Positions 1-64,000 of a stretch of DNA of 64,000 nucleotides are shown here, in pieces; position 1 is the first letter of the stretch; each line of letters starts with the position of its first letter. The notes under the pieces are model-generated. The model was not told the origin of the DNA. It was given only the letters and a program-made list of their open reading frames with translations, and searched no databases. The stretch is from Candidatus Kaiserbacteria bacterium (GTDB taxonomy: Bacteria > Patescibacteriota > Minisyncoccia > Phycocordibacterales > UBA2100). Position numbers and translations under genes: made by a program. Location of the stretch: the NCBI GenBank assembly GCA_023267655.1, contig JAHFMV010000001.1, positions 31,954 through 95,953 on the forward strand, read 5' to 3'.

Positions 1-409
1 ATACATTCGCGAACACAACCTCACCAACGTCGAACTGCGTCCGTCAATCACCCACGACAAAGTACCTGAAGCCATAAACTCCTTTGACATCTGCATCAGC
101 TACCCGTTGAAATTTCGCGATGGTGCGACATCGCCGTTCAAAATCTACGAATATCTCGCCTGCGGAAAACCGGTCGTGTCCTCGGATTTGAAAAGCATGC
201 GCGAGGAGTTCGGTGACATCCTCGCGTACGCCGAAGCCGAAAATGCGGAGTCACTCGCACGTACGCTCAAGAAATTGATTGACAACCCCGCAGCCCGAAG
301 CGCGGCCGGCGAAGCCGGCCGCGCCTTCGTTGAGAACGGCAGAAGCTGGAAATCCGTCGCAGGAAAGATCATTGCTTTGTATGCGGTAATCGAACAACCG
401 AACAGGTAA
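1..409 (+). CDS. glycosyltransferase family 1/4, C-terminal part (5' end lies outside the window)
   Basis: Frame 2 is open from base 2. The translation ...VELRPSITHDKVPEAINSFDICISYPLKFRDGATSPFKIYEYLACGKPVVSSDL... carries the EX7E-type 'E-Y-L-A-C-G-K-P-V' signature of GT1/GT4 C-terminal Rossmann domains. Stop TAA at 407-409. Confidence 0.7.
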   Translation, partial: YIREHNLTNVELRPSITHDKVPEAINSFDICISYPLKFRDGATSPFKIYEYLACGKPVVSSDLKSMREEFGDILAYAEAENAESLARTLKKLIDNPAARSAAGEAGRAFVENGRSWKSVAGKIIALYAVIEQPNR

Positions 410-426
410 CTGGTCGTTCCACTCGC

Positions 427-807
427 TTATTCCATGAGCGGCCTCATATCGTCAAAGGGAGGTACATACGATGTACCATGTGCTTGGAGATATACATGCA
501 ATTTTTCTTCAAGCCGCGGAATATTTTGGTGGGCGATTTTCCATATTGTCCCAAGTTCGAGCATAAAATAATCATGCGAAATGATATTGCGTAGTCCGAC
601 AATCATCTTCCACGGTGCGTCGATCTCGTTCTGTGTATCCGCATCCAGTTTTTTCGCGAGTTCCCCGATGACTTGCAGCTGCATGATAACGGCGCTTTGC
701 GTCTTGGAGTCCGACAGAAATGCTGGTTCATCGAATCCCGTGATATATTCCGTGGCTTTCTTGCAGGCAGCTATGATGAGATCAATGTAGACATTATTGT
801 CTTTCAT
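427..807 (-). CDS. hepT: HepT-like (DUF86) toxin of a type VII HepT/MntA toxin-antitoxin pair
   Basis: 126-aa ORF with the R-x4-H-x-Y motif (GLRNIISHDYF). It overlaps the 3' end of the upstream nucleotidyltransferase gene by 14 nt. Confidence 0.75.
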   Translation of the reverse strand: MKDNNVYIDLIIAACKKATEYITGFDEPAFLSDSKTQSAVIMQLQVIGELAKKLDADTQNEIDAPWKMIVGLRNIISHDYFMLELGTIWKIAHQNIPRLEEKLHVYLQAHGTSYVPPFDDMRPLME

Positions 808-1090
808 AGATGATCTTCAAATCGCGTTTGATGTAGGGGCGCATTCGGGCGACAACCTGTGTATCCGGCACCAGATCTACTTCAACCCCCAGGATATTTT
901 TAAGGTCTTCCTCCGCCTCTTGCTTTTCAAGAAAACTAATCGGATGTCCTTCGTCAGAGAACAAGAAATCCGCATCACTATCGGCTCGATTGTCTCCTCG
1001 TGCGCGCGAACCGAAGACGCCAACCTTGCGGAAGCCGTACTTCTTGAATATTGGCCGCGCCTTCTCGACAAGTGAATCTAGATCTTCCAT
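794..1090 (-). CDS. mntA: MntA-like minimal nucleotidyltransferase antitoxin
   Basis: G-S-x9-13-D-x-D motif (GVFGSRARGDNRADSDADF). Start chosen at MEDLDSL (ATG 1088-1090). The longer ORF-track start at 1189 reads through the duplicated glycosyltransferase segment in antisense and is probably not real. Confidence 0.7.
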   Translation of the reverse strand: MEDLDSLVEKARPIFKKYGFRKVGVFGSRARGDNRADSDADFLFSDEGHPISFLEKQEAEEDLKNILGVEVDLVPDTQVVARMRPYIKRDLKIIYERQ

Positions 1091-1147
1091 ACCCACGATG
1101 GTAGCATATTTTTCGCCATATCGCTGTATGTGGTTAGGCAGGATTTT

Positions 1148-1240
1148 GCGGCCGGCGAAGCCGGCCGCGCCTTCGTCGAAAATGGCCACAGCTGGCGTGC
1201 GGTTGCAGAAAAGATTCTCGCACTCACGAGCCTCTTTTGA
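1148..1240 (+). repeat. decayed duplicate of the glycosyltransferase 3' end (gene remnant)
   Basis: 29 nt identical to 303-331 (gcggccggcgaagccggccgcgccttcgt), then about 70% identity for a further 55 nt. It translates in frame to AAGEAGRAFVENGHSWRAVAEKILALTSLF*, against AAGEAGRAFVENGRSWKSVAGKIIALYAV... in the intact gene. Confidence 0.7.
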
Positions 1241-1251
1241 AGTGGTAACGA

Positions 1252-1542
1252 CTATCGGCGTGGGGATCCGAATACTTTTTCTTCGAGTTTGCCGAGGCGG
1301 ACTTCGGTCTTTGTGTCCCGCAGCTGCTGCTCGATTGAGTTGACCTGGGTCTGGAGTGCATATACCTGATCTTTGGTGGCAAGTCCGTCCATTCGTGCGT
1401 CAATGCGGGCTACATCTTCTGCGACGGCGCCGAAGCCCTTCTCCATCCGCGCATCAATGCCGACAACATCTTCGGCAATCGTCTCTACGAGCTTCGTCAA
1501 TTTGTCGATTTTGTTCTCGAGGGTTGGTTTTGCGGATTTCAT
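1252..1542 (-). CDS. hypothetical small coiled-coil protein with an internal tandem repeat (DV.GIDARM x2)
   Basis: ORF with ATG at MKSAKPTLENKIDKL. The repeat is visible in both nucleotide and peptide sequence (…EDVVGIDARMEKGFGAVAEDVARIDARMDGL…). Confidence 0.45.
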   Translation of the reverse strand: MKSAKPTLENKIDKLTKLVETIAEDVVGIDARMEKGFGAVAEDVARIDARMDGLATKDQVYALQTQVNSIEQQLRDTKTEVRLGKLEEKVFGSPRR

Positions 1543-1561
1543 ATGCGGCAGTATAGCATGG

Positions 1562-1732
1562 TCATTCTTTGGCATTACGCACCGCTTCAATCTTCTTGAT
1601 AGTACGCTCAAGCGCTGCTCCGCACGTGTTGCAGAGGCGCGCCTGATTGAAAAGGTAGCCGCGGCCGACGCTGTAGCCAGATTTTCTGTCGGGAATTTTC
1701 TTATTGCAGAGATCGCAGAGTTCGATGTTCAT
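1562..1732 (-). CDS. 56-aa zinc-ribbon protein (CxxC…CxxC)
   Basis: MNIELCDLCNKKIPDRKSGYSVGRGYLFNQARLCNTCGAALERTIKKIEAVRNAKE*. It is absent from the ORF track because it is under 60 aa. It sits immediately upstream of, and overlaps, the coiled-coil gene. Confidence 0.45.
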   Translation of the reverse strand: MNIELCDLCNKKIPDRKSGYSVGRGYLFNQARLCNTCGAALERTIKKIEAVRNAKE

Positions 1733-1893
1733 CGTGTGATGTTATCACGCATCGATTGCGCGCAAGATTGCGGAGCTGCCTTGATTGTTGTCGATCATGC
1801 ACAGGACGAAAATGAGGTGCAAATGTGGGGTGAAGTACACCGAGCTCGCGCCCGGGCGGTTCAAGAATTTTTGGGAGGATTGAGGACAGCCGG

Positions 1894-3087
1894 TTAGCGG
1901 CGCGGGACGAAGAGCGTGCGCGGAAAGAATTCGTTGTACTCCTCCTCGTTGAACCACGCGCACTTGATGTCGAAGAGCTTGAGACCGGGCACGAGGCGGG
2001 TGAGTGCGAGCGCGTAGATCGCGAGCTGCGCGATCGGCTTGTTGGTTCGTGCGTCCGGTTTGTAATCCAAGATATGCACGGCGCCATTGCGCACCTGCAA
2101 GAAATCGATGTGACCGGTGATGGATCGGTCGGCCGCGCCGGTGCGCGGTGCGAGCTCGATGTGGTGCTGTTGCTCGAGCGCGGTGATGTCCGTCTCCGCT
2201 AGCCAGATCGGGATCTCGATTGCAACCGTGACGCTGTCGTTGGTGAGCATGAACTTCTGCAGCGTCTCGTGTCGCAACTTGTTGTTGCCAACGGCCGGAA
2301 TGATGAGGCCGGCAATGCGGGTCGCGATGTTCTCCTTGCGGTTGACGATCACGCGCGTGATGTCCGCGAAGTCAGGCTGCGCTTGCGACGCGCGGCCGCG
2401 ATCTTCCGCACGAAAGAGGTCGTGCGGACAAATCAGTGGCACGGCCTCCAAGAAATTCGCGAGCGATGCGAAGCGCGTGTCGCCGTGGCGCTTCTCGTCG
2501 AGTTCACCACGACGGAGAAATTCTAGCTTCGGCCGGTGGAACGCGTAGCCATAGACCTGGCGGTGATAGAGCTTGATCGACCGAAGCGTTTGCTCGGGAG
2601 GGAAGAGATGCCGGCCGCGATCACGCAACCGCGAATAGCTCATGAGGTCATGATGCTGCGCGAGCCAGCTCGAGAGCGTCGAGGGAGCGATGTGGCGACC
2701 GCTCTTGGATTTGATGCGCGCTACCGTGTCCTCCAGCGAGTAGCCAAGATTGTAGGTTGAGAGCGCATCGATCACGGTGCGCAGCGGGTAGGTTTTGTTT
2801 TTGAGCGCGGCGGGGCCGGGCGTGAAGACGCGCTTGCACGATGCGCATCGCCACAGTTGCACGATCTCCAACTTCTTCTTGCGCGTGCCACGGCGCGTGA
2901 CGACGTGGCTGCCGCAGTGCGGACAGGCGTCGGGTTGCTTTGCGGTGAGCGGGACGCGGGCGATGCGGGGGATGGGGGACATACTATTGTATGTGTTCAC
3001 CGTATCATGCAGATCACGGATTTTGAATGGAGAGCTCACGAATTCTGGACGCGTGAGCGCACGCGTTTTGGATGCGGAGCGGCTCAC
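1894..3087 (-). CDS. N-terminal zinc-ribbon plus C-terminal PD-(D/E)XK-like nuclease-fold protein (possibly mobile-element associated)
   Basis: Zn ribbon CPHCGSHVVTRRG…WRCASCKRVF. The C-terminal region GHIDFLQVRNGAVHILDYKPD fits a D…(D/E)xK nuclease motif. The true start may be the internal ATG at 2982 (MSPIPRIARV…). Confidence 0.5.
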   Translation of the reverse strand: MSRSASKTRALTRPEFVSSPFKIRDLHDTVNTYNSMSPIPRIARVPLTAKQPDACPHCGSHVVTRRGTRKKKLEIVQLWRCASCKRVFTPGPAALKNKTYPLRTVIDALSTYNLGYSLEDTVARIKSKSGRHIAPSTLSSWLAQHHDLMSYSRLRDRGRHLFPPEQTLRSIKLYHRQVYGYAFHRPKLEFLRRGELDEKRHGDTRFASLANFLEAVPLICPHDLFRAEDRGRASQAQPDFADITRVIVNRKENIATRIAGLIIPAVGNNKLRHETLQKFMLTNDSVTVAIEIPIWLAETDITALEQQHHIELAPRTGAADRSITGHIDFLQVRNGAVHILDYKPDARTNKPIAQLAIYALALTRLVPGLKLFDIKCAWFNEEEYNEFFPRTLFVPRR

Positions 3088-3132
3088 GGATATTGAGCAA
3101 GAGGAGGCGCGCGGAGCGCGCGGTTGAGCCGA

Positions 3133-3570
3133 CTATTGGGTGCCGGTGTCGGGGAGTTCCGCTGGCTCCGGAGGAGCGTTGCCGTCATGCGACGACTGCT
3201 CCGCGCCCTGCGGTTGCGGGTTGTCGTTTGCTGCGGGTGGGATGAGCACCAATGGTGTTGACGAGGATACATCTAATAGAGAGGACGGTGCGACTGGGGG
3301 TGTGCTGGTCGCGGCATCAACCGGTGTGGTAGTGGTTGGGGTGTCCGCATGCATCTCCAATGCGGATGAGCCGCTCGGCGCCCCCGCGCCGTCTCCTACC
3401 GGCGTTGTGATGCTGGCGGCTGATGATTGGCTTCCTCGAAACACCGCTTCGAATTGCTCCGGCGTGACGCAGGTCGAGCCGACGCAGAGTTCGTCGGTGT
3501 TCACGCGGCCGAAATTTCCCACCTTGGCGAAGAAGTCGGTGATGCCGTCTGAGGCGGAAACCGAGCCACG
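3133..3570 (-). CDS. C-terminal tail module homologous to the C-terminus of the 1959-aa giant protein; possibly a frameshifted continuation of the 613-aa gene
   Basis: The frame is open from 3570 with a GTG start at 3522. The peptide …GITDFFAKVGNFGRVNTDELCVGSTCVTPEQFEAV…GAPSGSSALEMHADT…PPAANDNPQP aligns with the giant's tail …GIGEVFARVFRAKDALCINDTCVNEDQLKAM…GAPGGSSALEIHADT…PPAANDNEPN. A 40-nt stretch of nucleotide near-identity lies at 3341-3380 versus 5731-5770. Confidence 0.4.
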   Translation of the reverse strand, partial: RGSVSASDGITDFFAKVGNFGRVNTDELCVGSTCVTPEQFEAVFRGSQSSAASITTPVGDGAGAPSGSSALEMHADTPTTTTPVDAATSTPPVAPSSLLDVSSSTPLVLIPPAANDNPQPQGAEQSSHDGNAPPEPAELPDTGTQ

Positions 3571-3613
3571 TCACCAAGGCAACTTTGCAGACCTGCAAAA
3601 ATGCGTCGCTGAC

Positions 3614-5455
3614 TCAACTACAGTGGGCGAGTGAAGCACGTGTTCTAGGACCGACGGCGCCGTAGCCGGTCGTCGTCGAGGAACCGCTTGCGACAATTTC
3701 TTTGGAACGTTGGTACATCTGGACAGCGGTTTGTGTCAGCCTTCCAAAATAGCCGGTGTCGTTGCCCGGAACTAGAAGATGTCGTCCAATGAGATGCCGT
3801 TGCAGCATCGCCACGTCTGTGCCACGGAACCCAACGGAAAGATTGCGCGCGAGCACCGGACACGCGCCTGCGAGTTGCGGGGGAGAGGAGGAAGCGAGGA
3901 CCTGAACATCTGGAATTGCCGGCGGCGGCATTGTCAGCGGCATCGGATTGGATGAAGGCGGCGTGGCAGAAGAGGGAGGCGTTGCAATGGCTGGAACGGC
4001 AGGCGTACCCGGAGTCGGGGTAACCGGGCTCGAAGGTGATGCGGGCGTCAGCGACCGCCACCTGGCGTCATACTCTGCTTGCATGGCCGCGATCGTATCG
4101 CGCACCGACTTCGTGCCATATGCGGTCGTGATCACGTCGTCATAGCGATACGGAAAAATGACGTACTTCGCGTGGTAGGGATGCGGATCGACTGAAGAGC
4201 TTGGGCGCAGTGTGATCGTGTGCAGGTTCGCAAACTTGATGACTCCGTCGTTCGCTCCTTGCGCGACAGTGTACGAAACGGAGCGCGTATCATTCTTGAG
4301 CGTCGGGTCATAAAACCACGCGATCGTAACGTCGTCAGAAGAAGGACCGGAAGCGTTCTCAAACGTGACCCAGCGGAGGTCGATCTGAGGGAAGCCGGAG
4401 TTGTACCCCTGGTTCATTTGGGTGATTGAAGGGATCTCGACTTGCGCGACACCGCTCGGCGATGGCGTGAAGTACCGGCGATAGCCGCTGGTAAAGTAGA
4501 AGGTCGGCAGTTCAAAGAAGCCATTGCGCGTCTTTGCTCCTGCTCCCTTGTTCTCGATGGTGATGTCGTATGCGAGATAGTTGTCAGAAGCAGAGACGGA
4601 CTGTGCGAGATGCAACGTGTCTGCAGCATTCCAAGGTCCCGCATAACTCGGCCCGTAGTCCCAGTTCATCATGGTCATGTCGCCAAAGTCGACGTGGTTT
4701 TGCGCAAGGCTACATGATTGATCTGCAAAGCCGTCGCAGGTGATCGTGGGTGCGTTCGAGCCGGTCGCGACGATCGGAACCATGCTCGTTTGGTTGCCGA
4801 CGTACGTGCAGAAAGCACCGGCTTGAGTCGGATTCCAGTAGCCCTGATGCACGTCGCATGAACTTGCGGTGCCAACTGCACGCGCCATAGCGTTCGCGTC
4901 AGCTTCGTCCTGATCGTGGAACGCGACTTGCAAAGCGGCGCCCATGTTGGCGTGCAGGGCGTTGTGCGGCATCGGATCTTGCAGGGAGGTGCCGACGGCA
5001 CGTTTGCTGTAAAACTCGTAGGTCGCTCCGGTGTTGCGGTCGAGCTTCGCGCTGTAGGCCGACTTGTCGATCGATATCAGACGGTTTTCCGAAAATGCTG
5101 AGTAGTAGGGATCAAGCGTCACGGCCGACGAAACAAGGGTGTCCTTGAAGTCGGGGGGCGGCGCGAGCGTCGTACAGTCAGCTCCAATATCCCACAAGCG
5201 TACCAAGATGTTGGAGCCGGGCGTGCCGACCGGAAGCGGCTTCTTGAAGAGACATAATCCCGATCCGTGATCGGCGAGCGTGCAGCGATTTTGGAAATCG
5301 TTGGCGTCGGTGCCTACGAACCACACGTCTGCCGTGACTGGCGTATTTGGGCAGCCTGGGTACTGCGCCGCGAGCTGTGCTCCCACTGAATTGGCTCGTT
5401 GGGACAACAGGACCGGTTCAATCCAAGATGCTTGTGCAAAGGACGAGGCCGGCAC
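3614..5455 (-). CDS. secreted protein with a C-terminal peptidoglycan-binding domain (PG_binding_1-like) and a Pro/Thr-rich linker
   Basis: 613-aa ORF. The C-terminal LQRHLIGRHLLVPGNDTGYFGRLTQTAVQMYQ matches the PGBD consensus. An N-terminal signal-peptide-like stretch (…GTLILSSVIGATLVVPASSFA|QA) lies upstream of the track's GTG start and has no canonical ATG/GTG/TTG. Confidence 0.7.
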   Translation of the reverse strand: MPASSFAQASWIEPVLLSQRANSVGAQLAAQYPGCPNTPVTADVWFVGTDANDFQNRCTLADHGSGLCLFKKPLPVGTPGSNILVRLWDIGADCTTLAPPPDFKDTLVSSAVTLDPYYSAFSENRLISIDKSAYSAKLDRNTGATYEFYSKRAVGTSLQDPMPHNALHANMGAALQVAFHDQDEADANAMARAVGTASSCDVHQGYWNPTQAGAFCTYVGNQTSMVPIVATGSNAPTITCDGFADQSCSLAQNHVDFGDMTMMNWDYGPSYAGPWNAADTLHLAQSVSASDNYLAYDITIENKGAGAKTRNGFFELPTFYFTSGYRRYFTPSPSGVAQVEIPSITQMNQGYNSGFPQIDLRWVTFENASGPSSDDVTIAWFYDPTLKNDTRSVSYTVAQGANDGVIKFANLHTITLRPSSSVDPHPYHAKYVIFPYRYDDVITTAYGTKSVRDTIAAMQAEYDARWRSLTPASPSSPVTPTPGTPAVPAIATPPSSATPPSSNPMPLTMPPPAIPDVQVLASSSPPQLAGACPVLARNLSVGFRGTDVAMLQRHLIGRHLLVPGNDTGYFGRLTQTAVQMYQRSKEIVASGSSTTTGYGAVGPRTRASLAHCS

Positions 5456-5537
5456 GACAAGTGTTGCGCCAATGACGGACGAAAGAATGAGAGTGCCGTG
5501 GGTCAGATACCGAATATGGTATCACGCATCCGGGCAC

Positions 5538-8500
5538 TTACTCGTTGACAGCTGTGGGTGTGGCCACATCGACGTTGGGCTCATTGTCGTTCGCGGCTGG
5601 TGGAACAGGTGGATCATTCTCCACTGCTCCCTCCTCGCTTCCCGCAGTGCCATCTCCGGTCTCGGTCGGAGTGGTGGGGCCGGTGCTGGTTGCGGTCGGG
5701 GAACTATCCGTCGACGGCGTCGTTGACGCGGTGTCCGCATGTATCTCCAATGCGGATGAGCCGCCGGGCGCTCCAGCTGATCCTCCCGGTCCTGTTGTTG
5801 CAGCGCCGGCGGCTGATGCTGAGAGCATCGCTTTGAGCTGGTCTTCATTGACGCATGTGTCGTTGATGCAGAGTGCATCCTTTGCGCGGAAGACGCGTGC
5901 AAATACTTCGCCGATGCCGTTGGTGGCGTCGGCGAGCCACTGTGTCAGCCGCGCAAAGAGGGAAGCGAAGAAGCGGCTGGTGAAGGTGCCTTCCGGGATT
6001 TCGGGCGTGGTAGTCGCGAGGTCTTCGAGTTTGAGGTTGAGGTCTTGGATCGCCTTTGCGAGGAGGGGCGTGATGCGGCCGTAGTCAACGCTCCACGGCG
6101 TCGAGGTTGCCCCGAGCGGGTCGATGCCGTTGTCGCCGTTGGTGGTCACGGCCCACGGGAAGACCTGTTGCAATTCCTGCGCGATGAAGCCCGTGGTCGT
6201 CGCGTGTGCCGGGTCGGTGATGAAGTCGAAGTCGCGCACCGTGAGACGCATCAGCGCGTCCAGCCCCAGCGTCGTCGTCGCGATGTTCTCTTTGATGCGG
6301 CGATCCGAAGAGGTGTTGTAAGAGACGATGCTTTCATTTTGCGCGATGTTGCCTGCCACCCCGCCCGAGGTATTTAGGAACAACACCGACGAGCCGCTAT
6401 AACTGGCACTCGTGCTCCTCATTGTAATGGCTTGTTGTGTGCTAGCGTTCCAACTTAAATATAATTTTGATCCATCGGAAGTTGCGCCGATGCCGACGTT
6501 GCCGGCGCTGTTCGCGTTGAGCGAAAGTGTCGACCCTTCAATTGCAAGTGGCTTATATACGGCTCCCGCACGGTCGTAAGCGCGGACCTGGCCTGACGTT
6601 CCGTCCCACGTAAGCTCCGTGCCGACACCGTTCGTTGGTGCCACCTGACTCGTCGCGCGTATCGTGCCAAAGACGTCCAATTTTCCGGTTGGAGTAGTTG
6701 TGCCGATGCCGACGTTGCCGCCGCCCGTGACAACAAAATGCGTGGCGGTCGAGGAGCCGATCACAAATTCAGGGACGCCACTGCCGAGGGCATTTGGATT
6801 GACGGAGAGGAGGGCCCACGGACTTGTCGTGCCGATGCCGACGTTGCCGGCGTTCAATGTCATGACATCGCCACCGGTGCGGGTGTAGAGACGGATTTGA
6901 TCCGTTTGCGACGTGGGCCGGTAAATTCCTCCCGCTTCGAGACTATCCGACTGGAACGACAGTGCACTCAAAGATGCGTTAGGTGAATTTATAACTGAAT
7001 ACGTATTGCCTGTGCTCGAGACCACTAATGTCTTGGCGGGCGACGTGGTGCCGATGCCGACGTTGCCGCTGGAGTTAACGAGGAAGTAGGTGGCCGTGCT
7101 GGAGCCGATGGCGAAGGAGTTGATGCCTGCGGCTGCATGCACGCTCAGCTGCGCCCACGGGGACGTGGTGGCTATTCCGAATTTCCCGGCGCTGTATGCC
7201 GAGCCGTCGTTGTTCACCTGGAAGAGAGTAGTCGACGCGGAGTTCGCGACGAGGAATGATTGCGTTGAAGCCGATGTGTCAGAGCCCCAGAGCGTGAGTT
7301 TAGAGTATGGGGTGGAGGTGCCGATGCCGACGAGGTCGGTGCTATCGGCGAGGAATGATTGTGTGTTGTCGTTTTGCCAGCCGCCGGCGGTGGCGTTTAC
7401 GGGTGCGATGAGGGCGCCGGTGAAGTAGGTCGCAGCTGCAGTACCGTCAATTATTGTCCCGTCAGTAGTGCCACGTGCTTCGATATAGTCCGTTGTGCCG
7501 TTCATATCAACAACGGCTGTTGCCATGCCCGTGGCGTCAAAACTACTGCCGCGATAACGGCCAACCCCAACTGGGATCGCATTTTTGTATATTGATCCAT
7601 CGCAGTATGCGACTGAAACGGACTGGCCAAAATCTCCGCAACGAACCGAGAGAGTGATGATGTACTTGCCTGGGACTGTCGGCGTGAATTTGTTCGAGGC
7701 GAAATTGTTATTGGTGTCGAATGTCTCTGTGGACCAGGTCAAAGCAGTGTCGACGTTCGCCGACACCGTCTGATCCGTCCCGTTCTTGTTCACACTAAAA
7801 CTCGGCCCACTGGTAGCGGTCGTGACGCCCTGCCACGTGCCGCCGGAGTTCTTGAACTCGAGCATGCCCGCGTTGTCGCGGAAGCCGTAGCCCGAGGTGC
7901 CTTCGGTCGCGCCGAAGTTCAGATAACCGCTTGCCGGGAAAAGCGCGTTGCCGCTCGCCGTGAACGTCGTCGTCGCCGTGCCGCCGAAGTATGCGCTGTA
8001 TGCAGAGAGCATTGTCGTCGAAGCTCCGCCGTTGAAGAGCGTGAGCGTTGTTGTTGCGCTCGTCCCTGCGACCGCGTGGGTAAAGGGATCGCCGCCCGAG
8101 CCGGAGCCGCATGCGGACGCATTTGCCGAGACCGTGCCGTCGCTACCCACTTGCAAGCAGCGCGTTCCCGTCCCGCCTGTGTTCGAGATCACGAGCGCCG
8201 TCGTCGATGCGGTCGTAGCGGAGAGCATCGTTGTCGATGCGAAGGGGATTGAAAGTGCCGTGCCCGCGGGTGCGGCGAAGTTGATGGTGAGATTTGATCC
8301 GCCAACGAGTGCACCGGCAGTTCCGGAGAACGAAAGCGCGGTGCCGGCCGACAAGGAACTTGTCGCGACCGATTGATACGCAGTGCTACCGCCGTACAAG
8401 AGTTGTGAGACGGGAGCGGTCGTGGTGCCGGTACCACCTTTCGCGATTGTGAGCGTTCCCGTGATTGTCGAGAGCGTGGAGGTTGCGATCCACGACGGCT

Positions 8501-11417
8501 TGCCGTTTTGGAGCGTGAGCACCAGGCCGTCAGTGGAAGAGGCAAGCGTGGTGAGCGAGCTTGCGGAGTTCGCGTAGAGAAGATCACCGGAGGTGAACGA
8601 CGAGAGACCGGTGCCACCCTTGTTTGCGGCGATCGTCGTCGCGTTCCACGTGCCTGTCCCGATCGTTCCGAGCGTCGTGACGTTCGTTGACCCTGCCCAC
8701 GTCGAGAGCGCGGTGTTCTCGACGTTGTTGAGGGCGAGCGTTGACTTGAGATTTGCGGTTGAGGTGCCGGCGAGCGTACCGGTGCCGGATGCAAAGAGGA
8801 CATCACCAAGCGTGTAAGAGGTGAGGCCCGTGCCACCGGAGGCGACACCGAGCGTGCCGCTGATGTTCGCGAGCGTCGTGGTGGATACCCATGTTGGTGT
8901 TCCAGAGACGAGCCCAAGGACTTGGCCGTTGGTACCGGCTGATGTTGTCGCGACAGGGCCGGTACCGTTGCCGAGGACGACTGCACCGCTTGCGACGTTC
9001 GCCCAGCCGGTGCCGCCGTTTGATACGCCGAGGATGCCGGTGACATTCGACGCGAGATCGACGAGTGCGGTGGTGATCGATCCCGCAGTTGCTTTGAGAA
9101 ACCCGGAGAGTGCACCGATTGAGAGGTTGCCGAAGAAGCCGCTCGTTGATGAGGCGTACGTTGCGGAGAGGTTGGTGGTCGAGGCGGTGCCGAGTGTAGC
9201 CTTGCCGGTCACGTCGAGCGTGCCGGCGATCGCGACATTGCCTGCCGTGTCGATCGTCGTCGATGCGGTCGCACCGAACTTCGCTTGGAGGGCGGAGAGA
9301 AGTGTTGAAGATGCTTGTTGAATATTGGTGACGTACGTCGTGGTTGTCGGCGCGAGGAAGTTGCCGGAGACTTCCCACGACTTGCCGAAAAGAGATGACA
9401 CGGCAGCGTAATCCGTGCCGGCGACGGCCGAGGTGACTTGGCCTCCCGTTGTTGTTTTCAGGAGTGAGCCACTGTTGATGCCGGAGATCCACAAGTTGGT
9501 GGAGCTCGCGGTTGTTGCCGTGATCATTGTTGTGGAGGCGAAAGGAAGCGAGCTCGCGATGCCGTCGCCGCGGATTGTGGTGGTGGCGGTGCGGCCGATA
9601 GCGACGTAGTCGAAGGCATCGAGCCGCGTTGTTGTTGCGTTCGTCGCAACGAGGGTGGTGGATGTGAGGTTAGTGATTGTCGCCGCGACGGATGAGAGTG
9701 TGTCGATGATGCCCGTTGTGAAGCGGCCGAGTGTCGCGAAAAGATTTGTCGATGTCGCATTGGTCGCTGTGGCGTTGGTGAAATCCGCGTTCACGAAGTG
9801 CGAGGTCGATGAGGCGAAGAGACCGGATTGCGCCCAGATGATGGATGAGGTCGCGGCGGCGAGTTGTCCGTAGTTCGAAAGGAACGTGAAGGGTGACGCG
9901 GAACCGACCGCAGTGTCGTCCGATCCGCAGATCACATTGCCGTTTGCATCGGTCTGCAGAAGTTGTCCCGACGACGAGCAATCGAGGCCGGAGAGTGTGA
10001 GACCGCCGGCGAGACGGATGCCGTTTGCAAATGTCGATGTTGCTGTTGTTGACGTGACATTGAGTGCGGTTGTTTGCAGACCCGCGCCGAAGGTCGAGGT
10101 TGCGCTGCCGAGAATTGTTGTCGTTGCGGTGCGGCCGACAAAGATGCCATCCAGTGATGAGAGTGCGGTGGTTGATGCGCCGCCACCCAAGAGGACGAGT
10201 GAGGTGGTTGCGCTTTGTCCTGCGACCGCATGCGTCCACGCATCGTACGATGCAAGACCGCCACCACCGCTCGTGATGCCGAGCGATGAAGTGGCAGCAA
10301 GATTATAGCCGCCGGAAGAATTTCCCAATAACAGTTGACCGTATGTCGGAGACGCTGATGTTGCGGTGCCGCCTTTCGCGATTGCGAGAACGCCGGAGAA
10401 ATCCGTTGCCGTGATTGATCCGCCGGTGATCGTTGCACCACTGATCGTGCCGCCATCGATTGTGGGGGAGTGGAGTTTAGTGTCTGTGAGTTCTTCGATG
10501 CGACCGACGCTGCCTACGGTTTGGTAGATCGTCTGGCTTTCGGAATGTGATGCCGCGGCGACGCTCGCGATTTGTGATTGGAGCGATGTTGCGAGTGCGG
10601 TCATGCGTGCATCCAGTAGAGCGGCGTTGATCCCACCTTCGGTGACGGTGCGGACGGTTTCGCGGATGCGTTCGATGACCGGATTGTTGACCACTGTTAG
10701 AGAGCGCTGCGCCTCTAACGTGGCAGGTTTGGTTGTTGGGGATGACCCTTTCTCTGAAGAGGTTGAGAGCGTTGTTGCTGGTGGTGGCGGCGCTCCGGTT
10801 GGTGGTTGCAGATGTTGTTGCGTCGAAGGTGTTGCGATTTCTGTGGGCGAACAGTTTCCGATGATCGGGCACACCGCGTTGAAAACATTTGATGCAAGCG
10901 CATCGATCCACGGAAGCGATGCGACGGCTGCGAGTTGCGATTGGATATTTTCCGGTGCGTGTGTTGCTGCGTCGACGGCTGCGGCGAATTTTTGTGGCGC
11001 GATGTTTTGAAAGGCGAGGGCGCCGGATGCCATGACCGCGAAGAGCGTAAGTGTTGCGAGAAATGCAGTGCCCGCGGCACGCACGCGTTGTGCGCGTTTG
11101 ATGTGTTGTTTGAAGCGGTCGTTGAGTTCGCGGTGTGGTGCGACGGTGATTGGAGATGTTACGGCGTGGCCGTTGGCACGCTCCTCTTTGCGGAGTTCGC
11201 GAGTTCTCTCGCGCAATGCATCTTTTCGGCGGGCTTGGTTCGCGCGCCATTCTGAAAGTGACGCAGGATTGACGTACCACTCGCGGCCTTCAAGCCTGCC
11301 GTGGACGACGCCCTTGCGACATAGGCGGCTGATGTAGTCAGCGGAAATTTCGACACCAGTTGCGGCGTCTCTCACGGAAACGAAGCGCACACCGGCCACA
11401 ATAATTTCAGATGACAT
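5538..11417 (-). CDS. giant (1959 aa) membrane-anchored tail-fibre-like surface protein with N-terminal excisionase-like HTH, one TM helix, GNVGIGT(T/A)SP beta-repeats and a Peptidase S74 intramolecular-chaperone domain
   Basis: ATG at 11415-11417. Residues 1-60 resemble the HTH_17/excisionase fold (…VSVRDAATGVEISADYISRLCRKGVVHGRLEGREWYV…). TM helix AAGTAFLATLTLFAVMASGALAF. Four or more GNVGIG(T/A)TSP repeats. SSDRRIKENI…GFIAQELQQVFPWAV matches the phage endosialidase/tail-fibre chaperone (S74) autoproteolysis module, about 6310-5990 nt. Confidence 0.85.
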   Translation of the reverse strand: MSSEIIVAGVRFVSVRDAATGVEISADYISRLCRKGVVHGRLEGREWYVNPASLSEWRANQARRKDALRERTRELRKEERANGHAVTSPITVAPHRELNDRFKQHIKRAQRVRAAGTAFLATLTLFAVMASGALAFQNIAPQKFAAAVDAATHAPENIQSQLAAVASLPWIDALASNVFNAVCPIIGNCSPTEIATPSTQQHLQPPTGAPPPPATTLSTSSEKGSSPTTKPATLEAQRSLTVVNNPVIERIRETVRTVTEGGINAALLDARMTALATSLQSQIASVAAASHSESQTIYQTVGSVGRIEELTDTKLHSPTIDGGTISGATITGGSITATDFSGVLAIAKGGTATSASPTYGQLLLGNSSGGYNLAATSSLGITSGGGGLASYDAWTHAVAGQSATTSLVLLGGGASTTALSSLDGIFVGRTATTTILGSATSTFGAGLQTTALNVTSTTATSTFANGIRLAGGLTLSGLDCSSSGQLLQTDANGNVICGSDDTAVGSASPFTFLSNYGQLAAATSSIIWAQSGLFASSTSHFVNADFTNATATNATSTNLFATLGRFTTGIIDTLSSVAATITNLTSTTLVATNATTTRLDAFDYVAIGRTATTTIRGDGIASSLPFASTTMITATTASSTNLWISGINSGSLLKTTTGGQVTSAVAGTDYAAVSSLFGKSWEVSGNFLAPTTTTYVTNIQQASSTLLSALQAKFGATASTTIDTAGNVAIAGTLDVTGKATLGTASTTNLSATYASSTSGFFGNLSIGALSGFLKATAGSITTALVDLASNVTGILGVSNGGTGWANVASGAVVLGNGTGPVATTSAGTNGQVLGLVSGTPTWVSTTTLANISGTLGVASGGTGLTSYTLGDVLFASGTGTLAGTSTANLKSTLALNNVENTALSTWAGSTNVTTLGTIGTGTWNATTIAANKGGTGLSSFTSGDLLYANSASSLTTLASSTDGLVLTLQNGKPSWIATSTLSTITGTLTIAKGGTGTTTAPVSQLLYGGSTAYQSVATSSLSAGTALSFSGTAGALVGGSNLTINFAAPAGTALSIPFASTTMLSATTASTTALVISNTGGTGTRCLQVGSDGTVSANASACGSGSGGDPFTHAVAGTSATTTLTLFNGGASTTMLSAYSAYFGGTATTTFTASGNALFPASGYLNFGATEGTSGYGFRDNAGMLEFKNSGGTWQGVTTATSGPSFSVNKNGTDQTVSANVDTALTWSTETFDTNNNFASNKFTPTVPGKYIITLSVRCGDFGQSVSVAYCDGSIYKNAIPVGVGRYRGSSFDATGMATAVVDMNGTTDYIEARGTTDGTIIDGTAAATYFTGALIAPVNATAGGWQNDNTQSFLADSTDLVGIGTSTPYSKLTLWGSDTSASTQSFLVANSASTTLFQVNNDGSAYSAGKFGIATTSPWAQLSVHAAAGINSFAIGSSTATYFLVNSSGNVGIGTTSPAKTLVVSSTGNTYSVINSPNASLSALSFQSDSLEAGGIYRPTSQTDQIRLYTRTGGDVMTLNAGNVGIGTTSPWALLSVNPNALGSGVPEFVIGSSTATHFVVTGGGNVGIGTTTPTGKLDVFGTIRATSQVAPTNGVGTELTWDGTSGQVRAYDRAGAVYKPLAIEGSTLSLNANSAGNVGIGATSDGSKLYLSWNASTQQAITMRSTSASYSGSSVLFLNTSGGVAGNIAQNESIVSYNTSSDRRIKENIATTTLGLDALMRLTVRDFDFITDPAHATTTGFIAQELQQVFPWAVTTNGDNGIDPLGATSTPWSVDYGRITPLLAKAIQDLNLKLEDLATTTPEIPEGTFTSRFFASLFARLTQWLADATNGIGEVFARVFRAKDALCINDTCVNEDQLKAMLSASAAGAATTGPGGSAGAPGGSSALEIHADTASTTPSTDSSPTATSTGPTTPTETGDGTAGSEEGAVENDPPVPPAANDNEPNVDVATPTAVNE

Positions 11418-11889
11418 GATTATTCGGAAAGCCTAGGTATTGCCTAGAATTTCCGTCATTGGCTCATGATAGCGTGCCACCGTCTGGCAGTGTGCGGTTA
11501 TCCACTTTCAAGTGGAGCGCGGGATGGTATCGCGCTAGCTGGTACAGCGGAGCCGGAGTCCACATCGTGCATACCGTATGCGCCGATTTTCCTCGGAAAT
11601 GAGTGTCACCACGACCATCACGCGAAGCCTTCAGTCGATGTGGCTTGTGATCTCGACCAGCGGTTCTCGAGCGGCTTCTATCGCCAGCTTATGCGCACTT
11701 TACATCCGAGATTCGTTGTTCATATATACCCGGAATAGCTAGCATTTACATGATATCTCGGTATCTCGGGTCATAGTACGGGAGGCGGCCAAATTGCGGT
11801 GCACAACGCCATAACGCAATTGAGTGCGCCAGCGCTGGAGCGACACGCGCTCGTCGATTTGGAGTTGGCGGAAGTTACACTGTAGAGAT

Positions 11890-11930
11890 AAAGCAGGTGC
11901 ACGTTTTCCAGATGACGAGCGCCTTCATGG
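11890..11930 (+). repeat. decayed duplicate of the 3' end of the monooxygenase gene (12744-12790)
   Basis: Identical 21-mer gcacgttttccagatgacgag at 11898-11918 and 12748-12768, with about 85% identity over about 36 bp. The reverse translation MKALVIWKTCTCF… compares with GMDALVIWKTCIYLITNMF in the intact gene. Confidence 0.6.
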
Positions 11931-11955
11931 TGCGAAATCATGGTATAATCGCGAA

Positions 11956-12243
11956 ATGCGCATTACGGAAGCACAGGCACGGCTGCTGAAAGAAGGGGTC
12001 CGCGAATACCTGCCACAGGCGAGTGTGTATCTGTTCGGGTCGCGTGCGGACGATGCGAAGCGTGGCGGCGACATTGACGTGCTTGTCGTAGGGGAGCGGC
12101 CGCTTCAACCTTTAGAGAGCAGCCGCGTCAAGGCGAGATTTTATGAACGTTTCGGAGAGCAGAAAATCGACATTGTGAGTTTCGCAGAGGGCGAACATAC
12201 CACGTTCCGCGATCTGATAGAATCCGAGGCGGTGCCTCTCTGA
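11956..12243 (+). CDS. mntA: MntA-like nucleotidyltransferase antitoxin (second copy)
   Basis: MRITEAQARLLKEGVREYLPQASVYLFGSRADDAKRGGDIDVLVVGE carries the GS…D.D motif. It is preceded by TGgTATAAT at 11941-11949, only 6 nt before the ATG, which implies a leaderless mRNA. Confidence 0.7.
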   Translation: MRITEAQARLLKEGVREYLPQASVYLFGSRADDAKRGGDIDVLVVGERPLQPLESSRVKARFYERFGEQKIDIVSFAEGEHTTFRDLIESEAVPL

Positions 12244-12244
12244 A

Positions 12245-12700
12245 ATGCATATGCCCGATACCGCGAACATCAAACGCGCCCTCCTCGAGAATGTTGCATC
12301 GCTGCAGCGCGCGGGGCGCGTCTTGGCGCGTTCATACGAGAAATGCCGCACCATCACAGTTCCTTTCCCAGCCGAAGACGACGAGATGCTCGAAACCATA
12401 GAAGCGTTGACTTCGCGCTTCGCGCGCGCCTCCGATATCTTGACACAGCGAGTCGGCAAATCGATCGTCGCGCTTTCTCGCGAAGATGCGCCGTCTATTA
12501 TTGATAGGATACACCTCATGGAGAAAATCGGCGCGATCGCAAGCGAAAATACGCTCATCGCGATCCGAGACGTTCGCAATGAAATCGCGCACGAATATAC
12601 CGAAGAAGGCGTACAGAAAGTATTTGAAAAATGCATGCCGCTCGTACCGCAGCTCCTCGTGATGATTGATTCGGTCGCGAAGTACGCTGAGAAACTATAA
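12245..12700 (+). CDS. hepT: HepT-like (DUF86) toxin (second copy)
   Basis: R-x4-H-x-Y motif (IRDVRNEIAHEY). The start is 1 nt after the stop of the upstream mntA. Confidence 0.7.
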   Translation: MHMPDTANIKRALLENVASLQRAGRVLARSYEKCRTITVPFPAEDDEMLETIEALTSRFARASDILTQRVGKSIVALSREDAPSIIDRIHLMEKIGAIASENTLIAIRDVRNEIAHEYTEEGVQKVFEKCMPLVPQLLVMIDSVAKYAEKL

Positions 12701-12707
12701 GCGAAAA

Positions 12708-14057
12708 TCAGTGCGCTTTGCGAAACATGTTTGTGATGAGGTAGATGCACGTTTTCCAGATGACGAGTGCATCCATGCCAAAGAGCCGCGCTACGTGGCG
12801 CTCTTTGCGATAGCGTTTATAGGCGACCGCGTAGGACATCGTCGTGTGGACGACGAGTGTGTAGAGGGAATGGAAATTTTCGGGAAAATATTTCTCGAGG
12901 ATCATTTCGACGTTTGAGCGAGAGACAAACAGCGGCATTTCGTAGCGGTCTTTGAGGTCGATGAAGCGCGCTTTGCATACGTCGGCGAGAACGTCGGTGT
13001 CCGGCTTACGCCGCGCTTCGAAAATTTGGAACACGGTTTCGATGTCCGGGTAATACGTGTCGAGGCATTCGGCAAAAATGCGACAGTCTTCAAATGCAGC
13101 GTTGATTCCTTGACCATAAAAAATAGTGACCGCATGCGCGGCGTCTCCGAGCAGAATGCAAAAGTCACGGTAATACCATTTCGATGTGTAGAGCGAGGTG
13201 AACGGCGTCGATGGCTGCGTAAGGAAATCGTTGACGTGGGGTGCAAGATGCGGATACAAATCGGGGAAGTGTTCGGTACAAAATCTTTCGAATGATTCTG
13301 TCGATTGGATCGATTCAAAACTGTCCGGACCGGTAAGCGGAAGCGTGATCGTACAGGTAAAAAAGTTGCCTCGGTTCGGAATGCCGAAAATTGCTGCTTT
13401 TTTCTTTGACCATAGATGGAAGGCGTTCTTTTGGAACGGAATTGATCCGTCGGTCGGTGCTGGCACGTACATGTTTTTATACCCCCAATCCATGACGTCG
13501 AGTTTCGCACGGAGGTGCCCGGCCTGTTCCATTTCTTTGCGAACCACCGAATGGATGCCGTCCGCGCCGAGGAGGAGCTCTACTTTTTTCGTGGTATGCG
13601 CTTTTGTTAGTTGGTTTTCAAATTCTATTTCACGCGTCTCGAAATCAATGTGGACGCAGCGCTCATTGTAGTGCGTGTGAATCGAAGAATATTTTTTCAT
13701 TTCTCGGACGAGCGCGCAGTTTAAGTCATTGCGATTGATCGACCACTCGGCGAGTCCTTGCTTTTCGCCATAGGCCTGATACAGAAGTCCGTTTTTCTGG
13801 TGGATGATGCGGCCGGCTTCACGCGTGCAGAGTTTTTTCACTTCGTCCCACATCTGCACTTCCTGCAGCGCACGGATGCCGCGCACGCAGAGCGACTGGT
13901 TGATTGATTTGTACGAAACCACGGGGAGGTTTTCGATGCTTTCACGAGATTCATATATTTCGACGATGAAGTTTCTTCGCGCAAGATAGATCGCAAGCAG
14001 TGAGCCGCCCATGCCAGCGCCGATTATCGTGACCTTCTTGTCAGGTGTCTTTATCAT
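12708..14057 (-). CDS. FAD-dependent monooxygenase, kynurenine 3-monooxygenase-like
   Basis: N-terminal GAGMGGS dinucleotide-binding motif; SIN…RG, LLLGADGIHSVVR and LLGDAAHAVTIFYGQGINAAFEDC match KMO/UbiH-family blocks. Confidence 0.7.
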   Translation of the reverse strand: MIKTPDKKVTIIGAGMGGSLLAIYLARRNFIVEIYESRESIENLPVVSYKSINQSLCVRGIRALQEVQMWDEVKKLCTREAGRIIHQKNGLLYQAYGEKQGLAEWSINRNDLNCALVREMKKYSSIHTHYNERCVHIDFETREIEFENQLTKAHTTKKVELLLGADGIHSVVRKEMEQAGHLRAKLDVMDWGYKNMYVPAPTDGSIPFQKNAFHLWSKKKAAIFGIPNRGNFFTCTITLPLTGPDSFESIQSTESFERFCTEHFPDLYPHLAPHVNDFLTQPSTPFTSLYTSKWYYRDFCILLGDAAHAVTIFYGQGINAAFEDCRIFAECLDTYYPDIETVFQIFEARRKPDTDVLADVCKARFIDLKDRYEMPLFVSRSNVEMILEKYFPENFHSLYTLVVHTTMSYAVAYKRYRKERHVARLFGMDALVIWKTCIYLITNMFRKAH

Positions 14058-16174
14058 GCAATGAATGCGTTTTTGAACGCTGCCGAGAATTTCTGTACAT
14101 ATACTTCAAATTCATCGCGTGTCAGGTGGAATCCTGGCATCGGCGTTCCCGTTGTAAGATTGGCGTCGACTATGTAGAGTTTGCCGTCATCCGCGTCTCG
14201 TAGGCAATCGAGCGCACCGAAATCAATACCCATTTTGTTGCAAAAGAGCAGGATTTTCTGTTGCTCGTCCTTCGCGATGTAGTCATCAAGAGGCACCATC
14301 GTCGACGTCTGCGTGTTATCAAAGCGATCGAATGCCGAGCGAATGCGGTACATCATGAACGGAATTTTTCCACCAACTACTTTCACGCGAAGATCAGCGA
14401 CACGATCTCCTTCGCGATTGTTGATGAGTTTCTGATAGATGTAGCCCGGCTGCGGTTCAAGGGGTGCTAGAACAACTTTTCCGTCGTGCTGGGCATTTTC
14501 GTCAGACTTTTGGACGCACTCACCACGGTGCGTGCGCGGATCAATTTTCATGCCGTAGCCGAAGACTTCAGAAAATACTTCCTCTACTTTTTCCTTGCTA
14601 ATGTCGCGCGCTGCGCCGTTGATAAAGCGGCCGCGTCGCGCGAGTTCTTTTTCAGTTTCGTCCTCGGTGCGGATCGTAATGTCTTTGAAGGACATCGCGA
14701 TATCGTACTGCGTGGCCAGATCGTTCGTCATCCTAAGCCCAAGCTCATGGCAGATCGTGTAGTGGACATAGTAGTACTTCGGCAGATCAGGATAAAAGAG
14801 CATGGTGCCGGTTGCGCCGTTTTTGCGCGCGCGGCGGAATCGTTTCCAGCACGTGTATTTGACCCAGAGTTCGTAGGAAATTGCAGCGTAACGCTCTTTC
14901 AGTCGCAATGGGAATCGATACAAGAAAAGTCCGACAAGCGCCGCAGCGGCATTGCCGAGGATCCATGCGATGCCAATACCGGTAAGACCTTGCCCCGTTA
15001 GAAACCTTGTTTCTAACGGGGCGGGGGAAATAAATAAGTAACTTAATCCGATTGTTGTTGTCGCAAAGACGCTATTCACAATGATAAGCGACGTGGAATC
15101 CTTCTTAACTTGGAAGTACGAATTGATGATTGATGATGCGCTGACGACGAGGCCGGCGAGGGCGACGAGTATGAGGAACGTTGTGCCGCCCGCGGCATAC
15201 TGCGCGCCGAAAATATGCAGGATGAAATCGCTCGCGAAGATAAGGACGATGATCGCCGGTGCCATGAAGAGCGTGATGATGCGGATTGCGCTCCGGATAT
15301 GTGCGTCAAACGCCATCTCGTCGTTCGAGCCTTCTGCAAACAGTGCGCGTGTCGTTGCGTACGGGATGACATACAAAAGATTCCCGATCATCATCGCGAT
15401 GTAGTAGTACGCCGCAGGTGCGGGACCGAGTTTGTGTGTGATAAGAAGCGGAAGGACGCTTGCGGGGAGCAGGTTGAGCGAGCTTGCCGCATAATTGCCG
15501 GCCGAATAGTGCCAGACTCTCGCCATGATATCGGTATGGACTTTCAAGCTTGGCCGGTAGTCGAATTTCCACACCAGAGCGGCGATGCTCAAGAGAAATC
15601 CGATTCCTTGCGCGATGCCCGCCGCCGCAAAGATACCGATCGCGCCAAAAGAAACGAAGAAAAAAGGGAACAGCAGCCGTGAAGCCGTGAACAGCGTATT
15701 GATGCCGAGGATGAATTTCGTTTGCCGGCGCGAGAGGAACACAGAATCAGTCAGTGTGTTGAGTGCGGTGAGGATGGTGAATAGGATGAAGCCCGCGATG
15801 TACAGCGTGTTCGAGCGCAGAAAAAGCAGCTTTGGGGCAAGGAAGGGAATGAATACTACAAACAGCGTCGAGAGGATTCCGGCTGCGATCGCGACGAGCA
15901 CAAGCGCTGTGTTGATGGTGTCGCTCGGGCGCGTATCGCCGGGAAGGAAGCGCACGAGCGCGGCGTTGAAACCAATCAGACTGATGATGGATATCAGCGT
16001 CATCACCGAAATGAGCGTTGTCGCAAAGCCGACATCTTCCGTCGGATACAAGTGCGCATTGATGAGCCAGAAGAAAAAGCCGAACGCCGCGAGGACCGCG
16101 GTCGCGGACATCAAATAGATTGAGTTCCGGAAAAGACTGTCTTTAAAAAATTTGTGGAATAGAGAGAGAATCAT
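14054..16174 (-). CDS. polysaccharide flippase (MOP/Wzx-like, ~12-14 TM) fused to a C-terminal ATP-grasp-like domain
   Basis: 706-aa ORF. The N-terminal 430 aa are polytopic and match Wzx/polysaccharide_biosynthesis topology. The C-terminal ~270 aa contain …GKIPFMMYRIRSAF…MGIDFGALDCLRDADDGKLYIVDANLTTGTP…, consistent with an ATP-grasp C-domain. There is no stop between the two parts. Confidence 0.65.
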   Translation of the reverse strand: MILSLFHKFFKDSLFRNSIYLMSATAVLAAFGFFFWLINAHLYPTEDVGFATTLISVMTLISIISLIGFNAALVRFLPGDTRPSDTINTALVLVAIAAGILSTLFVVFIPFLAPKLLFLRSNTLYIAGFILFTILTALNTLTDSVFLSRRQTKFILGINTLFTASRLLFPFFFVSFGAIGIFAAAGIAQGIGFLLSIAALVWKFDYRPSLKVHTDIMARVWHYSAGNYAASSLNLLPASVLPLLITHKLGPAPAAYYYIAMMIGNLLYVIPYATTRALFAEGSNDEMAFDAHIRSAIRIITLFMAPAIIVLIFASDFILHIFGAQYAAGGTTFLILVALAGLVVSASSIINSYFQVKKDSTSLIIVNSVFATTTIGLSYLFISPAPLETRFLTGQGLTGIGIAWILGNAAAALVGLFLYRFPLRLKERYAAISYELWVKYTCWKRFRRARKNGATGTMLFYPDLPKYYYVHYTICHELGLRMTNDLATQYDIAMSFKDITIRTEDETEKELARRGRFINGAARDISKEKVEEVFSEVFGYGMKIDPRTHRGECVQKSDENAQHDGKVVLAPLEPQPGYIYQKLINNREGDRVADLRVKVVGGKIPFMMYRIRSAFDRFDNTQTSTMVPLDDYIAKDEQQKILLFCNKMGIDFGALDCLRDADDGKLYIVDANLTTGTPMPGFHLTRDEFEVYVQKFSAAFKNAFIA

Positions 16175-16279
16175 GAAGGAAGAGCCTCAAAATGTTAGAC
16201 TGTGCTCTTCCCTATGGAGCCACGAAATCGTACACTTTTTCGAGAGCGGAGTCAAAAAACGCGGCTCCAGAGGTTCGGA

Positions 16280-17473
16280 ATGCCGCTCATTGCTGGCGGT
16301 ATCGTGGTTCTTGTCGGGGTTGCGGGGTTTTTCGCCCCGTCTTCGCCTATCGAGCCGATCGAACCTGTGGCAACGACAACGCCCGTCATCCTGCCAGCAA
16401 GCACGAGCTCGCCGGCCGTACCTATGCCGGAGCCATTGATGCCATCGCATATTCCTGTGGCAACCCCGTCCGAATCGGGAAGCGTCGGTCTTTCGGTCGC
16501 GGAGACACTGACGGGATTAAGCGCGAGCGAACTTTCAAAACAGCTCGACGATATGCAGGCGCTACACACCACGTGGATTCGACTCGATTTCGATTGGGCG
16601 GTCATTCAGCGCGGTGGACCCGACTTCTATGATTGGTCGCGAGTTGATCGGGTTGTCGCGGCGACGAATAAGCGCGGATTCAAGTTGCTCCCGATCCTTG
16701 CATATACACCACGCTGGGCACGTAGCGAGGATTGTTCCGTCCGCTGCCCACCGACAGATCCGGCTACATTTGCGCATTTTGCCGCGGTCGCGGCGGAGCG
16801 GTATGCGCCACAGGGAGTTCACACGTGGGAAATTTGGAACGAGCCGAATGTCGCGTCATTCTGGCGACCGGGCGCAGATCCAGTGCAATATGCGGCGCTT
16901 CTGAAAGCCACGTATTTAAATATTAAAAATGTCGATCCGACGGCTGAAATTATTTCCGGCGGGCTTGCCGCAACTGATTCGCGCGGCGGCAATATGCCGG
17001 CGCGCGATTTTCTCTCCGGTATCTATGCCGCAGGAGCCGGGCCGTATTTTACGGCTGTCGGGATGCATCCGTATTCGTTTCCCGTGACCGCCTCGTACAA
17101 TGCTTCGTGGAATGCGTGGCAACAGATGGCGAACACGAACCCGAGTCTGCGCGATATCATGATCGCGAACGGCGATCGTGATAAGAAGATTTGGATTACG
17201 GAATACGGCGCGCCGACCGGTGGACCGGGGGAAGCGTCGGCGGCGTACGACCCGCACCAAAGTTCCGACCACGTGACGGAAGGGCGGCAGAAAGAAATGC
17301 TTGTTGATGCCATTGCAGATGCGGCGAAACACGATTGGCTCGGCCCCTTTTTCTGGTATTCCTACAAAGACATTGGCACGTCGCAAAGTTCAACCGAAAA
17401 TTTCTACGGCATCATTCGTGCCGACGGCTCGCACAAACCAGCGTACGATGCGCTGCACGAATTGTTAAAATAA
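16280..17473 (+). CDS. glycoside hydrolase family 5 (cellulase-like), N-terminally membrane-anchored
   Basis: Catalytic acid/base motif EIWNEPN and nucleophile motif WITEYG. N-terminal TM MPLIAGGIVVLVGVAGFF followed by a Pro/Ser linker. Confidence 0.8.
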   Translation: MPLIAGGIVVLVGVAGFFAPSSPIEPIEPVATTTPVILPASTSSPAVPMPEPLMPSHIPVATPSESGSVGLSVAETLTGLSASELSKQLDDMQALHTTWIRLDFDWAVIQRGGPDFYDWSRVDRVVAATNKRGFKLLPILAYTPRWARSEDCSVRCPPTDPATFAHFAAVAAERYAPQGVHTWEIWNEPNVASFWRPGADPVQYAALLKATYLNIKNVDPTAEIISGGLAATDSRGGNMPARDFLSGIYAAGAGPYFTAVGMHPYSFPVTASYNASWNAWQQMANTNPSLRDIMIANGDRDKKIWITEYGAPTGGPGEASAAYDPHQSSDHVTEGRQKEMLVDAIADAAKHDWLGPFFWYSYKDIGTSQSSTENFYGIIRADGSHKPAYDALHELLK

Positions 17474-17494
17474 TCCGCTCGCGGCGTCACGATT

Positions 17495-17600
17495 TCCAAA
17501 AACCGACGCCGCCGGAAAACCTCCTCTCGGTTGCGCTCCGGGCCGCTAGGCCAAGTCTTACAACCTCGCTGAGCTTTTCCGGCGTCGTTTTCGGTTTTTG
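17495..17600. terminator. long imperfect inverted repeat between convergent genes (bidirectional terminator candidate)
   Basis: aaaaccgacgccgccggaaaa … ttttccggcgtcgttttcggttttt. Confidence 0.4.
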
Positions 17601-17642
17601 AAAATCCGTCGCCGTCTCGCTGCAATTGGTAGAGAAATTTAT

Positions 17643-18965
17643 TCACCCCTCTTGTTCCAGATGTTGTGGAGGTTTCCAAGCGTGCATATATGCATCGGCG
17701 TGTCGATATTGAGATGGTTTAAGGAAGCAGGCTAGGGTTAAAAGTTCAAGTCGCGCTTCATACATAATATTCGGCCGATCGCCATACATCAAGTTGATAT
17801 AATCATTTGCACTTTCAATTCCGCGAGCCATACTTCTAAACTCTTTCACCAATTCTTTTTCCATTGACTCCACCCATGCAACTAGTTTTGGCTCGTTGGC
17901 ATGCCCCTTTTTAAAATTATCGAGCGCGCGGGAAATCTCTATTGTCTCAACGCCTGCGGTCTCAAATGTGCGCAAAAGCCTGTCGTGTCCACCTTTTTTC
18001 ATGCCAAGAAAGAGATGGAGAATTGCCTCGCCACCAGTAGTTGGTTTTTCAGAGGCGAAGTCTGTCTCGAACGCCTGTTCAAGCGCGGCGACAATCTCTC
18101 CATGCAACCCGTCAACGATATATTTGCCAGGTATTTTGCGACCGAGGGTAGTAAATACACGCCCACCCATAGTGGGGTACATCGTTTCCACAATACTAAG
18201 GACATTGGTAACATGCCGCAACGGATGACCGCGCAGCAATCCTTCCGTTACCGCGTGGAGGCGTTCATGATTTTCCGTCGCAATATCACGTACCGGACTT
18301 TCTTTGACAATGAAAACAGGACTGCCGCCGAAGAATATTCCGAGATTGCCTCTAAAGTGTTTCTCCATTGCGCTTGCTGAAATAGTCGCACGAACGGTAA
18401 ATGCGGTGTCGCGCCCTACTTCCATGATGTCATCTGAGACAAGATCTTGTACTCCTCTCTGTCGTAAAAAATTGAGGACATTTTTCCGCAAAGTATCACC
18501 TGTGCCGAGTTGTTCCGCTTGCTTGTACTTAGCAGTAAGGCTGGCTTGCATCACCTGAATATTTTCAAGGAAACGAAGCTCGTATCGCTTGTCTTCCTTG
18601 TAAATTTTTTCCCATCGATCGTAGAGAGGTTCGAGTGTGTTCATTTCCGCCTCCATGTCTTCCACAGCTTCCGTGTCTTCCATTTGCAATCGTTCGATCT
18701 CTTTTTCGACTTCCTGCAATTGCAGGAACCGCTCCTGCGTTTCGACTGAAGCCGATTCGTTGATTGCTCGTACTTTCGTATTCAAAATATCTAGAAATTT
18801 TTCCTTCGGGCAGGTGACTAGGTCTTCAACGAGGTTTCGTGTTGAACGGATCTGATCCGAAAGGGCAGAAAACAGAATCTCACTCTTTTTATCTTCGTAG
18901 TGAGAAAAACGCTCATCGCTCAACGGCATATGTCGCAAGTCTAACATGTCTTTTCCGTGGTACAC
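17643..18965 (-). CDS. hypothetical protein (440 aa), no recognisable domain
   Basis: Long ORF with coding-like composition; acidic coiled-coil-like N-terminus. Confidence 0.5.
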   Translation of the reverse strand: MYHGKDMLDLRHMPLSDERFSHYEDKKSEILFSALSDQIRSTRNLVEDLVTCPKEKFLDILNTKVRAINESASVETQERFLQLQEVEKEIERLQMEDTEAVEDMEAEMNTLEPLYDRWEKIYKEDKRYELRFLENIQVMQASLTAKYKQAEQLGTGDTLRKNVLNFLRQRGVQDLVSDDIMEVGRDTAFTVRATISASAMEKHFRGNLGIFFGGSPVFIVKESPVRDIATENHERLHAVTEGLLRGHPLRHVTNVLSIVETMYPTMGGRVFTTLGRKIPGKYIVDGLHGEIVAALEQAFETDFASEKPTTGGEAILHLFLGMKKGGHDRLLRTFETAGVETIEISRALDNFKKGHANEPKLVAWVESMEKELVKEFRSMARGIESANDYINLMYGDRPNIMYEARLELLTLACFLKPSQYRHADAYMHAWKPPQHLEQEG

Positions 18966-18973
18966 TCTATCCT

Positions 18974-19156
18974 ATGAAAGACTGGACGCATCTGTTCGAG
19001 AAATACCGTGGCAAGTGGGTGGTGCTTGAAAAGGACGAGGTCACCGTCCGCGCATCGGGCACCACTGCCCGCAAAGCATACGAAGCCGCGCACAAGCGCG
19101 GGATCTTGTATCGAGTGCCCGAGCGGCTTGAGAACTTCGCGGGCTATGGAATTTGA
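18974..19156 (+). CDS. small protein (60 aa) translationally coupled to the downstream aspartic protease
   Basis: MKDWTHLFEKYRGKWVVLEKDEVTV… Its stop overlaps the protease ATG (ATGGAATTTGA). Confidence 0.45.
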   Translation: MKDWTHLFEKYRGKWVVLEKDEVTVRASGTTARKAYEAAHKRGILYRVPERLENFAGYGI

Positions 19157-19592
19157 GTACAAGCGGTATCTCTATCCTGACGGTCGCATGATCGCACGGC
19201 CCGTGATCCCGATCCTTCTGCGCAATCCGCGTACCAGAGAATCGATCGAATACGAAGCTCTTGTCGACAGCGGCGCCGACCGCTGTGTTTTTCCGAGTGA
19301 GATCGGGGAGATGATCGGCATCGACATCGAGGCCGGCGATCGAGAATTCATCAGTGGTGCCGTGAGCGGAGAGACGCGCCCGCTCTATCTCCATCCCGTC
19401 GAGATCACACCGATGGGCGACGGCGCATCACGCAAATTACTTCTGCACGCGGGCTTCATGACCGACCTATCCGATAGCGGCCATGGCCTCCTCGGTCACC
19501 ACGGCTTCTTTGATGGGATTTTCTTCGTAAAGTTCCGATCACACAAAGGAATTCTTGAGATTGGCACGCGATTAAAGGTCGGCCGGACATAG
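19146..19592 (+). CDS. retropepsin-like (clan AA) aspartic protease
   Basis: ALVDSGAD matches the D-S/T-G-A catalytic motif. About 150 aa, the typical size of bacterial single-domain retropepsin-like proteins. Confidence 0.6.
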   Translation: MEFEYKRYLYPDGRMIARPVIPILLRNPRTRESIEYEALVDSGADRCVFPSEIGEMIGIDIEAGDREFISGAVSGETRPLYLHPVEITPMGDGASRKLLLHAGFMTDLSDSGHGLLGHHGFFDGIFFVKFRSHKGILEIGTRLKVGRT

Positions 19593-19600
19593 CGTTGCAT

Positions 19601-19726
19601 ATGAAAGTTATCAAATCACTCTCGTTCACCCTTTTTGTCTTCGGACTCCTCGGCTGGCTCTACATCGTCTTGAATTCCGCGATACACCCGTGGACTTTGG
19701 CGATGCCACTTTACACACTGCGTTAG
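19601..19726 (+). CDS. 41-aa single-TM peptide, paralog of 22985-23203
   Basis: MKVIKSLSFTLFVFGLLGWLYIVLNSAIHPWTLAMPLYTLR*. It shares about 80% nucleotide identity over about 85 bp with the other copy. Confidence 0.4.
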   Translation: MKVIKSLSFTLFVFGLLGWLYIVLNSAIHPWTLAMPLYTLR

Positions 19727-19733
19727 TGGCGAA

Positions 19734-20594
19734 TTAAAAATGCTTGCGAACAATCGCGTCTGTCAGTGTTGCGACTCTTTTCATTGCGGCGACGTCGTGG
19801 ACGCGGACGATATCGACACCTCGATCGATTAAAAGCGCGACCGCAGCCGCAGTTCCTTCAAGACGCTCGTGCGCGGGAAGGTTAAGAGTGTATCCGACAA
19901 ATGACTTACGCGATGGGCCGGCAAGGATAGGATAGCCAAGCTTTGTAAGCTCTCGGAAACGGTTCACCAGTTCCAGATTTTGCTCGACGGTTTTCCCAAA
20001 ACCGATTCCCGGATCGATAATAATATTTTCTTTTTTTATGCCTGCAGTGAGAGCGTCGTCGATTGAAACTTGTAACTCACGTTCTATATCCGTCATGAGA
20101 TCGCTGTATTCGACACCGGCATAACGTCCTCCAAGTGAATTGTGCTTAGTAACATCTTTCTCGCGACTACGATTGTGCATCACGACGATGGGTACCCCTT
20201 TGCTCGCAGCAACATGTGCCATGTTTTTGTCGCGTTGCAGACCCCACACGTCGTTAATCATACCCGCGCCTGCTTCAACCGCGTGTCGCGCAACTTCTGA
20301 TTTGTACGTGTCGATTGAAATGGGGATCCGTACTTTCGTCGCGAGACCTTGTATCACCGGGATCACTCGCGCAAGTTCTTCTTCTTGCGAAATCGGCACG
20401 CTGCCGGGGCGTGTGGATTCGCCGCCAACATCAAGAATATCTGCCCCTTCGGCTTCCAATCGTGCACCTTGTTCAATTGCCCCCGCGATCCAATTGTCAT
20501 CCTGAAGCACGCCATCCCCAGAAAAAGAATCAGGCGTGACATTAATGACGCCCATGATATATGTCTTCGAACCCCACGTGAAGTTTTTGTTCAT
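19734..20594 (-). CDS. folP: dihydropteroate synthase
   Basis: Pterin-binding DHPS blocks: MGVINVTPDSFSGDG, ADILDVGGESTRPG, ISIDTY, MINDV. Confidence 0.9.
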   Translation of the reverse strand: MNKNFTWGSKTYIMGVINVTPDSFSGDGVLQDDNWIAGAIEQGARLEAEGADILDVGGESTRPGSVPISQEEELARVIPVIQGLATKVRIPISIDTYKSEVARHAVEAGAGMINDVWGLQRDKNMAHVAASKGVPIVVMHNRSREKDVTKHNSLGGRYAGVEYSDLMTDIERELQVSIDDALTAGIKKENIIIDPGIGFGKTVEQNLELVNRFRELTKLGYPILAGPSRKSFVGYTLNLPAHERLEGTAAAVALLIDRGVDIVRVHDVAAMKRVATLTDAIVRKHF

Positions 20595-21076
20595 ATCTGG
20601 TGCGCAGTGCGAACGACCCCTCGTGATGAAATCTTTTTGAACAGATATCGCATCGTCAATCGCAGCCGTGGATGAACAAGATCGGGCGCGATATCGGTAA
20701 GAGGTGCAAGAACAAATGCGCGTTCATGCATCCGTGGGTGGGGGATCGTGAGTGAGGGAGAATCCATTTGCTGGTCGTCATACAGCACAATGTCGAGGTC
20801 AATGACACGCGGGCCATTGCGAAAAGTCTTCGTGCGTCCGACTGCCTCCTCTACACTCTTTAGATGCGCAAGGAGTTTTTCCGGCGACAAGTCAGTCCGC
20901 ACTCGCACAACCGCGTTGCAGAATGCCGGTTGTTCGCGTACATATTGCGGCTCGGTCTCATAGATCGGCGATAGTGCTTCAACCACCACGCCCGGCTCCA
21001 GCCTCTGTAGAGCTTCACGCATATGACGAGCCCGGTCGCCGAGATTTGAGCCGAGCGCTATGTATACGATCGCCAT
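20591..21076 (-). CDS. folK: 2-amino-4-hydroxy-6-hydroxymethyldihydropteridine pyrophosphokinase (HPPK)
   Basis: MAIVYIALGSNLGD…; GPRVIDLDIVLY; ERAFVLAPL. The stop overlaps the folP start (4-nt overlap). Confidence 0.85.
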   Translation of the reverse strand: MAIVYIALGSNLGDRARHMREALQRLEPGVVVEALSPIYETEPQYVREQPAFCNAVVRVRTDLSPEKLLAHLKSVEEAVGRTKTFRNGPRVIDLDIVLYDDQQMDSPSLTIPHPRMHERAFVLAPLTDIAPDLVHPRLRLTMRYLFKKISSRGVVRTAHQI

Positions 21077-21142
21077 GGACATCAAGCCTATCATTACGCT
21101 GCGATTTTGCGGAAATACCACCGATGCTATAGTGCGGGCACT

Positions 21143-21847
21143 ATGCAGGTAAAGGCTGTACGGACACGCATTTTTAAAGAGGGGGAAGATCTTCTCACCT
21201 TCATTCGTGCCCATATTCCATCGCTCAAGGATGGTTCAATACTTTGCGTTACGTCGAAGATTGTGGCGCTTTCAGAAGGGCGGACAGCGCCGGTCGCGCA
21301 TAAAACAAAACTCATAGCCGAAGAAAGTGAATGGGCTATGCCAACGAAATATGCGTGGTTAACGATTAAAGATGGCACGGTGATGGCGACCGCAGGAATC
21401 GATGAATCGAATGCGAATGGAAAGATAATTCTTTTGCCAAAAGATAGTTTTGTCACCGCAAGTTCCTTGAGAAAAAGATTGCTAAAACTATACGGCATCA
21501 AACATCTCGGAATGATGATCACTGATAGCCGAGTATTGCCGCTTCGTTCTGGCGTGACCGGAGTTGCCGTCGGCTACGCGGGATTTAAAGGCGTCATGGA
21601 CTATCGGGGACAAGCGGATATTTTTGGCCGGAAATTGAAAATGACGCAAGTGAATGTCGCTGATGCTCTTGCGACGTTTGCGGTTCTCGAAATGGGCGAA
21701 GGGAATGAGCAACGCCCACTCGCGGTCGTGAGCGGAGCATCCGTGGTTTTCGTCGTAAAAGTAAATCGCAATGAATTGAAAATCGATATTCAGGATGACT
21801 TATATCGCCCACTTTTCGACAAGTTGCCGAAAAAAGTACGCCGTTGA
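21143..21847 (+). CDS. CofE-like gamma-glutamyl ligase family protein (candidate FolC2-type dihydrofolate/folylpolyglutamate synthase)
   Basis: MQVKAVRTRIFKEGEDLL…CVTSKIVALSEGR…AGIDESN… matches F420-0:gamma-glutamyl ligase family blocks. It is divergently adjacent to folK-folP. Confidence 0.65.
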   Translation: MQVKAVRTRIFKEGEDLLTFIRAHIPSLKDGSILCVTSKIVALSEGRTAPVAHKTKLIAEESEWAMPTKYAWLTIKDGTVMATAGIDESNANGKIILLPKDSFVTASSLRKRLLKLYGIKHLGMMITDSRVLPLRSGVTGVAVGYAGFKGVMDYRGQADIFGRKLKMTQVNVADALATFAVLEMGEGNEQRPLAVVSGASVVFVVKVNRNELKIDIQDDLYRPLFDKLPKKVRR

Positions 21848-21934
21848 CCTTTTATGCATCCTACGATAGGTTTCGAGCGAGACTTCTTCTTGTTGCAGGA
21901 GATCAGGGTGAAAAAGAAAGCCAAGGGGCCGATC

Positions 21935-22912
21935 ATGGCCCATATTCTTCGTAAAATCGCGCCACGAATCGGTGCAAAGGTCGTGATGGAGCCGAAATGG
22001 GGTATTGTCGGGCAAATCAATTTTGCGAGTGGTAGGAGACGATACTTTCGCTTTTCGAGTATTGATTTGAATTCGCTTGGGGCGACGGAAATCGCGAAAG
22101 ACAAGGACTACGCAAGCTTTTTCCTGAAGCGCATGGGATATCCAACTATTCAGGGCAAGACGTTTTACGCGAAGACTTTTTGCGAGCAAATCGGATCCGA
22201 CCAAGATATCGACGCGGCATACTTGTATGCCCGAAAAATCGGCTTTCCCGTAATCGTTAAGCCCAACAGTGCGAGTCAGGGAAAAGGCGTTGCGCTCGTA
22301 CATACGCGCCGTGAATTTTACCGGCGTATGCGTGCAATCTTCAGAATCGATCGTGTTGCGCTCGTGCAGAGGCCGGTCGCTGGAAATGATTACCGTATTG
22401 TAGTCCTGGATACGAAGGTAATATCGGCATATGAGCGGATTCCGCTCAATGTCACCGGCGACGGCGTCTCAACAATCCGGCAACTGCTCGAGAAGAAGCA
22501 GGACGCGTTCATTCGAAGTGGGAGAGATACGAAACTCAAGTTTGATGATCCTCGGATATCTGCAAAGCTTTCTCGCGTGAAATTGAGGGTAGATTCTGTT
22601 CTTGAGAAGGGTCGGAAAATATATCTACTCGATAATGCAAATCTTTCTGCTGGTGGTGATTCTGTCGACGTGACATCGCAGATGCATCCCGAGTTCAAAG
22701 AACTCGCGATACGAATTACAAAAGATATGGGACTGCGTCTGTGCGGCGTCGACCTGATGGTCGTAGGGGATATTTCGCATCCCGTGAAGAAGTATTGGAT
22801 CCTTGAGATAAATGCCGCTCCAGGGCTTGACCACTATGCCGCAAGCGGCAAACAACAAGAGAAGATCGTGGAGGATCTGTACCTTGAAGTTCTTAAGAGT
22901 ATGGACGCATGA
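21935..22912 (+). CDS. ATP-grasp ligase (RimK/cyanophycin-synthetase-like glutamate ligase family)
   Basis: VIVKPNSASQGKGV, NDYRIVVLD, LCGVDLMV…ILEINAAPGL. Confidence 0.7.
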   Translation: MAHILRKIAPRIGAKVVMEPKWGIVGQINFASGRRRYFRFSSIDLNSLGATEIAKDKDYASFFLKRMGYPTIQGKTFYAKTFCEQIGSDQDIDAAYLYARKIGFPVIVKPNSASQGKGVALVHTRREFYRRMRAIFRIDRVALVQRPVAGNDYRIVVLDTKVISAYERIPLNVTGDGVSTIRQLLEKKQDAFIRSGRDTKLKFDDPRISAKLSRVKLRVDSVLEKGRKIYLLDNANLSAGGDSVDVTSQMHPEFKELAIRITKDMGLRLCGVDLMVVGDISHPVKKYWILEINAAPGLDHYAASGKQQEKIVEDLYLEVLKSMDA

Positions 22913-22917
22913 CCGCG

Positions 22918-22950
22918 AGGCGCCGGAGCAATCCGGCGCCGCTTTTTATT
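22918..22950 (+). terminator. rho-independent terminator
   Basis: ggcgccggagcaatccggcgcc followed by gcttttta. Confidence 0.5.
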
Positions 22951-22984
22951 TGCCACTACAGTATTCATACCATATAGTCTATTT

Positions 22985-23203
22985 ATGAGAATTCTTAAAG
23001 CCGCATCCTTTACACTTTTTGTCTTCGGACTCTTGGGATGGCTGTATATCGTCCTCAATTCGGAGATACATCCGTGGACGCTTTCGATGCAGCTCACTCA
23101 TTTTCTGCCGTTTCCGCGCGAGGATACGGCGGGGGAGATTAGTTTTGTCGTGTCGCTCGTTTCTTTCTTTGTTTGGAATCTCGTGAAAGATGGCCAGCGA
23201 TAA
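22985..23203 (+). CDS. small single-TM protein, paralog of 19601-19726
   Basis: MRILKAASFTLFVFGLLGWLYIVLNSEIHPWTLSMQ…. Confidence 0.4.
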   Translation: MRILKAASFTLFVFGLLGWLYIVLNSEIHPWTLSMQLTHFLPFPREDTAGEISFVVSLVSFFVWNLVKDGQR

Positions 23204-23278
23204 GAACCTAGCGCTCACGCCACTTTCATAATCACTACGCATACTTTATGTGTGGTTATCAGTTAACCTTTAGATTTT

Positions 23279-23431
23279 ATGTTAACAATCGCAGCATTGC
23301 TCGTTGGGCTTTGGTTCTTCGCGCTGATGATGTCATTTACGCTCGGCGGATTTATCCACCTTCTCTTAGTTGTCGCAGTCGTGATGGCGCTCGTGCGCGT
23401 AATCGAGGGGGAAAATCCTCTGCAGGCGTAG
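23279..23431 (+). CDS. lmo0937-family small membrane protein (50 aa)
   Basis: MLTIAALLVGLWFFALMMSFTLGGFIHLLLVVAVVMALVRVIEGENPLQA*. Size and pattern (G-G-x-IHLLLV) match the lmo0937 family. Confidence 0.5.
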   Translation: MLTIAALLVGLWFFALMMSFTLGGFIHLLLVVAVVMALVRVIEGENPLQA

Positions 23432-23466
23432 TTGGGCGACTCTCTGCAGAGTGGTAAAATACGGAA

Positions 23467-24189
23467 ATGGCGCTTCTTGCAGTCTCATTTATCGCCGGCA
23501 TTCTCACCGTCCTTGCGCCGTGCATTTTGCCGCTCTTGCCGGTGGTGATCGGATCATCGGCGACAGGACGCTCGCGCGCGACGCCGTACATCGTTGTCGG
23601 CTCGCTCGCCGCATCGATCATTCTCTTTACCTATCTCCTCAAAGTTTCTTCGCTCTTTATTGATGTCCCGCCGCAATTCTGGACGTATCTCTCGGGTGGT
23701 ATTTTGGTTCTCTTTGGACTCGTTCTCGTCTTTCCGTCGCTCTGGGAAAATCTACCGGGGATCAATCGCCTCATGCGATCGTCCAATGCACTTGTCGGAA
23801 AAGGGTATCAAGAGAAAAGCTTTTGGGGCGATGTCTTGATCGGCGCTGCACTTGGGCCTGTCTTTTCTTCGTGCTCGCCGACGTATTTTGTCATTCTTGC
23901 GTCAGTCTTGCCCGCATCGTTCGTTCTGGGCACGATCTATTTGCTTGCTTACGTCCTCGGCCTCTCGCTCGTACTCCTGTTCATCGCGCTTCTCGGCGAC
24001 AAGCTTGCGTCGCGGCTTTCATATGCCGCGGATTCGCACGGATGGGTCAAGCGCCTCGTCGGCGTTATATTCGTTATTCTCGGACTACTCATCTTTTCCG
24101 GTTCGGAAGCGGGATTTGAAAAATGGCTGCTTGATCATGGCGTCGACCTAATTCCGCTTGAACAGCGAATATTACAAATGTCACAGTAA
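23467..24189 (+). CDS. ccdA: cytochrome c-type biogenesis / thiol:disulfide electron-transfer membrane protein CcdA (DsbD family)
   Basis: Two conserved Cys in TM helices (LAPCILPLLP and SSCSP); six TM helices. Confidence 0.8.
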   Translation: MALLAVSFIAGILTVLAPCILPLLPVVIGSSATGRSRATPYIVVGSLAASIILFTYLLKVSSLFIDVPPQFWTYLSGGILVLFGLVLVFPSLWENLPGINRLMRSSNALVGKGYQEKSFWGDVLIGAALGPVFSSCSPTYFVILASVLPASFVLGTIYLLAYVLGLSLVLLFIALLGDKLASRLSYAADSHGWVKRLVGVIFVILGLLIFSGSEAGFEKWLLDHGVDLIPLEQRILQMSQ

Positions 24190-24193
24190 TACT

Positions 24194-25240
24194 ATGCGTC
24201 CCGTACTTGCACTCGGTATCATCATCGCTGGACTTGCCGGAGGAGCATTTCTTTACATTTGGTCATCGGGTAATGCGAGTGCCGTTAAAATGTCGCTCAC
24301 GGGCACCGAACCGTACCGCGAAATAGTGAATCCGTCGGGCTTTGTAAACAGCGATCCCTTTACGCTCCAATCGCTCATCGGCAAGAAAGTTATCCTTCTC
24401 GATTTTCTCACCTACAGCTGCATCAACTGTCAGCGCACGTTTCCGGCACTTAATGCATGGTACAGCGCCTACGAAAAAGACGGGCTCGAAATCATCGGCA
24501 TCCACACGCCGGAATTTTCGTTCGAGAAGAATCTCGACAACGTCCGCGCGGCGGCTGCGCAATTCGGCATTAAATTTCCGCTTGTGCTCGACAACGACTA
24601 CTCGACATGGAATTCTTATGGCAACCAATACTGGCCACACAAGTATCTGATTGATATACACGGCAACATTATCTACGACCATATCGGCGAAGGCGGCGAC
24701 AGGGAAACGGAAGCGGAAATCCGGAAGGCGCTCGATGAGCGCGCGTCGGTTCTTGGCCAGAACGTTACGCTCCCGCAGCCGGTGAGCGCGGGCGACGGCC
24801 TTGATGTCACAGCACTTTCTCGCTCACAAGAAATTTATTTCGGCGCGGAACGCAATTCATTCCTCGCGAACGATCCCGGGATGCTCGGCGAATCAGATTT
24901 CATGCTTCCGGATTCATTCAAGCTCAATAGCCTCTATCTCGGCGGGAAATGGAATATCACACCCGAATATGCGGAAGCGAAGGCAGGTGACATGATCGCG
25001 GTACGGTACCGCGCCAAAGAAGTGTATTTTGTGGCGAACGCGCCGTTAGGAGTTGTCATCCACGTGTTCCAAGATGGCAAGCTGCTCGACACACCGGCGA
25101 AAGACGTCGTGAAAGGCGCCGCGACAATTAAAGAGGATCGCTTGTACACGATCATCCAGAATTCGAACATTGAGGAACACGTACTCGAAATCCGTATCGA
25201 AGGTGACGGCCTCAAGGCGTATACACTCACGTTTGGTTGA
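24194..25240 (+). CDS. membrane-anchored thioredoxin-fold thiol-disulfide oxidoreductase (TlpA/ResA-like) with a C-terminal beta-rich extension
   Basis: CxxC active site (YSCINCQ) in a redoxin/AhpC-TSA context; N-terminal TM helix. It is adjacent to ccdA, the classic CcdA-ResA arrangement. Confidence 0.75.
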   Translation: MRPVLALGIIIAGLAGGAFLYIWSSGNASAVKMSLTGTEPYREIVNPSGFVNSDPFTLQSLIGKKVILLDFLTYSCINCQRTFPALNAWYSAYEKDGLEIIGIHTPEFSFEKNLDNVRAAAAQFGIKFPLVLDNDYSTWNSYGNQYWPHKYLIDIHGNIIYDHIGEGGDRETEAEIRKALDERASVLGQNVTLPQPVSAGDGLDVTALSRSQEIYFGAERNSFLANDPGMLGESDFMLPDSFKLNSLYLGGKWNITPEYAEAKAGDMIAVRYRAKEVYFVANAPLGVVIHVFQDGKLLDTPAKDVVKGAATIKEDRLYTIIQNSNIEEHVLEIRIEGDGLKAYTLTFG

Positions 25241-25803
25241 TCGATATGGCGTGGAAAATATTTCTCGGGGTTGGTGCGATCTTTGCGATACATGCAGTTG
25301 TGTTGTGGTTGCTCGGTCAACCCATAATCTGCGCGTGCGGGTATGTCCAGGTGTGGCACGGTAGTGTACTCGATGCGGGAAACTCGCAGCACCTGTTCGA
25401 CTGGTACTCGCTCTCGCATGTCATTCACGGTCTCTTGTTCTACGCGCTGTTCACCTACCTCTTTCCACGACTGCCGCTTGCGCACCGACTGCTGCTATCG
25501 GTCGGTCTCGAAGCCGCATGGGAAATTGTTGAAAACACTCCGGCGGTGATTAATTACTATCGCGAACAAGCGCTTGCCCAGGGATATTCCGGCGACAGCA
25601 TCATCAATTCGCTGAGCGACGCAGTCGCCGCTCTGTGTGGATTTCTTTTCGCTTCACGGGCCCGCACGTTGACGAGCGTCATAGTCGCGCTCTTCCTAGA
25701 GTGCCTCGCACTCTATATGATCCACGACAATTTGACGCTCAATATTATGCAATTTTTCTGGCAGCCGGACTTTTTAGCGCAGTGGCAGTCGCAGATACAA
25801 TGA
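25237..25803 (+). CDS. DUF2585/UPF0314-like polytopic membrane protein
   Basis: Four hydrophobic helices, HGLLFY and EN.P motifs; ATGA overlap with the upstream gene. Confidence 0.55.
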   Translation: MIDMAWKIFLGVGAIFAIHAVVLWLLGQPIICACGYVQVWHGSVLDAGNSQHLFDWYSLSHVIHGLLFYALFTYLFPRLPLAHRLLLSVGLEAAWEIVENTPAVINYYREQALAQGYSGDSIINSLSDAVAALCGFLFASRARTLTSVIVALFLECLALYMIHDNLTLNIMQFFWQPDFLAQWQSQIQ

Positions 25804-25897
25804 AAGAGAAAGGTATCCACAGCCATGTCGTTACCTCTCTTTACAGAGGAGAATATGCGCTACAATGCAGGCATTACGTAGGGAAACTTTATTTATT

Positions 25898-26287
25898 ATG
25901 GATCTTTCGATATTTCTCGCACAGTTGTTCGGCCTTTATTTCTTAATCGCGGGCGGCATCATCATGATGCGCCAAAAGTCATACATGCACATCATGATGG
26001 ATGTGCTCGGTAACAAAGGCCTCCTTACGGTGGTTGCTGCGTGCCAGCTCATCGCCGGCCTCGCACTGGTAATCGCGCATCCTATTTTCACTACAGATTG
26101 GCAAGGTCTCATTACGCTGATTGGTGTGTGGATTGCAGTCGAAGGCGTCTTTTATCTCGCGGCTCCGTACACGAAAGTCATGAAATTTGTGCGGATGTTC
26201 AACAATTCGACGTGGTTTACTTCCGGTGGGCTTCTTGCAGTCGTTCTTGGAGCCTACTTAGCCGGCAAAGGCTTTGGCTTCTGGTAG
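25898..26287 (+). CDS. hypothetical small membrane protein
   Basis: MDLSIFLAQLFGLYFLIAGGIIMM… with 3-4 TM segments. Confidence 0.45.
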   Translation: MDLSIFLAQLFGLYFLIAGGIIMMRQKSYMHIMMDVLGNKGLLTVVAACQLIAGLALVIAHPIFTTDWQGLITLIGVWIAVEGVFYLAAPYTKVMKFVRMFNNSTWFTSGGLLAVVLGAYLAGKGFGFW

Positions 26288-26319
26288 GAAACCAATACAA
26301 AAGCGTTGTATCATATAGC

Positions 26320-26724
26320 ATGCGCTTTGTTGCGATAACTGCCATCTTTCTTGCATTGATAGCCGCCGGGATGGTGTTCATCAATCATTCGACAGACCAA
26401 AGCATCGCGGCGCGCATACAAATCCTCGGCATCTGGCGCAGTACGCAAGATTCGAAATTCACGCGTGAATTTAAAAATGACGGCAAGGTCATCGATGCCT
26501 ACGAGGGATCTTCGCTCAATTCCGACGGACGATGGGTGATTTTTACTAAACAGATGCCGATTGATGCGCTTCCGGAGGCCCTCGAGGATGGTGCAGTCTA
26601 TCTCTCAATAGCGGCACCAGAGAGCGAAGCACAATATTTTAAGATCGCATCAATCAATTCGCACGAATTGCAGCTTGTATATTTGGATCGCGGCGGTATC
26701 ATCTCGTTCACGAAAATCCAGTGA
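26320..26724 (+). CDS. hypothetical membrane-anchored/secreted protein
   Basis: MRFVAITAIFLALIAAGMVFINH… N-terminal anchor, then a soluble domain. Confidence 0.45.
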   Translation: MRFVAITAIFLALIAAGMVFINHSTDQSIAARIQILGIWRSTQDSKFTREFKNDGKVIDAYEGSSLNSDGRWVIFTKQMPIDALPEALEDGAVYLSIAAPESEAQYFKIASINSHELQLVYLDRGGIISFTKIQ

Positions 26725-26757
26725 TCCCTTTGGTTTCGCACCATGTGCAGCTAGTAT

Positions 26758-27741
26758 GTGCGGATGCAGGATACGATAGCGGCATACGCGCTCGAGGCGA
26801 TTACAAGGCGCGTCTTTCCTGGGTGCGTAGTCGGGGTGACAAAAAAGGGTACTCGAGAAGTGGCGTTCTGTGGTAGACACACATACGATCCCAAAACTCC
26901 AGAAGTTACTCCTGATTCACTGTACGATTGCGCTTCAATTACGAAGTCGGTTCCGACCGCGATGCTTGCGTTGCAGTTGATCGATGAAGGGAAACTCTCG
27001 CTTGACGACCAGCTAACACAATACATCCCCGAATTCCGTACCTCGCACCGCAACGAAGTCCGTATTCGCCATCTCCTCACCTATACGCTCGGCAATACGG
27101 TGCCGCTTTCGAGCTTGAAAGAAAAAACCCCCGATGAGATTCTCAACGCCGTATACACGGATGATGGAAATGAGCCTGGTACCGTATTTTCGTACTCCAA
27201 TGCTCCAGCGCTTCTTCTTGGGGTGGTTATTGAACGCATTCTCGCCGCCTCGCTTCAGGGCGCCGCGCGGGAGCGGATTTTCAAACCACTCGGTATGTCG
27301 GCAACTGCATTCATGCCGCATGGCGCCGTACCCACAGAAGAAGATGTGCAGGACGTAGTACACGACGAAAGCGCGCGCGTATTTTCGCGCGCAGGTCGGG
27401 CAGTCGGCCATTCGGGACTTTTCTCGACGGTTCCCGATCTTTTGAAATTCTGCGAACACCTTCTCAAAAATCCCGATGAACGGCTCTGCACGAATCAGAT
27501 CGCGCACCTCGGAAATTCGACGGCTCTCGGATGGGAACTCGATCAGCCGTGGATGGGCGGGAAACGTTCGCCGAAAACCTTTGGCAAGACGGGTTTTACC
27601 GGCACGAGCATCGTGTGCGATTTCGATCGAGAAACCGCTATCGTCATTCTCTCGAATCGTACCTATCCGAAAGCCACAGCCGATCGTACCGCTATCAACA
27701 CGTTCCGCTGCGAAATTAGTGATATAGTATTCCGGTCATGA
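26758..27741 (+). CDS. serine hydrolase, beta-lactamase/PBP (class C-like) family
   Basis: S-x-x-K motif (CASITKS), YSN motif (FSYSNAPALLLG), KTG-like (GKTGFTGT). Confidence 0.75.
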   Translation: MRMQDTIAAYALEAITRRVFPGCVVGVTKKGTREVAFCGRHTYDPKTPEVTPDSLYDCASITKSVPTAMLALQLIDEGKLSLDDQLTQYIPEFRTSHRNEVRIRHLLTYTLGNTVPLSSLKEKTPDEILNAVYTDDGNEPGTVFSYSNAPALLLGVVIERILAASLQGAARERIFKPLGMSATAFMPHGAVPTEEDVQDVVHDESARVFSRAGRAVGHSGLFSTVPDLLKFCEHLLKNPDERLCTNQIAHLGNSTALGWELDQPWMGGKRSPKTFGKTGFTGTSIVCDFDRETAIVILSNRTYPKATADRTAINTFRCEISDIVFRS

Positions 27742-28106
27742 CGAATGCAATCTCGACAGGCATCGGCGTTCTTCTCATCCTCGTCGTCGGAGGATTCGTC
27801 TATCAACAAAAGATCGCTCGTGATCGCGCACGACTTACATCGGCGAGCCATGGAATACTGGTACAGGCGGGGGCCGTGACGCTCGCAGATATTGCAAAGC
27901 ACGCTGATCGTTCAAGTTGCTGGAGCACCATCAACGGCGGCGTGTACGACCTCACTGCATGGATCCCGAAGCATCCGGGCGGTGAACAGGCTATTCTTTC
28001 GATCTGCGGTATCGACGGCTCGGCGCGGTTCAATGCGCAGCACGGCGGGGCATCGTTGCAGCAAAAGATTCTCGCGGGATTTAAAATAGGGACGGTTTCC
28101 CAGTAG
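27738..28106 (+). CDS. membrane-anchored cytochrome b5-like heme-binding domain protein
   Basis: …CWSTINGGVYDLTAWIPKHPGG… matches the cyt-b5 fold motif; N-terminal TM. Confidence 0.65.
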   Translation: MTNAISTGIGVLLILVVGGFVYQQKIARDRARLTSASHGILVQAGAVTLADIAKHADRSSCWSTINGGVYDLTAWIPKHPGGEQAILSICGIDGSARFNAQHGGASLQQKILAGFKIGTVSQ

Positions 28107-28243
28107 GACAATTTGGCATTGCCTTTGTTGAAATCAATCGCGATATTATCAAACCAATCACGAGCGTTAATGACTTCTATGTATCAGACAATATCAGCGG
28201 CAGAAACGATGCCAAATTGTACTAACTGGGCTAGCAAAATAAT

Positions 28244-28639
28244 ATGCAGATGACGCAAGAACAATGGGGAATACTTATTCTGCGCCTCGGCCTCGCCGCG
28301 CTTTTTCTGTGGTTCGGCTTTTCGCAGCTTCTTGATGGTGTTAACTGGACGTCATGGGTGCCGATGTGGGCAGTGAATCTCTTGCATCTCCCACCCGCGA
28401 TGATTGTGCTCGCAAACGGCTCATTTGAAGTCGTCGCGGGCTCGCTTCTCGCTCTCAATATCTGGGTTCGGTGGGCAGCGCTCCTCCTCGCGCTCCATTT
28501 GGCAGTCCTTGTCTTTGACATCGGTCCCAATCCAATCGGCATCCGTGATTTCGGCATCATGATGGCAACGTTTGCACTTGTACTACTTACAGAAAAGCGC
28601 CCCATACAGAACGAGGCGCCTTCAAGCGAGGAGATTTAG
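28244..28639 (+). CDS. DoxX family membrane protein
   Basis: LRLGLAALFLWFGFSQL… with a 4-TM DoxX pattern. Confidence 0.65.
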   Translation: MQMTQEQWGILILRLGLAALFLWFGFSQLLDGVNWTSWVPMWAVNLLHLPPAMIVLANGSFEVVAGSLLALNIWVRWAALLLALHLAVLVFDIGPNPIGIRDFGIMMATFALVLLTEKRPIQNEAPSSEEI

Positions 28640-28851
28640 TGCAACTGCTTGCGTAGCGTATCTTTTTGCACTTCCGCAACGACGGCGCGCACGAACTCGC
28701 GAAGCGCTTTCGCATCATATTTCTTGCCGTTATTTTTAAACGAGGCAAGCATATTTCTCTCAAGCCAATCAACTGAAGTCTTCTTGTCTAGATGATGCGC
28801 AACGAACATCTTGTACAACTCCAGAGCGATCGTCTTTTGGCCGTCCGTCAT
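28636..28851 (-). CDS. hypothetical small protein (71 aa)
   Basis: ORF downstream of metK on the same strand. Confidence 0.35.
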   Translation of the reverse strand: MTDGQKTIALELYKMFVAHHLDKKTSVDWLERNMLASFKNNGKKYDAKALREFVRAVVAEVQKDTLRKQLH

Positions 28852-28903
28852 GACTTTGGTCTCCCGATTATCCTTTCTCTTTATACCTCAAGAGACGCTA
28901 ATC

Positions 28904-29956
28904 TCAAATCTTAATAACTTTCTCCCAGCTGCGTCCTTCAACACCAAAGTGTCCATACGTTGCTGTTTCGCGGAAGATGGGTTTGCGGAGCTCCAGTCGT
29001 TTGATGATTTCTTGCGGGCGGAAGTTGAAGTGTTTGTGGACGATTTTTGAGAGGTCTTTGCCTTTGTCGTTGAATGCTTCAACCATAACCGGGTCAACGC
29101 GACCGATCGCATAAGCGACCGAGACGAGCACTTTTTTACCGTAACCGTTGGCAACGAGATTCTTCGCGACGAAGCGGCACATATACGCGGCCGAACGATC
29201 AACCTTTGTCGAATCTTTGCCGGAGAATGCGCCACCACCGTGCGGCATGAGGCCGCCGTAGGTATCCACCATGATCTTGCGACCGGTGAGGCCGGCGTCG
29301 GCAGCAAAGCCGCCGACCTCGAATTTGCCGGTCGGGTTTACGAGGATTTCGATGTTTTTCAAATCGCCGAGGACTGGTTTGAACAAATGCTTAATCAAAT
29401 CCTTGCGAATTTGTTCCTGCGACACATTTTTCGCATGCTGCGTCGAGCAAAGCGCTGTCACGACTTTGCCATCTTTAATCGTCACTTGCGTTTTCCCGTC
29501 AGGCTTAATCCACGACAAAGTCTTTTCACGGCGGAGCTTTTCAAGTCGACGCGCGAGTTTGTTCGCAAGTACAACTCCAAGCGGCAGCATTTCATCCGTC
29601 TCGTCCGTCGCGTAGCCGTACATAATGCCTTGATCACCCGCACCGCCGGTATCGACGCCTTGCGCGATGTTCTGGCTTTGTTTTGCGACGGTGTTTAAAA
29701 TTTTCAATTTCTCCGTGTAGCCGATTGATTTGTAGACATTGGCCGCGATTTTCGCGAAATCAACTTTCGCATTTGTCGTAACTTCGCCGCCGATCATAAG
29801 TGTTCCGTGCGAGCCAAAGGTCTCCACGGCGACACGCGAGCGCGGATCTTGCTCTAAACACGCGTCTAAAATTGCGTCAGAAATCTGGTCACATACTTTG
29901 TCCGGATGTCCGGATGTTACGGATTCAGTCGTGTACGTCTTTAAAAGATGAAGCAT
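28904..29956 (-). CDS. metK: S-adenosylmethionine synthetase (archaeal-type/short bacterial form)
   Basis: ESVTSGHPDKVCDQISDAILDACL, GGGAFSGKDSTKVDRS. Confidence 0.9.
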   Translation of the reverse strand: MLHLLKTYTTESVTSGHPDKVCDQISDAILDACLEQDPRSRVAVETFGSHGTLMIGGEVTTNAKVDFAKIAANVYKSIGYTEKLKILNTVAKQSQNIAQGVDTGGAGDQGIMYGYATDETDEMLPLGVVLANKLARRLEKLRREKTLSWIKPDGKTQVTIKDGKVVTALCSTQHAKNVSQEQIRKDLIKHLFKPVLGDLKNIEILVNPTGKFEVGGFAADAGLTGRKIMVDTYGGLMPHGGGAFSGKDSTKVDRSAAYMCRFVAKNLVANGYGKKVLVSVAYAIGRVDPVMVEAFNDKGKDLSKIVHKHFNFRPQEIIKRLELRKPIFRETATYGHFGVEGRSWEKVIKI

Positions 29957-29961
29957 AGTTA

Positions 29962-30105
29962 TATGTATAAATTAAATAATCTCCCTGCAGGGAGATTCTT
30001 GACGAGAGTATCTGCCCCTTTCGGGTCTGGGGGCACCGTTTCTTTCGAAGGTTGCCAGCGGGTCTACGAGCCAGTTCTCTCTCCGCACTCTGGATACGAT
30101 ATGGG
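29962..30105 (-). ncRNA. SAM-I riboswitch (S-box) with intrinsic terminator, in the 5' leader of metK
   Basis: Minus-strand RNA …AUCCAGAGUGCGGAGAGAGAACUGGCUCGUAGACCCGCUGGCAACC…GGUGCCCCCAGACCCGAAAGGGGCAGAUACUCUCGUC… aligns with the S-box consensus (…AUCaAGAGnGGcGGAGGGAcUGGCCCgaUGAaaCCCgGCAACC…GGUGC…AGAU…). It is followed by the terminator hairpin cucccugcagggag plus a U-tract just upstream of the metK ATG. Confidence 0.75.
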
Positions 30106-30181
30106 GCGTGTCATGAAAATATAACCCCCACCGGTTATTAGCGCAAGCGGGTGTCGTCGGCTATGATGTGGACTACCTGAT

Positions 30182-31126
30182 ATGAAAAAAGTCGTACGAA
30201 TCGGCGGCGGCTCAAGCGGCTATACGATCCTGCGCGGTCTAAAGCAATACCCCTTAGATATCACGGCGATTGTCAACATGTTCGATTCGGGTGGTTCTGC
30301 AGGAGTGCTTCGCGACGAGCTCGGTATTTTACCTCCCGGCGATGTTCGTCGCGCACTTGCCGCACTTGCCGACGGCAAGCAAGGCACAATTCTGCGTGAA
30401 TTGTTTAACTTCAGATTTAAAGAGGAAGGGTCGGTGAATGGTCATAGTTTCGGCAATCTGTTCCTCGCGGCACTTTCGTCAATCTACGGTAGCGATATTG
30501 AAGCGATTCGCAAGGCATCACAAATTCTCAATCTCAAAGGGAAAGTCTTGCCGGTCTCACTCGATAAATCGCATATTCATGCGACACTTGAAGATGGCAC
30601 AAAAATAGTCGGCGAGACCAATATTGATATCCCCAAACACGACGGTAGCATTCCAATCAAAAAAATATTCCTAGAACCACCCGCAAAAATTTTTGATGAA
30701 GCGAAACAGGCAATTCTCGATGCTGATATTATTGTCATCGGCCCCGGCGATTTGTATACGTCAATCATTCCGAATCTTCTCGCGAAAGGCGTCCCCGAAG
30801 CATTGCAAAAGAGTAAGGCGAAGAAAGTGGTGGTCTGTAACCTCATGACCAAGTGGGGAGAAACCCACGGTTTTTGCGCGTCCGACATGGTCAAGGAACT
30901 CTTGCGCTATAGCGGACTCAAACGATTTGATTATGCGATTTGTAACACGAAAGAGCCGAGCCAGAAACTCATCAAGGCCTACGAAAAAGAAAAGAAGTAT
31001 CCAATGAAATGCGATGCCGACCTTTCAAAATACGCAAAAGAAATAGTCACCGGCGACTTTTTCTCCGAGGCCGATATCGCGCGTCATGATGCGGATAAAT
31101 TGGCGAAAGTAATCGCAGATCTTTGA
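30182..31126 (+). CDS. YvcK/CofD-family protein (UPF0052; gluconeogenesis factor / 2-phospho-L-lactate transferase-like)
   Basis: MFDSGGSAGVLRDELGILPPGDVRR is the family signature. Confidence 0.8.
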   Translation: MKKVVRIGGGSSGYTILRGLKQYPLDITAIVNMFDSGGSAGVLRDELGILPPGDVRRALAALADGKQGTILRELFNFRFKEEGSVNGHSFGNLFLAALSSIYGSDIEAIRKASQILNLKGKVLPVSLDKSHIHATLEDGTKIVGETNIDIPKHDGSIPIKKIFLEPPAKIFDEAKQAILDADIIVIGPGDLYTSIIPNLLAKGVPEALQKSKAKKVVVCNLMTKWGETHGFCASDMVKELLRYSGLKRFDYAICNTKEPSQKLIKAYEKEKKYPMKCDADLSKYAKEIVTGDFFSEADIARHDADKLAKVIADL

Positions 31127-31548
31127 TGATTCCGTTCATCGTACTCGCACTTGCTGCTTTTCTACTGCATCTCGCGTGGGAGCGTGTGCACGTCCAGCTG
31201 TATACGGGATATGAAAAAATGGAAGGCCTCCTTCCCGTGTACGTGTTTGCAACGATCGGGGATGTTGCCTACACGCTCTGTGCCGTCTTTTTTGTGGCGA
31301 TCCTTGCGCGTGATCTTGCATGGTTTGTGCGCGGCGTAAGCACGGGTGAGTATCTGCTCCTCGCTCTACTCGGATTTTGCATCGCGCTTTTTGTCGAATA
31401 CAAAGCGAAGTATTATAAGAAATGGGAATATCTGCCCGAAATGCCGATCATTCCGTTTCTGCGCGTCGGGCTCTCGCCGATCGCGCAGATGACAGTGTTG
31501 TTGCCATTCTCCGTCTTTATTACTACTATCATCCTCATACATCTATGA
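31123..31548 (+). CDS. hypothetical polytopic membrane protein
   Basis: 141 aa with 4 TM segments; ATGA overlap with the upstream gene. Confidence 0.45.
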   Translation: MMIPFIVLALAAFLLHLAWERVHVQLYTGYEKMEGLLPVYVFATIGDVAYTLCAVFFVAILARDLAWFVRGVSTGEYLLLALLGFCIALFVEYKAKYYKKWEYLPEMPIIPFLRVGLSPIAQMTVLLPFSVFITTIILIHL

Positions 31549-32003
31549 ATACATCAAAATTGCTGGTCATCCTTGTGGTCGTTGGTCTCGTGGTTGCAGG
31601 TGTCTGGTTTGGCACACGTCGTGCGACTCCGCCACTGGTGACCGTGCCGCCTACCGTGGAAGCAACTTACGTGAACGCATCGGCCGATCTTGTTGTCGTT
31701 TCGAGTCCGCTCCCGGGAGCAACCGTACCCGCGATGTTTACCGTCACCGGACAAGCGCGCGGTACGTGGTATTTCGAAGCGTCATTTCCTCTTGAAGTCG
31801 TTTCGGCGTCGGGAGAGCAGCTCGTACAAATGCCGGTGCAAGCACAGGGTGAGTGGATGACGACAAACTTCGTACCGTTTAGTGCACAAATAACATTGCC
31901 AGCGACCTACAAAGGCGCAGCGAAAATTATCCTCCGCAACGACAATCCATCGGGCCTGCCAGAAAATGAGAAACGTCTGACGATTCCCGTTGTCATTCAA
32001 TAA
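31545..32003 (+). CDS. secreted/anchored hypothetical protein (Gmad2 Ig-like-domain-like)
   Basis: MNTSKLLVILVVVGLVVAGVWF… then a beta-rich domain. Confidence 0.5.
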   Translation: MNTSKLLVILVVVGLVVAGVWFGTRRATPPLVTVPPTVEATYVNASADLVVVSSPLPGATVPAMFTVTGQARGTWYFEASFPLEVVSASGEQLVQMPVQAQGEWMTTNFVPFSAQITLPATYKGAAKIILRNDNPSGLPENEKRLTIPVVIQ

Positions 32004-32007
32004 ATCA

Positions 32008-32040
32008 GAAGGGCGGCCGCTTACGCGTCCGCCCTCTTTT
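32008..32040. terminator. bidirectional rho-independent terminator
   Basis: gggcggccgcttacgcgtccgccc followed by tctttt. Confidence 0.5.
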
Positions 32041-32056
32041 CACAACGGTGTGATGC

Positions 32057-32449
32057 TCACATGGCGGGTGGGAGAAATATACAGATCAGCCGGAACGACC
32101 ACCCAGTTCCTACCCAGGTTTTCCCGATACACACATGCATGTTGTTGTCCCTCGATTCTCGCTTTGGAAAATTTGCCGGCACGAAGACGCTTTGTCCTCG
32201 CTCGTCCGTAACTTCCATACCAAGCATGGTGGTTGCATTCGCGGACGGGCCGGGCAGCGTCACGGTCTTGCTCACCGGTATTGCCGTCACGACCTTAGAA
32301 CAGTCCATTCCGGAACAACATTCCATGGGATACCAGTCATGTGCCGATACCGTCATGTGGACAACGACCGGTATCACGAACGTGAAGAAAAACAGTGTCG
32401 CCACGAAGACCAGCATGGCCAGTAGACGCTTTCGGATTTTTCGGGACAT
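32057..32449 (-). CDS. hypothetical small Cys-containing membrane-anchored protein
   Basis: N-terminal TM (LLAMLVFVATLFFFTFVIPVVV), then a domain with a CC…C…C pattern. Confidence 0.45.
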   Translation of the reverse strand: MSRKIRKRLLAMLVFVATLFFFTFVIPVVVHMTVSAHDWYPMECCSGMDCSKVVTAIPVSKTVTLPGPSANATTMLGMEVTDERGQSVFVPANFPKRESRDNNMHVCIGKTWVGTGWSFRLICIFLPPAM

Positions 32450-32594
32450 ACCCGGCTCCTTTCGTGTTGAGGGGAAACTCGTTTCTATGCAAAATTCATT
32501 CTATTTTCACCTTACGCCTCTTTCGAAAATACGCAAGCTGTTGAAAACAAAGTACTGTGATACGGTGCAATAAGTAGCCACTTGGAGAGCGATC

Positions 32595-33164
32595 ATGTTC
32601 GACACACCCTTCGTTCTTTTGGATACCGAATATACAGCGTGGGAAGGCAGTAGGGAGAGCGCGTGGAGCGGCTCTGGCGAATATCGGGAGATGATCCAGA
32701 TCGGCGCGATCATTGTGGATGAAAATCTGCGAGAGAGGTCGCCGTTCATGTGCTATGTGCGACCGGTGAAGAATCCGATCCTCTCGGATTTCATCATCGA
32801 GTTGACGGGCATCTCGCAGGAGATGGTCGATGTACGGGGAATTTCGCTCGACCAGGCACTGAAAGTCCTCTCGGTCGCAGTGCAAGGATTGCCGATCTAT
32901 TGTTACGGCAGGGACGGGCAATTTTTACGAGAAAATTGTGCGCTGCTTGGAATCCATTTCCCGTTTGAGCCTGAACGCTTCATCGATATTCGTCCGTATC
33001 TGAAGGCACCGCTCGCAGTAGAACATATCGACATTACGCAGTATTCAAGCGGAGAACTTGTACAAGCCTTCGGACTCGAGGGGGGACGGGCGCACGATGC
33101 GCTCAATGATGTTCAAAACCTGCTCAAGATAATTCAAGTACTACGCTCTCGCGGCCGCTTATAG
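32595..33164 (+). CDS. DEDDh 3'-5' exonuclease (DnaQ-like)
   Basis: Exo I LLDTEYT, Exo III HDALNDV. Confidence 0.7.
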   Translation: MFDTPFVLLDTEYTAWEGSRESAWSGSGEYREMIQIGAIIVDENLRERSPFMCYVRPVKNPILSDFIIELTGISQEMVDVRGISLDQALKVLSVAVQGLPIYCYGRDGQFLRENCALLGIHFPFEPERFIDIRPYLKAPLAVEHIDITQYSSGELVQAFGLEGGRAHDALNDVQNLLKIIQVLRSRGRL

Positions 33165-33186
33165 CGGCCGCATCCTTTATGCTACG

Positions 33187-33858
33187 ATGCGGCGGATGAA
33201 AAAAGAGACGGAGAGGAAAGAGCGGATGACGAAGATCCTGAAATACCTCAAAAAGACGTACCACACGCCGAAGACGGAGCTGCGCTACTCAACACCGTTC
33301 CAGCTTGTTGTTGCAGTCATGCTCTCGGCGCAGTGCACGGATAAATTGGTGAATAGAGTGACAGAGAAACTTTTTAAAAAATACAAAACGCCGAAAGATT
33401 TTGCGACGGCGAACCTCGCCGAATTCACTAGGGAGATTTCGAGCGCTTCTTTTTTCCGGAATAAGGCGAAGCATGTCATTGCTGCCGCGAAAATCGTCGC
33501 AGACGATTTTCGCGGCCACCTCCCCCGCACGGCAGAAGAACTCCAAAAACTCCCCGGCGTTGGCTACAAAACCGCGCACGTCATCCTCGGCGAACTGTAC
33601 GAAATCTGGGAAGGCATCCCGACCGACACGCATGTAAAGAGATTCGCCCGCAAATTCGACCTCACCGACAACACCGATCTTAAAAAAATTTCCCACGATC
33701 TCGAACGCCTCGTCCCGAAAAAGAATTGGAAATACGTCAACAATGGCTTCGTCCTCTACGGCCGTTACGTCTGCAAAGCCAACAAGCATGACTGCGCGCA
33801 GCATCCGCTTACAAAACTGTGGCCAGCGGCTGGAAGCCGCTGGCCGAAAACGAAATGA
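33187..33858 (+). CDS. nth: endonuclease III (HhH-GPD DNA glycosylase/lyase)
   Basis: LVVAVMLSAQCTDKLVNRVT, LPGVGYKTAHVIL, and a C-terminal Cys cluster CKANKHDCAQHPL (partial FeS motif). Confidence 0.8.
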   Translation: MRRMKKETERKERMTKILKYLKKTYHTPKTELRYSTPFQLVVAVMLSAQCTDKLVNRVTEKLFKKYKTPKDFATANLAEFTREISSASFFRNKAKHVIAAAKIVADDFRGHLPRTAEELQKLPGVGYKTAHVILGELYEIWEGIPTDTHVKRFARKFDLTDNTDLKKISHDLERLVPKKNWKYVNNGFVLYGRYVCKANKHDCAQHPLTKLWPAAGSRWPKTK

Positions 33859-34205
33859 TCTACTTTGCACCCATGTGCGGACGATCGAAATTTTCTGGGA
33901 TCGGCGAGCGTGCCGGAAGATCTCGCTCATTTTCGCACGTTTCGCACGACAAGGTGCCGTCGGTCTGAAGCCCTTTCCCTCGCTGGTGTTTGGCGCAAAA
34001 ACCGGTTGACGTCGGGGCGCACACCGCGCATGCGAGTATCAAGCTATCACCGTGATAGATCTCGACGACTTTGCCCGTCATGCCTGTGCATCCATCTTTC
34101 ACTCGCAGACCGCATCCTTGCATGTCACACTCCCTGGTTGCCAGTCCCGACTATACCTCTGTCAACGAATTTCTGCAAAACCGTGCCTCATAGTAGGATT
34201 CAAAC

Positions 34206-34898
34206 ATGAAAAGCGTGCAAAAAGTCGCCGTGTTCGACATTGACGGCACGATCATCCGCTCGTCGCTGTTTGTAGAACTCACTGAAGAACTCGTGAGGCG
34301 CAAAATTCTGCCGCACATAGCAAAAGATGAATACGAAGCACAGCACAAAAGGTGGATCGAACGCGAAGGGAATTATGACGACTACATTTGGGCGATGGTG
34401 CGATCGTTCAAGAAAAATATCAAAGGTGTGTACTACGGCGATGTCGCAGACACCGCAAAAGATGTTGTGAAAGAACAGAAAAAACGCACATATCGCTACA
34501 CGCGCGATCTCATTCAGGATTTAAAAAAGAAAGGGTACTTTCTCCTCGCGATTTCTCATTCACCGAAAACCATCCTCGATTATTTCTGTCCGACCATGGG
34601 TTTCGACAAGGCCTACGGATTTCTCTACGACATCGGTCCGGAGGATAATTTTACGGGCGAGGTCATTGACGAGCACCTGATGGCGAACAAGGCAAACATC
34701 CTGAAGCGTGCCATCGAAAAACAAGGCCTCACCCTCAAAGGATCCATCGGTGTCGGCGATACGGAGAGCGACATCGCATTCTTAGAACTTGTCGAAAACC
34801 CCATCTGCTTTAATCCGAATTCAAAGTTGTATCGTCATGCGAAGCGGGAGAAATGGAGAGTCGTCGTTGAACGCAAGGATGTTGTCTACGAGCTTTAA
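34206..34898 (+). CDS. HAD-superfamily hydrolase (subfamily IB, phosphoserine-phosphatase-like)
   Basis: DxDGT motif (VAVFDIDGTI), motif III K, motif IV GVGDTESD. Confidence 0.75.
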   Translation: MKSVQKVAVFDIDGTIIRSSLFVELTEELVRRKILPHIAKDEYEAQHKRWIEREGNYDDYIWAMVRSFKKNIKGVYYGDVADTAKDVVKEQKKRTYRYTRDLIQDLKKKGYFLLAISHSPKTILDYFCPTMGFDKAYGFLYDIGPEDNFTGEVIDEHLMANKANILKRAIEKQGLTLKGSIGVGDTESDIAFLELVENPICFNPNSKLYRHAKREKWRVVVERKDVVYEL

Positions 34899-34955
34899 AT
34901 ATGGCATATTGCACCTAGCGGCTGTTGACCGCGCAGACCAAAGAGGACAAGACAA

Positions 34956-35155
34956 TGAAGCCATGTGAAGCCCTCAAGGCCCTTCGATCCAGAGCGTTTG
35001 AAGATTCGCACAAGGTAGGATCTGAGCATCCTATTGCACTAGTGCCGAACGAAGATGGGAGTCTGTCGCTGATAGACAGGAATTCCTCAAAGCCAACCAA
35101 GCCTGTCATGTCAGCGCGGGAGGTCAATCAGTTTTTTGGAGTTTGGTCGCGATAG
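34956..35155 (+). CDS. hypothetical small protein
   Basis: ATG preceded by AGAGGA; 66 aa. Confidence 0.3.
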
Positions 35156-35216
35156 CGGTCGGGCTCGAAGCGCAAACGAGGGTGGACGATGTCCACCCTC
35201 TCTCTATAATAATCAA

Positions 35217-36068
35217 GTGAGAAATAAAGAATCAGATTTTGTCCAGTTAGTTTTGAAATATTTCCGAGTTAGCGGTCGCAACGCGTTACCATGGCGCGCG
35301 ACTCGTGCTCCGTACAAAATCCTCGTCTCTGAAATCATGCTGCAGCAGACGCAGGTGGATAGAGTGATTCCTTACTTTACGAAGTGGATGAAGAAATTTC
35401 CGACGGTGCAATCACTTGCAAAAGCACCACTCTCTGATGTTTTGAAGGAATGGAGCGGGCTTGGATATAACCGCCGAGCGAAGTTATTGCGGGAGTGTGC
35501 CAAAGAAATCGTGGAAAAGCACGGCGGAAAAGTCCCGAAGGACTTTTCCGCCCTCGTGGGATTGCCCGCCATCGGCCCTTACACCGCCGGAGCCATCCGC
35601 GCATTCGCATTCAACGAACCGGAGGTATTCATCGAAACCAACATCCGTGCAGCACTCATCCACCATTTTTTCCCGCGGTCGAAAAAAGTACCTGACACAA
35701 AACTCATCCCGATCTTGAAATTGTTACTCCTTAATCCCGACAGTCTGACTATCGGTACCGATAGTCAGACTGTCGGGATTGGTTCGCGGGAGTGGTATAG
35801 CGCACTCATGGACTACGGCGCACATATCAAAAAAACCAATCCCAACCCATCACGCCGCAGCACGCATCACACCCGCCAATCGCCGTTTGAAGGCAGTCTT
35901 CGCCAATACCGCGGCATTATCTTACGCCGTCTGCTTGATGGTCCGATTGCTCACGAGGTGCTTCTTAAAGTCGAAACGGAACAATCATATTTTCTCGAAC
36001 TCGCGCTTCGTGATTTGGAACGAGAAGGAATGATAAAAAAGAAAAAAGGAAAATGGTGGATTGCATGA
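35217..36068 (+). CDS. MutY-like HhH-GPD adenine DNA glycosylase homolog (no recognisable FeS-cluster loop)
   Basis: …ALPWRATRAPYKILVSEIMLQQTQVDRVIPYFTKWMKKFPT… is the MutY N-terminal signature; GLGYNRRAKLL, GLPAIGPYTAGAI. Start uncertain (GTG at 35217; the track's TTG is at 35136). It contains the 48-bp palindrome listed below. Confidence 0.65.
   Translation: MRNKESDFVQLVLKYFRVSGRNALPWRATRAPYKILVSEIMLQQTQVDRVIPYFTKWMKKFPTVQSLAKAPLSDVLKEWSGLGYNRRAKLLRECAKEIVEKHGGKVPKDFSALVGLPAIGPYTAGAIRAFAFNEPEVFIETNIRAALIHHFFPRSKKVPDTKLIPILKLLLLNPDSLTIGTDSQTVGIGSREWYSALMDYGAHIKKTNPNPSRRSTHHTRQSPFEGSLRQYRGIILRRLLDGPIAHEVLLKVETEQSYFLELALRDLEREGMIKKKKGKWWIA
35733..35780. repeat. perfect 48-bp palindrome inside the mutY-like CDS
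   Basis: aatcccgacagtctgactatcggt|accgatagtcagactgtcgggatt is an exact reverse complement around a central GGTACC. It is in frame (NPDSLTIGTDSQTVGI) and falls in a loop before the conserved …EWYSALMDYGA helix. Confidence 0.9.
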
Positions 36069-36074
36069 AAGATG

Positions 36075-36102
36075 ATGCGGCACGGGAGCAATCCGTGCCG
36101 CA
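36075..36102. terminator. hairpin terminator between convergent genes
   Basis: gcggcacgg-gagcaa-ccgtgccgc then aataaa. Confidence 0.45.
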
Positions 36103-36108
36103 ATAAAT

Positions 36109-36378
36109 CTAGGCCGCTTGTGCTTCCTCGCGTAGCCTAAGCGCTGCACTTGCGATAATTTGGTGCGCGCGACGACCTATGACAACACGAAAGGCCGCGA
36201 CAAGTTCCTCCTCTCCTCCGAAGATGCTACGCATGCCACCTGAGTTCAAAATGCCGTATTCGTCGGCATCTTCTTCTGCTCGCTTGACGACTGCCTGCGC
36301 CACCTCTTGTTTGATGATCCAGTTTCCATAGAGAAACTGGTCAGAAAAGAACTTCTTTACGTTCTCCACTGTATACAT
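36109..36378 (-). CDS. hypothetical protein co-transcribed downstream of rnj
   Basis: ATG preceded by GGAGGA (MYTVENVKKFFSDQ…); the ORF track extends it to a TTG overlapping the rnj stop. Confidence 0.45.
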   Translation of the reverse strand: MYTVENVKKFFSDQFLYGNWIIKQEVAQAVVKRAEEDADEYGILNSGGMRSIFGGEEELVAAFRVVIGRRAHQIIASAALRLREEAQAA

Positions 36379-36434
36379 TGGATCCTCCGTGAGTATGAGA
36401 GCGTGAAGGGAATCTACCACGCGTGGCGTAATTC

Positions 36435-38390
36435 TCAAACACTCACAATCACCGGAATAACGATCGGACGCTTTTGCGTTTTCATCAGGAGGAATCGTGA
36501 GACATTTTCGGCGAGGTCTTCGCGGGCCATGTCGAGGTCCGCTGCGCGCGGGTTTTTCATCGACTGCTCGACTGATTTGCGGATGATGAGGCGCGTCTGG
36601 TCCATGAGATCTTTGTTATCGCGCAAGTACACGAATCCACGCGAAATGATGTCGGGGGATTTGTGGAGGCGTCCCGTGCGACGATCGACGGTTGCGACGA
36701 CGACGCAGAAACCTTCTTGCCCGAGCGCTTTGCGATCGCGCATGAGGACGTCGGAGAGTTCCGAGACCGTGTGACCTTCGACGACACGCAATTCATTCGG
36801 CGCTTTGACCGCAAGTGCCTTGATCTTCTCGCCGTCGGTAATTTCCACGATCGATGAATTGTCGGCGATGACAATATTCTGCCGCGCGACGCCGAGTTCT
36901 TCTGCAACATCAGCGTGCACACGGAGCATGAAGTGGTAGCCGTGAACAGGCACGAAGAATTTTTCTTTGACCTGTTTGTGGATCCACACCGCTTCTTCGC
37001 GGTTACCGTGGCCGGACGCGTGCACGTCAGATGCGTGGTACGTGATGATACGCGCGCCTTGTCGAGAGAGGTTGTCTTTCAACTTCTGCACCGCGCGTTC
37101 GTTGCCGGGAATGACCGACGATGAGAGCACGATGGTGTCCGTCGGCTGCAAGCGGATGTATTTGTGCGATTTGTTGCCGATGCGAGCGAGCGACGCGAAC
37201 TCGTCGCCTTGTGCGCCGGTCGCAAGAATCACGACTTTTTCCGGCGGAAATCGGTCGAGGTCTTCGACATTAATCACCGTCTCGTCACGGTACTTGATGA
37301 GGCCGAGCTCGCGGGCGATCTCGATATTTGTGCGCATCGAGCGGCCGTCGATGACCACCTTTTTCGCATTCTCTTCGGCGAACATCATGACACGGATGAG
37401 GCGCTCCAAGTGCGATGCGAACATCGCGATAATGAGCCGTCCCTTCGCTTCTGTGATGATTTTCTCGAGGGTTACATACACAGTCGATTCAGGAATAGAA
37501 AATCCCGGCTGCCAGACGTTGGTTGAGTCCATAAGGAGCGCGAGTACTTTGCGATCTTTAAAGATTGCAAATTCGCGCTGTTCTTCGGCCGACGGAATGC
37601 CATCTTTGTGATTGAGTTTGATGTCACCGGTAAAGACGACGTCGCCCCATTTGGTTTCGATGATTATACCCATCGAATCAGGAACCGTGTGCGTGACACC
37701 AAAGAAGCGCAACGTGTGATCGCCGAGCTTGATGACTTCATCCTTTTCGACTTCACGGATTTGCACCGGCACTGCCTGCGCAAATTCCTCTTGGCGTTTC
37801 TTGATCATCATGCCGGTGAGGCGACGCGTGTAGATCATGGGGTTTCCGATGCGGTCGATGATGTACGGAATGCCACCGATGTGGTCGAGGTGACCGTGCG
37901 AGATGAGGAGTCCGCGCACTTTGTCGCGGCGCTCTTCGAGGTAGCCGGTGTTTGGCAAGATGTAATCAATGCCCGGGGTGTCGTCTTCTTTAAATTGGAA
38001 TCCGGCATCTAGGACAAAGATGTCGTTGCCGACTTCGATTGCGGTCATATTGCGGCCGATTTCTTCAACGCCGCCGAGCGGGATGATGCGCACGACGTTA
38101 TCCGCGATTGGCGGAATTGGCGCGTTCGGGCGCTGTCTCTCGCGTGTCGTCGGAGACGCGTGCTCGACGCGCACTTTTTGGTTGCGTCGCGGTCGTGGGC
38201 GCATCGATCCGCCGCCAAAGCGACGTCCGCCGCCCGGGCGCGGACCATGTGGTCCGGCTGGTCGCGGGCCGTGTGGGCGCGGAGTGAACGGACCCGCTGG
38301 TCGCGGTCCATGGGGTCGAGGAGAAGTCGCGGGCGCGGGCATTGGTGCGGGCGCGCCGGAATTCTGGGGTTCAGGTGTAAACATGTTCAT
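36435..38390 (-). CDS. rnj: ribonuclease J (metallo-beta-lactamase/beta-CASP) with an ~110-aa R/G/P-rich N-terminal extension
   Basis: HGHLDHIGG motif, beta-CASP and RNA-metabolising MBL blocks. The N-terminus carries PRPHGPRPAGP x3 encoded by tandem nucleotide repeats at 38230-38340. Confidence 0.9.
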   Translation of the reverse strand: MNMFTPEPQNSGAPAPMPAPATSPRPHGPRPAGPFTPRPHGPRPAGPHGPRPGGGRRFGGGSMRPRPRRNQKVRVEHASPTTRERQRPNAPIPPIADNVVRIIPLGGVEEIGRNMTAIEVGNDIFVLDAGFQFKEDDTPGIDYILPNTGYLEERRDKVRGLLISHGHLDHIGGIPYIIDRIGNPMIYTRRLTGMMIKKRQEEFAQAVPVQIREVEKDEVIKLGDHTLRFFGVTHTVPDSMGIIIETKWGDVVFTGDIKLNHKDGIPSAEEQREFAIFKDRKVLALLMDSTNVWQPGFSIPESTVYVTLEKIITEAKGRLIIAMFASHLERLIRVMMFAEENAKKVVIDGRSMRTNIEIARELGLIKYRDETVINVEDLDRFPPEKVVILATGAQGDEFASLARIGNKSHKYIRLQPTDTIVLSSSVIPGNERAVQKLKDNLSRQGARIITYHASDVHASGHGNREEAVWIHKQVKEKFFVPVHGYHFMLRVHADVAEELGVARQNIVIADNSSIVEITDGEKIKALAVKAPNELRVVEGHTVSELSDVLMRDRKALGQEGFCVVVATVDRRTGRLHKSPDIISRGFVYLRDNKDLMDQTRLIIRKSVEQSMKNPRAADLDMAREDLAENVSRFLLMKTQKRPIVIPVIVSV

Positions 38391-38402
38391 AAGGGTAGGT
38401 AT

Positions 38403-38426
38403 TAGCCACTAGGGTTTAGCCACTAG
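38403..38426 (-). promoter_or_regulatory. tandem CTAGTGGCTA motif in the rnj 5' UTR (shared with groES and groEL)
   Basis: In gene sense: ccctagtggctaaaccctagtggctaa, 12 nt upstream of the rnj ATG. Confidence 0.45.
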
Positions 38427-38517
38427 GGAAATACGATTTAATAATGCGATTAATAATTTTTTCTAATAATTTTGTAACAATTGAATTTTCTAGAAGCTAG
38501 AAGCTTGTCGCTAGAAG

Positions 38518-40362
38518 CTATTTTGAAAATATATTCCACACACGCTCAGTGTCGCGGTACCACCGGTACACGTCATTGAAACGATCCGACGGGACGGTCA
38601 GTGTCCCGATGTCCACGCCGTGGATTCGGGAAGGAACGATGTAGGCAAGTTGTGGTGAGTAGAGAAACACGGCAGGCCTATCCGAGTCAATAGCTGCGAG
38701 AAATTGCTGGAAATATGCTTCGCGCTGTTTCGGATCGGTTTCTGCGCGCGCGAGGGCAAGTTCTTTGTCTGCTGCCGTTGAAGTGTAGAGCGCCAAATTC
38801 AATCCCGGATCGTTGCGTTGTGATGAATGCCAGAAGGCAAACAAGTCGAGCGAACGACCGACGACTTCGCCAAAGAGAATCGCATCGTACGCACGCGGTC
38901 GCAAGATCGTCGTGTTAAATTCTGACAGAGGATACACCTGCACGCTTGTCTGTATACCGATCGCATTCCACGCGTCCGCGACTGCGTGCGCGGTTGCAAC
39001 CAATTCTTCTGTATCCGGCGTTGCGAGCGCGAGCGAGAGTTCTTGTTTGTCTTTTTTCCACACACCATCGGGGGCCTGTCCCGTGGAACCCGTCTGTTCA
39101 ACTGGGGTCGTACTCGACGTTGCCGTGAATTTCCATCCGCCATTTATGAGTGCTTGCTTTGCGGCTTCCGGATCGGCCGCAGCTACACTCGATGACGCTT
39201 CGCCGGAGAAAAGTCCGGGCGGGATCGGACCACCCAGCGCATCGCCGTAGCCGCCGAGCACCTGGTTGATGATCGTATTTTTATCAACCGCGAGTGTGAG
39301 AGCTTTTCGAACCGCGGCATTCGCGAGAACCGGCGCATGGTTTTGGTTTAAGAAAACGCCAAACGTGCGCGCGAGCGAAATTTTCTTCAAATCCGCGCTC
39401 TCTTGCAAGCCGCGCGAAAGGTTTTTCGGCGACGACGCGACCAAACTTTCGATATCGCCGTTTTCATATGCGGCGACAAGGTCGTCGTCATTGGCGTACG
39501 TGCGATACGTTATTTTGGAAATATTCGGCTCGCCGAGCGCAAATTTGGCAAACGACGCGAGTTTGTATTCGTTCGGCGCACCGGTCGCATCGAGGCTTAC
39601 GCTGGTCGCACGATACGGACCGCTCCCGACAGGATGTGTGTTCAAAGAACTAAATGCGAATTCGTCGGCAGATACGTTTTCCCACAGCGCCTTCGGCAGG
39701 ATGCCGAGCGTTGCGTTCTCGCGAAATGGCGCATAGGCGTGGGGAAGTGTAAAGACGACCGTGCGCGCATCCGGTGCTGATGCCGAGACACCTTCCCAAT
39801 CGGCACGGCGCGGACTTTTCGTGTCAGGGTTTTGCGCGAGATCGACGGTAAAGAGAACATCAGCGGAGGTAAGCGGCGTCCCGTCGTGGAAGGTGAGGTT
39901 TGGCCGCAAATGGAACGTGTACACGGTGCCATCGGCCGAAATATCCATGCTCTCGGCAATATCCGGCGTATAGACGCCATCATTTCCTGCGCGCAGAAGT
40001 CCCGAGTACACAAGTGCGGTCAAATCTTCGTCAGTTTGCGAGGCGGCGAGAAGCGGATTGATGAAGCGGGGCGTGCCCACGGCGCCTTCGGTGAGAGAGC
40101 CGCCACGAGTCGGTACTTCGGTCGAGACTGCTTGGTTCACGTTTGCGAGCAAGATAAATGCGCTGATCGCGAGCGCGATGGAACAGACATACAAAAAGAG
40201 GCGCTCGGACGGCGAGAAGGTGCGAAGCAACACGTCGAGACCTTTCAGCGGCCGGCGCCACGATGATTGTGCGCGTATCGTAAGTGGTTCGCTCTCCAAA
40301 GGGATGCGACCGGCCTCACGGTTTTTTATAGCTTCAAGTGAAAGCTGTATTTCTGGTTCCAT
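38518..40362 (-). CDS. ABC transporter substrate-binding protein, family 5 (oligopeptide/nickel OppA/DppA-like), membrane-anchored
   Basis: 614 aa; N-terminal TM then SBP_bac_5 blocks (…GGSLTEGAVGTPRFINPLLA…YSGLL…, …FNDVYRW…). Confidence 0.75.
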   Translation of the reverse strand: MEPEIQLSLEAIKNREAGRIPLESEPLTIRAQSSWRRPLKGLDVLLRTFSPSERLFLYVCSIALAISAFILLANVNQAVSTEVPTRGGSLTEGAVGTPRFINPLLAASQTDEDLTALVYSGLLRAGNDGVYTPDIAESMDISADGTVYTFHLRPNLTFHDGTPLTSADVLFTVDLAQNPDTKSPRRADWEGVSASAPDARTVVFTLPHAYAPFRENATLGILPKALWENVSADEFAFSSLNTHPVGSGPYRATSVSLDATGAPNEYKLASFAKFALGEPNISKITYRTYANDDDLVAAYENGDIESLVASSPKNLSRGLQESADLKKISLARTFGVFLNQNHAPVLANAAVRKALTLAVDKNTIINQVLGGYGDALGGPIPPGLFSGEASSSVAAADPEAAKQALINGGWKFTATSSTTPVEQTGSTGQAPDGVWKKDKQELSLALATPDTEELVATAHAVADAWNAIGIQTSVQVYPLSEFNTTILRPRAYDAILFGEVVGRSLDLFAFWHSSQRNDPGLNLALYTSTAADKELALARAETDPKQREAYFQQFLAAIDSDRPAVFLYSPQLAYIVPSRIHGVDIGTLTVPSDRFNDVYRWYRDTERVWNIFSK

Positions 40363-40570
40363 GCCCGGTTAGTACAATTTCGAATAATTCCTGCGGCGGC
40401 AAAATGCTCGGCAGGTTCGAAGGTCTAATAATGTTGCAGATATTTTCTTTACGTCGTTTTTCATCATAATGAGCGATTCGAAATTGTCCTACCGGGTATG
40501 CAAACGAAATGAAAGTGCGGAAGATTTTTCCGCAACAAGCGAGTAGCCCTAATAACGGAGGCCTGCTTGA

Positions 40571-40801
40571 TTAACTAATGAGTAAGTGAATGAGTGCCGA
40601 CAAGGCAAAGAGGACAGCGATAACAATGGTAGCGCGGAAAAGGGTCTTTTCCAACCCCCTACGTGTGTGGAAACCGGAGCTGAAGTTGTCAGCCCCAAAG
40701 GCGCCTCCCAAGGACGCTCCAGTTCGCTGCAATAGCACGCAAACCATGAGGAGTACCGAGAGGACGATCTGCACATATGGCAGTACCGTCGCGAGTTCCA
40801 T
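40571..40801 (-). CDS. secG: preprotein translocase subunit SecG
   Basis: MELATVLPYVQIVLSVLLMVCVLLQ…G..GGAFG…FRATIVIAVLFALSALIHLL. Confidence 0.8.
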   Translation of the reverse strand: MELATVLPYVQIVLSVLLMVCVLLQRTGASLGGAFGADNFSSGFHTRRGLEKTLFRATIVIAVLFALSALIHLLIS

Positions 40802-41370
40802 GGGGAAGATAGTATCAAATTGTAGATTGGTGGTCAAGGATGGCGCTCGCGGCACTGCGGCGCATGCCTCTCTCGGGTCGCTATCTGCGCGTGCTCGCGC
40901 AGCGCTCGGGCTCGGCCTCGTCAGGCCTGCGCAGACCCTCGCGAAGCACGACGCCGCACTGCCGTCTCGCTTCTTCCGATTTCGTAGTAGTAAAGTTGAA
41001 GCCGGCCTCGCGCTTCGCGCTCGGCCGGCTCCCGCGTCCTATGGGCCATCATATTTAATGACATCTTACGTAGAGTCTGTCAAGAGTGCACAACTGCTTT
41101 GACTTCACTTCGGGGCAGGAGTACCGTATCTGCTACTCGGATATGGTGCCGAGCATGTTCTGGAGGGTTCATGCACAAGCATAAACAGAGGCGAGCGCGT
41201 AGGACGTTTATGGCATGGTATCGGGCTAATCAGCGGAGGCGCCGTCCACGAGCGCGGGTGCACATAGAAACGGCTCCGGTTTTCACGTTGTTCTGGCGTA
41301 AGTTGGTTCAGCTTTTTAGGGTCGAAAGACCGCGTCGGCGAATGGCCTAGCGCAAAGAGGCGAGAAGATT

Positions 41371-41400
41371 GGCGGCGTCCACGAGGCGCCGCTGTTTTTT
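41371..41400 (+). terminator. rho-independent terminator (+ strand) with no annotated upstream + gene
   Basis: ggcggcgtccacgaggcgccgc followed by tgtttttt. Confidence 0.5.
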
Positions 41401-41401
41401 G

Positions 41402-41430
41402 TTGACACCGGGGTAAATTTCGTAAATAAT
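41402..41430 (+). promoter_or_regulatory. sigma70-like promoter for groES-groEL
   Basis: TTGACA-N17-TAAATA(AT). Confidence 0.45.
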
Positions 41431-41452
41431 ACCCGCGATTTATAAGTATCTG

Positions 41453-41483
41453 CTAGTGGCTAAACCCTAGTGGCTAGTGGCTA
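41453..41483 (+). promoter_or_regulatory. three CTAGTGGCTA units in the groES 5' UTR
   Basis: ctagtggctaaaccctagtggctagtggcta, ending 5 nt before the groES ATG. Confidence 0.45.
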
Positions 41484-41488
41484 TTTTT

Positions 41489-41863
41489 ATGGCAAAAAAC
41501 AAGAAGAAAGCAAAAAAGTCGAAGAAACCAGTCAAGAAAACTATCCGCAAAGTGGTCGCACAATTTGGCATTCAGCCGGTCGGCGACAAGGTGCTCGTGA
41601 GACCGCAAGAGGTGGAACAGAAAACTCCTTCTGGCCTTATCATCCCGGACACCGTTAAAAAGGACAAAATGATGACGGGCGTTGTCGTTGCCGTCGGCAC
41701 CGGCCGCGTGAGCGAAACAGGCGCACGCATTCCACTTTCTGTTTCTGAAGGCGACGTGATTTATTTCAGCCGCGGATGGGACGAGGAGGGCAGCAAATTT
41801 CCGTGGAAAGGCGAAGACTATTATCTCGTGTCGGAAAGCGACATCAAAGCAGTTATTAATTGA
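41489..41863 (+). CDS. groES: co-chaperonin GroES with a ~25-aa lysine-rich N-terminal extension
   Basis: MAKNKKKAKKSKKPVKKTIRKVVAQF-GIQPVGDKVLVRP… (the canonical GroES begins at I-x-P-L-G-D-R-V-L-V); ends GEDYYLVSESDIKAVIN. Confidence 0.85.
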   Translation: MAKNKKKAKKSKKPVKKTIRKVVAQFGIQPVGDKVLVRPQEVEQKTPSGLIIPDTVKKDKMMTGVVVAVGTGRVSETGARIPLSVSEGDVIYFSRGWDEEGSKFPWKGEDYYLVSESDIKAVIN

Positions 41864-41869
41864 ATTTCC

Positions 41870-43567
<1,698 letters not shown>

Positions 43568-43589
43568 ATCTTCTCAACAGTACGGGGAG

Positions 43590-43625
43590 CCGGCCGCGCG
43601 AAAGCACGGCCGGCTCCTTTATACT
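43590..43625 (+). terminator. rho-independent terminator after groEL
   Basis: ggagccggccgcgcgaaagcacggccggctcc followed by tttata. Confidence 0.5.
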
Positions 43626-43632
43626 GTAGGCA

Positions 43633-46218
43633 ATGGCATCCGCTCTTCGCGTAGGTCTTTTTGCGTCGTTACTGTTCGTCGCTTGTGTAATCGCGTATCC
43701 GACTATTTCGCGCGCGACCGGCACCCAAGCAGATCAGCAATGCCAGCCCGGCGGGAAAATTGGCCAGAAGTGCACTGACAACACTCATGGATACAAGACA
43801 CAAGGAAAGTGCGCGTATGTGTACGTCTGCAAAGCAGACAGTGTCCCCAGCAACGAACCACCGCTGTGTACCGGCGGCGGGAAAGACTGTCCCGTTGGCG
43901 GACCGTCACCATCAAATTTCAATCCGTACCCCAAGGCGATCAAAATTGCATCGGGTTCGCCATCCATCCCGACTTCGAGCATCTCTGATCTTGAAAAAGG
44001 AGTCCTTGGTGCTGCATTTGCATCTGATGAAGCGACGCCGACCGACCTTGCAGATTTAAGTGCCTCCGCCAACGTGTCGTTGAAAACGATATTGGATGCG
44101 CAAGGAGAAGACTCGAGCGATGCGCTCGCATTCGTCCCCGAATCATTTCAAAAAGAAACGAGCACGCTTTTTGCAGGACTGCGCGAAAATGCGGTAACGC
44201 TCGGACCCGGGCAAAAGCCAACCGTCGCCGTGGATGCGTTAGGAAATGTGCGTCTCGCGTTTCCATCGAATGATGGCACATCGTTCGGTGCGACTTTCGA
44301 TGCATCCAGCGATGAAAATTCTACCGGCATATCTTTTGCAGACGATCTGATACTCGCCGCCACCAATGCACCGCGGCATTTCGCGCTCGGTTTCTATCAC
44401 GCGGGACAAGCCGCGCTCATGGTTGTGCTTGCGGATTTTTCGAGTGCGCGGGCAGAGTGGAATGTGGCGACCGAAAATTTGACGTCCGCAGCCGAGGATT
44501 TGTGGAATGTACTTCGCGCACTGTGGGAGATGCTCGTGCAGTTTATCCAGCGGTCCGTGACAGCCTATGCACAAGAGGACGATGCAAATGCCGATTGCAC
44601 ACCAGGTGAGTATCGATACGAATACACGAAACGCGACGCTCCGTGTGACAAAGAGAAATGCATGTTGCACGCGCCATGTGCCGGCTCATTTGCGCGTGGC
44701 ATCTGCGCGAGCGAAGGGAAATGCAACGCAACGAGCGTGAAAATATGCGATTCAAATTCGGGAACGTGTTCGTGGACAACGCCGCAACAAACAGCGCTCC
44801 CCGGCAGTACCGCAACGCCAAGCACCCCGCTTCCGCCGCCGGTGACTGGCGATCAGCCGCTTCCGATCAGCCCCGAATTACAAAATGCATTTTCAGATAA
44901 CGCGAAACAACAGGCAGACGCGCAGGCGCGCATCGACGCGGCACAGCAAAAATTGATGGAAGCGTTCAATAATTTGCAAAATGATCCGCAGAATTATTCA
45001 GCGCGATTTGACGACGTACGGAGCGCACAAAAAGAACTGTTAGATGCGCAGCGTGCGCTCAATCCGACACTCAAAGATTACCTGCTGCAAAATGTCGCGC
45101 CGCGCATGACGCCGACGGAACTTCTGCCTGACGGGAATTCAGCACCGATTATGCGGTATGAATGGATCAACAATCTCGGTTCAGCGCCTGCCCCGTTCGA
45201 GGCCGTAGGCTCTCAAACGGGGTTCGCGCCGTTTAAGGTGGCGCAATTAGGAGACGGCCCACCGATTCCGCTGTTGTCCGACGAAGCGCTCCAGAATGAG
45301 CTCGAACTGCGTAAGCTTTCGATCGACGCGGCAAATGAACTTCGCGGCGGCATGTATGCACCGAATGGCGTCAGTCCATTTTCCTTTGCACCACCCGGTT
45401 CGCTCACTATGCCGCCGGAAGAGCCGCTCACGGTGACAAACTATTCGTTTGATTCGATCAGCGATGCGGTTACGGCTGGCGTGAAGTGTCTCTTTGGCAC
45501 GTGTCCGACGCCGCTTTCTAATTCAGTGCCATTTGGCGGTTTAAATTCCATTGCAGATTTCGGACTGACCGAGCCGTTTGTCGTGAGCGGTAATTTAACC
45601 GAGCCACAGACGCCACCATGGACAGGCGAGACCTCGCTTACCGAACCCGAATTGAAAAAGCTGCTTGAGCAAGAGGGAAAGGGTCCGCCGCTTCCTACAG
45701 CGCCCACACCGACCGAGACCGCGCAACCTTCACCGAAGCCGCAAAATCCTCAGACACAAACGCCGCAGCCGACTCCACAACCACAAACTCCAGAGCGACC
45801 GGCAACACCAAGCGCCGCTCCGTCAGGTAAAACGAATGCGGGCACGGGCGGATTTTCATTACAGTCGTTGCTGCCATCACTCTGGAGCGTTCTCGCGAAT
45901 CTTTTTAACTATCTTCGAGACGGAAATGCGGCAAATACCAATCCTTCAACCCCTCAAAATCCTCCAGCACCCGCCCCCACCGCATCGCTCTCAATCGATC
46001 CGTCGCGCATTTCAATAGGCACCGTCACGCGCCTCATGTGGTCGTGTACGAATGCCGATTCCAGCGTCATCTATCTTTCCGATGGCACCGCCTATATTCG
46101 CGACGGTGTAAACGGCACTGCGACCACCTCACCGCTTTCTGTCACCACCACTTTCCGCCTCGTCTGCTCGGGCCACGGCGGCTCCGCCGAAAATTCTTCG
46201 ACGGTCACGGTGCAATAA
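43633..46218 (+). CDS. secreted 861-aa Cys-rich / Pro-rich protein with a C-terminal Ig-like domain shared with the 5021-aa giant
   Basis: Signal peptide MASALRVGLFASLLFVACVIAYPTISRATG. Cys-rich N-terminal modules. The C-terminal ~85 aa SLSIDPSRISIGTVTRLMWSCTNADSSVIYLSDGTAYIRDG…TFRLVCSGHGGSAENSSTVTVQ parallels …VTLTAKPTSVDSGKTAQLSWSGENIANCTIYGPG…FGIACSGSDGTSITSATVTVKV in the giant. Confidence 0.7.
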   Translation: MASALRVGLFASLLFVACVIAYPTISRATGTQADQQCQPGGKIGQKCTDNTHGYKTQGKCAYVYVCKADSVPSNEPPLCTGGGKDCPVGGPSPSNFNPYPKAIKIASGSPSIPTSSISDLEKGVLGAAFASDEATPTDLADLSASANVSLKTILDAQGEDSSDALAFVPESFQKETSTLFAGLRENAVTLGPGQKPTVAVDALGNVRLAFPSNDGTSFGATFDASSDENSTGISFADDLILAATNAPRHFALGFYHAGQAALMVVLADFSSARAEWNVATENLTSAAEDLWNVLRALWEMLVQFIQRSVTAYAQEDDANADCTPGEYRYEYTKRDAPCDKEKCMLHAPCAGSFARGICASEGKCNATSVKICDSNSGTCSWTTPQQTALPGSTATPSTPLPPPVTGDQPLPISPELQNAFSDNAKQQADAQARIDAAQQKLMEAFNNLQNDPQNYSARFDDVRSAQKELLDAQRALNPTLKDYLLQNVAPRMTPTELLPDGNSAPIMRYEWINNLGSAPAPFEAVGSQTGFAPFKVAQLGDGPPIPLLSDEALQNELELRKLSIDAANELRGGMYAPNGVSPFSFAPPGSLTMPPEEPLTVTNYSFDSISDAVTAGVKCLFGTCPTPLSNSVPFGGLNSIADFGLTEPFVVSGNLTEPQTPPWTGETSLTEPELKKLLEQEGKGPPLPTAPTPTETAQPSPKPQNPQTQTPQPTPQPQTPERPATPSAAPSGKTNAGTGGFSLQSLLPSLWSVLANLFNYLRDGNAANTNPSTPQNPPAPAPTASLSIDPSRISIGTVTRLMWSCTNADSSVIYLSDGTAYIRDGVNGTATTSPLSVTTTFRLVCSGHGGSAENSSTVTVQ

Positions 46219-46273
46219 TATACGTGTAGTGACAATGTATTGACATACCACGTAACGAGTATATACTCGCCAT

Positions 46274-46546
46274 ATGACCACTATTCAAATTCGTATCGAC
46301 GAAAAGACGAAACGCAAGGCGAGCAAAGTATTTGGCAAAATGGGGCTCAACGTTTCGAGCGGTATCAAGGTGTATCTTACCCGTGTCGCACAAGACGAAG
46401 CGATGCCTTTTGTGGTACGTACTGAAAATGGCTACACCCAGGAAGAAGAGCGACAGTTGATCAAGGAAGCAGAGTATGCGGAGAAACATGGTAAGCGATA
46501 CACCTCTGCCCGCGAGGCTCTGGACGATATTTTACGTAAGAAATAA
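46274..46546 (+). CDS. dinJ: RelB/DinJ-family antitoxin
   Basis: MTTIQIRIDEKTKRKASKVFGKMGLNVSSGIKVYL… (IRID.E.K..A, GL..S.AI..FL pattern). The promoter TTGACA-N16-TATACT lies directly upstream. Confidence 0.7.
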   Translation: MTTIQIRIDEKTKRKASKVFGKMGLNVSSGIKVYLTRVAQDEAMPFVVRTENGYTQEEERQLIKEAEYAEKHGKRYTSAREALDDILRKK

Positions 46547-46553
46547 AGAAATT

Positions 46554-46835
46554 ATGTATTCGCTGGTTTTTGCGGCAAAAGCGAAGCGATCATTACGGAA
46601 ATATAAAAAGAGCGGGATATTTCCACAGGAAAAATTTGAGGCGGCGGTCGCTCTCTTGTGTGTGGGGAAACCTTTGCCGCCCTCATACGATGATCATGCC
46701 CTCAGAGGTGAGCTGGTGAGTTTTCGAGAATTCCACCTCGGGTATGACCTTCTGGTCAAATATCGGCGGCGTGCTGAATTACAAGTCATTAACATCGTTG
46801 CGATAGGAACCCATAGCGAACTTTTCGGCGGTTGA
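46554..46835 (+). CDS. yafQ: YafQ/RelE-family mRNA interferase toxin
   Basis: …LLCVGKPLPPSYDDHALRGELVSFREFHLGYDLLVKYRRRAELQVINIVAIGTHSELF matches YafQ blocks (PLP..Y.DH.L.G…R.LHI..D.LL.Y…GTHS.LF). Confidence 0.7.
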   Translation: MYSLVFAAKAKRSLRKYKKSGIFPQEKFEAAVALLCVGKPLPPSYDDHALRGELVSFREFHLGYDLLVKYRRRAELQVINIVAIGTHSELFGG

Positions 46836-46845
46836 GCTCGTCCAA

Positions 46846-47118
46846 GCGCTCTCAACATCCCCATGAAGCTGCGCCATTTTGCGGCGCAAAAACGTACTCC
46901 ACCCCGTGAGATAAGAGTGTAAAAATTTTGTAAAAAAATAAGCGGATTGATATACCCAAAATGTGGCGGTCTAAGGCAATCGTCGCTATCTCACGGGGTA
47001 TAATACGAGTAATGATAGGCGCCAACAGGGCTACAGCCCGCTCCGCTCGCCCGAATAGGGCCGCGTATTTTCGTGTGGGCACAACTCTCTTTTTTGCTGT
47101 TTATTCCGCGTTCATTTC
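46846..47118 (+). repeat. copy A of the giant-gene 5' leader/start module (promoter plus signal-peptide start), with two internal insertions and a truncated ORF
   Basis: gcgctctcaacatcc…gcgccattttgcggcgcaaaaacgtact…tataatacgagtaATGataggcgccaacaggg…ggccgcgtattttcgtgtgggcacaactctcttttttgctgttt aligns with 48532-48670. It encodes MIGANRA…AAYFRVGTTLFFAVYSAFISRF and then a stop. Confidence 0.7.
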
Positions 47119-47160
47119 TCGATTCGATGTTGATAGCTTTGCATGGTATACTCATAGTCA

Positions 47161-47391
47161 ATGACTAAGACGCTCGAAATAATCCTTGAAAAAGCATCCG
47201 CATGGCCAAAGGAAGCCCAAGATGAGCTCGTGCGCGCTGCCAAACAGATCGAAGAAGCGCAAAGCGCGAGTGCGTATACGGCGACAAACGAAGAACTCAA
47301 GGCGATAGACGAAGGGTTATCGCAAATGAGGCGTGGAGAGTTTGCTTCTAAGAAAGAAGTCGATGCATTTTTCAAAAGTCGCAAGCCATGA
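47161..47391 (+). CDS. putative antitoxin (addiction-module component) paired with the downstream RelE/ParE toxin
   Basis: 76 aa, acidic, helical; ATGA overlap with the toxin gene. It is preceded by TGgTATACT with an 8-nt spacer before the ATG. Confidence 0.5.
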   Translation: MTKTLEIILEKASAWPKEAQDELVRAAKQIEEAQSASAYTATNEELKAIDEGLSQMRRGEFASKKEVDAFFKSRKP

Positions 47392-47738
47392 GAGTTGAGT
47401 ATTCGTCGCGTGCACTTAGTGACGTGCGCGCGATTTTCGCGTATACCTATGGACGTAATCCAACGGCAGCCCGGCGGGTGAAGGTGTATATCAAGCAGGC
47501 GGCAACCAAACTGGGCGATATGCCGGGGAAGAGTGTAACGCTTAAACAGCGTCCTGGTGTCAGTCGAATTGTGCTGACACGCTACCCATACGCGTTGTAT
47601 TATGCGACCGAGGCTGACACGGTCGTTATACTCCATATTCGGACAGTGCCCGAAAACTACCAAAAACAAAGGATTTTTAAGTCGAGCTTTCATGCGGCTC
47701 TCAACACCTTCCCGAAGGTGCGCCATTTTGCGGCATAA
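47388..47738 (+). CDS. RelE/ParE-family toxin
   Basis: …RYPYALYYATEADTVVILHIRTVPEN… matches the RelE/ParE C-terminal block (Y.I.Y….V.IL.I.H). The ORF reads on into repeat copy B. Confidence 0.65.
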   Translation: MRVEYSSRALSDVRAIFAYTYGRNPTAARRVKVYIKQAATKLGDMPGKSVTLKQRPGVSRIVLTRYPYALYYATEADTVVILHIRTVPENYQKQRIFKSSFHAALNTFPKVRHFAA

Positions 47739-47790
47739 AAACGTACTACAATACGAGTAATGATAGGCGCGAACAGGGCCGCGTATTTTC
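47694..47790 (+). repeat. copy B of the giant-gene 5' leader/start module (truncated ORF MIGANRAAYFLIW…*)
   Basis: The 70-mer gcgccattttgcggcataaaaacgtactacaatacgagtaatgataggcgcgaacagggccgcgtatttt at 47719-47788 is identical to 48557-48626. Confidence 0.8.
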
Positions 47791-47820
47791 TCATATGGAA
47801 AAGCAGTGCGTCGATGTTCT

Positions 47821-48189
47821 CTAGTTCTTGTTTCCGAAAGTCCGAATACGGCCCGGTTCAATGATGAAGCCGTTGCCTCGCAAAGATTCCGGAGTCTGAC
47901 GTCCGAAGAATTCCTTACATTCGCGGATCAGGGACTCTCGACTAAAATTCTCAACATATACGATGATGAGACCTGCCGTGTCAGCGGGATCGAATGTACG
48001 GATGTCACCGAAACCATGATCGGAAGTAAACAGGATCAATTTGTGCTCACGTGCATGCTGAAAGATCGTCGGATCTGGTGCCGTGGCCAGTTCGATGTCG
48101 CCGGTGTACGTCAGATCAATGTTGGAAAGTTCTCGCAGCGCGTCCCGCAAATCGCGGTTGATACACTGGTCCGCGAGGACGTGGAGCAT
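47821..48189 (-). CDS. DUF5615-family PIN-like (Mut7-C-like) nuclease, toxin partner of DUF433
   Basis: MLHVLADQCINRDLRDALRELS…LILFTSDHGFGDI… matches the DUF5615 pattern. Confidence 0.6.
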   Translation of the reverse strand: MLHVLADQCINRDLRDALRELSNIDLTYTGDIELATAPDPTIFQHAREHKLILFTSDHGFGDIRTFDPADTAGLIIVYVENFSRESLIRECKEFFGRQTPESLRGNGFIIEPGRIRTFGNKN

Positions 48190-48195
48190 ACCGCG

Positions 48196-48429
48196 TTAGG
48201 CGTGCGCAACACGGGCGAGAATCTGAGCGGGGCTCTCAAGAACGCCGCTCGCGAACTCGATTGCGGCATCGACGTCTTCTTTAGTAATGCCTTCATATTG
48301 TCCGGGAATTTCGTCGAGAGCATAACCGGCGCGGATAAGATTGAGAATATCGGCAACCGCGATGCGCGTCCCACGGATCGTAGGTTTCCCAAAGCGAACG
48401 TCTCCATTGATGGTGATGCGTTTGTTCAT
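48196..48429 (-). CDS. DUF433-family protein, antitoxin partner of DUF5615
   Basis: ITINGDVRFGKPTIRGTRIAVADILNLIRAGYALDEIPGQYEGITKEDVDAAIEFA matches the DUF433 consensus. Confidence 0.65.
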   Translation of the reverse strand: MNKRITINGDVRFGKPTIRGTRIAVADILNLIRAGYALDEIPGQYEGITKEDVDAAIEFASGVLESPAQILARVAHA

Positions 48430-48531
48430 GGCAGGAAGTATAGCATGCGCTCAGGTGTACAACAAAGGCTTCTCAGCTGTGTGGTTGGACAATGGAGACT
48501 TAAACAGATACAAAATCCGACATTCGGGATA

Positions 48532-48670
48532 ACGCTCTCAACACCCCACAGAACCTGCGCCATTTTGCGGCATAAAAACGTACTACAATACGAGTAATGA
48601 TAGGCGCGAACAGGGCCGCGTATTTTTGTGTGGGTGCAACTCTCTTTTTTGCTGTTTTTTGTGCATTCAT
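48532..48670 (+). promoter_or_regulatory. native 5' leader/promoter and start of the 5021-aa gene (copy C of the triplicated module)
   Basis: TTTTGCGG…TACAAT then acgagta then ATG at 48597. The -10-like hexamer sits only 7 nt from the ATG, which implies a leaderless or near-leaderless transcript. Confidence 0.55.
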
Positions 48671-51600
48671 TTTAATTTCAGGAACAGTGGATGCGCTTGG
48701 GACCGCGAGCGGAAGTGCGGGTAGCGGAGCGGATAAAACATGCAAATGGAATCCGACGACAAAAAAGTACGAAGATAACGGATGTATTGCAGAAAAAGGG
48801 AAGTGTAACGACAAAGGAAAATGTGAACTGCAAAAAGATTCAGGAGGGGCTGCAAACTGCAAAGACGCTGCAGGGCAAACTGGCTGCGGAGGACTTAATC
48901 AACCCGGGAGCGTGCAGCCCGCGAGCCAACCTTCAACGCTTCAACCAACTCCGTCGATTTTGGACAATCCGCTCCCGCCGCAACCCTCGACAATTGATCC
49001 GACAAAGGCATTTAATGACTCGAGCGCATATAACGATCCAAACGCTTTGACTCCGGCGACAGAAAACAAACCTATCTGGCAACGCGCATGGGACTATCTG
49101 ACCAAGCCTCAACCCGTACCCGCGTCTCCGGGTTATATCAACGGATCTGAAGATTTTGGTGCGCCATCAGGTAGTGATGCGAAAACGTTGCAGCCGGTGA
49201 ATCCGCTGGACGCAAACGACCCGCGAAATCAACTCGTCCCTCCGCCTGGGCAACAAGGAAGCACGTTCGGGCCCGATGAATCTGGGATGATAACTGGTTC
49301 AAATGAAATAGCTGATGCATCGTACCTGGATCGGATTGAAAAGAAAATAGCCGATTCCGCGGAGAAATTCGTTAATTGGCTGACAGCACCGGCCGAGCCG
49401 GTGTACGGGCCGACGGACTCGGGGGAGCAATTGAAGCAGTCTCCATTTCCGCAGCGAGAAGTATATCAAGACGCCGATGGAATGTTCAGGTATCGAGATA
49501 CGGGCGAGCTTGCCTCGGAAACAGACGTGGCACGAGTGCCTTCGGAAACATCCAAACCCTTTGAAACTCGTCCGCCGGAAGAGCTTACAAAACCATACGA
49601 CGATGCAGTCGATAAACTTCGGGGTGCGCGGGAGAAATATGTCGACGAATTAAAAAAGATTGAAGGGTATCAGAAACAAGCCGAAGCTGATGCGGCGAAG
49701 CTTCAAGCGATGAAAGATAAAGGAACCCAGACGGTACCCTACGAAGGAGGTGCAACGAAGAATATAAATGATGCAATCCGAGACAACAATGCACGACTCG
49801 AGCGTATCGCGAATGCTTATAACGATGTCGACGGCCGCATTAATGGGATCGATGATCGTATTGATGCGGCAGCAGTCGGTAAGCAAGATGCAATAGATCG
49901 ATGGGGAGCACTTCAGGACGGAACGAAGCCAACGCTCGCTTCCGAGGTTAATGCCGCGGCGTTTCGGGCTCTCGATAAAATGACTGCAGATTTGAATGCA
50001 CAATATCCTGACGAAATGACCGGATCGGTATCGCCGGAAGGATACAATAAATTACAAGAAGGCTTGCAAAAGGTGGAGACGCTTCGCGAAGTTGTTGCTG
50101 CTCCACCAGGTAATCGACCCGACATCGTTCTTCAAGTAGAACGATTCAAATACAGCGCCTATTTTGCGGAAGCGCAGCAGAACGCGAAAGAACTCCAAGC
50201 AGAATATAATCGATTGACAGCACTCGATGGTCTTGAAGGGGGATCATCACCGGAAACGCTACGCGCAAAAGCCTCGCTCGCGGCGGCGCAAGAAGATTTA
50301 AAACAGCGAACCATCATGGCGGTCGGTGTGAGCGAGCTCTCGCGACAATATCAGGATTTGCAAGGAGCAGCGCTTGCAGCAGCACAAGGTACAGATTCTA
50401 AGGTCCTCGAAGATATTCAGGCAAGAATGGCAAAAATCGAATCAGTCATTCCGCAACTCCAGATGGGAGATATTGCGCCCGATCCGCGGTACGCGGAACT
50501 CCAAAAACAACTGCAACTTGAAGCAGAAAATATTTCGAAAATCGCTAACGCATCATCGTTTCAACCTGATGGGAGTATTTTACCCTCGTCTGACCTTGCT
50601 GATGCGCAAAAAAGGCAGGCTGACCTACAGGCGGAGTTAAAAAGTATAAACGGAACTCTGTACAATCGGTTAGAGAATTTAGCCGTGGGTCGCGCATTGG
50701 AAGACGCGCGTGTTCAGCAGGTTCGGTACGAATTTGGAAATGCGGCAAACGCACCAAGCCTCAAGGATCCGACGGCACTGAAGGCATCGGATTGGTATAC
50801 TCTCGCGGGAATTTCAGGTAATCAGGTAGGACATATTGCAGACAGACTCTCGGACATTGCCACCAATGACGCCGTAACAATACTTCAGCACAATCCCTTC
50901 GAATTTAACACTGGCAATAAGTTCCTCGATTTCTTTGCAAATCAACCAGCTGGAATTTACGAATCATTCGCAAATGTCTTTTCACTTGGCAAGTTGTCGA
51001 CGGATCCGGCGCAACAACTTGGGTTGTATACGGGCACGGAACAAGCTATCAAATACGGTATTGATGGGGTAAATGTCGGACTGACCCCGTTTCTCATACG
51101 CGACATTGCGGCTGTTACTGTCGGTCTTGGTAGACTTGGTTACGAAGGCTTGGCTGCCCGACTTGGCACCGAGGATTTGAGCGCGCTTGAAATTGCCTCA
51201 GCTGCGGATGCTCGACTTCTCGGAGAAAATCTCGCGCGAGCAGAAACACGCGTGCTGGATTCGACGGGGCTAGCTGATTACGGCGCGAACGTTGCCGCGC
51301 GTGATCTTGCCGTGCAAGAGCTTAAACAAGCAAACCTCGGGCTCAGCGTAAAAGGCGACGTTGTCGATCTGAATACAGGCCAGACGCTCTCGTTCCGCGA
51401 TGCAGCGGGCCGATATTCGGAAATAGGATCTGCGGAAGCTGATGCCGTCGCAGCCCTCCGAACCGAAGAACTTCGTCCATCGGTATTCTCAAAAGACTTT
51501 TATACAAACTTGTCAAATGACGTCAGAAACTTTTTTGCAAAGCCCACCGACGAGCAGTTACTGGCAAATGCAGAGACTCGTGTACAGTCGCTAGAGCGAA

Positions 51601-54600
51601 TGAATACAGAACTCGACAAGCGAGCAACGATTGTGGAAGGGAATCGTGGGAAAGCTACGGAACAGGCGACCGATACGCTGAGGTCAGATCCAAAGTTTAC
51701 GCCAGATCGGCAGCAAGTAAGAGATATTGCCCGTCGCGATGCGGAATTGACCAGTGCGCGCTTAAAAGAGATTGAGGCACAAAAGATTGCAAATAATGAA
51801 GCACTTGTTGGTGCCCGAGAGGAATTGGCGCGGTTGCAAAAGCTCGCAGAATCACGGCAACCATCAACAGCACCGGTGCGTGATACCGCCGAACGAACAG
51901 AATCAGCGGCCGGCAGGCCTGCGGCGTCTGTCGAACCATCGTCTCTGCCTCCAACACGGTTGCAGCAATTTGCAGGCGATGTACGTGCATATCTTGCCGA
52001 TCGGATTCCAACACCACTGCAAAACGCATGGGCCGCGGCTCGTGACTGGTATGCGAATGCTTCTCTGGTCCCTAGACCTTCAGGCGGTTTTGCACGTGTA
52101 TTAAATATTGGGGCACTTGCGTCGCAGTTGTTAGGTACGCCACTGCCCGGACTCGCGGCACGAGAATCGACATCGCTTGGTCAGAGCGCGAGTAGAGTAG
52201 TTACTACACAAACTGGCCGCGAAGTATTTTCTGGAGGACGCGTAGTCATTGAACGGCAAATTTCTCCTTTTGATTTTGGTGCAGAATTTCGAGAACCGGT
52301 GGCTCCGACGGTACGGATAGGTGAGCTAAGCGACGTCACGACTCGACCGGTAGGTGAGCTGAGAGAGACGCCACCGGTTCGCAATGGTGATTCTTTGTCT
52401 CCGTCAGAAAATGCGCCGACTGCTCTTGAAAACGGTGCAGTACCGCGAGAAGTGCTTCCGGGAACACAGATTTCTGTTGACCAAGTAACACCTGCACCAA
52501 TACAGTCTCCCCCCACGTCTCCCTTTGCGATTGTCGCGCCAGCACTTACGGCGAATCCATTTTCGAATCCAACGGATTCGGCTGCCCCTTCGACAGTAGA
52601 TTTCACCACTGGAATTGATATTGCCCGCGGGCTGCCGTCAAATCCGTTCCTTTCGATTGATGGTTCCACGGTCCATATCGATATTCCAACAAACGTAAAT
52701 TCGCGAAGCGTTTCGCCGTTCTCGCTTGCTATTGCACCCGGAATTGTTCTCGCACCGATACCTGCGGCGCCCGCGCCCGTAGTTAACCCGAGAAATTCAG
52801 AGGATCAAGTGGCGCCAAACGGGCCTCAAGTTCCTGCAGCACCTGCGCCTCAAGCCAGCCGAAATGGTTCGCCAGCCCCTTCTCAAATCGCACCAACCCC
52901 CGCCGCAAATCTTGCCCCGCCCGTTCCTTCGTCGATTGCTCCCGTCACTAATCAACCAGTTCTCCTCGCACGGCGACTTGCGAATTGGTGGAATAACACA
53001 CCTCAAACGGGTGCAAATCCGACCCCACAATGGATACGGGAACTGATCTTTTATGCGACAGAACCCTATCACTACTATGGGGCCGATCAGATCAGTCTGA
53101 ACAACGCGATTCTAGGTATCACTTCAGGCCAACATTTCACCCTGTCTCCCGATTTTTATAAAAACGACAAATCTCTCGGGAGGAATACGCCGGAATATGT
53201 ACAAGGTCTTCTTGACCCATGGCGAGTATATCTGGGACTGCCGCAGCTTTATGGCACGTTGTCTGTATCGCAGTTTAAGCCGACTGTTAATTCAGGCGAC
53301 CAACAAAATAAGCAATATTACAAAATCAATAACTTCCTGGATAATTACGCAAAAAATAGCACCATATCACAGACAAGTGCAGAAGCCATTAAAATAATGG
53401 TCAACCAAGTCCAGCTATTTGGTAAAAAGACCGGTACAGGGCTTTCAGTTATTGAAAATGATTTCGGCCAAAGCGGAATTATGGGTGGCTATACTCTTTC
53501 GCTCGGCGAAGATGCCAGTGGGAAATATATTTCGTACTACGACAATTGGAAACTGGCATCGAGCGATGGAAGGGGTTCCCTTGAAGGCACAAGCGGCCTC
53601 GTCGGCACGCCATTTGAAATCTACGACCGCATTTATTACAACCCCGACACCTTTGAACCGATCACCGATGTAAATCTCGCAAAAGCGACGGCGGCTGATA
53701 CCGCACTTCTTGCCTCCGGCGACTTCGGCGTCGGCGCCGCACAGCCTGCGACAACTATTGCAACACTCCCGATGCAAACTCTGTCATTCCTCCCGATTCT
53801 GCAAGCTGTTACGCAACCACTCACCTCGGCCGTGGGAAATATATTTAAAATCCTCGCCAACAACGTCATCTCAACCCCCGCCCAAGGTCAGCCGGCACAA
53901 ATCAACGCGAACAATGCATTTGCTCTTGCAAAACCAACGGACGTGGCGCAGTTGAATCAGTATCTGGTGAAAAGTCCGCTCGGACTTCTGGGCGGAAGAC
54001 TTGAAGCAGGGATGGGCGAAGCGGTTAGTATAAGAATAAATCCGACACCCAATCGATGGAATGCGAGCATGGGAGATTACGGCCAATATATTGCAAATGT
54101 TCTTAGAGCAGCCGGCGATCCGCAAGCGAGCTATAATCCATCGACACAAAGACTCACGCTATCGCGAGGTCTCAACAACATTACCGTCACGGGGCTGTTG
54201 AGATTTGCAACGGCACTTAAAGATCAGGGAATCACCTTCGGTCTTCAAAATGCCTTTCGTGACGAGGCGGCGCAGCGAGCGGCGGGAAGCGATCCTGCTG
54301 TCGCGAGCGATCATCCGCTTGGCAGAGCAGCCGATGCTGATTTGCGTTGTAATTCCTGCAAGGGCACCCAAGGATCTTCGGAATGGAAGACCGACTTTGA
54401 AAAGCGAATCATGAAAGCCGCGATTACTGCCGAGGTTCAACAAATAGACATGTACGGTTTTGGTGTTAGAGATACGAGTCTTGGCGCGAAAAATCTTGTG
54501 TATGCGGTGCATGTGGGGTGGAGTGAGTTTAGAAACGGTGGCATCGAGTCGACAGGCGCATTCGCAAATACGCATCGCAATGGATATGCGGGGGCGCAAG

Positions 54601-57600
54601 TGGGAGTGCCGGGGACGCTCTCCGGCGCAACGGCGCAAGATCCAGAAGCGCAAGCACTGTGGAAACAACTGAATGACGCATCGCGTTTGCCAAAAGATTC
54701 AGCGTCATTATATGCGGCGATACAAAAACAAGATGCAACACAATTAGTCGCTCTGCTTTCAAAGCAGCCGAAACCGATACAGCCGACGTATGCCAGTTTC
54801 TTTAGACCTTCTTCAGCTCCGAAAAGTGCATATGATAAGGCGATCGACCTGGGGTACAACCTTAGCGGAATGAAAGATCTCGTCATTGATCCTGATGGGT
54901 TTGCACGCAATGGCACATTTCGTATGAGCCTCATTAAAGCCGCGGTCGGTCTCGACGGACTGAATGGTGTGAAAGTAGGGCAAGGTGGCGAAAAATACGT
55001 GAAATTCAAAACGCCGGGTCAAGGTCTTGCGGCAGATGTGATTTTGACTCAAGGGTATATTGCGATCGGCCTCAATACGCCACGCAAGATTGCAATGGGG
55101 GGGTACCTAGCGTCTGATCCGGACCATCCTGTTTCTGAAGCTGATATGCCAAAAGAAATAGTAGCATATCTTACGCGACTGAAAACAGGCGGAGGCGAAC
55201 CAGACGTAGTCCTAGATCCAAATAATCTCGATCAGCTTATCCGTAATGCCGATGCACGAGCGTGCGCTGAAGAAGGACAGTTCGGTTTTTGCACTGGTTC
55301 GATTCGTTCGGCAGCGGATAAGGAAGAAGCAAAGAAAATAGTTGCACGCGCAGCGGTCATAACGCAGTTACAACCCGAGTTTACGCCGAACGCGATTCCA
55401 AAGGGTCCCGTTGCTGCTGCGCAATTGCCACAATTGAAGCCCGCGACTATCGCGGCTCTCGATGGTAAGCCGACACAGCCGGCTGGTCCGCAAGTGACCG
55501 AGTCAAAAGCAAAAGCGGCAGCCGATGCAGGGGTTGCAAAAAAAGCGGCTGAGGCAAAAGCGGCTGCAGACGCAAAAGCGGCGGAAGGGGCGAAAATTCT
55601 TGCCGATGCGGCGGCGAAACCAAGCTTGCGCGATCGTGCAAAGGAAATTGCAGAGCGAATTGATACGAATGAGCAAAAAGCAAAACTCGCGAATAATGCA
55701 AAGACATTTACCGACCTTGGTATATCCGCAAAGATGATCACGAACAGCCCGTGGCAGACGACACTCATGTCAACGTATGGATATACGGGAGATCGCAGCG
55801 CGGGATCAATAAAGACTGCATCGGGTGTGATACGAAACAACACTTTATACTCTGTTGCTCACAAGACCCTCGACTTTGGCACAATCCTTGAAGTAGAACG
55901 CGAAGCTGGAGGAAAAGTATATATTGAATTAGCGGTGGTCAACGAACGCGGACCATACGTCGCGGGGCGCGGATTAGACGCAGTGCCCGCATTTTCAAAA
56001 GCAATGGGACTTTCTGGCGATCGCAACGCTGACGTCGTTGAAGTGCGATTTCGCATCGTGGGGCAACTTGTTGGATCCGGATATAGCAACAGTATCGCTG
56101 GCTTCAAGCCCGAACAGTCGAAACAATTGATCGCCGGTCTCCAGCTCGGTCCTTCTGCCCCCAACCTCCCCGGGGAAAGGGTTGCGGAAAAAGCTCGTGA
56201 GACGGTGCCGAAGGTTGTGGAAGTTGCGAAGCGGGAAATCGGAAAGATTGCGGGGATTGCGCGACCGGCCTCACCGTCGCGCTCGGCGACGCCGGACATT
56301 TCGGTTGTGACGCCTGTTCTCACCCGCGTTGTACAGCAAGGTGTTGATGCAGGAAAATTGCCGACGGACTTAATCGTTTCGCTCGATAATGGAGCACTGC
56401 GCGGGCTCTCGGCTTCCAAACCCGATCTCACATTCACTTTTGACGTGCGCGGTGCGAGTGCCGGCCAATCAATCGCGAAATCACAATGGGAATTTGCTCG
56501 CAATTATTCCAGCGACGCATCGAAGCCCGAAGGCCGTATTTACAGCAAAGATGAATACAACCAATTTGTCGCACAAATACAAAAAGATGGTGGTCCGAGC
56601 CTGATCTCATTTGATAGCTTGCCGCCGGCCGCACGACAACTCGTTGGCACGACTCCAAAAAGTCTTGGTGGTGTAAAGCTCGGGCTAAGCAAAGAAGCGA
56701 TTGTGAAGCAGTCAGCAGTGTATTTTGCTATACAGGAACTTTCTGGAAAGAAAGTAGCCATCGGACCGTCGATGCTTCGCCCTGACGTGAATACGTACAG
56801 CAGCAGGCAATCTGCACATGGTCCCTTGGATTCGAATCCTCGTTCGCGATTTACCGCGATGGATCTCTTCATAGCACCGGAATATATGGATACGGCGATC
56901 CGGCTCGCGAACAATATTGGTATCCGCGGTATCAATATTTATGACGGTACGTATGATCAAGTTGGGCCGGGGTACAAACAAATTCATCTCGATATGGGTT
57001 CCGTATGGACAGGTACCGCGAGCCGTACCTATAGCGACTTGAAAATCCGCACGATGCTTCTCGCGCATGCTGCGGGTCAGAAACTCTCACTTTCGGACCA
57101 AGTCGTCGCATACATCAACAACAGCAAGCCAGTGCCTGCAAGTGCGCAGCAGATTGTCGTACTACAATCGTCTATCTTGGCAGGAAAATCGATCGTTGCT
57201 GGCTTGAGGCCATCGAGTGCCGAAGTCTTTACGTACACGCTCGCGGCAGATGATCCTGCGCTCGCACAAGGTGTGCTCGCGGCAAAGGCGCCAGCTTCGG
57301 GAACGCCCGGTAATCCACTTTCCATCGCATCGCTTGGCGATTATCTGAAAGCCAAAGACATTGCTTTCACTGAAATAAAACCTGATACTGATGGCAGTTT
57401 GATTGTGATTTTGCAGAATGGTACTCAAATCCCCGTGCAGCAAACGGCGGCAGCAACACAAGCCATTACACTCGAGCCAGAAAAGAATTATTCATTGAGT
57501 TATTTGCGTTCATTGAATCAGCCTAGCTTGAAACTTTTCCTTTCCGCCGCGAATGGCGTGTCGGGTGATCGGTTTATCAACGGACGAATGCTAGGTGTCG

Positions 57601-60600
57601 TCATGCCGATTATCGCTGAATACAATACGAAATTTGGCTCTCCGCCGATTATCAACGGTATCGGCCGCAGCCCCGCGGTTAATTCGGCAGTCGGCGGTGC
57701 TTCTAACAGCGATCATCTCACTGGTCGTGCGATCGATTTCAAGACCGTTGATCAGCCATCCGATCGAGTCGCCGCGCTTATTAGCATGCTACGAGCGAAA
57801 AACATTGATCTCATCACAAGGACGCACGGACAAGGTCCGCATACGCACGCTTCTCTGCGACGGGCACCGACTGTACAAGAGCTGGCAAACTTAAGGTTCC
57901 AAACATCGGCGCAACCACAATATGCACTCATTAATCCATCCACCAACCAAACCATCGCAAGCTTCACGCCGAAAGACCTTGTCGCACGACCAGTTGTGGT
58001 TGTCGCAGGCTCTGGTGCACCATCGGTAGCGCCACAATCGCCTGCGATCGCATGGCTGACGCAACGCGGAAATATCATTGCGAAAAATTTGAATACCGTG
58101 CGAAGCGCTGTAGGGCTCGGCGGATCATCGGCACCAGCGCAGACTGCACAGAATGTCCCGCCGCAAACACCGCAACCACAACAAGTCGCGCAACCGACAG
58201 TCGTCAAATCCGAGTTTAATACAAGTTTTACGAGCGCGCCCAAAGCAGGCCATCCCGTATTCCTTTCTGCACCCGCTGGCCTCAATCCGAACCAGAAAAT
58301 ACTCAAAGTAGTCTATTTGCACGGCGACCTTGAATCGACATTTCCACTCACTATCGTACGACAACGCGTATCCGAACAGGTCGTTGGCTCTGATTTGAAT
58401 GCGGTGGCAATTGCTCCGTATTTTGGTTCCACCGTTGCAAATAACGTCGGCCGATTTGATGGACAGGGAGCGTTTAAGAGTTTCCTTGCAGAATCGGATC
58501 AAAAACTTGCTGCCTTGACCGGTCTTCCTGTCAGCGCGTTTTCCGGAGGTCCGGTCGTCATTGTTGATTACAGCGGTGGATACGGGCCGCTTGGGGCGGT
58601 GATTGCTCGCGGTGATGCCAATGATCTCGTGCAAGGAATCATCATGATGGACGCGGGGTATGGGGTGAAAACAACACTCCCGGCGGTCGCGGCGTGGGTC
58701 GCACAGAACCCGTCGAAATTCCTCGTCAGTGCCTACACCGGATCAACCGCAAGCGGAAATGCCGTTTTGAAGAACTTGTTGGGGAACAAACTTACCACGA
58801 CCGCTGCGCTTCCGGCAGGCGAGACTATGAGGCCTGGTACGGTTGCCGTGATTAAGGCGCAGGGAACTTCGCTTACGCCGCATCGGAATTTCGTTACGAC
58901 GGCGGGCGTGACGACGGGAGGAAAAGAAGATCCGATCACCGCGCTCTTGAAGATTCTCCCCGCATCGAGCGGCGCCGTCGCGCGTGCGCCTACCCCGCCG
59001 TCGAGCGAAGTTGCTGTCGTCAAACCACCAGCACCGGCGCCAATACAAGCCGGTGGTGCTCTGCCTGCGGCGAGACCACCGACTGAAGGGCAAGCGCCGA
59101 CTCTTTTCGAGCAGATGTATACCTGGTGGCTGCATTCGCGTGACGTGTGGAATGAGAAAATAATGAGTCGCCTTGCACGTGCGCCGCAGGCTCCAGTGGC
59201 ACAAGCGCCTACACCACAAGTGGTAACGCCTGCGCCAACAGCACCTGCTCCTTTGCCACTACCTACGGCGCCTGCAGCGAAACCCGCACCGACCGCACCG
59301 GCAGCAATTCCCGCGCAAAAACCAGCCGCTCAAACGCCGGCGAAAGGGAACGCAAATACGCAGGCGCTTCAAGAACAGATCACCATTGCGCAACGCGCAC
59401 TTGAAGCTCTCCGCGCGGCACGAACGGCAAGTCAAGGTTCGCAAACTCAAGCGGTAGCTCAACAGGCTCGAAGCGCAGCCGCGCAGCTCATCACCGCGAC
59501 CGACAAGATTGCAAAAAATCCGGAAGTTTCTGTGCTCTCACGCGACGCACTCCGTGTTCAACAACAATCAATGACCACGAATCGTGGAACGCTCGAGGGT
59601 GCCGTTTCGGCCGGAAATATTTCTGGTGCACAACGCGCCGCCGACCGTATTGATTCCGCAGCGACACAATTCCTGACGACTGCACGAAGCGCCGCGCAAG
59701 CAGCTGCATCGCGAGCACAGTTGCAAGCAACAGCCGCAAAGGTACCCGGTACAATACTTGTCTTTGCGGGTACTCCGGCAAATGCATATGACACGGTGAC
59801 GCGACGCTTCAACACAGTTGCACCAGTCATTGTCTCACCGTTTGGGTACGCTTCTTCGATCGAGTCTGCATATATCGCGTCTCTCGGCGCCCGACAACTT
59901 CGATATGGAGAAAATGCATCGCTTGAGCAACAAGTTGCTGTCGCGCGAGCACGAGAGATGGGGTTAGAGTTTATGATGAAGCGCTACTTCGGGATCTCCT
60001 CAATTGCTGAAATGCCTCTTTCACCAATTAACGGATACTATTTAAGTGCCGAGCGAGCGGATTATCTCGAGGCGCGAGCAGAGAGGGTCAATTTGGAAAT
60101 ACAACGCACCCAAGGGGAAATACAAGCATTGACACTATTGCCGCAGCGCTTCACCGACCCCGTCTTGCGCGCGCGCTTTGATGCGCTTGCAAACCAATTG
60201 GCAGCACAGGAAAAAGATTTGGCAGATACCGAAGCGATGAAGACGCTCGCGTATGAGAATTTCCTCAAGGAACGTGCGAAGAAATTCAGTTCGCGTGCAG
60301 ACTTACTTTCGAAAATCCAGATACGGAATGCCGATTTGGAAGAACGTATCGGGATTGGGTATCAAAATATTAATGTGAAGATCGCCCAATTTGACTTGTC
60401 AACGAAAGCAACCATTGTCGATGTTCAAATTGACCGCGATATTCTCAAGCGTGTCGACGAAGGTACATTAACGCTTGGGCCTGTAAACCAATCAAGCGAC
60501 GCGTTGGGTATCTTTGAACGCTCACTCGCATGGGTGGCAAACAAAATAAATGGACGTCAAACGCCAATTGCCCAGGCGCCGCAAGAGCCGATTGGTATCG

Positions 60601-63600
60601 GCCCGAACGGCGAATATATTTATCCGAGCCTGCAGAGTTACGATACCGGCGCGCCACAATATGTACCGTCAGTCGCAGAGACAAAACCAACGACTCCCGC
60701 GCCAGCGACCCCTAAAATAGTGCCGCCTTCTCCGGCGCCAACCATTTCGAAACCTGCACCTGTGCCTTCAGCGAAACCTACGACCTTGCCGAATAACCCG
60801 GTGATCAGTCTGCAGACCAAGGTTAATGGTGTATACGTTACGGCACAACGATTAGTGAATTCTGGGGACGCCATGGCAGCAGCGGGCGCTGCGAAGAATT
60901 GGAGCGGCGTGCAAGCAGCTAATGCGTCGCGTAAAGTCATTTACAATACGATTCGGGCACAACTAGTCACGGCGATGAACGACTCTTTGACCCCAACGGC
61001 GGTGAAAGAAGAAATTGCCGCACAATTGAGTCGCGCCGACGCCTATAACAGACCTCTGAATGCCGATGCGCGACTCTCCGAACTCGGCGTATTTTTCAGC
61101 GGTGTCGATGCTGTTGCAAACCGCATGGCCGTGAATGGTCTTGGATTCAAGAGTGCGGTCAATACCGCGGTATCACTCGCTGATCGTCTTGTTACTGATG
61201 CGACCAATGAGGCCATTGCGAACCAGACGCTTCCGCCGGAAACCGTAACCGGCATTATGGGGCGTCTTACAGAGGCGAAGACACTTTTGGAGCAGGCGGA
61301 AAAAGATGTAGAAGTGGCACGGGACGCGGGCAATTTAGCAGGTGTACGTCTCGCGCAAGATCGCGTGAGTAAAATCGTAAATACGCGTATAGCGCCTGCA
61401 GTGCGCGAGCTTGTCGCTCTTCCTGAAGTGCTGCCGACGAATAAAGAGATCATGAATACAAGACTTGTGGAGGCACTTGGAAATGTGGCGGAGATTGATA
61501 CCGGACTTACGTCATTTGCCTCAAAGTCACCACTGGAAAAAGCAAAGGCGCGCGATGACCTTGCTGCGACCCTCTCGGTAGAGGCACAAGCTCTCAAACA
61601 AAACTTGACGGCATTACGTGGCCCTGATGCACTGGTCATGCTCTCGTCAATCCCGACAAACACATTACCGGCTAAAATACAGAAAGAGATCCAAGACTTG
61701 ATTGCAGCCACGAAAGAGATGTCGGCAGCACAGAAAGAGCTCGAAGATGCGGGGAACCTCACAGATGAGGGGGCGCAAAAGACAGCGGCGATTGCCGCGA
61801 ACGTAAAATTTCAAAAGGCATTCACGGCGCACGACCTTGCGGTTTCAAATCTGATTGCAGAGGACTTTATTTCTATTGAATTGATTAGTCAGATTGCTGG
61901 TGCGGTGGACATCATCGCCGGCCAGATGACGCAAGTCAACAATTTACTTGGTGGCGGAAATGTTTTCACCCTTGCCGGCTTTAAGATAAGCGGCGTACCG
62001 ACTAACATTTCCGCACAACTGATAGGTCTCGTCCTCGCGGTCCAGCAGAACACGGCGGAGATCAACCGCGGCCTTGCTGATGCCGTTCGTGCAAAATTCA
62101 AGCTGGGCGGAATTTCAACAGGCGATTTGAAATTTAGCGGTGTTGCACCAACACCATCATCAAATCTCGATACGGCGATCGTCGTGAGCGGTGGAGGCGT
62201 TGCGGTGTCCGGAACCGGTTTTCTCTTGTCGAAGTATGGTGGTGCAATTCTCGCCGCTATAAAGAATGGGTTGCAGGCTACGATTGCTCGAATAACGCCA
62301 GCTCCACGCGCTCAAGTCATTCCTGCAAATGTCGGCGTGAAAAACCCTGCGGGTATTACAAAGTTGGTATCTCAACTGGGAACTACCCCAGCGAACCCGA
62401 CACCGAACCCCGCAACAAATCCGCAACCAGCACCGACTTCTCCAGCCGCGACTAAGCCAGGGACAAGTGCGCCGACACCGGCGGCACCTGTGCCGGCAAA
62501 ATCCCCAACGTCGCCGATTCGACGGATTGCATCGCAAATGAAATCGTCTGCGGAAAATATTCTTAACAAATTTAAGACCGGAACGAATGCTGCCGGTGCA
62601 GGCACTCCTCCGGTTCAACTAGAGCTACCTCTTGAAGGTGGAAGTACGAATACAAAAACATCAGCGCGAACTTCGTATGTACGAAACGCATGGGATGCGT
62701 GCAAGCGGTATCCAATTATCTGTGGCGGCTTGATTGTTGCAGGCATTGGCACGCCGCTCGCGCTTCTTGTCACCGATTGGGATTCGAGCCCGCCCGCAAC
62801 CGCAAAACCTGAAGCAGAAACTGCCACGCCTCCAGGCGCTTCGCCAGATGCATCGAAACTGCCGCCTGGTACTCCTGATCCGAATGCGGGGAAGAATGCC
62901 CCGAATCCGGGAGCGGCAAAAACCGGTCCAACGGGGAATGGTTCCGATGCAAGTAAAGATGGAAAATCTGCCTCTGGAGGCGGTGCGGGTGGACTCGGAA
63001 ATCTTCTCCAGAATGCTCTCAAAGCACTGGCACCTATCTTGCCGCAATTGTGGAACTCACTCTTTGGACCGAAACCACCGGAGACGCCGAAACCTGTCGT
63101 GCCGAGCGTCACACTGACTGCGAAGCCAACATCGGTTGATTCTGGAAAGACCGCGCAACTTTCATGGTCAGGAGAAAATATTGCGAACTGCACTATCTAT
63201 GGCCCGGGAAATTCCACGCTTACTTCCGGCGGTGTGAGTGGCACGGTTGCGACGCCAGCGCTCAAGCGATCGAAAGAATTCGGCATCGCATGCTCCGGAT
63301 CGGACGGGACATCGATCACGAGCGCGACGGTGACGGTGAAAGTAAATGGCGATAGCCAGACGCCGATCTCTGTCGTATTTCCCGATGGTTCTTCGAGTGG
63401 TTCGTCACTCTCAACCCCGCAACAAGGAACGCAAGGAACACCAAATGGTCAGGGAACGACACAAAACCAAGGGACGGGTGGCACGCCCAACGTCGGTACC
63501 AACGGGGGGACGAACGAAGCGCCCGTGACGCCACCAGTTACCGGGCATGATGATAAGGGAAATAACGTGTCACCGTATTGCGACCCTGGCCTGCCGATGG

Positions 63601-63662
63601 ATGCATTCGTGCAGTGTCTATGCCGTCTTGATCCGACAGGATGCAAGCCGTGGAAGAAGTAG
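48597..63662 (+). CDS. giant (5021 aa) secreted multidomain protein: signal peptide, long alpha-helical/Ala-rich and Pro-rich regions, two M15 (VanY/LAS) zinc-peptidase motifs, RlpA-like double-psi beta-barrel domain, possible alpha/beta-hydrolase-like region, C-terminal Ig-like domain and Cys-rich tail
   Basis: Single uninterrupted 15-kb ORF. Signal peptide MIGANRAAYFCVGATLFFAVFCAFILISGTVDALG. M15 motif S-x-H-x-x-G-x-A-x-D twice: SDHPLGRAADAD (~54307-54345) and SDHLTGRAIDF…GPHTHAS (~57706-57850). RlpA-like DPBB TASGVIRNNTLYSVAHKTLDFGTILEV…VVNERGPYVAGRGLDAVPAFSKAMGLSGD…VEVRF (~55815-56050). C-terminal Ig-like domain ~63095-63350; tail CDPGLPMDAFVQCLCRLDPTGCKPWKK. Confidence 0.9.
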   Translation: MIGANRAAYFCVGATLFFAVFCAFILISGTVDALGTASGSAGSGADKTCKWNPTTKKYEDNGCIAEKGKCNDKGKCELQKDSGGAANCKDAAGQTGCGGLNQPGSVQPASQPSTLQPTPSILDNPLPPQPSTIDPTKAFNDSSAYNDPNALTPATENKPIWQRAWDYLTKPQPVPASPGYINGSEDFGAPSGSDAKTLQPVNPLDANDPRNQLVPPPGQQGSTFGPDESGMITGSNEIADASYLDRIEKKIADSAEKFVNWLTAPAEPVYGPTDSGEQLKQSPFPQREVYQDADGMFRYRDTGELASETDVARVPSETSKPFETRPPEELTKPYDDAVDKLRGAREKYVDELKKIEGYQKQAEADAAKLQAMKDKGTQTVPYEGGATKNINDAIRDNNARLERIANAYNDVDGRINGIDDRIDAAAVGKQDAIDRWGALQDGTKPTLASEVNAAAFRALDKMTADLNAQYPDEMTGSVSPEGYNKLQEGLQKVETLREVVAAPPGNRPDIVLQVERFKYSAYFAEAQQNAKELQAEYNRLTALDGLEGGSSPETLRAKASLAAAQEDLKQRTIMAVGVSELSRQYQDLQGAALAAAQGTDSKVLEDIQARMAKIESVIPQLQMGDIAPDPRYAELQKQLQLEAENISKIANASSFQPDGSILPSSDLADAQKRQADLQAELKSINGTLYNRLENLAVGRALEDARVQQVRYEFGNAANAPSLKDPTALKASDWYTLAGISGNQVGHIADRLSDIATNDAVTILQHNPFEFNTGNKFLDFFANQPAGIYESFANVFSLGKLSTDPAQQLGLYTGTEQAIKYGIDGVNVGLTPFLIRDIAAVTVGLGRLGYEGLAARLGTEDLSALEIASAADARLLGENLARAETRVLDSTGLADYGANVAARDLAVQELKQANLGLSVKGDVVDLNTGQTLSFRDAAGRYSEIGSAEADAVAALRTEELRPSVFSKDFYTNLSNDVRNFFAKPTDEQLLANAETRVQSLERMNTELDKRATIVEGNRGKATEQATDTLRSDPKFTPDRQQVRDIARRDAELTSARLKEIEAQKIANNEALVGAREELARLQKLAESRQPSTAPVRDTAERTESAAGRPAASVEPSSLPPTRLQQFAGDVRAYLADRIPTPLQNAWAAARDWYANASLVPRPSGGFARVLNIGALASQLLGTPLPGLAARESTSLGQSASRVVTTQTGREVFSGGRVVIERQISPFDFGAEFREPVAPTVRIGELSDVTTRPVGELRETPPVRNGDSLSPSENAPTALENGAVPREVLPGTQISVDQVTPAPIQSPPTSPFAIVAPALTANPFSNPTDSAAPSTVDFTTGIDIARGLPSNPFLSIDGSTVHIDIPTNVNSRSVSPFSLAIAPGIVLAPIPAAPAPVVNPRNSEDQVAPNGPQVPAAPAPQASRNGSPAPSQIAPTPAANLAPPVPSSIAPVTNQPVLLARRLANWWNNTPQTGANPTPQWIRELIFYATEPYHYYGADQISLNNAILGITSGQHFTLSPDFYKNDKSLGRNTPEYVQGLLDPWRVYLGLPQLYGTLSVSQFKPTVNSGDQQNKQYYKINNFLDNYAKNSTISQTSAEAIKIMVNQVQLFGKKTGTGLSVIENDFGQSGIMGGYTLSLGEDASGKYISYYDNWKLASSDGRGSLEGTSGLVGTPFEIYDRIYYNPDTFEPITDVNLAKATAADTALLASGDFGVGAAQPATTIATLPMQTLSFLPILQAVTQPLTSAVGNIFKILANNVISTPAQGQPAQINANNAFALAKPTDVAQLNQYLVKSPLGLLGGRLEAGMGEAVSIRINPTPNRWNASMGDYGQYIANVLRAAGDPQASYNPSTQRLTLSRGLNNITVTGLLRFATALKDQGITFGLQNAFRDEAAQRAAGSDPAVASDHPLGRAADADLRCNSCKGTQGSSEWKTDFEKRIMKAAITAEVQQIDMYGFGVRDTSLGAKNLVYAVHVGWSEFRNGGIESTGAFANTHRNGYAGAQVGVPGTLSGATAQDPEAQALWKQLNDASRLPKDSASLYAAIQKQDATQLVALLSKQPKPIQPTYASFFRPSSAPKSAYDKAIDLGYNLSGMKDLVIDPDGFARNGTFRMSLIKAAVGLDGLNGVKVGQGGEKYVKFKTPGQGLAADVILTQGYIAIGLNTPRKIAMGGYLASDPDHPVSEADMPKEIVAYLTRLKTGGGEPDVVLDPNNLDQLIRNADARACAEEGQFGFCTGSIRSAADKEEAKKIVARAAVITQLQPEFTPNAIPKGPVAAAQLPQLKPATIAALDGKPTQPAGPQVTESKAKAAADAGVAKKAAEAKAAADAKAAEGAKILADAAAKPSLRDRAKEIAERIDTNEQKAKLANNAKTFTDLGISAKMITNSPWQTTLMSTYGYTGDRSAGSIKTASGVIRNNTLYSVAHKTLDFGTILEVEREAGGKVYIELAVVNERGPYVAGRGLDAVPAFSKAMGLSGDRNADVVEVRFRIVGQLVGSGYSNSIAGFKPEQSKQLIAGLQLGPSAPNLPGERVAEKARETVPKVVEVAKREIGKIAGIARPASPSRSATPDISVVTPVLTRVVQQGVDAGKLPTDLIVSLDNGALRGLSASKPDLTFTFDVRGASAGQSIAKSQWEFARNYSSDASKPEGRIYSKDEYNQFVAQIQKDGGPSLISFDSLPPAARQLVGTTPKSLGGVKLGLSKEAIVKQSAVYFAIQELSGKKVAIGPSMLRPDVNTYSSRQSAHGPLDSNPRSRFTAMDLFIAPEYMDTAIRLANNIGIRGINIYDGTYDQVGPGYKQIHLDMGSVWTGTASRTYSDLKIRTMLLAHAAGQKLSLSDQVVAYINNSKPVPASAQQIVVLQSSILAGKSIVAGLRPSSAEVFTYTLAADDPALAQGVLAAKAPASGTPGNPLSIASLGDYLKAKDIAFTEIKPDTDGSLIVILQNGTQIPVQQTAAATQAITLEPEKNYSLSYLRSLNQPSLKLFLSAANGVSGDRFINGRMLGVVMPIIAEYNTKFGSPPIINGIGRSPAVNSAVGGASNSDHLTGRAIDFKTVDQPSDRVAALISMLRAKNIDLITRTHGQGPHTHASLRRAPTVQELANLRFQTSAQPQYALINPSTNQTIASFTPKDLVARPVVVVAGSGAPSVAPQSPAIAWLTQRGNIIAKNLNTVRSAVGLGGSSAPAQTAQNVPPQTPQPQQVAQPTVVKSEFNTSFTSAPKAGHPVFLSAPAGLNPNQKILKVVYLHGDLESTFPLTIVRQRVSEQVVGSDLNAVAIAPYFGSTVANNVGRFDGQGAFKSFLAESDQKLAALTGLPVSAFSGGPVVIVDYSGGYGPLGAVIARGDANDLVQGIIMMDAGYGVKTTLPAVAAWVAQNPSKFLVSAYTGSTASGNAVLKNLLGNKLTTTAALPAGETMRPGTVAVIKAQGTSLTPHRNFVTTAGVTTGGKEDPITALLKILPASSGAVARAPTPPSSEVAVVKPPAPAPIQAGGALPAARPPTEGQAPTLFEQMYTWWLHSRDVWNEKIMSRLARAPQAPVAQAPTPQVVTPAPTAPAPLPLPTAPAAKPAPTAPAAIPAQKPAAQTPAKGNANTQALQEQITIAQRALEALRAARTASQGSQTQAVAQQARSAAAQLITATDKIAKNPEVSVLSRDALRVQQQSMTTNRGTLEGAVSAGNISGAQRAADRIDSAATQFLTTARSAAQAAASRAQLQATAAKVPGTILVFAGTPANAYDTVTRRFNTVAPVIVSPFGYASSIESAYIASLGARQLRYGENASLEQQVAVARAREMGLEFMMKRYFGISSIAEMPLSPINGYYLSAERADYLEARAERVNLEIQRTQGEIQALTLLPQRFTDPVLRARFDALANQLAAQEKDLADTEAMKTLAYENFLKERAKKFSSRADLLSKIQIRNADLEERIGIGYQNINVKIAQFDLSTKATIVDVQIDRDILKRVDEGTLTLGPVNQSSDALGIFERSLAWVANKINGRQTPIAQAPQEPIGIGPNGEYIYPSLQSYDTGAPQYVPSVAETKPTTPAPATPKIVPPSPAPTISKPAPVPSAKPTTLPNNPVISLQTKVNGVYVTAQRLVNSGDAMAAAGAAKNWSGVQAANASRKVIYNTIRAQLVTAMNDSLTPTAVKEEIAAQLSRADAYNRPLNADARLSELGVFFSGVDAVANRMAVNGLGFKSAVNTAVSLADRLVTDATNEAIANQTLPPETVTGIMGRLTEAKTLLEQAEKDVEVARDAGNLAGVRLAQDRVSKIVNTRIAPAVRELVALPEVLPTNKEIMNTRLVEALGNVAEIDTGLTSFASKSPLEKAKARDDLAATLSVEAQALKQNLTALRGPDALVMLSSIPTNTLPAKIQKEIQDLIAATKEMSAAQKELEDAGNLTDEGAQKTAAIAANVKFQKAFTAHDLAVSNLIAEDFISIELISQIAGAVDIIAGQMTQVNNLLGGGNVFTLAGFKISGVPTNISAQLIGLVLAVQQNTAEINRGLADAVRAKFKLGGISTGDLKFSGVAPTPSSNLDTAIVVSGGGVAVSGTGFLLSKYGGAILAAIKNGLQATIARITPAPRAQVIPANVGVKNPAGITKLVSQLGTTPANPTPNPATNPQPAPTSPAATKPGTSAPTPAAPVPAKSPTSPIRRIASQMKSSAENILNKFKTGTNAAGAGTPPVQLELPLEGGSTNTKTSARTSYVRNAWDACKRYPIICGGLIVAGIGTPLALLVTDWDSSPPATAKPEAETATPPGASPDASKLPPGTPDPNAGKNAPNPGAAKTGPTGNGSDASKDGKSASGGGAGGLGNLLQNALKALAPILPQLWNSLFGPKPPETPKPVVPSVTLTAKPTSVDSGKTAQLSWSGENIANCTIYGPGNSTLTSGGVSGTVATPALKRSKEFGIACSGSDGTSITSATVTVKVNGDSQTPISVVFPDGSSSGSSLSTPQQGTQGTPNGQGTTQNQGTGGTPNVGTNGGTNEAPVTPPVTGHDDKGNNVSPYCDPGLPMDAFVQCLCRLDPTGCKPWKK

Positions 63663-63728
63663 CGGCATTGGCGTGATAGAGTGGGGCAAGAAGATAGGAT
63701 ATACTTGTGCTATGGAAGGAGTATCTAG

Positions 63729-64000
63729 TATGAACGAGAAACAACCACGGCGCGCGGAGCGTGGAGCGATGCGTTGGGTGCGGATGAGCGGCAGAGCCCT
63801 TCACGATCTTATACTCGCAGGAGCTGCGGTTGCGTTCATCTACGGGACTGGTGACCGTGTCGTCGATACTATAAAGAAGGACATACGCAGCGGCGATGCA
63901 AAGCATGCAGCTGCAAGACTTGCGGAAAAGCAAAAACAAACAGCAGGCCCCGTATTAGGGAAGCCTGGGCTCACCGATTACACATACCTGCAGGTACAGG
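63729..64000 (+). CDS. hypothetical protein (3' end outside the window)
   Basis: ATG preceded by GGAAGGAG; open to the window end (MNEKQPRRAERGAMRWVRMSGRALHDLILAGAAVAFIYG…). Confidence 0.3.

Follow-up and report, generated by a model that had tools for sequence, protein, structure and literature searches.

Among the described systems, the fibres and tailspikes of phages that carry a Peptidase_S74 intramolecular chaperone (the endosialidase endoNF, gp37 of S16 and the neck appendage of GA-1) share with the protein analyzed here a Ser/Lys pair in i/i+5 spacing, a GxIAQ motif and a repeat stalk directly upstream of the chaperone. The eukaryotic membrane-bound transcription factor MYRF unites in one chain a DNA-binding domain (DBD), one transmembrane (TM) helix and a self-cleaving S74 trimerisation domain, with the dyad S587/K592 and a GVIAQ motif that phage proteins have as well (PMC3742440). 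Regulators of the ToxR/CadC/TcpP type combine a cytoplasmic N-terminal DBD, a single TM helix and an extracytoplasmic domain, and BclA and F-BclA of Bacillus display a gC1q fold of the trimer type on a repetitive stalk at the cell surface. For the giant membrane proteins of CPR bacteria, a part in host attachment has been put forward (PMC8080830). The gene described here is a chromosomal gene of a tiny symbiont, a Kaiserbacteria-like member of the Patescibacteria (CPR), and its product is probably a membrane protein of type II (N-in/C-out) that assembles into a homotrimeric fibre on the cell surface.

The gene lies in the window, that is, the whole 64-kb stretch of DNA that was analyzed. It starts with ATG, its reading frame is open over 5.9 kb without a break, and the identical 1959-aa protein is annotated in two assemblies, at NCBI and ENA. 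Its parts are as follows, with the evidence for each in brackets.

5538..11417, minus strand: the whole gene, 1959 codons plus stop (ORF listing; identical product in public assemblies).
11232..11417, minus strand: predicted excisionase/MerR-type winged helix-turn-helix (HTH), cytoplasmic, aa 1-62 (HTH_17 score, homologues, AF2, Foldseek).
11073..11231, minus strand: basic long helix and linker, aa 63-115 (AF2 helices, net charge, split junctions).
11010..11072, minus strand: predicted single TM signal-anchor, N-in/C-out, aa 116-136 (hydrophobicity, positive-inside bias).
10428..11009, minus strand: Pro/Thr-rich linker, then a conserved neck (NNPVIERIRE...), aa 137-330 (homologue sharing).
7803..10427, minus strand: Thr/Gly/Ala/Ser-rich beta-repeat shaft, aa 331-1205 (composition, repeat listing).
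7401..7802, minus strand: gC1q/TNF-like jelly-roll knob, aa 1206-1339 (family profile, AF2, Foldseek).
6312..7400, minus strand: distal stalk with four GNVGIG(T/A)T(S/T) units, aa 1340-1702 (motif listing, homologues).
6033..6311, minus strand: Peptidase_S74 intramolecular chaperone (ICA), aa 1703-1795 (Pfam, alignment to 6f45).
5541..6032, minus strand: post-chaperone tail, aa 1796-1959 (conserved in 13 homologues).
11425..11455, no strand assigned: 13-nt inverted repeat with a 5-nt spacer (upstream sequence scan, RNA folding).

The first-pass annotation had called an HTH, a TM helix, beta-repeats and an S74 domain, and all of these calls proved right, the HTH by way of homologues and fold. 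For the chaperone, Pfam Peptidase_S74 was matched at aa 1704-1757 with 45.2 bits against a gathering cut-off of 22 bits (E=1.2e-11). The SSDRRIKENI motif begins at aa 1703, and the catalytic-type pair that the annotation had suggested looking for stands at the start of the domain, in S1704-D-R-R-I-K1709, with the expected i/i+5 spacing between Ser1704 (6306-6308) and Lys1709 (6291-6293). A GFIAQ sequence at aa 1743 fits the GxIAQ trimerisation motif. The whole stretch aligns to the chaperone region of phage S16 gp37, 'SSDRRIKKDI...GLIAQE' (PDB 6f45), its Ser/Lys spacing and GFIAQ agree with S587/K592 and GVIAQ of MYRF (PMC3742440), and six proteins that are distant elsewhere share 70-81% identity with it over this module. 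Unlike the S74 phage fibres, however, the 1959-aa protein has an N-terminal TM anchor and a cytoplasmic HTH, carries about 165 extra residues beyond the chaperone, is 3-6 times the typical fibre length and is encoded among housekeeping genes. We did not class it as a phage virion fibre, as the window holds no block of phage structural and packaging genes and the N-terminus is an HTH with a TM signal-anchor rather than a baseplate or tail-docking domain. Nor is it of the MYRF class: MYRF has the order DBD-ICA-TM, in which cleavage frees the DBD, whereas the order here is HTH(1-62)-TM(116-136)-fibre-ICA(1703-1795), so the ICA does not lie between DBD and TM helix on the same membrane side. Since the TM helix separates HTH and ICA, cleavage would shed an extracellular fragment, and because the site lies outside, about 1,570 residues from the membrane, release of the HTH by S74 cleavage is impossible. 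The Ndt80-like DBD of MYRF and the excisionase-type winged HTH found here are also unrelated.

At the N-terminus, HTH_17 was matched at aa 13-61 with 19.1 bits in the full protein and 24.9 bits in the isolated N-terminus, both below the Pfam gathering cut-off of 27 bits, so that the profile did not carry the earlier HTH_17 call on this protein alone. The call nevertheless stands because family and fold evidence support it. HTH_17 was matched by 42 of 49 homologous N-termini (E<=0.01; best E 1.6e-10). Sequence searches of the PDB with the N-terminus, by phmmer and by a family profile, found nothing significant, and a fold search was therefore needed. In the AF2 model (pLDDT 91.9), aa 1-62 follow the order beta-beta-alpha-alpha-beta-beta and contain the beta-alpha-alpha-beta-beta winged-helix fold of Xis/MerR N-domains. 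Foldseek matched this model to Pukovnik Xis (4j2n; TMt 0.68-0.70, rmsd 1.8), BldC (6amk; TMt 0.73), RdfS (8dgl) and TraN (4pm3); E-values for the 60-aa domain were weak (0.04-0.15) despite high TM-scores and probabilities (>=0.98 for 4j2n, 6amk and 8dgl). Two AF2 helices (aa 51-86 and 96-109) cover the following region, whose net charge is +6 over aa 63-115, and the models thus show the N-terminal ~110 aa folding as an excisionase-type winged HTH plus basic helix. W47 is invariant, and conservation reaches at least 90% at A18, D27 and Y28. The net charge of +4 over aa 1-65, positive in 38 of 49 homologues, would fit the proposed binding of DNA by the head.

Only one segment of the whole protein exceeds a Kyte-Doolittle value of 1.6 (aa 112-137, peak 1.99), with KQHIKRAQRVR on its N-side. 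A hydrophobic segment also stands behind the HTH in 55 homologues and in 129 of the 150 top cluster representatives, and of its two flanks the N-terminal one is the more basic in 37 versus 9 giant homologues and in 113 versus 10 of the top cluster representatives. By the positive-inside rule, in the protein and its family, the predicted topology places the HTH inside and the fibre outside, as the first-pass annotation had assumed. This is the topology of the ToxR/CadC/TcpP-type regulators; those, however, have an OmpR-type winged helix and small periplasmic sensors, whereas the protein described here has an HTH_17/excisionase-type domain, with DNA binding as a prediction, and a fibre of about 1,800 aa, and lacks the OmpR/PhoB-type DBD of that class. 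The small Xis/AlpA/BldC-type proteins share the fold and HTH_17 signature of aa 1-62, and in split relatives the domain likewise stands alone; here it is fused through the basic helix to the TM anchor.

The ectodomain of about 1,820 aa consists of neck, beta-repeat shaft, gC1q-like knob, GNVGIG stalk, S74 chaperone and tail. NCBIfam gave no match to the 1959-aa protein, PHROGs a single weak one to a family of unknown function, and Pfam on seven ectodomain fragments no family for shaft, knob, stalk or tail. The neck (aa 137-330) is common to 22 homologues, including a Methylocystis protein that has no HTH. The shaft is rich in Thr (19%), Gly (14%), Ala (13%) and Ser (13%) over aa 330-1250, has five GGTG/GGTA units (aa 349, 801, 861, 934 and 994) and has homologous stretches in many giant Patescibacteria proteins. 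The distal stalk, common to many homologues and to phage tail-fibre ORFs, holds exactly four GNVGIG units (aa 1451, 1524, 1567 and 1639), where the annotation had counted at least four. The tail has amphipathic helices and a CINDTC motif, and its end is acidic and of low complexity. One homologue (P0138) is named a trimeric autotransporter adhesin in its source; the 1959-aa protein matched none of the Pfam families of that class, and in place of a signal peptide and a C-terminal beta-barrel in the outer membrane it has an N-terminal TM anchor and a C-terminus of S74 domain plus acidic tail.

The knob was assigned only through its homologues, because Pfam gave no family for the ectodomain fragments and none for the knob fragment itself. 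Its family profile matches C1QL1 (E=8e-8), and Pfam C1q (PF00386) is matched by 9 of 34 knob homologues. The AF2 model (pLDDT 86) resembles the gC1q domains of Caprin-2 and C1QL (TMt ~0.8), and also the spike knob of phi812 and a cyanophage fibre CBD, with F-BclA (9h38) listed among the fold matches; sequence profile and fold thus both point to a gC1q jelly-roll. BclA differs in its collagen-like stalk and exosporium attachment and lacks the S74 domain, the TM/HTH head and a GNVGIG stalk of phage type. The gC1q/TNF-like fold is of the trimer-forming type. Together with membership of the S74 family and a GFIAQ motif like that of MYRF and phages, it supports a predicted trimer, and the knob, absent from the first-pass annotation, strengthens the trimeric-fibre reading proposed there. 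Its position in mid-fibre rather than at the tip is a point against the attachment fibre proposed below, as it does not mark the knob as the receptor-binding part. Besides the knob, the new elements of this work are the phage-contig homologues of the distal modules, the chromosomal setting free of phage structural genes in the window, the lineage-wide HTH-TM head and the relatives with a split HTH.

For this lineage, the earlier judgement that such an architecture is unusual did not survive comparison with homologues. The HTH-TM head occurs in 60 of 120 giant homologues, 16 of which have the full HTH+TM+S74 architecture, and its profile retrieved 12,726 cluster representatives (~12,700 protein clusters). 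The proteins that bear it range from about 300 aa to giants of 7,214 aa; the head is often tandemly duplicated, and the ectodomains behind it range from about 50 aa, as in many members, to about 7,000 aa. A slot adjacent to obg-gatB holds either a 336-aa small form or the 7,214-aa giant. The HTH-helix-TM head is therefore common in Patescibacteria, and it is so far undescribed; no publication describing S74 or HTH_17 in the giant proteins of CPR bacteria came up in a literature search. In the Methylocystis relative, neck, fibre and S74 domain are the same but stand behind a plain hydrophobic N-terminus. Three near relatives (L003, L054 and L055) encode the HTH, as a stand-alone protein of 67-95 aa, in a separate ORF that ends one codon before the fibre ORF, which opens with a conserved MPxRELN(D/A)RFK; this junction, a stop codon followed by a Met start, maps to aa 91-94 (TVAP) of the fused protein. 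A covalent tether is thus not obligatory, and the existence of both fused and split versions indicates that the HTH is functionally coupled to the fibre. The PG_binding_1 and PDDEXK proteins encoded downstream were absent beside the homologues examined, so that no conserved operon partner was found. A 5021-aa ORF considered as a paralogue of the fibre gene was rejected, as it is without the HTH head.

The surroundings of the gene are cellular and chromosomal, not viral, with housekeeping genes all around: the window carries folP, folK, metK, cofD, nth and the genes for RNase J and GroEL, the latter 87% identical to a Patescibacteria protein and about 70% to Kaiserbacteria. No capsid, portal, terminase, tail or baseplate genes were found within the window, which covers 5.5 kb on the 3' side of the gene; the prophage setting that the annotation had named among its refuting conditions was accordingly not encountered there. 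Among the flanking ORFs, PHROG matches were limited to a weak one in the PG-binding domain of a neighbour and two weak ones in a glycosyltransferase-like ORF (107-409). The window showed no integrase or att context for the HTH, and tRNA and Rfam searches of it found nothing. GC and GC3 are elevated in the segment from 1.9 to 11.4 kb, which lies between two MNT-HepT toxin-antitoxin pairs; a composite element bounded by these pairs is unsupported, as they are not repeats of each other. Homologues often lie near integrases, recombinases or relaxases. Relatives of the knob are encoded on 42 viral contigs in IMG/VR, and two phage contigs (L021 and L033) have genes for an amidase, for structural proteins of the virion and for tail fibres; in L021, a small C1q-like ORF lies directly upstream of an S74 fibre ORF, the domain order of the 1959-aa protein. 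These homologues of knob, stalk and S74 part in genuine phage contigs support a phage origin of the distal modules. The inverted repeat upstream of the gene starts 8 and ends 38 nt before the ATG, overlaps the sole sigma70-like site in the upstream DNA and is predicted to fold as RNA with -18.6 kcal/mol (z=-2.8). L003 has an inverted repeat of like geometry but different sequence in the same place, and the palindrome sequence is not conserved in homologues; a search upstream for direct repeats that would fit a trimeric or cooperative Xis-type binder gave nothing convincing. The palindrome, the only one found there, is a possible operator or 5' hairpin, offered as a lead only.

We hypothesize that the 1959-aa protein is most likely, by analogy, a homotrimeric fibre for attachment to a host, whose folding starts at the C-terminus under the control of a self-cleaving chaperone. 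Sec would export the chain from N to C, so that the chaperone comes out last; three chaperone domains would then associate and template the folding of stalk, knob and shaft back toward the membrane. Self-cleavage at Ser1704 would shed aa 1704-1959, chaperone and post-chaperone tail together, and the mature fibre would project from the cell and most likely attach to a host or partner cell. This role is proposed because phage fibres made of the same modules bind cell surfaces, and it also draws on proposals in the literature about giant surface proteins of CPR bacteria (PMC8080830). The HTH head would remain in the cytoplasm, most likely bound to DNA; possible functions are autoregulation of the fibre gene, attachment of the nucleoid or the locus to the membrane, and release as a factor.

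The role of the head is where other readings have most to say. It may be a generic Patescibacteria membrane anchor or organiser without signalling, for which the fibre is one cargo of many; the head might then hold the nucleoid, or the locus that encodes it, at the membrane or bind a partner in the cytoplasm. The same, often tandem, head before ectodomains of such different lengths, the small and giant forms sharing the obg-gatB-adjacent slot, and its replacement by a plain hydrophobic N-terminus in Methylocystis would all follow. Such an anchor, however, leaves unexplained the translationally coupled separate HTH ORF before the fibre gene in near relatives, and the strict conservation of the recognition helix (D27, Y28, RLCR, W47) suggests a specific ligand, so that we regard it as unlikely, though worth keeping in mind. 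A membrane-tethered transcription factor that senses contact in the manner of Notch, RsgI or MYRF, in which engagement of the fibre or force leads to juxtamembrane and intramembrane proteolysis that frees the HTH, seems to us doubtful. The cytoplasmic domain of DNA-binding type, the single TM helix and the giant ectodomain with an autoproteolytic module suit it, as do the keeping of the head in ~12,700 clusters and the overlap of the palindrome with a promoter-like site; but the remote S74 cut cannot free the HTH, the window ORFs scanned include no site-2 protease or partner gene, an ectodomain of about 50 aa is all that many members have, and split relatives make a soluble HTH constitutively. 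We give equally little credence to the broader idea that the giant members of the family are contact sensors in which a phage-derived trimeric fibre reports host engagement to the DNA-binding head; its signal could pass through oligomerisation state, force-dependent proteolysis or an effect that the nascent head has, during translation, on the locus encoding it.

Two further readings concern the nature of the gene itself. If the product were a tailocin component or the virion tail fibre of a prophage integrated here, this would account for S74 domain, GNVGIG stalk and C1q-like knob, all phage tail-fibre modules, for the raised GC and GC3 between the MNT-HepT pairs and for the integrases, recombinases and relaxases near homologues. 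This reading is very improbable, given that a soluble virion fibre cannot have a cytoplasmic N-terminal domain with a TM anchor and that the 64 kb, with 5.5 kb on the left side, hold no phage structural genes. That HTH and fibre are two genes, joined by a sequencing or assembly error or in a degenerate pseudogene, is suggested by the stop codon exactly at the junction in three near relatives; this is scarcely credible beside an identical product on two assemblies, at least 55 homologues and 129 of 150 top representatives fused likewise, and an unbroken ORF of 5.9 kb. The membrane-anchored trimeric fibre is the reading that we favour, with moderate confidence.

To our knowledge, host recognition and attachment by ultrasmall CPR/Patescibacteria are largely unknown, their giant surface proteins are mostly unannotated, and very few regulators are known in these bacteria. 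The locus offers a concrete anatomy, a chaperone-folded, probably trimeric fibre of phage type with a gC1q-like knob and a lineage-wide HTH-helix-TM head that joins the fibre, physically or genetically, to a domain of DNA-binding type, and points to modules being exchanged with phages. Should it bind DNA, the head would establish an important new class of bitopic regulator or tether, and if it does not, a new type of membrane anchor; in either case the S74 module provides a simple biochemical handle (S1704A/K1709A). Should contact sensing, doubtful as we find it, turn out to be true, Patescibacteria would have, in their very numerous and so far undescribed membrane-tethered HTH proteins of excisionase type, a bacterial functional analogue of Notch and MYRF, assembled from phage parts and controlling the episymbiotic lifestyle.

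The gene at window 5538..11417 on the minus strand starts with ATG and encodes 1959 amino acids, an identical product being called in the NCBI and ENA assemblies (contigs of 160.5 kb and 9.8 kb). The first-pass annotation had described in it, from sequence alone, a helix-turn-helix (HTH), a transmembrane (TM) segment, repeats and a Peptidase_S74 domain. Since Pfam, hydrophobicity and motif positions recovered all of these in place, including exactly four GNVGIG units (aa 1451, 1524, 1567 and 1639) where at least four had been claimed, the feature is real and correctly described, and it is richer than that description. A search of NCBIfam gave no match for the protein, PHROGs gave a single weak match to a family of unknown function, and Pfam assigned no family to the shaft, knob, stalk or tail. 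The analysis nevertheless establishes the domain order together with the family and fold assignments; after the N-terminal head, which comprises the HTH, a basic helix and the TM segment, the order is:

aa 137-330: Pro/Thr-rich linker and conserved neck (NNPVIERIRE...)
aa 331-1205: shaft, rich in Thr, Gly, Ala and Ser, with five GGTG-type units
aa 1206-1339: globular domain (knob)
aa 1340-1702: stalk bearing the GNVGIG units
aa 1703-1795: S74 intramolecular chaperone
aa 1796-1959: tail, kept in 13 homologues

Taken alone, the giant protein misses the Pfam cut-off of 27 bits for HTH_17, scoring 19.1 bits at aa 13-61 and 24.9 bits as an isolated N-terminal fragment, so this assignment holds by family and fold. 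The first ~90 residues are matched at their own N-terminus by 55 of the returned homologues, nearly all with a single hydrophobic segment after the head, at residue ~100-200. In an alignment of 49 homologous N-termini W47 is invariant, A18, D27 and Y28 are at least 90% conserved, and the HTH consensus reads YIS..(E)AA...G...DYI.RLCR.GK..G...G..WYV...SL..F. The AlphaFold2 model built on this alignment (pLDDT 91.9) predicts a beta-beta-alpha-alpha-beta-beta fold followed by a long helix (aa 51-86), and its best PDB matches are Xis of mycobacteriophage Pukovnik (TM-score 0.68-0.70 on target, rmsd 1.8 Å), BldC, the RdfS excisionase and TraN. Because of these matches, and because 42 of the 49 relatives match HTH_17 (best E 1.6e-10), the domain is assigned to the winged HTHs of the excisionase/MerR type. 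The only further hint at DNA binding is the positive net charge of the head.

A single segment of TM-grade hydrophobicity was found, at aa 116-136 (Kyte-Doolittle 1.99), with KQHIKRAQRVR on its N-side. When Lys and Arg were counted in the 15 residues flanking the TM segment of each protein, they were richer on the N-side in 37 giant homologues and the reverse in 9; among the top family representatives the numbers were 113 and 10. By the positive-inside rule the N-terminus would be cytoplasmic, and since, moreover, a folded domain of 110 aa is unlikely to be exported when no signal peptide stands before it, the remaining ~1,820 residues are probably extracytoplasmic, in agreement with the topology first proposed (HTH inside, repeats outside). 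The topology is common to the ToxR/CadC regulators, whereas the DNA-binding fold differs.

Peptidase_S74 is matched significantly at aa 1704-1757 (45.2 bits against a Pfam cut-off of 22, E=1.2e-11). The motif SSDRRIKENI, which starts at aa 1703, aligns to the chaperone region of phage S16 gp37 (6f45); Ser1704 and Lys1709 stand at i/i+5 spacing, with GFIAQ at aa 1743. A Ser-Lys dyad so spaced carries out the cleavage, at the Ser, in MYRF and in endosialidase-type proteins of phages, whose trimerisation region contains GVIAQ (PMC3742440). By every sequence feature tested, among them the dyad spacing that the earlier reading had singled out, the domain belongs to S74, and the distal half of the protein would work like phage S74 tail fibres, a class of which it is a member by sequence. 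The module (window 6033-6311) has a GC3 of 0.86 vs 0.67 for the whole gene, and its counterparts in six giant proteins match it at 70-81% identity, the remainders of those proteins sharing only about 25-31%. Cassette exchange would fit this pattern, and strong constraint on the module is the alternative.

The knob, resolved through homologues, had been missed by the first-pass annotation. It has 44 relatives, mostly stand-alone proteins of 144-316 aa; 9 of the 34 that were aligned match Pfam C1q, and their profile finds C1QL1 in the PDB (E=8e-8). The AF2 model (pLDDT 86) superposes on the gC1q domains of Caprin-2 and C1QL with TM-scores of about 0.8; further matches are the spike knob of phage phi812, the binding domain of a cyanophage short tail fibre, and F-BclA of Bacillus. 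Domains of the gC1q type are trimer-forming heads, and the knob is therefore an independent indication of the trimeric fibre already suggested. Relatives of the knob are encoded by 42 IMG/VR contigs, in 7 of which the match extends over the stalk and S74 as well (aa ~1203-1805), and the two contigs inspected are genuine phage fragments with amidase, virion structural and tail-fibre proteins. In one phage contig (L021, 7848-9549), a 341-aa S74 tail-fibre ORF is directly preceded by a C1q-like ORF of 175 aa, the same order as in the giant protein. The stand-alone homologues may be phage fibre-tip or accessory proteins. Identity of the giant protein as a trimeric autotransporter, a label given to one homologue by one source, was rejected.

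The window is ordinary chromosome, with folP, folK, an ATP-grasp ligase, DsbD- and thioredoxin-like genes, metK, cofD, nth-like glycosylases, RNase J, a solute-binding protein and groEL; searches of it for tRNA and Rfam families gave no match. Its GroEL shares 87% identity with a protein of a 'Patescibacteria group bacterium' and about 70% with Kaiserbacteria proteins; those homologues of the giant protein that carry an organism name belong to Kaiserbacteria, Paceibacter(ota), Wolfebacteria and Taylorbacteria. The giant gene lies in a segment of distinct composition (GC 0.58-0.61 vs ~0.51; GC3 0.66-0.79 vs ~0.5-0.63 elsewhere), bracketed by two unrelated toxin-antitoxin pairs:

Window 427-1189 (-): MNT-HepT/HEPN pair
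Window 1.9-11.4 kb: genes for a PDDEXK/Zn-ribbon protein, a PG_binding_1 protein and the giant protein
Window 11824-12700 (+): MNT-HepT/HEPN pair

No integrase, tRNA or flanking repeat was found at this segment, which may be a variable island. Homologues elsewhere often lie near integrases, recombinases, relaxases, Abi, toxin-antitoxin genes or a diversity-generating retroelement (DGR), and no conserved neighbour gene was found beside them. In locus L007, the stretch 4-9 kb upstream of the homologue P0030 contains a DGR (bAvd and reverse transcriptase, 340-1732), a serine recombinase and ArdC.

Several other elements were observed in the window. Directly downstream of the fibre gene, 3614-5455 (-) encodes the PG_binding_1 protein (~590-613 aa), whose N-terminal region is unassigned, whose C-terminal PG_binding_1 domain gives a weak match to a PHROG endolysin family, and which is not kept beside fibre homologues. 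An inverted repeat of 13-14 nt with a 5-nt spacer is placed alike in the window (11425-11455) and in L003, the locus of the closest homologue (9671-9703), ending ~7 nt before the start codon; the sequences differ, the RNA folds have z=-2.8 and -1.7, respectively, and the repeat may act as an operator or form a 5' hairpin that covers the ribosome-binding region. A 49-nt stretch at 1836-1883, at the left edge of the high-GC segment, is 94% identical to L006 8027-8075, which lies in an Alphaproteobacteria-binned MAG, just upstream of a frameshifted fibre homologue; the stretch is GC-rich and terminator-like with a terminal T-run, and the surrounding DNA has patches of only 71-78% identity. A second giant ORF, at 48597-63662 (+), encodes 5021 aa with long Pro/Thr/Ala-rich low-complexity stretches and hydrophobic segments at the N-terminus and near the C-terminus; having no HTH head, it was rejected as a fibre paralogue. 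The adjoining 861-aa ORF (43633-46218) has no Pfam match.

The head profile, searched against 1.84 billion cluster representatives, matched 12,726 proteins at E<=1e-3, of which 5,878 reached E<=1e-10 and 454 reached E<=1e-30. The best 150 of these 12,726 all carry two tandem HTH copies, followed by a TM segment in 129; most have ~310-350 aa, with only ~50 residues outside, and others, 1,974 to 7,214 aa long, are giants that carry GNVGIG repeats and S74. Sixteen of the 120 giant homologues combine the head, present in 60, with the S74 module, present in 24. Given these matches and this size range, the head is a lineage-wide module and the fibre one of its cargoes; the architecture, earlier called unusual, is so against bacteria at large but not within Patescibacteria. 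Directly downstream of obg-gatB, different Patescibacteria genomes carry a 336-aa 2xHTH-TM protein (L051/L052) or a 7,214-aa 2xHTH-TM-fibre-S74 giant (L053), an arrangement that points to ectodomains growing or collapsing at a single syntenic position. What looks like local paralogue clustering occurs in a 12.6-kb Kaiserbacteria contig (L004), whose three head-bearing genes encode a giant of at least 1185 aa, a 2xHTH protein of 311-325 aa and a 1583-aa giant. The neck, fibre and S74 also occur in a Methylocystis protein, behind a plain hydrophobic N-terminus, and the fibre homologue of the Alphaproteobacteria-binned contig is frameshift-ridden, its 24.9-kb locus giving no match to the head profile. 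The HTH head is the Patescibacteria-specific part.

Three near relatives encode the HTH as an ORF of its own, which ends one codon before the conserved start of the TM-fibre ORF, MPxRELN(D/A)RFK:

L003 9710-10001: ...ALT(stop)RMPRRELNDRFK, same frame, stop TAA
L054 2794-3001: ...ALTA(stop)DMPHRELNDRFK, 67-aa HTH_17 ORF
L055 ~1250-1508: ...AAFA(stop)HMPQRKELNARFK, upstream HTH in another frame

The window equivalent, T91-V92-A93-P94-H95-R96-E97-L98-N99, is read through as one chain. Since both fused and split forms occur, the pattern ties the HTH functionally to the fibre and shows that a covalent tether is not obligatory. Termination-reinitiation, readthrough and gene fission are the options for the split junctions.

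We hypothesize that the giant protein inserts as a type-II membrane protein and that its ectodomain is threaded outwards from N to C, so that the chaperone emerges last. The chaperone would then trimerise and nucleate folding of stalk, knob and shaft towards the membrane, as modelled on phage fibres, which fold from their C-terminal chaperone; Ser1704 would attack its own peptide bond and aa 1704-1959 would be shed. The mature trimeric fibre would attach to a partner cell or surface, while the cytoplasmic head would bind DNA. We consider the structural part very probable and attachment the favoured role with some reserve; any specific role of the HTH is doubtful at best.

A reading of the head as a generic anchor or tether that takes no part in signalling is possible, if unlikely. 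A transcription factor released as in Notch, RsgI or MYRF is less probable still: the S74 site lies far outside the membrane and could not release the HTH; no partner protease turned up; the ectodomain is all but absent in many members of the family; and the HTH of split relatives is made as a soluble protein. The phage-like distal half might suggest a prophage or tailocin fibre, which we regard as highly improbable, and a virion fibre was rejected; the TM/HTH head and the chromosomal context contradict both. The first-pass annotation had itself raised the prophage question, and its chromosomal reading stands, because the 64-kb window, reaching only 5.5 kb beyond the 3' end of the gene, contains no capsid, portal, terminase or tail genes. 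An artefactual HTH-fibre fusion is scarcely credible in view of the many fused homologues and the two assemblies.

The general notion that giant membrane proteins of CPR bacteria mediate host attachment has been published (PMC8080830), and our literature search found no paper describing the HTH-TM head and fibre architecture. The value of this finding lies less in the single fibre gene than in the large, undescribed HTH-helix-TM family that it exposes and in the clean experiments that it makes possible.

Follow-up and report, generated by a model that had tools for sequence, protein, structure and literature searches.

Toxin–antitoxin modules are among the most mobile prokaryotic genes. To our knowledge, most of them carry no mobility gene and their movement is largely unexplained. 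The closest known class of event is insertion with long target duplication, described for restriction–modification (RM) gene units (Nobusato et al. 2000, Gene 259:99; Furuta, Abe and Kobayashi 2010, PMC2853133). The criteria of Furuta et al. 2010 for this class are a complete unit of <20 kb, a repeat of >30 bp, no mobility gene or tRNA, and an empty site in which the repeat is single copy. RM units are hypothesized to enter with a long direct duplication, and the repeats later serve in amplification and release (PMC2853133). Here we analyse a 64,000-nucleotide stretch of a Patescibacteria genome (the window), in which a small cassette, the second of two flanking a block of giant-protein genes, lies beside the 3' end of a monooxygenase gene (Table 1).

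The cassette is a real insertion at the end of the monooxygenase gene, whose last codons are present in two diverged copies, one on each side of the cassette. A repeat search finds a direct repeat of 43 nt with 84% identity and a spacing of 848 as the sole repeat family, confirming the duplicated gene end proposed in an earlier sequence-only reading, with a chance expectation of 0. The core of the repeat, TGCACGTTTTCCAGATGACGAG, is exact, as that reading had noted, and at 22 nt is one base longer than the 21-mer that it gave. This core occurs exactly twice in the window with 3 mismatches permitted (0 expected, 100 shuffles), and the clustering of mismatches outside this clean run has p = 0.03. 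The repeat cannot be extended past 43 nt, gapped local alignment of the sequence left of 11887 with 12690-12734 scoring at shuffle level. On the minus strand the distal copy translates as TMKALVIWKTCTCFISTV* (stop at 11875-11877; asterisks mark stops) and the intact monooxygenase gene ends ...GMDALVIWKTCIYLITNMFRKAH*, both in agreement with the earlier translations. The 805 nt between the copies hold both cassette genes, the MntA-like gene and the 151-aa open reading frame (ORF), as had been proposed, and thus a complete unit of <20 kb. Codon changes between the copies (1 synonymous to 5 non-synonymous) fit decay as well as an imported allele. Two further assemblies (L001 from ENA and L002 from Logan) match the window at 100% identity over 6.9 and 4.8 kb, both repeat copies included, and misassembly is therefore unlikely.

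Table 1 Features of the two cassettes and their surroundings (window coordinates)
Feature	Positions	Strand	Details	Basis
Glycosyltransferase functional 3' end (A1)	302..412	+	repeat 302-369; core 302-330; gene stop 407-409	
First cassette	427..1090	-	HepT 427-807 (Pfam HepT-like 79 bits); MntA 794-1090	
Second glycosyltransferase 3'-end copy (A2)	1148..1240	+	repeat 1148-1215; intact reading frame AAGEAGRAFVENGHSWRAVAEKILALTSLF*	
Giant-protein block	1252..11417	-	between inner repeat copies	
Distal repeat copy of monooxygenase 3' end (B2)	11887..11929	.	core 11898-11919	repeat search, translation
Cassette leader	11930..11955	+	extended -10-like TGgTATAAT at 11941-11949	direct sequence reading
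MntA-like minimal nucleotidyltransferase, putative antitoxin	11956..12243	+	95 aa; GS...DxD	Pfam/NCBIfam
HEPN-domain putative RNase toxin	12245..12700	+	151 aa; motif RNEIAHEY (RX4HXY)	motif, family alignment
Glycosyltransferase 3'-end relic	12703..12738	+	AKISALCETCL*; from ancestral convergent overlap	alignment to L007 junction
Proximal repeat copy (B1)	12735..12777	.	within intact monooxygenase 3' end; core 12746-12767	repeat search
FAD-dependent monooxygenase (kynurenine 3-monooxygenase/VioC-like), target gene	12708..14057	-	449 aa	profile searches

The second cassette is a compact, self-contained MntA/HEPN module of ~770 nt, consisting of a -10 element and two genes. A consensus scan of the leader finds no -35 match and no full sigma-70 match. 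The product of the upstream gene matches Pfam NTP_transf_2 (36.1 bits, cut-off 21) and Polbeta (32.6 bits), and reaches 23 bits against the NCBIfam equivalog MntA_antitoxin, under its cut-off of 60. The toxin scores 14.2 bits against Pfam HepT-like (DUF86), under the cut-off of 23.5, and has no above-threshold match in Pfam or NCBIfam. R111, H116 and Y118 of its motif are invariant in 28 homologues, and the protein is a HEPN protein with RX4HXY that falls between the HepT-like and HI0074-like families. The tyrosine of this motif is the target of adenylylation by MntA in characterised systems. The GS...DxD nucleotidyltransferase and the RX4HXY motif fit the earlier assignment of the pair to HepT/MntA, which needs correcting in that the toxin falls below the Pfam and NCBIfam cut-offs for HepT.

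In related genomes, the monooxygenase gene and a GT4 glycosyltransferase gene are immediate convergent neighbours (L007, L006, L003, L091-L093 and the P0005 contig), with junctions that are either a 4-28 nt overlap or a 184-nt gap, and in the same GH5-flippase-monooxygenase synteny as the window. Because these genes are directly convergent in the relatives, positions 410-12702 constitute a lineage-specific insert. The relatives, which are 55-82% identical (79% monooxygenase identity at the closest usable empty site), have a single copy of each gene end and no cassette, and L007, L006, L003 and L091-L093 align to the repeat as a single copy. The repeat therefore accompanies the insertion, as the sequence-only reading had supposed, and does not predate it.

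The tail that follows the proximal copy and the glycosyltransferase relic, which overlaps this tail on the opposite strand, are homologous to the L007 junction and lie inside the bracketed segment. The distal copy has no homology past 43 nt. Comparison with the relatives overturns the idea that the distal copy carries the ancestral-type tail: it is the intact copy that does so. A putative glycosyltransferase-tail relic left of 11887 (ELAEVTL*) was discarded when its alignment score proved to be at shuffle level; a scheme of three successive in-situ duplications, which had required this relic, was given up as well. No database record has the exact monooxygenase protein, and its closest variants (P0149, >90% identical, and P0121, 91%) are on contigs of 650-1750 nt. 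Searches for a circular form, a donor genome or a strain-level empty site for the second cassette found none, and L094 was uninformative.

The first cassette shares the repeat-bracketed architecture, as had been claimed, with a glycosyltransferase gene as the target. Its repeat is 68 nt long with 81% identity and an exact 29-nt core; all 13 mismatches lie outside these first 29 nt (p = 5e-4). Codon changes number 6 synonymous to 5 non-synonymous, and the frame is intact to the natural stop. The suggestion that the two cassettes might be recent duplicates of each other was ruled out, similarity between the antitoxins and between the toxins being confined to the catalytic motifs (BLASTP E = 0.02 and 0.07). 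The cassettes do sit at both ends of the giant-protein block, as the earlier reading had observed. This block encodes proteins of 1959 aa (with Peptidase_S74), 613 aa (with PG_binding_1) and 397 aa (with PD-(D/E)XK and a zinc ribbon), and relatives lack it between the same two genes. The bracketing of the operon is best read as a by-product, the operon lying between two convergent genes whose ends each received a cassette independently.

Bracketing by gene-end copies is found repeatedly. In the window, four of the five toxin–antitoxin cassettes and a block of folate genes are flanked by diverged copies of the end of the neighbouring gene. Homologous cassettes (61-70% toxin identity) occur beside the RNase III gene in L010 and beside an unrelated 570-aa gene in L008, each bracketed by copies of its own neighbour's end. 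In metagenomes, 19 of 61 homologous cassettes are bracketed, compared with 3 of 50 pseudo-cassette controls (p = 8e-4), a count that includes both true target duplications and arrays with intergenic repeats as separators; inverted-orientation bracketing is seen at 1 of 61. At non-Patescibacteria metagenome loci, several of the repeats are low-complexity, intergenic and present in at least three copies. Repeats range from 35 to ~300 nt in length, and none of ~25 pairs is 100% identical (range 77-97%). Some cassettes stand in tandem arrays, separated by repeats and with three repeat copies, and one array duplicates a promoter and 5' end instead of a 3' end. No common sequence was found among the repeats of different loci, except in two contigs of the same locus type.

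Between its repeat copies, the L010 RNase III pair has 7 synonymous to 1 non-synonymous change (p = 3e-4 against a neutrally decaying relic) and the L008 pair 5 to 2 (p = 0.02), so that on codon comparison the copies at some loci look like alleles rather than decayed duplicates. Automated counts over 15 metagenome repeat pairs give 21 synonymous to 67 non-synonymous changes, a neutral-like ratio obtained with unreliable frame assignment, which speaks neither for nor against the allele model; the allele-like signature may be confined to some loci, or else the chosen frames are not real genes.

We hold with moderate confidence that the second cassette arrived by homology-driven additive integration, in a single RecA-type Campbell crossover within the 22-nt core; of this account, the circle, the crossover by RecA and the lineage of the donor are what we infer. 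Campbell integration yields the order gene, crossover, incoming end, insert, incoming start, crossover, resident end, makes a hybrid of each repeat copy, and leaves the gene intact if the fragment holds its 3' end. In the proposed event, a circularised DNA from a related lineage, comprising the cassette and a short 3'-end stretch of the same gene, would recombine with the resident monooxygenase gene inside the identical 22-nt core. The product would run from the gene body through the core to the incoming tail (ITNMFRKAH*), to which the glycosyltransferase relic is attached, and on through the cassette, a short incoming piece and the core again to the resident old tail (TCFISTV*). The monooxygenase would stay intact, with a copy of its end left on each side of the cassette. 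The same process at the glycosyltransferase end would account for the first cassette, and repeated events at one site could build arrays in which cassettes alternate with copies of local sequence. The direct repeats on either side could also excise the cassette as a circle with its own homology arm, with a predicted excision product of ...CTGTAGAGATAAAGCAGG-TGCACGTTTTCCAGATGACGAG-TGCATCCATGCCAAAGAGCC... and a predicted circle junction of ...GTTTGTGATGAGGTAGA-core-CGCCTTCATGGTGCGAAATC....

Three features favour the single crossover: the cores are exact, copies differ in an allele-like way, and the native gene tail is enclosed by the repeats. Against it, the 22-nt core is about as short as RecA-mediated exchange allows, the resident gene must have had a different tail (TCFISTV*) before the event, and the model does not explain how an arm from a new gene is first acquired. 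The main alternative is a de novo long target duplication, in which a recombinase-independent insertion duplicates 40-110 nt and the copies, identical at first, then diverge, the gene copy under selection and the outer copy decaying. This explanation, which we think unlikely, would account for an architecture that is that of the published class, for repeats that span stop or start codons while target genes survive, as in RM units, for the mostly non-synonymous changes in the monooxygenase pair and for the neutral-like differences in the automated metagenome counts. However, the native tail lies between the repeat copies, an order that simple duplication of a 43-nt target cannot produce, whereas a single crossover with a tail-carrying circle does. 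Nothing beside the distal copy corresponds to the last 9 codons, the stop and the glycosyltransferase relic, which separate the proximal repeat from the cassette, so that a target duplication must assume an extra deletion. Mismatches clustered around exact cores, too few non-synonymous changes for neutral decay in the L010, L008 and glycosyltransferase relics, and a maximum of 97% identity among the ~25 repeat pairs, none of them fully identical, also argue against it. The two explanations differ in their predictions: under in-situ duplication, cassette-free strains should have one tail only, ...IYLITNMFRKAH*, whereas an imported allele predicts cassette-free strains with ...KTCTCFISTV* adjoining the giant block and other strains with the cassette adjoining an L007-type junction.

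Site-specific insertion by a recombinase acting in trans would make the cassette a non-autonomous element, like a CIME or satellite, with the repeats as attL and attR and exchange in the 22-nt core. The exact 22 and 29 nt cores with partial similarity around them, insertion at gene 3' ends, and arrays with three repeat copies resembling att-site accretion are consistent with this. It is nevertheless improbable: homologous cassettes have unrelated repeats beside unrelated genes, so that a fixed att core with a cognate recombinase, of which none was seen, was rejected; repeats vary from 35 to ~300 nt; and one array copies a promoter and 5' end. No integrase, transposase or phage gene is present among the window ORFs scanned with Pfam, and no tRNA or Rfam family was found, which excludes a tRNA or known RNA family as the insertion target. 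Chromosomal integrons and Acinetobacter dif modules commonly carry toxin–antitoxin cassettes, and the repeat-separated arrays would suit a cassette of integron or Xer/dif type, with repeats that are attC or dif-like sites for IntI or XerCD. But the repeats here are coding ends of housekeeping genes, the loci share no common 28-nt motif, the scanned ORFs include no integrase, the attC pattern RYYYAAC...GTTRRRY has no match in the repeats and their folding z-scores lie inside the shuffle range; attC, dif-like and hairpin elements were accordingly rejected, and we regard this origin as very improbable. Least probable, to the point that we give it almost no credence, is chance similarity or an assembly artefact joining two strain variants. 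The source is metagenome-assembled and the repeat copies differ as strain alleles do, but zero matches are expected by chance, the same structure is found in two other assemblies, a 43-nt repeat at 84% identity is unable to mislead a k = 141 assembly, and the architecture recurs at many loci in many samples.

The four cassettes and one metabolic block in the window, together with the homologues in other genomes, suggest a common route that needs no recombinase and leaves densely packed neighbouring genes intact, and the exact cores and allele-like copies point to a homology-guided single crossover. A wider proposal, which is possible and which we advance tentatively, is that small toxin–antitoxin modules of Patescibacteria, and perhaps more widely, behave as recombinase-free mobile cassettes that carry a short portable homology arm taken from the end of a host gene. 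They would excise as circles through their flanking repeats, re-enter related genomes in a single crossover by host RecA at the same gene end, and build up arrays with allele-like copies of the local sequence between the cassettes. If true, portable-arm cassettes would offer a concrete and testable explanation for the movement of toxin–antitoxin modules that lack machinery of their own. In practice, short partial gene copies near small cassettes can mark recent gain in metagenome-assembled genomes.

As a toxin–antitoxin module, the second cassette resembles type VII HepT/MntA systems in having a small nucleotidyltransferase gene followed directly by one for a HEPN protein with RX4HXY. It differs from them in that toxin and antitoxin both score under the HepT and MntA family cut-offs, and the toxin is equally near to HI0074/NTase_sub_bind, whereas the first cassette clearly belongs to the Pfam HepT-like family. 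Integrase-borne islands at the 3' ends of tRNA or protein genes, and their integrase-less satellites (CIMEs and tycheposon satellites), likewise have direct repeats of the target 3' end and tandem accretion, but the cassettes here have no integrase in the scanned ORFs and no fixed att site, have unrelated targets that even include a 5' end, and have repeats of variable length. Campbell-type (insertion-duplication) integration predicts exactly the order observed; it is known mainly from laboratory use and plasmids, whereas the natural recombinase-free cassettes with 40-110 nt arms proposed here are inferred. A full-text literature search turned up no account of long target duplications around toxin–antitoxin cassettes in Patescibacteria, an absence that is no proof of novelty.

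The nearest parallel is the long target duplication of RM units. In both cases a small addictive unit without a mobility gene is flanked by long direct repeats of variable length (>30 bp) that are single copy in the empty-site genome and often span a stop or start codon, and the target survives. The second cassette has an 805 nt insert, a 43-nt repeat, no mobility gene in the scanned ORFs and single-copy empty sites, and the repeat of the first (68 nt or more) also exceeds 30 bp. The cassettes differ from the RM cases in their cargo of toxin–antitoxin modules and one folate-gene block, in their hosts, which are Patescibacteria and not Helicobacter, Haemophilus or Neisseria, in a repeat identity of 77-97% compared with 93-100% in the quoted RM cases, and in the exact cores, the synonymous differences that appear allele-like at some loci and the enclosure of part of the native gene tail by the repeats. 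The footprint extends the RM-unit phenomenon to another cargo, toxin–antitoxin modules, and to other hosts, the Patescibacteria with their reduced genomes.

The second cassette is inserted at the end of a convergent FAD-dependent monooxygenase gene, whose stop codon lies seven bases beyond the 151-aa open reading frame and whose best NCBIfam match, VioC-like, falls far under the cut-off. A repeat search of the region 11300-14400 identifies only one strong direct repeat, 11887-11929 versus 12735-12777 (43 nt, 84% identity); gapped alignment adds nothing to its length. Read on the minus strand, the distal copy gives TMKALVIWKTCTCFISTV*, and the monooxygenase gene itself ends in GMDALVIWKTCIYLITNMFRKAH*. 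The exact 22-nt core, TGCACGTTTTCCAGATGACGAG, has two sites in the 64 kb, one in each repeat copy, even when up to three mismatches are allowed, where chance predicts none. The entire structure is present unchanged in two further assemblies of the organism, which, with the repeat evidence, confirms the claim of the sequence-only reading that a duplicated monooxygenase 3' end surrounds this cassette.

That reading also took the duplicated gene end as the mark of an insertion, correctly so, as relatives in which the two flanking genes adjoin demonstrate. Close monooxygenase homologues are found in Patescibacteria (Kaiserbacteria and Adlerbacteria), and the order GH5 cellulase, flippase, monooxygenase, convergent GT4 glycosyltransferase is conserved in loci L003, L006, L007 and L091-L093 from other genomes or metagenomes and on the contig encoding protein P0005 (there from gene calls only). 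In these relatives the monooxygenase and GT4 genes have an overlap of 4-28 nt or are separated by 184 nt. The window has the same synteny, but 12.3 kb separate the glycosyltransferase stop (409) from the monooxygenase stop (12708), and contain in order the first cassette, the second glycosyltransferase-end copy, the giant-protein block, the distal monooxygenase-end copy and the second cassette. When aligned with the L007 junction, the monooxygenase tail past the proximal repeat proves to be ancestral in type, and a relic of the glycosyltransferase end follows it on the opposite strand. The overlap that the two genes had ancestrally has thus been kept beside the monooxygenase, within the repeat-bounded segment.

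Coordinates of cassettes, repeats and neighbouring genes in the window
Feature	Position	Strand	Remarks
First cassette, HepT-like/MntA pair	427-1090	-	clear Pfam assignment
Second copy of glycosyltransferase end	1148-1240		
Giant-protein block	1252-11417		
1959-aa giant protein	5538-11417		Peptidase_S74 (endosialidase chaperone) domain; internal repeats 6475-7364
MntA-like antitoxin, 95 aa	11956-12243	+	NTP_transf_2 and Polbeta families
151-aa ORF (putative HEPN toxin)	12245-12700	+	begins one base past the 95-aa ORF
Relic of the glycosyltransferase's last 11 codons	12703-12738	opposite monooxygenase	AKISALCETCL* vs RRIISLCGTGS* in L007
FAD-dependent monooxygenase, 449 aa, convergent	12708-14057	-	FAD_binding_3
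Direct repeat, 107 nt, 76% identity	19600-19706 vs 22984-23090		5' end of small membrane-protein gene
RelB/YafQ cassette	46274-46835		
Unidentified antitoxin + ParE cassette	47161-47738		
DUF433/DUF5615 (PIN-like) cassette	47821-48429	-	
Copies of promoter and first 10-25 codons of 5021-aa gene	46848-47117, 47697-47789, 48534-48672		
5021-aa giant protein gene	48597-63662		

The antitoxin-like protein of the second cassette carries the GS...DxD nucleotidyltransferase signature. Its 151-aa partner has no above-threshold match in Pfam or NCBIfam, and every line of evidence placing it in a family is sub-threshold: the HepT-like model matches 25 of 28 family members and NTase_sub_bind 22 of 28, and the family profile retrieves the Haemophilus HI0074 structure (E = 0.004) and, after it, Csm6 HEPN domains. 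Residues T56, R58-R61, D64, D87, R111, N112, H116 and Y118 are invariant in the 28 homologues, and R111, H116 and Y118 form an RX4HXY HEPN motif. The protein is thus a putative HEPN toxin partnered with a minimal nucleotidyltransferase, functionally of the MntA/HepT type although outside the HepT family as currently modelled, so that of the original HepT label the MntA/HEPN pairing stands and the family membership does not. The two cassettes had further been suspected of being recent duplicates, which is ruled out because their proteins can be aligned at the catalytic motifs alone.

The window contains further examples of this footprint. The first cassette is bracketed by 302-369 and 1148-1215, and upstream of the 5021-aa gene a copy of its promoter and 5' end follows each cassette; these three copies have a common left boundary, GCTCTCAACA, and 72 bases are identical between the last two. 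The array (46219-48672) comprises three toxin-antitoxin cassettes directly upstream of the gene. A 3.3-kb block with genes for dihydropteroate synthase, HPPK and an ATP-grasp enzyme lies between the copies of the 107-nt repeat, of which the upstream one is a stub of 41 codons. The footprint thus also surrounds an insert that is not a toxin-antitoxin system.

Homologues of the toxin in loci L008 and L010 occupy other gene contexts, each with its own local repeat. In L008 (toxin 70% identical; 4545-6542), three copies of the at least 62-nt end of a 570-aa gene, GWCNINNSGVIQAWA..., each closing in a stop, separate MntA/HEPN and PIN cassettes, and copies 2 and 3 have 43 identical bases in common. 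This Patescibacteria-like contig also carries a bAvd (diversity-generating retroelement accessory) gene 3 kb downstream. In L010 (61%; 41-2471), an RNase III gene precedes two different MntA/HEPN cassettes in tandem, the first kind HepT-like and the other belonging to the 151-aa family, and a second RNase III end comes after them. A >90% identical monooxygenase, P0149 (sample ERZ27296333), ends ...LWKTCTYLVKNLFRKFQKSEKVS with a longer tail than that of the window, and the same sample contains an HEPN toxin (P0121) with 91% identity to that of the window; the two proteins come from very short contigs, and their source may be an informative sister strain.

Scanning metagenomes with the alignment of the family yielded 80 loci and 61 testable cassettes. 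With a conservative cassette boundary, 700-nt flanks and a direct-repeat score of at least 20, 19 of the 61 are bracketed by a direct repeat, compared with 3 of 50 pseudo-cassettes of matching size from these loci (p = 8e-4) and 1 of 61 in inverted orientation (p = 9e-6). The repeats (35-298 nt, 77-97% identity) are unrelated from locus to locus, contain no attC pattern and fold in no unusual way. A third copy is present close by in at least ten loci, and outside Patescibacteria several of the repeats consist of low-complexity intergenic sequence, so the 19 of 61 include both target duplications and arrays with intergenic repeats as spacers. In L016, L021, L052, L058, L072 and many other metagenome loci from other organisms, the repeat around the MntA/HEPN cassette occurs at least three times nearby, often as low-complexity intergenic sequence, which suggests arrays of cassettes separated by repeated spacers.

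Among the window ORFs scanned with Pfam there is no integrase or transposase, and no tRNA or known RNA was found in the window. Mismatches between repeat copies are clustered around exact cores: the first 29 nt of the glycosyltransferase pair are identical and all 13 mismatches lie beyond them (p = 5e-4), and the monooxygenase pair has a mismatch-free 22-nt run (p = 0.03). Several relic copies keep an open frame up to the natural stop and differ from the functional copy mainly synonymously (synonymous to non-synonymous changes are 6 to 5 for the glycosyltransferase, 5 to 2 in L008 and 7 to 1 in L010); those of L008 and L010 are over-conserved for neutral decay (p = 0.02 and 3e-4). Such relics look like alleles of another lineage. 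Taken alone, the monooxygenase pair (1 to 5) fits decay, and an automated count over 15 metagenome loci looks neutral. A plain on-the-spot 43-nt duplication would not yield the order seen here, in which the proximal repeat is followed by the true monooxygenase tail and then the cassette, and the distal copy by unrelated sequence. A single crossover with a circle carrying "gene end plus cassette" would give exactly this order, and the glycosyltransferase pair, with its diverged part between core and cassette, has it too. Searches for a donor, a circular form and a strain-level empty site of the second cassette returned none.

Because of the clustered mismatches, the allele-like relics and the true tail inside the bracketed segment, we favour Campbell-type integration. 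Circular DNA carrying a cassette and a short homology arm from a gene end would meet the resident gene and be added by a single homologous, RecA-dependent crossover, and the flanking repeats could permit later excision. How an arm for a new gene is first gained is not accounted for by this model.

Each cassette occupies the end of one of the two convergent genes on either side of the giant-protein block, and the block is bordered by the inner repeat copies (1148-1240 and 11887-11929). The position ascribed to the cassettes, bracketing the giant-protein operon, therefore holds, but it is a consequence of where the gene ends are and does not argue for the three parts being one element. On the simplest reading, the block would have been present first, each gene end then independently receiving a cassette. 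A 397-aa protein in the block (1894-3087, minus strand) matches a PD-(D/E)XK nuclease domain and an IS1595-type transposase zinc ribbon weakly, and the 1959-aa and 5021-aa giant proteins both have toxin-antitoxin cassettes at their boundary.

[quoted passage not shown] Its repeats exceed 30 bp, vary in length and frequently cover a stop or start codon, which lets the target gene survive; the class occurs mostly in naturally competent species and its mechanism is unknown (PMC2853133). The second cassette extends such insertion to toxin-antitoxin cassettes in Patescibacteria. To the features of the restriction-modification units, the cassettes described here add mismatches around exact cores, relics resembling alleles and a true tail inside the bracketed segment, offering sequence evidence for a homology-guided mechanism of cassette insertion.

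Follow-up and report, generated by a model that had tools for sequence, protein, structure and literature searches.

An ATP-grasp carboxylate-amine ligase is encoded as a conserved partner of a folate glutamyl ligase, either CofE-like or canonical FolC, across the Parcubacteria, and synteny strongly supports its link to folate. The locus examined lies in a 64 kb window of DNA (the whole stretch analysed) from a Candidatus Kaiserbacteria bacterium, a groundwater-type bacterium with a tiny genome that belongs to the Parcubacteria (CPR/Patescibacteria). At positions 19734-22912 of this window, folK and folP on the minus strand are divergent from a CofE-family gene and the ATP-grasp gene on the plus strand. 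On balance, and with moderate confidence, we favour the explanation that the locus combines folKP with a FolC2-type ligase and an ATP-grasp partner that would act on the folate tail. The pairing of ATP-grasp and glutamyl ligase, from which a first-pass annotation of this DNA had predicted an unusual folate glutamylation in the organism, is not peculiar to it and is widespread in Parcubacteria; it is folK-folP that is the rarer feature of the window.

Organization of the four-gene locus

All four reading frames listed by the first-pass annotation were recovered, coordinates included. folP (19734-20594, minus strand) encodes a Sul4-clade dihydropteroate synthase (DHPS) of 286 aa, identified by Pfam and NCBIfam HMMs (Pterin_bind, 1.3e-78; TIGR01496, 297 bits, above the cutoff of 162.6), and folK (20591-21082, minus strand) encodes an HPPK of 163 aa (HPPK domain, 2.4e-42; TIGR01498, 149.6 bits, above the cutoff of 54.1). 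The folK frame is open from 20591 to 21214; its probable start, at 21082 (MSMAIVY...) or 21076, was set with the help of the Pfam alignment, of a public gene call that gives 163 aa and of the homologue on contig L170. Since the folK stop overlaps the folP start in an ATGA at 20591-20594, the translational coupling of the two genes claimed previously is plausible.

The divergent pairs are separated by 60 nt (21083-21142), presumed to be a bidirectional promoter. A consensus scan of this interval found no sigma-70-like site above shuffle expectation. By eye only, a TATAGT ends 9 nt 5' of the ATG of the CofE-like gene. Rfam searches of the whole 64 kb window returned no tetrahydrofolate (THF) riboswitch and no other family, the divergent intergenic region included. 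The CofE-like gene (21143-21847, plus strand) starts at the ATG at 21143, and its product of 234 aa is identical to the public protein P0001. The ATP-grasp frame opens at 21854, with a GTG start at 21908, set by homologue alignment (A1) and by the ribosome-binding site, an AGGAG box 6 nt upstream; the gene (21908-22912, plus strand) encodes 334 aa. The unit formed by the CofE-like and ATP-grasp genes ends in a terminator-like element (22919-22949), in which a hairpin at 22919-22940 with a 9-bp stem of 8 GC pairs is followed by the T-rich tail GCTTTTTATT. Horizontal transfer of folKP was considered: the four genes, at 0.47-0.55 in GC and GC3, do not stand clearly apart from their neighbours, and relatives of the DHPS are a mixture of Patescibacteria and Chloroflexi.

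The best model for FolP is that of Sul4 (NF033502), although its 392 bits lie under the cutoff of 600, outside Sul4 itself. The two proteins are 60% identical over 280 aa without gaps, the folK-folP order of Sul4 and Chloroflexi-type DHPS is that of the window, and the C-terminus of the window FolK shares 51% identity with the truncated folK found in the sul4 module. Unlike Sul4, the window DHPS is chromosomal, with neither integron nor ISCR, and the Ardenticatena DHPS, at 69% identity, is closer to Sul4 than it is (PMC5732528). With the window enzyme, a mobile gene for sulfonamide resistance gains a relative from the environment. In metagenome loci anchored on the DHPS (n=80, 54-68% identity) folK was often present and the CofE-like or ATP-grasp gene never, so the four-gene layout is not general in this DHPS clade.

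The CofE-like protein resembles FolC2 more than CofE

As the first-pass annotation had noted, no canonical FolC lies nearby. The Mur-ligase FolC (TIGR01499) was not found in the 64 kb by tblastn with two Parcubacterial FolC queries, and no Mur_ligase domain occurs among the annotated ORFs of the window, where Pfam coverage (our own scans or public gene calls) extends to the majority of ORFs with 180 aa or more, one of 5,021 aa excepted. Canonical FolC does occur in some Parcubacteria.

The CofE-like protein matches PF01996 over its full length (2.3e-40), which places it in the PF01996/COG1478 fold. Its affinity to Chlamydia FolC2, proposed earlier and upheld here, was judged by HMM scores: the FolC2-type model TIGR04132 was the best (195 bits, as against 127-145 on three CofE models), and ten out of ten Parcubacterial homologues behaved likewise (186-233 bits, against 128-158 for CofE). 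The scores nevertheless lie below the curated cutoffs, 350 for TIGR04132 and, for the 145 bits on the CofE model TIGR01916, 180.65; all ten homologues are under both. Because its score is under the TIGR04132 cutoff, we regard the protein as representing a separate Parcubacterial subfamily rather than a demonstrated FolC2 orthologue. The protein has thousands of Parcubacterial homologues at 60-70% identity.

The chlamydial precedent invoked by the first reading is real: FolC2 was established by complementation as a non-orthologous replacement for FolC (PMC1971073, PMC4161248). Chlamydia FolC2 (CT611; COG1478/PF01996; TIGR04132) belongs to the same fold family as the window protein, is likewise clustered with folKP and likewise has no F420 genes nearby. 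However, the published chlamydial cluster consists of folBPKA, folC2 and ct610 only, to which the window adds an ATP-grasp partner. A further difference from Chlamydia is that most Parcubacterial carriers of the CofE-like gene have no folKP nearby and pair it with a Vut_1 transporter, which suggests folate salvage rather than synthesis.

In relatives, CofE-like genes are translationally coupled to Vut_1, for which literature searches returned no described link between Vut_1/COG1738 and folate, and adjoin DHFR, FolD, ThyA, SHMT or PurN. The divergent arrangement with folK(-folP) recurs on three further Patescibacterial contigs: on L170, where 9.7 kb also hold DHFR, ThyA, DCD and SHMT; on L171; and on the contig of P0002 (84% identical), where the partner is a folK fragment. 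The ATP-grasp gene is not nearby on L170 or L171. The 6 kb contig of P0004, the closest CofE-like homologue, carries no folate neighbours.

Could the CofE-like protein instead be a genuine gamma-glutamyl ligase of F420, or of another deazaflavin or unknown cofactor, with its folate neighbours coincidental? Membership of PF01996 and the match to the A. fulgidus CofE structures (4e-29) would fit such a role, as would the name coenzyme F420-0:L-glutamate ligase given to its homologues by the NCBI and JGI pipelines and the presence of a CofD-family gene 8 kb away. That gene, at 30182, is however YvcK (TIGR01826, 311 bits, against 29 for F420_cofD), and neither cofC, cofG, cofH, fbiC nor any other F420 gene was seen among the annotated ORFs of the 64 kb window. 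The CofE score is under its cutoff while the FolC2-type model scores higher, DHFR, ThyA, SHMT, FolD or folKP are neighbours in many species, and one homologue, P0008, is annotated by JGI as dihydrofolate synthase/folylpolyglutamate synthase. Within the window and on contigs of relatives the gene clusters with folate synthesis genes, the window itself shows no F420 pathway, and we consider an F420 function highly improbable. From the HMM affinity, the conserved folate synteny and the chlamydial precedent we infer that the CofE-like protein is a FolC2-type folate ligase.

The ATP-grasp enzyme belongs to the CphA-G/GshF clade

The ATP-grasp protein matches the Pfam families RimK and Dala_Dala_lig_C, and had been described as RimK/cyanophycin-synthetase-like. 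The second half of that description holds: the cyanophycin synthetase models (TIGR02068/NF010623) match it with 175-180 bits, over model positions 195-460 only, whereas the RimK, MptN and CofF models give 30-65 bits and these families were rejected. An AlphaFold model (pLDDT 82) finds its best folds in GshF and the G domain of CphA1/2 (Foldseek E ~1e-22, TM 0.6-0.7), and PDB matches are also to CphA-G/GshF. By HMM, PDB and fold matches the enzyme therefore belongs to the cyanophycin-synthetase-G/GshF clade and not to RimK/CofF/MptN, with CphA1/CphA2 and GshF/GshAB its nearest relatives in sequence and structure.

None of the named enzymes, however, fits the protein. Scores for CofF (29.8 bits against a cutoff of 300), MptN (43.6 against 350) and D-Ala-D-Ala ligase (36-41 against ~243-245) are far too low. 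Cyanophycin synthetase is a protein of ~870 aa with N, G and M domains and cutoffs of 850-877, as opposed to 334 aa with neither an N nor an M domain; and GshAB is excluded by a score of 153 bits against 425 and by the lack of a glutamate-cysteine ligase domain. Public annotations nonetheless call the protein cyanophycin synthetase or Ddl-like. Its neighbours also set it apart from CphA and GshF, being folate genes and not cyanophycinase or glutathione genes.

The ATP-grasp gene keeps company with folate genes

We surveyed 80 GTDB species-level Parcubacterial loci anchored on the ATP-grasp gene. A CofE-like gene lies within 3 kb in 33 of the 80, in three different orientations; by a rough estimate, two given genes would fall within 3 kb of one another in a ~1 Mb genome less than 1% of the time. 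In four loci FolC is the immediate neighbour (TIGR01499, 296 and 293 bits for the two scanned), in the order ATP-grasp then FolC on L079. No locus has both CofE-like and FolC, but with ~1.7 such loci expected by chance this exclusion is statistically weak. A short gene resembling 5-formyl-THF cycloligase (5-FCL-like) is present in 14 loci, DHFR in 12 and RibD_C-type DHFR in 9. At least one core folate gene is found within 3 kb in 52/80 loci and none in the remaining 28/80; neither folK nor folP occurs within 10 kb in any of the 80. Proximity to the CofE-like gene is seen in many candidate classes, among them Kaiser-, Adler-, Taylor-, Lipton-, Wolfe-, Uhr-, Staskawicz- and Vogelbacteria. Because the enzyme also pairs with canonical FolC, in four species, it is an accessory partner and not part of a FolC replacement as had been proposed. 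The FolC neighbours match positions ~670-850 of the 871 in the cyanophycin synthetase model, downstream of the stretch matched by the ATP-grasp protein, and the two genes side by side thus mirror the G and M domains of CphA.

These neighbourhoods also bear on whether the enzyme has anything to do with folate. It might modify a peptide or protein, by RimK-like tailing or by building a small peptide or glutathione-like compound, with its position near folate genes a matter of gene order inherited in genomes that are compact. Besides the 28 loci without a folate gene inside 3 kb, an ABC-F ATPase lies within 6 kb in 17 loci, and ribosomal (L11), NusG or DEAD-box helicase genes are near in several others; the public names point the same way. 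Against this, proximity to the CofE-like gene survives at least three gene orders and orientations and many candidate classes, which argues for selection rather than inheritance, and in other species the adjacent slot is taken by FolC, the 5-FCL-like gene or DHFR. The protein falls well short of the cutoffs of the Ddl, RimK, CphA and GshAB models, lacks the N and M domains of CphA and is not partnered by a glutamate-cysteine ligase. We therefore think a role outside folate metabolism unlikely. Literature searches returned no described link among this ATP-grasp enzyme, Patescibacteria and folate.

A proposed role on the folate tail

Family membership shows that FolK and FolP are the enzymes that would convert 6-hydroxymethyl-dihydropterin and pABA to dihydropteroate. 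The CofE-family enzyme would then add the first glutamate, as dihydrofolate synthase (DHFS), and further gamma-linked glutamates, as folylpolyglutamate synthase (FPGS). The ATP-grasp enzyme could ligate an amino acid, probably glutamate, onto an alpha-carboxylate of the folate glutamyl tail in an ATP-dependent reaction through an acyl-phosphate, FolC2 or FolC meanwhile acting on the gamma-carboxylate.

Ligation at the alpha-carboxylate is our best guess, modelled on the CofE/CofF pair of F420 and on the G and M domains of CphA. In CphA the ATP-grasp G domain uses the backbone alpha-carboxylate and the Mur-ligase M domain the side-chain carboxylate, and in both CphA and GshF the ATP-grasp module joins an amine to the alpha-carboxylate at the C-terminus of a peptide-like substrate. 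As in the window, CofE-family and ATP-grasp ligases are encoded together for F420 (CofE and CofF) and methanopterin (MptN), although the context there is F420 or H4MPT and here folate; such pairs serve as our working model for a tail built in sequential steps. NCBIfam names CofF and MptN alpha-L-glutamate ligases, and MyfB/MptN-type ATP-grasp glutamate ligases act on cofactor tails (PMC8141765).

More broadly, and only tentatively, the ATP-grasp proteins may form a new family of ligases that act on the folate tail, spread over hundreds of Parcubacterial species and working with FolC2-type ligases or FolC to make alpha-linked or alpha-capped folylpolyglutamates. Alpha-linked folylpolyglutamate chemistry was reported decades ago in E. 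coli; to our knowledge it has no assigned gene.

A different division of labour would make the ATP-grasp enzyme the dihydrofolate synthase, which places the first glutamate on dihydropteroate or pteroate, at the benzoyl carboxylate, and would leave the CofE-like protein or FolC merely to extend the gamma-tail. The acyl-phosphate chemistry of dihydrofolate synthase is common to ATP-grasp enzymes, the gene shares the window cluster with folK-folP, and it pairs with either type of glutamyl ligase. Yet neither folP nor folK lies within 10 kb in the 80 loci, and DHPS seems far rarer than the ATP-grasp enzyme in Parcubacteria, which would leave the majority of carriers without dihydropteroate as a substrate. 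Moreover, L170 and L171 combine folKP with the CofE-like gene and do so without an ATP-grasp gene nearby, chlamydial FolC2 by itself complements an E. coli folC mutant, and CofE performs both the first and the second ligation (PMC1971073). This assignment accordingly seems improbable to us, and action on the folate glutamyl tail, beside the CofE-like protein or FolC, remains the reading we prefer for the ATP-grasp enzyme.

Implications for folate metabolism in Parcubacteria

For the majority of their cofactors, CPR/Patescibacteria are believed to rely on hosts. The locus and its relatives form a compact, strongly conserved folate module made up of a transporter or folKP, a FolC2-type ligase, DHFR, ThyA/SHMT/FolD and the ATP-grasp enzyme. 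Should the CofE-like protein prove to be the folate glutamyl ligase, 'F420 ligase' would be the wrong name for thousands of database entries from organisms without an F420 context here. If the ATP-grasp enzyme modifies the folate tail, the metabolism of one-carbon cofactors would gain a new enzyme, and its frequent annotation as cyanophycin synthetase would be corrected; unfused ATP-grasp and FolC would then correspond, as separate proteins, to the G-M didomain of cyanophycin synthetase. Encoded beside folate genes in many related species, the ATP-grasp enzyme is a promising candidate for a folate-modifying step that has yet to be described.

A divergent folate locus

Four genes, arranged as two divergent pairs, occupy the interval 19734-22912, as the first-pass annotation had described. 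On the minus strand, folK (20591-21082; 150 bits with the NCBIfam HPPK model, cutoff 54) precedes folP (19734-20594; DHPS, 297 bits, cutoff 162.6), the stop of the former and the start of the latter having ATGA in common. A gap of 60 nt separates folK from a plus-strand CofE-family gene (21143-21847; PF01996), the product of which is identical to the public protein P0001, and an ATP-grasp gene follows on the same strand (21908-22912). Homolog alignment and an AGGAG box led us to place the start of the latter at the GTG at 21908 and not at the first ATG of the ORF (21854). A GC-rich hairpin with a T-run lies directly 3′ of its end at 22912, and a scan of the whole window returned no Rfam family, THF riboswitches included. 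Each plus-strand protein has thousands of Parcubacterial homologs at 60-70% identity, and homolog names place the window in the Parcubacteria/Paceibacterota (CPR).

The best NCBIfam model for the window DHPS is Sul4 (392 bits, cutoff 600). A gap-free alignment over 280 residues gives 60% identity between the enzyme and plasmid-borne Sul4; for the FolK C terminus, identity with the sul4 module's truncated folK is 51%. The nearest relatives of the DHPS are mixed, comprising Patescibacterial proteins at up to 73-77% identity and Chloroflexi/Anaerolineales proteins at 67-69%. A Chloroflexi origin of Sul4 has been proposed by Razavi et al. (PMC5732528), the Ardenticatena DHPS being 69% identical to it; since the window enzyme is no closer, we make no claim from it on the origin of Sul4. 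The base composition of the window folate genes gave no clear sign of recent transfer.

Elsewhere, window 2000-12000 has a GC content of 0.59-0.61 (∼0.51 outside it), with ORFs at 3614-5455 and 5538-11417. Its products include one of 613 aa carrying a peptidoglycan-binding domain and one of 1,959 aa carrying a Peptidase_S74 domain (endosialidase chaperone, tail-fibre-like), and the region may be foreign or surface-structure DNA. A 706-aa protein (14054-16174) carries a Polysacc_synt_3 flippase domain at residues 45-327 and no Pfam match in its long C-terminal half, and a single 5,021-aa ORF occupies 48597-63662 on the plus strand.

The CofE-like protein resembles FolC2

The top curated model for the 234-aa CofE-like protein is TIGR04132 ('putative folate metabolism gamma-glutamate ligase', FolC2 type; 195 bits), ahead of three CofE models at 127-145 bits, all of these scores being under cutoff. 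Ten Parcubacterial homologs from the 40-65% identity range show the same pattern (TIGR04132 186-233 versus CofE 128-158 bits). Structures of Archaeoglobus fulgidus CofE match at 4e-29, but a ∼20-residue segment that follows the EGR motif in that enzyme is absent from the window protein. Placement as FolC2 type is by HMM scores.

F420 genes, which the first-pass annotation held would mark a true F420 ligase, do not accompany it: among the other annotated ORFs of the 64-kb window (part of a ∼160-kb contig) there is neither a cof/fbi gene nor a Mur-ligase FolC, the latter in agreement with the report of no canonical FolC nearby. A Pfam 'CofD' match at 30182-31126, independent of PF01996, belongs to YvcK (TIGR01826, 311 bits, above cutoff; F420_cofD, 29 bits), a gene easily mistaken through this match for one of F420 biosynthesis. 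That the CofE-like protein is a true F420 ligase conflicts with both model scores and gene context, and is most improbable.

On long contigs of relatives, DHFR, FolD, ThyA, SHMT, PurN or PurT adjoin the CofE-like gene, which overlaps a Vut_1 (COG1738) transporter gene at the stop of the latter (by 4 bp in loci L001 5357-6705, L003 5345-6702, L004 5396-6699, L054, L056 and L068). This transporter family is known for queuosine-precursor uptake; its seat next to DHFR, FolD or ThyA suggests a candidate folate or pterin importer. The window contains no Vut_1 gene.

The divergent pairing recurs on three further contigs. One is a 9.7-kb contig of a Hainich groundwater Patescibacterium (L170), where DHFR, ThyA, DCD, SHMT and a PurN-like gene accompany divergent CofE-like and folK-folP genes; in L171 the CofE-like gene is again divergent from folK-folP. 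On the third, the 1.8-kb contig of the public protein P0002 (84% identical to the window's), an HPPK fragment is visible and folP is not confirmed. Loci L172 and L173 have folK-folP without a CofE-like gene. In the closest relative, that of the P0002 contig, the HPPK gene call measures just 86 aa and is overlapped by a 159-aa ORF extending past the end of the contig; a frameshift, an assembly error or a fusion to folP could be the cause. In L170, a PIN-domain gene with a 109-aa partner (4076-4754), likely a toxin-antitoxin pair, separates the CofE-like gene from DHFR.

The ATP-grasp ligase accompanies either CofE-like or FolC genes

We searched GTDB species genomes, anchoring on the alignment of the 334-aa ATP-grasp ligase, and kept the best 80 of 549 confirmed relatives, one locus per species and nearly all labelled Patescibacterial. 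Within 3 kb of the ATP-grasp gene, 52 of these best 80 of 549 loci have at least one core folate gene; CofE-like genes occur in 33, canonical FolC in 4, a truncated 5-formyl-THF cyclo-ligase (5-FCL)-like protein in 14, DHFR in 12, RibD_C-type DHFR in 9, ThyA in 6, SHMT and FolD in 5 each, and folP or folK in none. Pfam confirmed neighbour families, 5-FCL-like and RibD_C among them. Seven loci share the window's arrangement, with the CofE-like gene upstream on the same strand; it is convergent in 13 and lies downstream on the same strand in 3, and in other loci one or two folate genes separate the two. This proximity has persisted through several rearrangements in many candidate classes, which argues that the genes are functionally coupled and against mere inheritance of gene order. 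On the other side, 28 of these 80 loci lack any folate neighbour, an ABC-F ATPase lies within 6 kb in 17, and L11/NusG occurs in some; a non-folate role therefore retains some, if low, probability.

Canonical FolC is directly adjacent to ATP-grasp in L031, L078, L079 and L082; the two of these neighbours that were scanned score 296 and 293 bits with TIGR01499 (cutoff 162.65). Among the best 80 of 549 loci, the four FolC loci have no CofE-like gene and the CofE-like loci no FolC, an exclusivity that, with four FolC loci only and ∼1.7 overlaps expected by chance, is not statistically strong. Such interchange of the two genes in one position has the look of non-orthologous displacement in situ, and supports the CofE-like protein as the functional counterpart of FolC. 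Together with TIGR04132 as best model and the folate neighbours, it favours the proposal that this protein stands in for FolC, scores below cutoff notwithstanding; context and models make the FolC2-type reading of the gene well supported, if putative. The ATP-grasp ligase, originally counted as part of the replacement, is instead outside it, since it also adjoins canonical FolC and accompanies whichever ligase is present. Nor is it probable that ATP-grasp is the dihydrofolate synthase, a disfavoured reading: its carriers among the 80 loci have no folKP nearby, L170 and L171 combine folKP and CofE-like genes without a neighbouring ATP-grasp, and chlamydial FolC2 suffices alone.

Other neighbours recur. 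A ∼150-aa protein directly beside ATP-grasp in 14 of the 80 species (L031 5491-5955, L008, L030, L082, L084 and nine others) aligns with the 5-FCL domain over the C-terminal third of that domain only; it may represent a reduced 5-FCL or a partner that binds folate. An NlpC/P60-family peptidase sits beside the CofE-like/ATP-grasp pair in eight loci (L038 11876-12490, L052, L020, L036 and others); because this family cleaves gamma-glutamyl bonds, a folylpolyglutamate hydrolase can be put forward as pure speculation. Between ATP-grasp and a RibD_C-type DHFR plus CofE-like gene, L012 (6426-7205), L026 and L063 encode a multi-pass membrane protein of 259 aa that matches nothing in Pfam or NCBIfam, a candidate for the module's transporter.

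Proposed chemistry of the ATP-grasp ligase

Cyanophycin synthetase is the top sequence model for ATP-grasp (175-180 bits, model positions 195-460) and GshAB the second (153 bits). Of the RimK/cyanophycin-synthetase-like identity first assigned to it, the RimK side falls away: RimK scores 65 bits, MptN 44, CofF 30 and Ddl 36-41, all far under cutoffs. A profile search of the PDB matched CphA2, GshAB and CphA1 at 1e-31 to 1e-37. The best folds for the AlphaFold model (pLDDT 82, pTM 0.79) were GshF and the G domains of CphA1/CphA2 (Foldseek E ∼1e-22, TM 0.6-0.7), with RimK and Ddl trailing at ∼1e-12.

These GshF/CphA G-domain relatives add an amino acid to a peptide-like substrate after phosphorylating its C-terminal alpha-carboxylate, and in cyanophycin synthetase the ATP-grasp domain is joined to a Mur-ligase domain acting on a side-chain carboxylate. 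The CphA model matched by ATP-grasp is also hit by the Parcubacterial FolC proteins, which align with its C-terminal part. By analogy with these two domains we propose a division of labour on the folate glutamyl tail, in which FolC or FolC2 would handle the gamma-carboxylate and ATP-grasp an alpha-carboxylate. CofE/CofF on F420 and MptN on methanopterin (NCBIfam family names) parallel such tail building, and PMC8141765 discusses glutamate ligases of the MyfB/MptN ATP-grasp type that act on cofactor tails. De Crécy-Lagard et al. showed complementation of an Escherichia coli folC mutant by CT611, a chlamydial member of COG1478, and called this protein FolC2 (PMC1971073; restated in PMC4161248). 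A literature search returned no described link of this ATP-grasp to folate. Its gene neighbourhoods mark it as a partner of the folate glutamyl ligase, widespread among Parcubacteria and previously undescribed.
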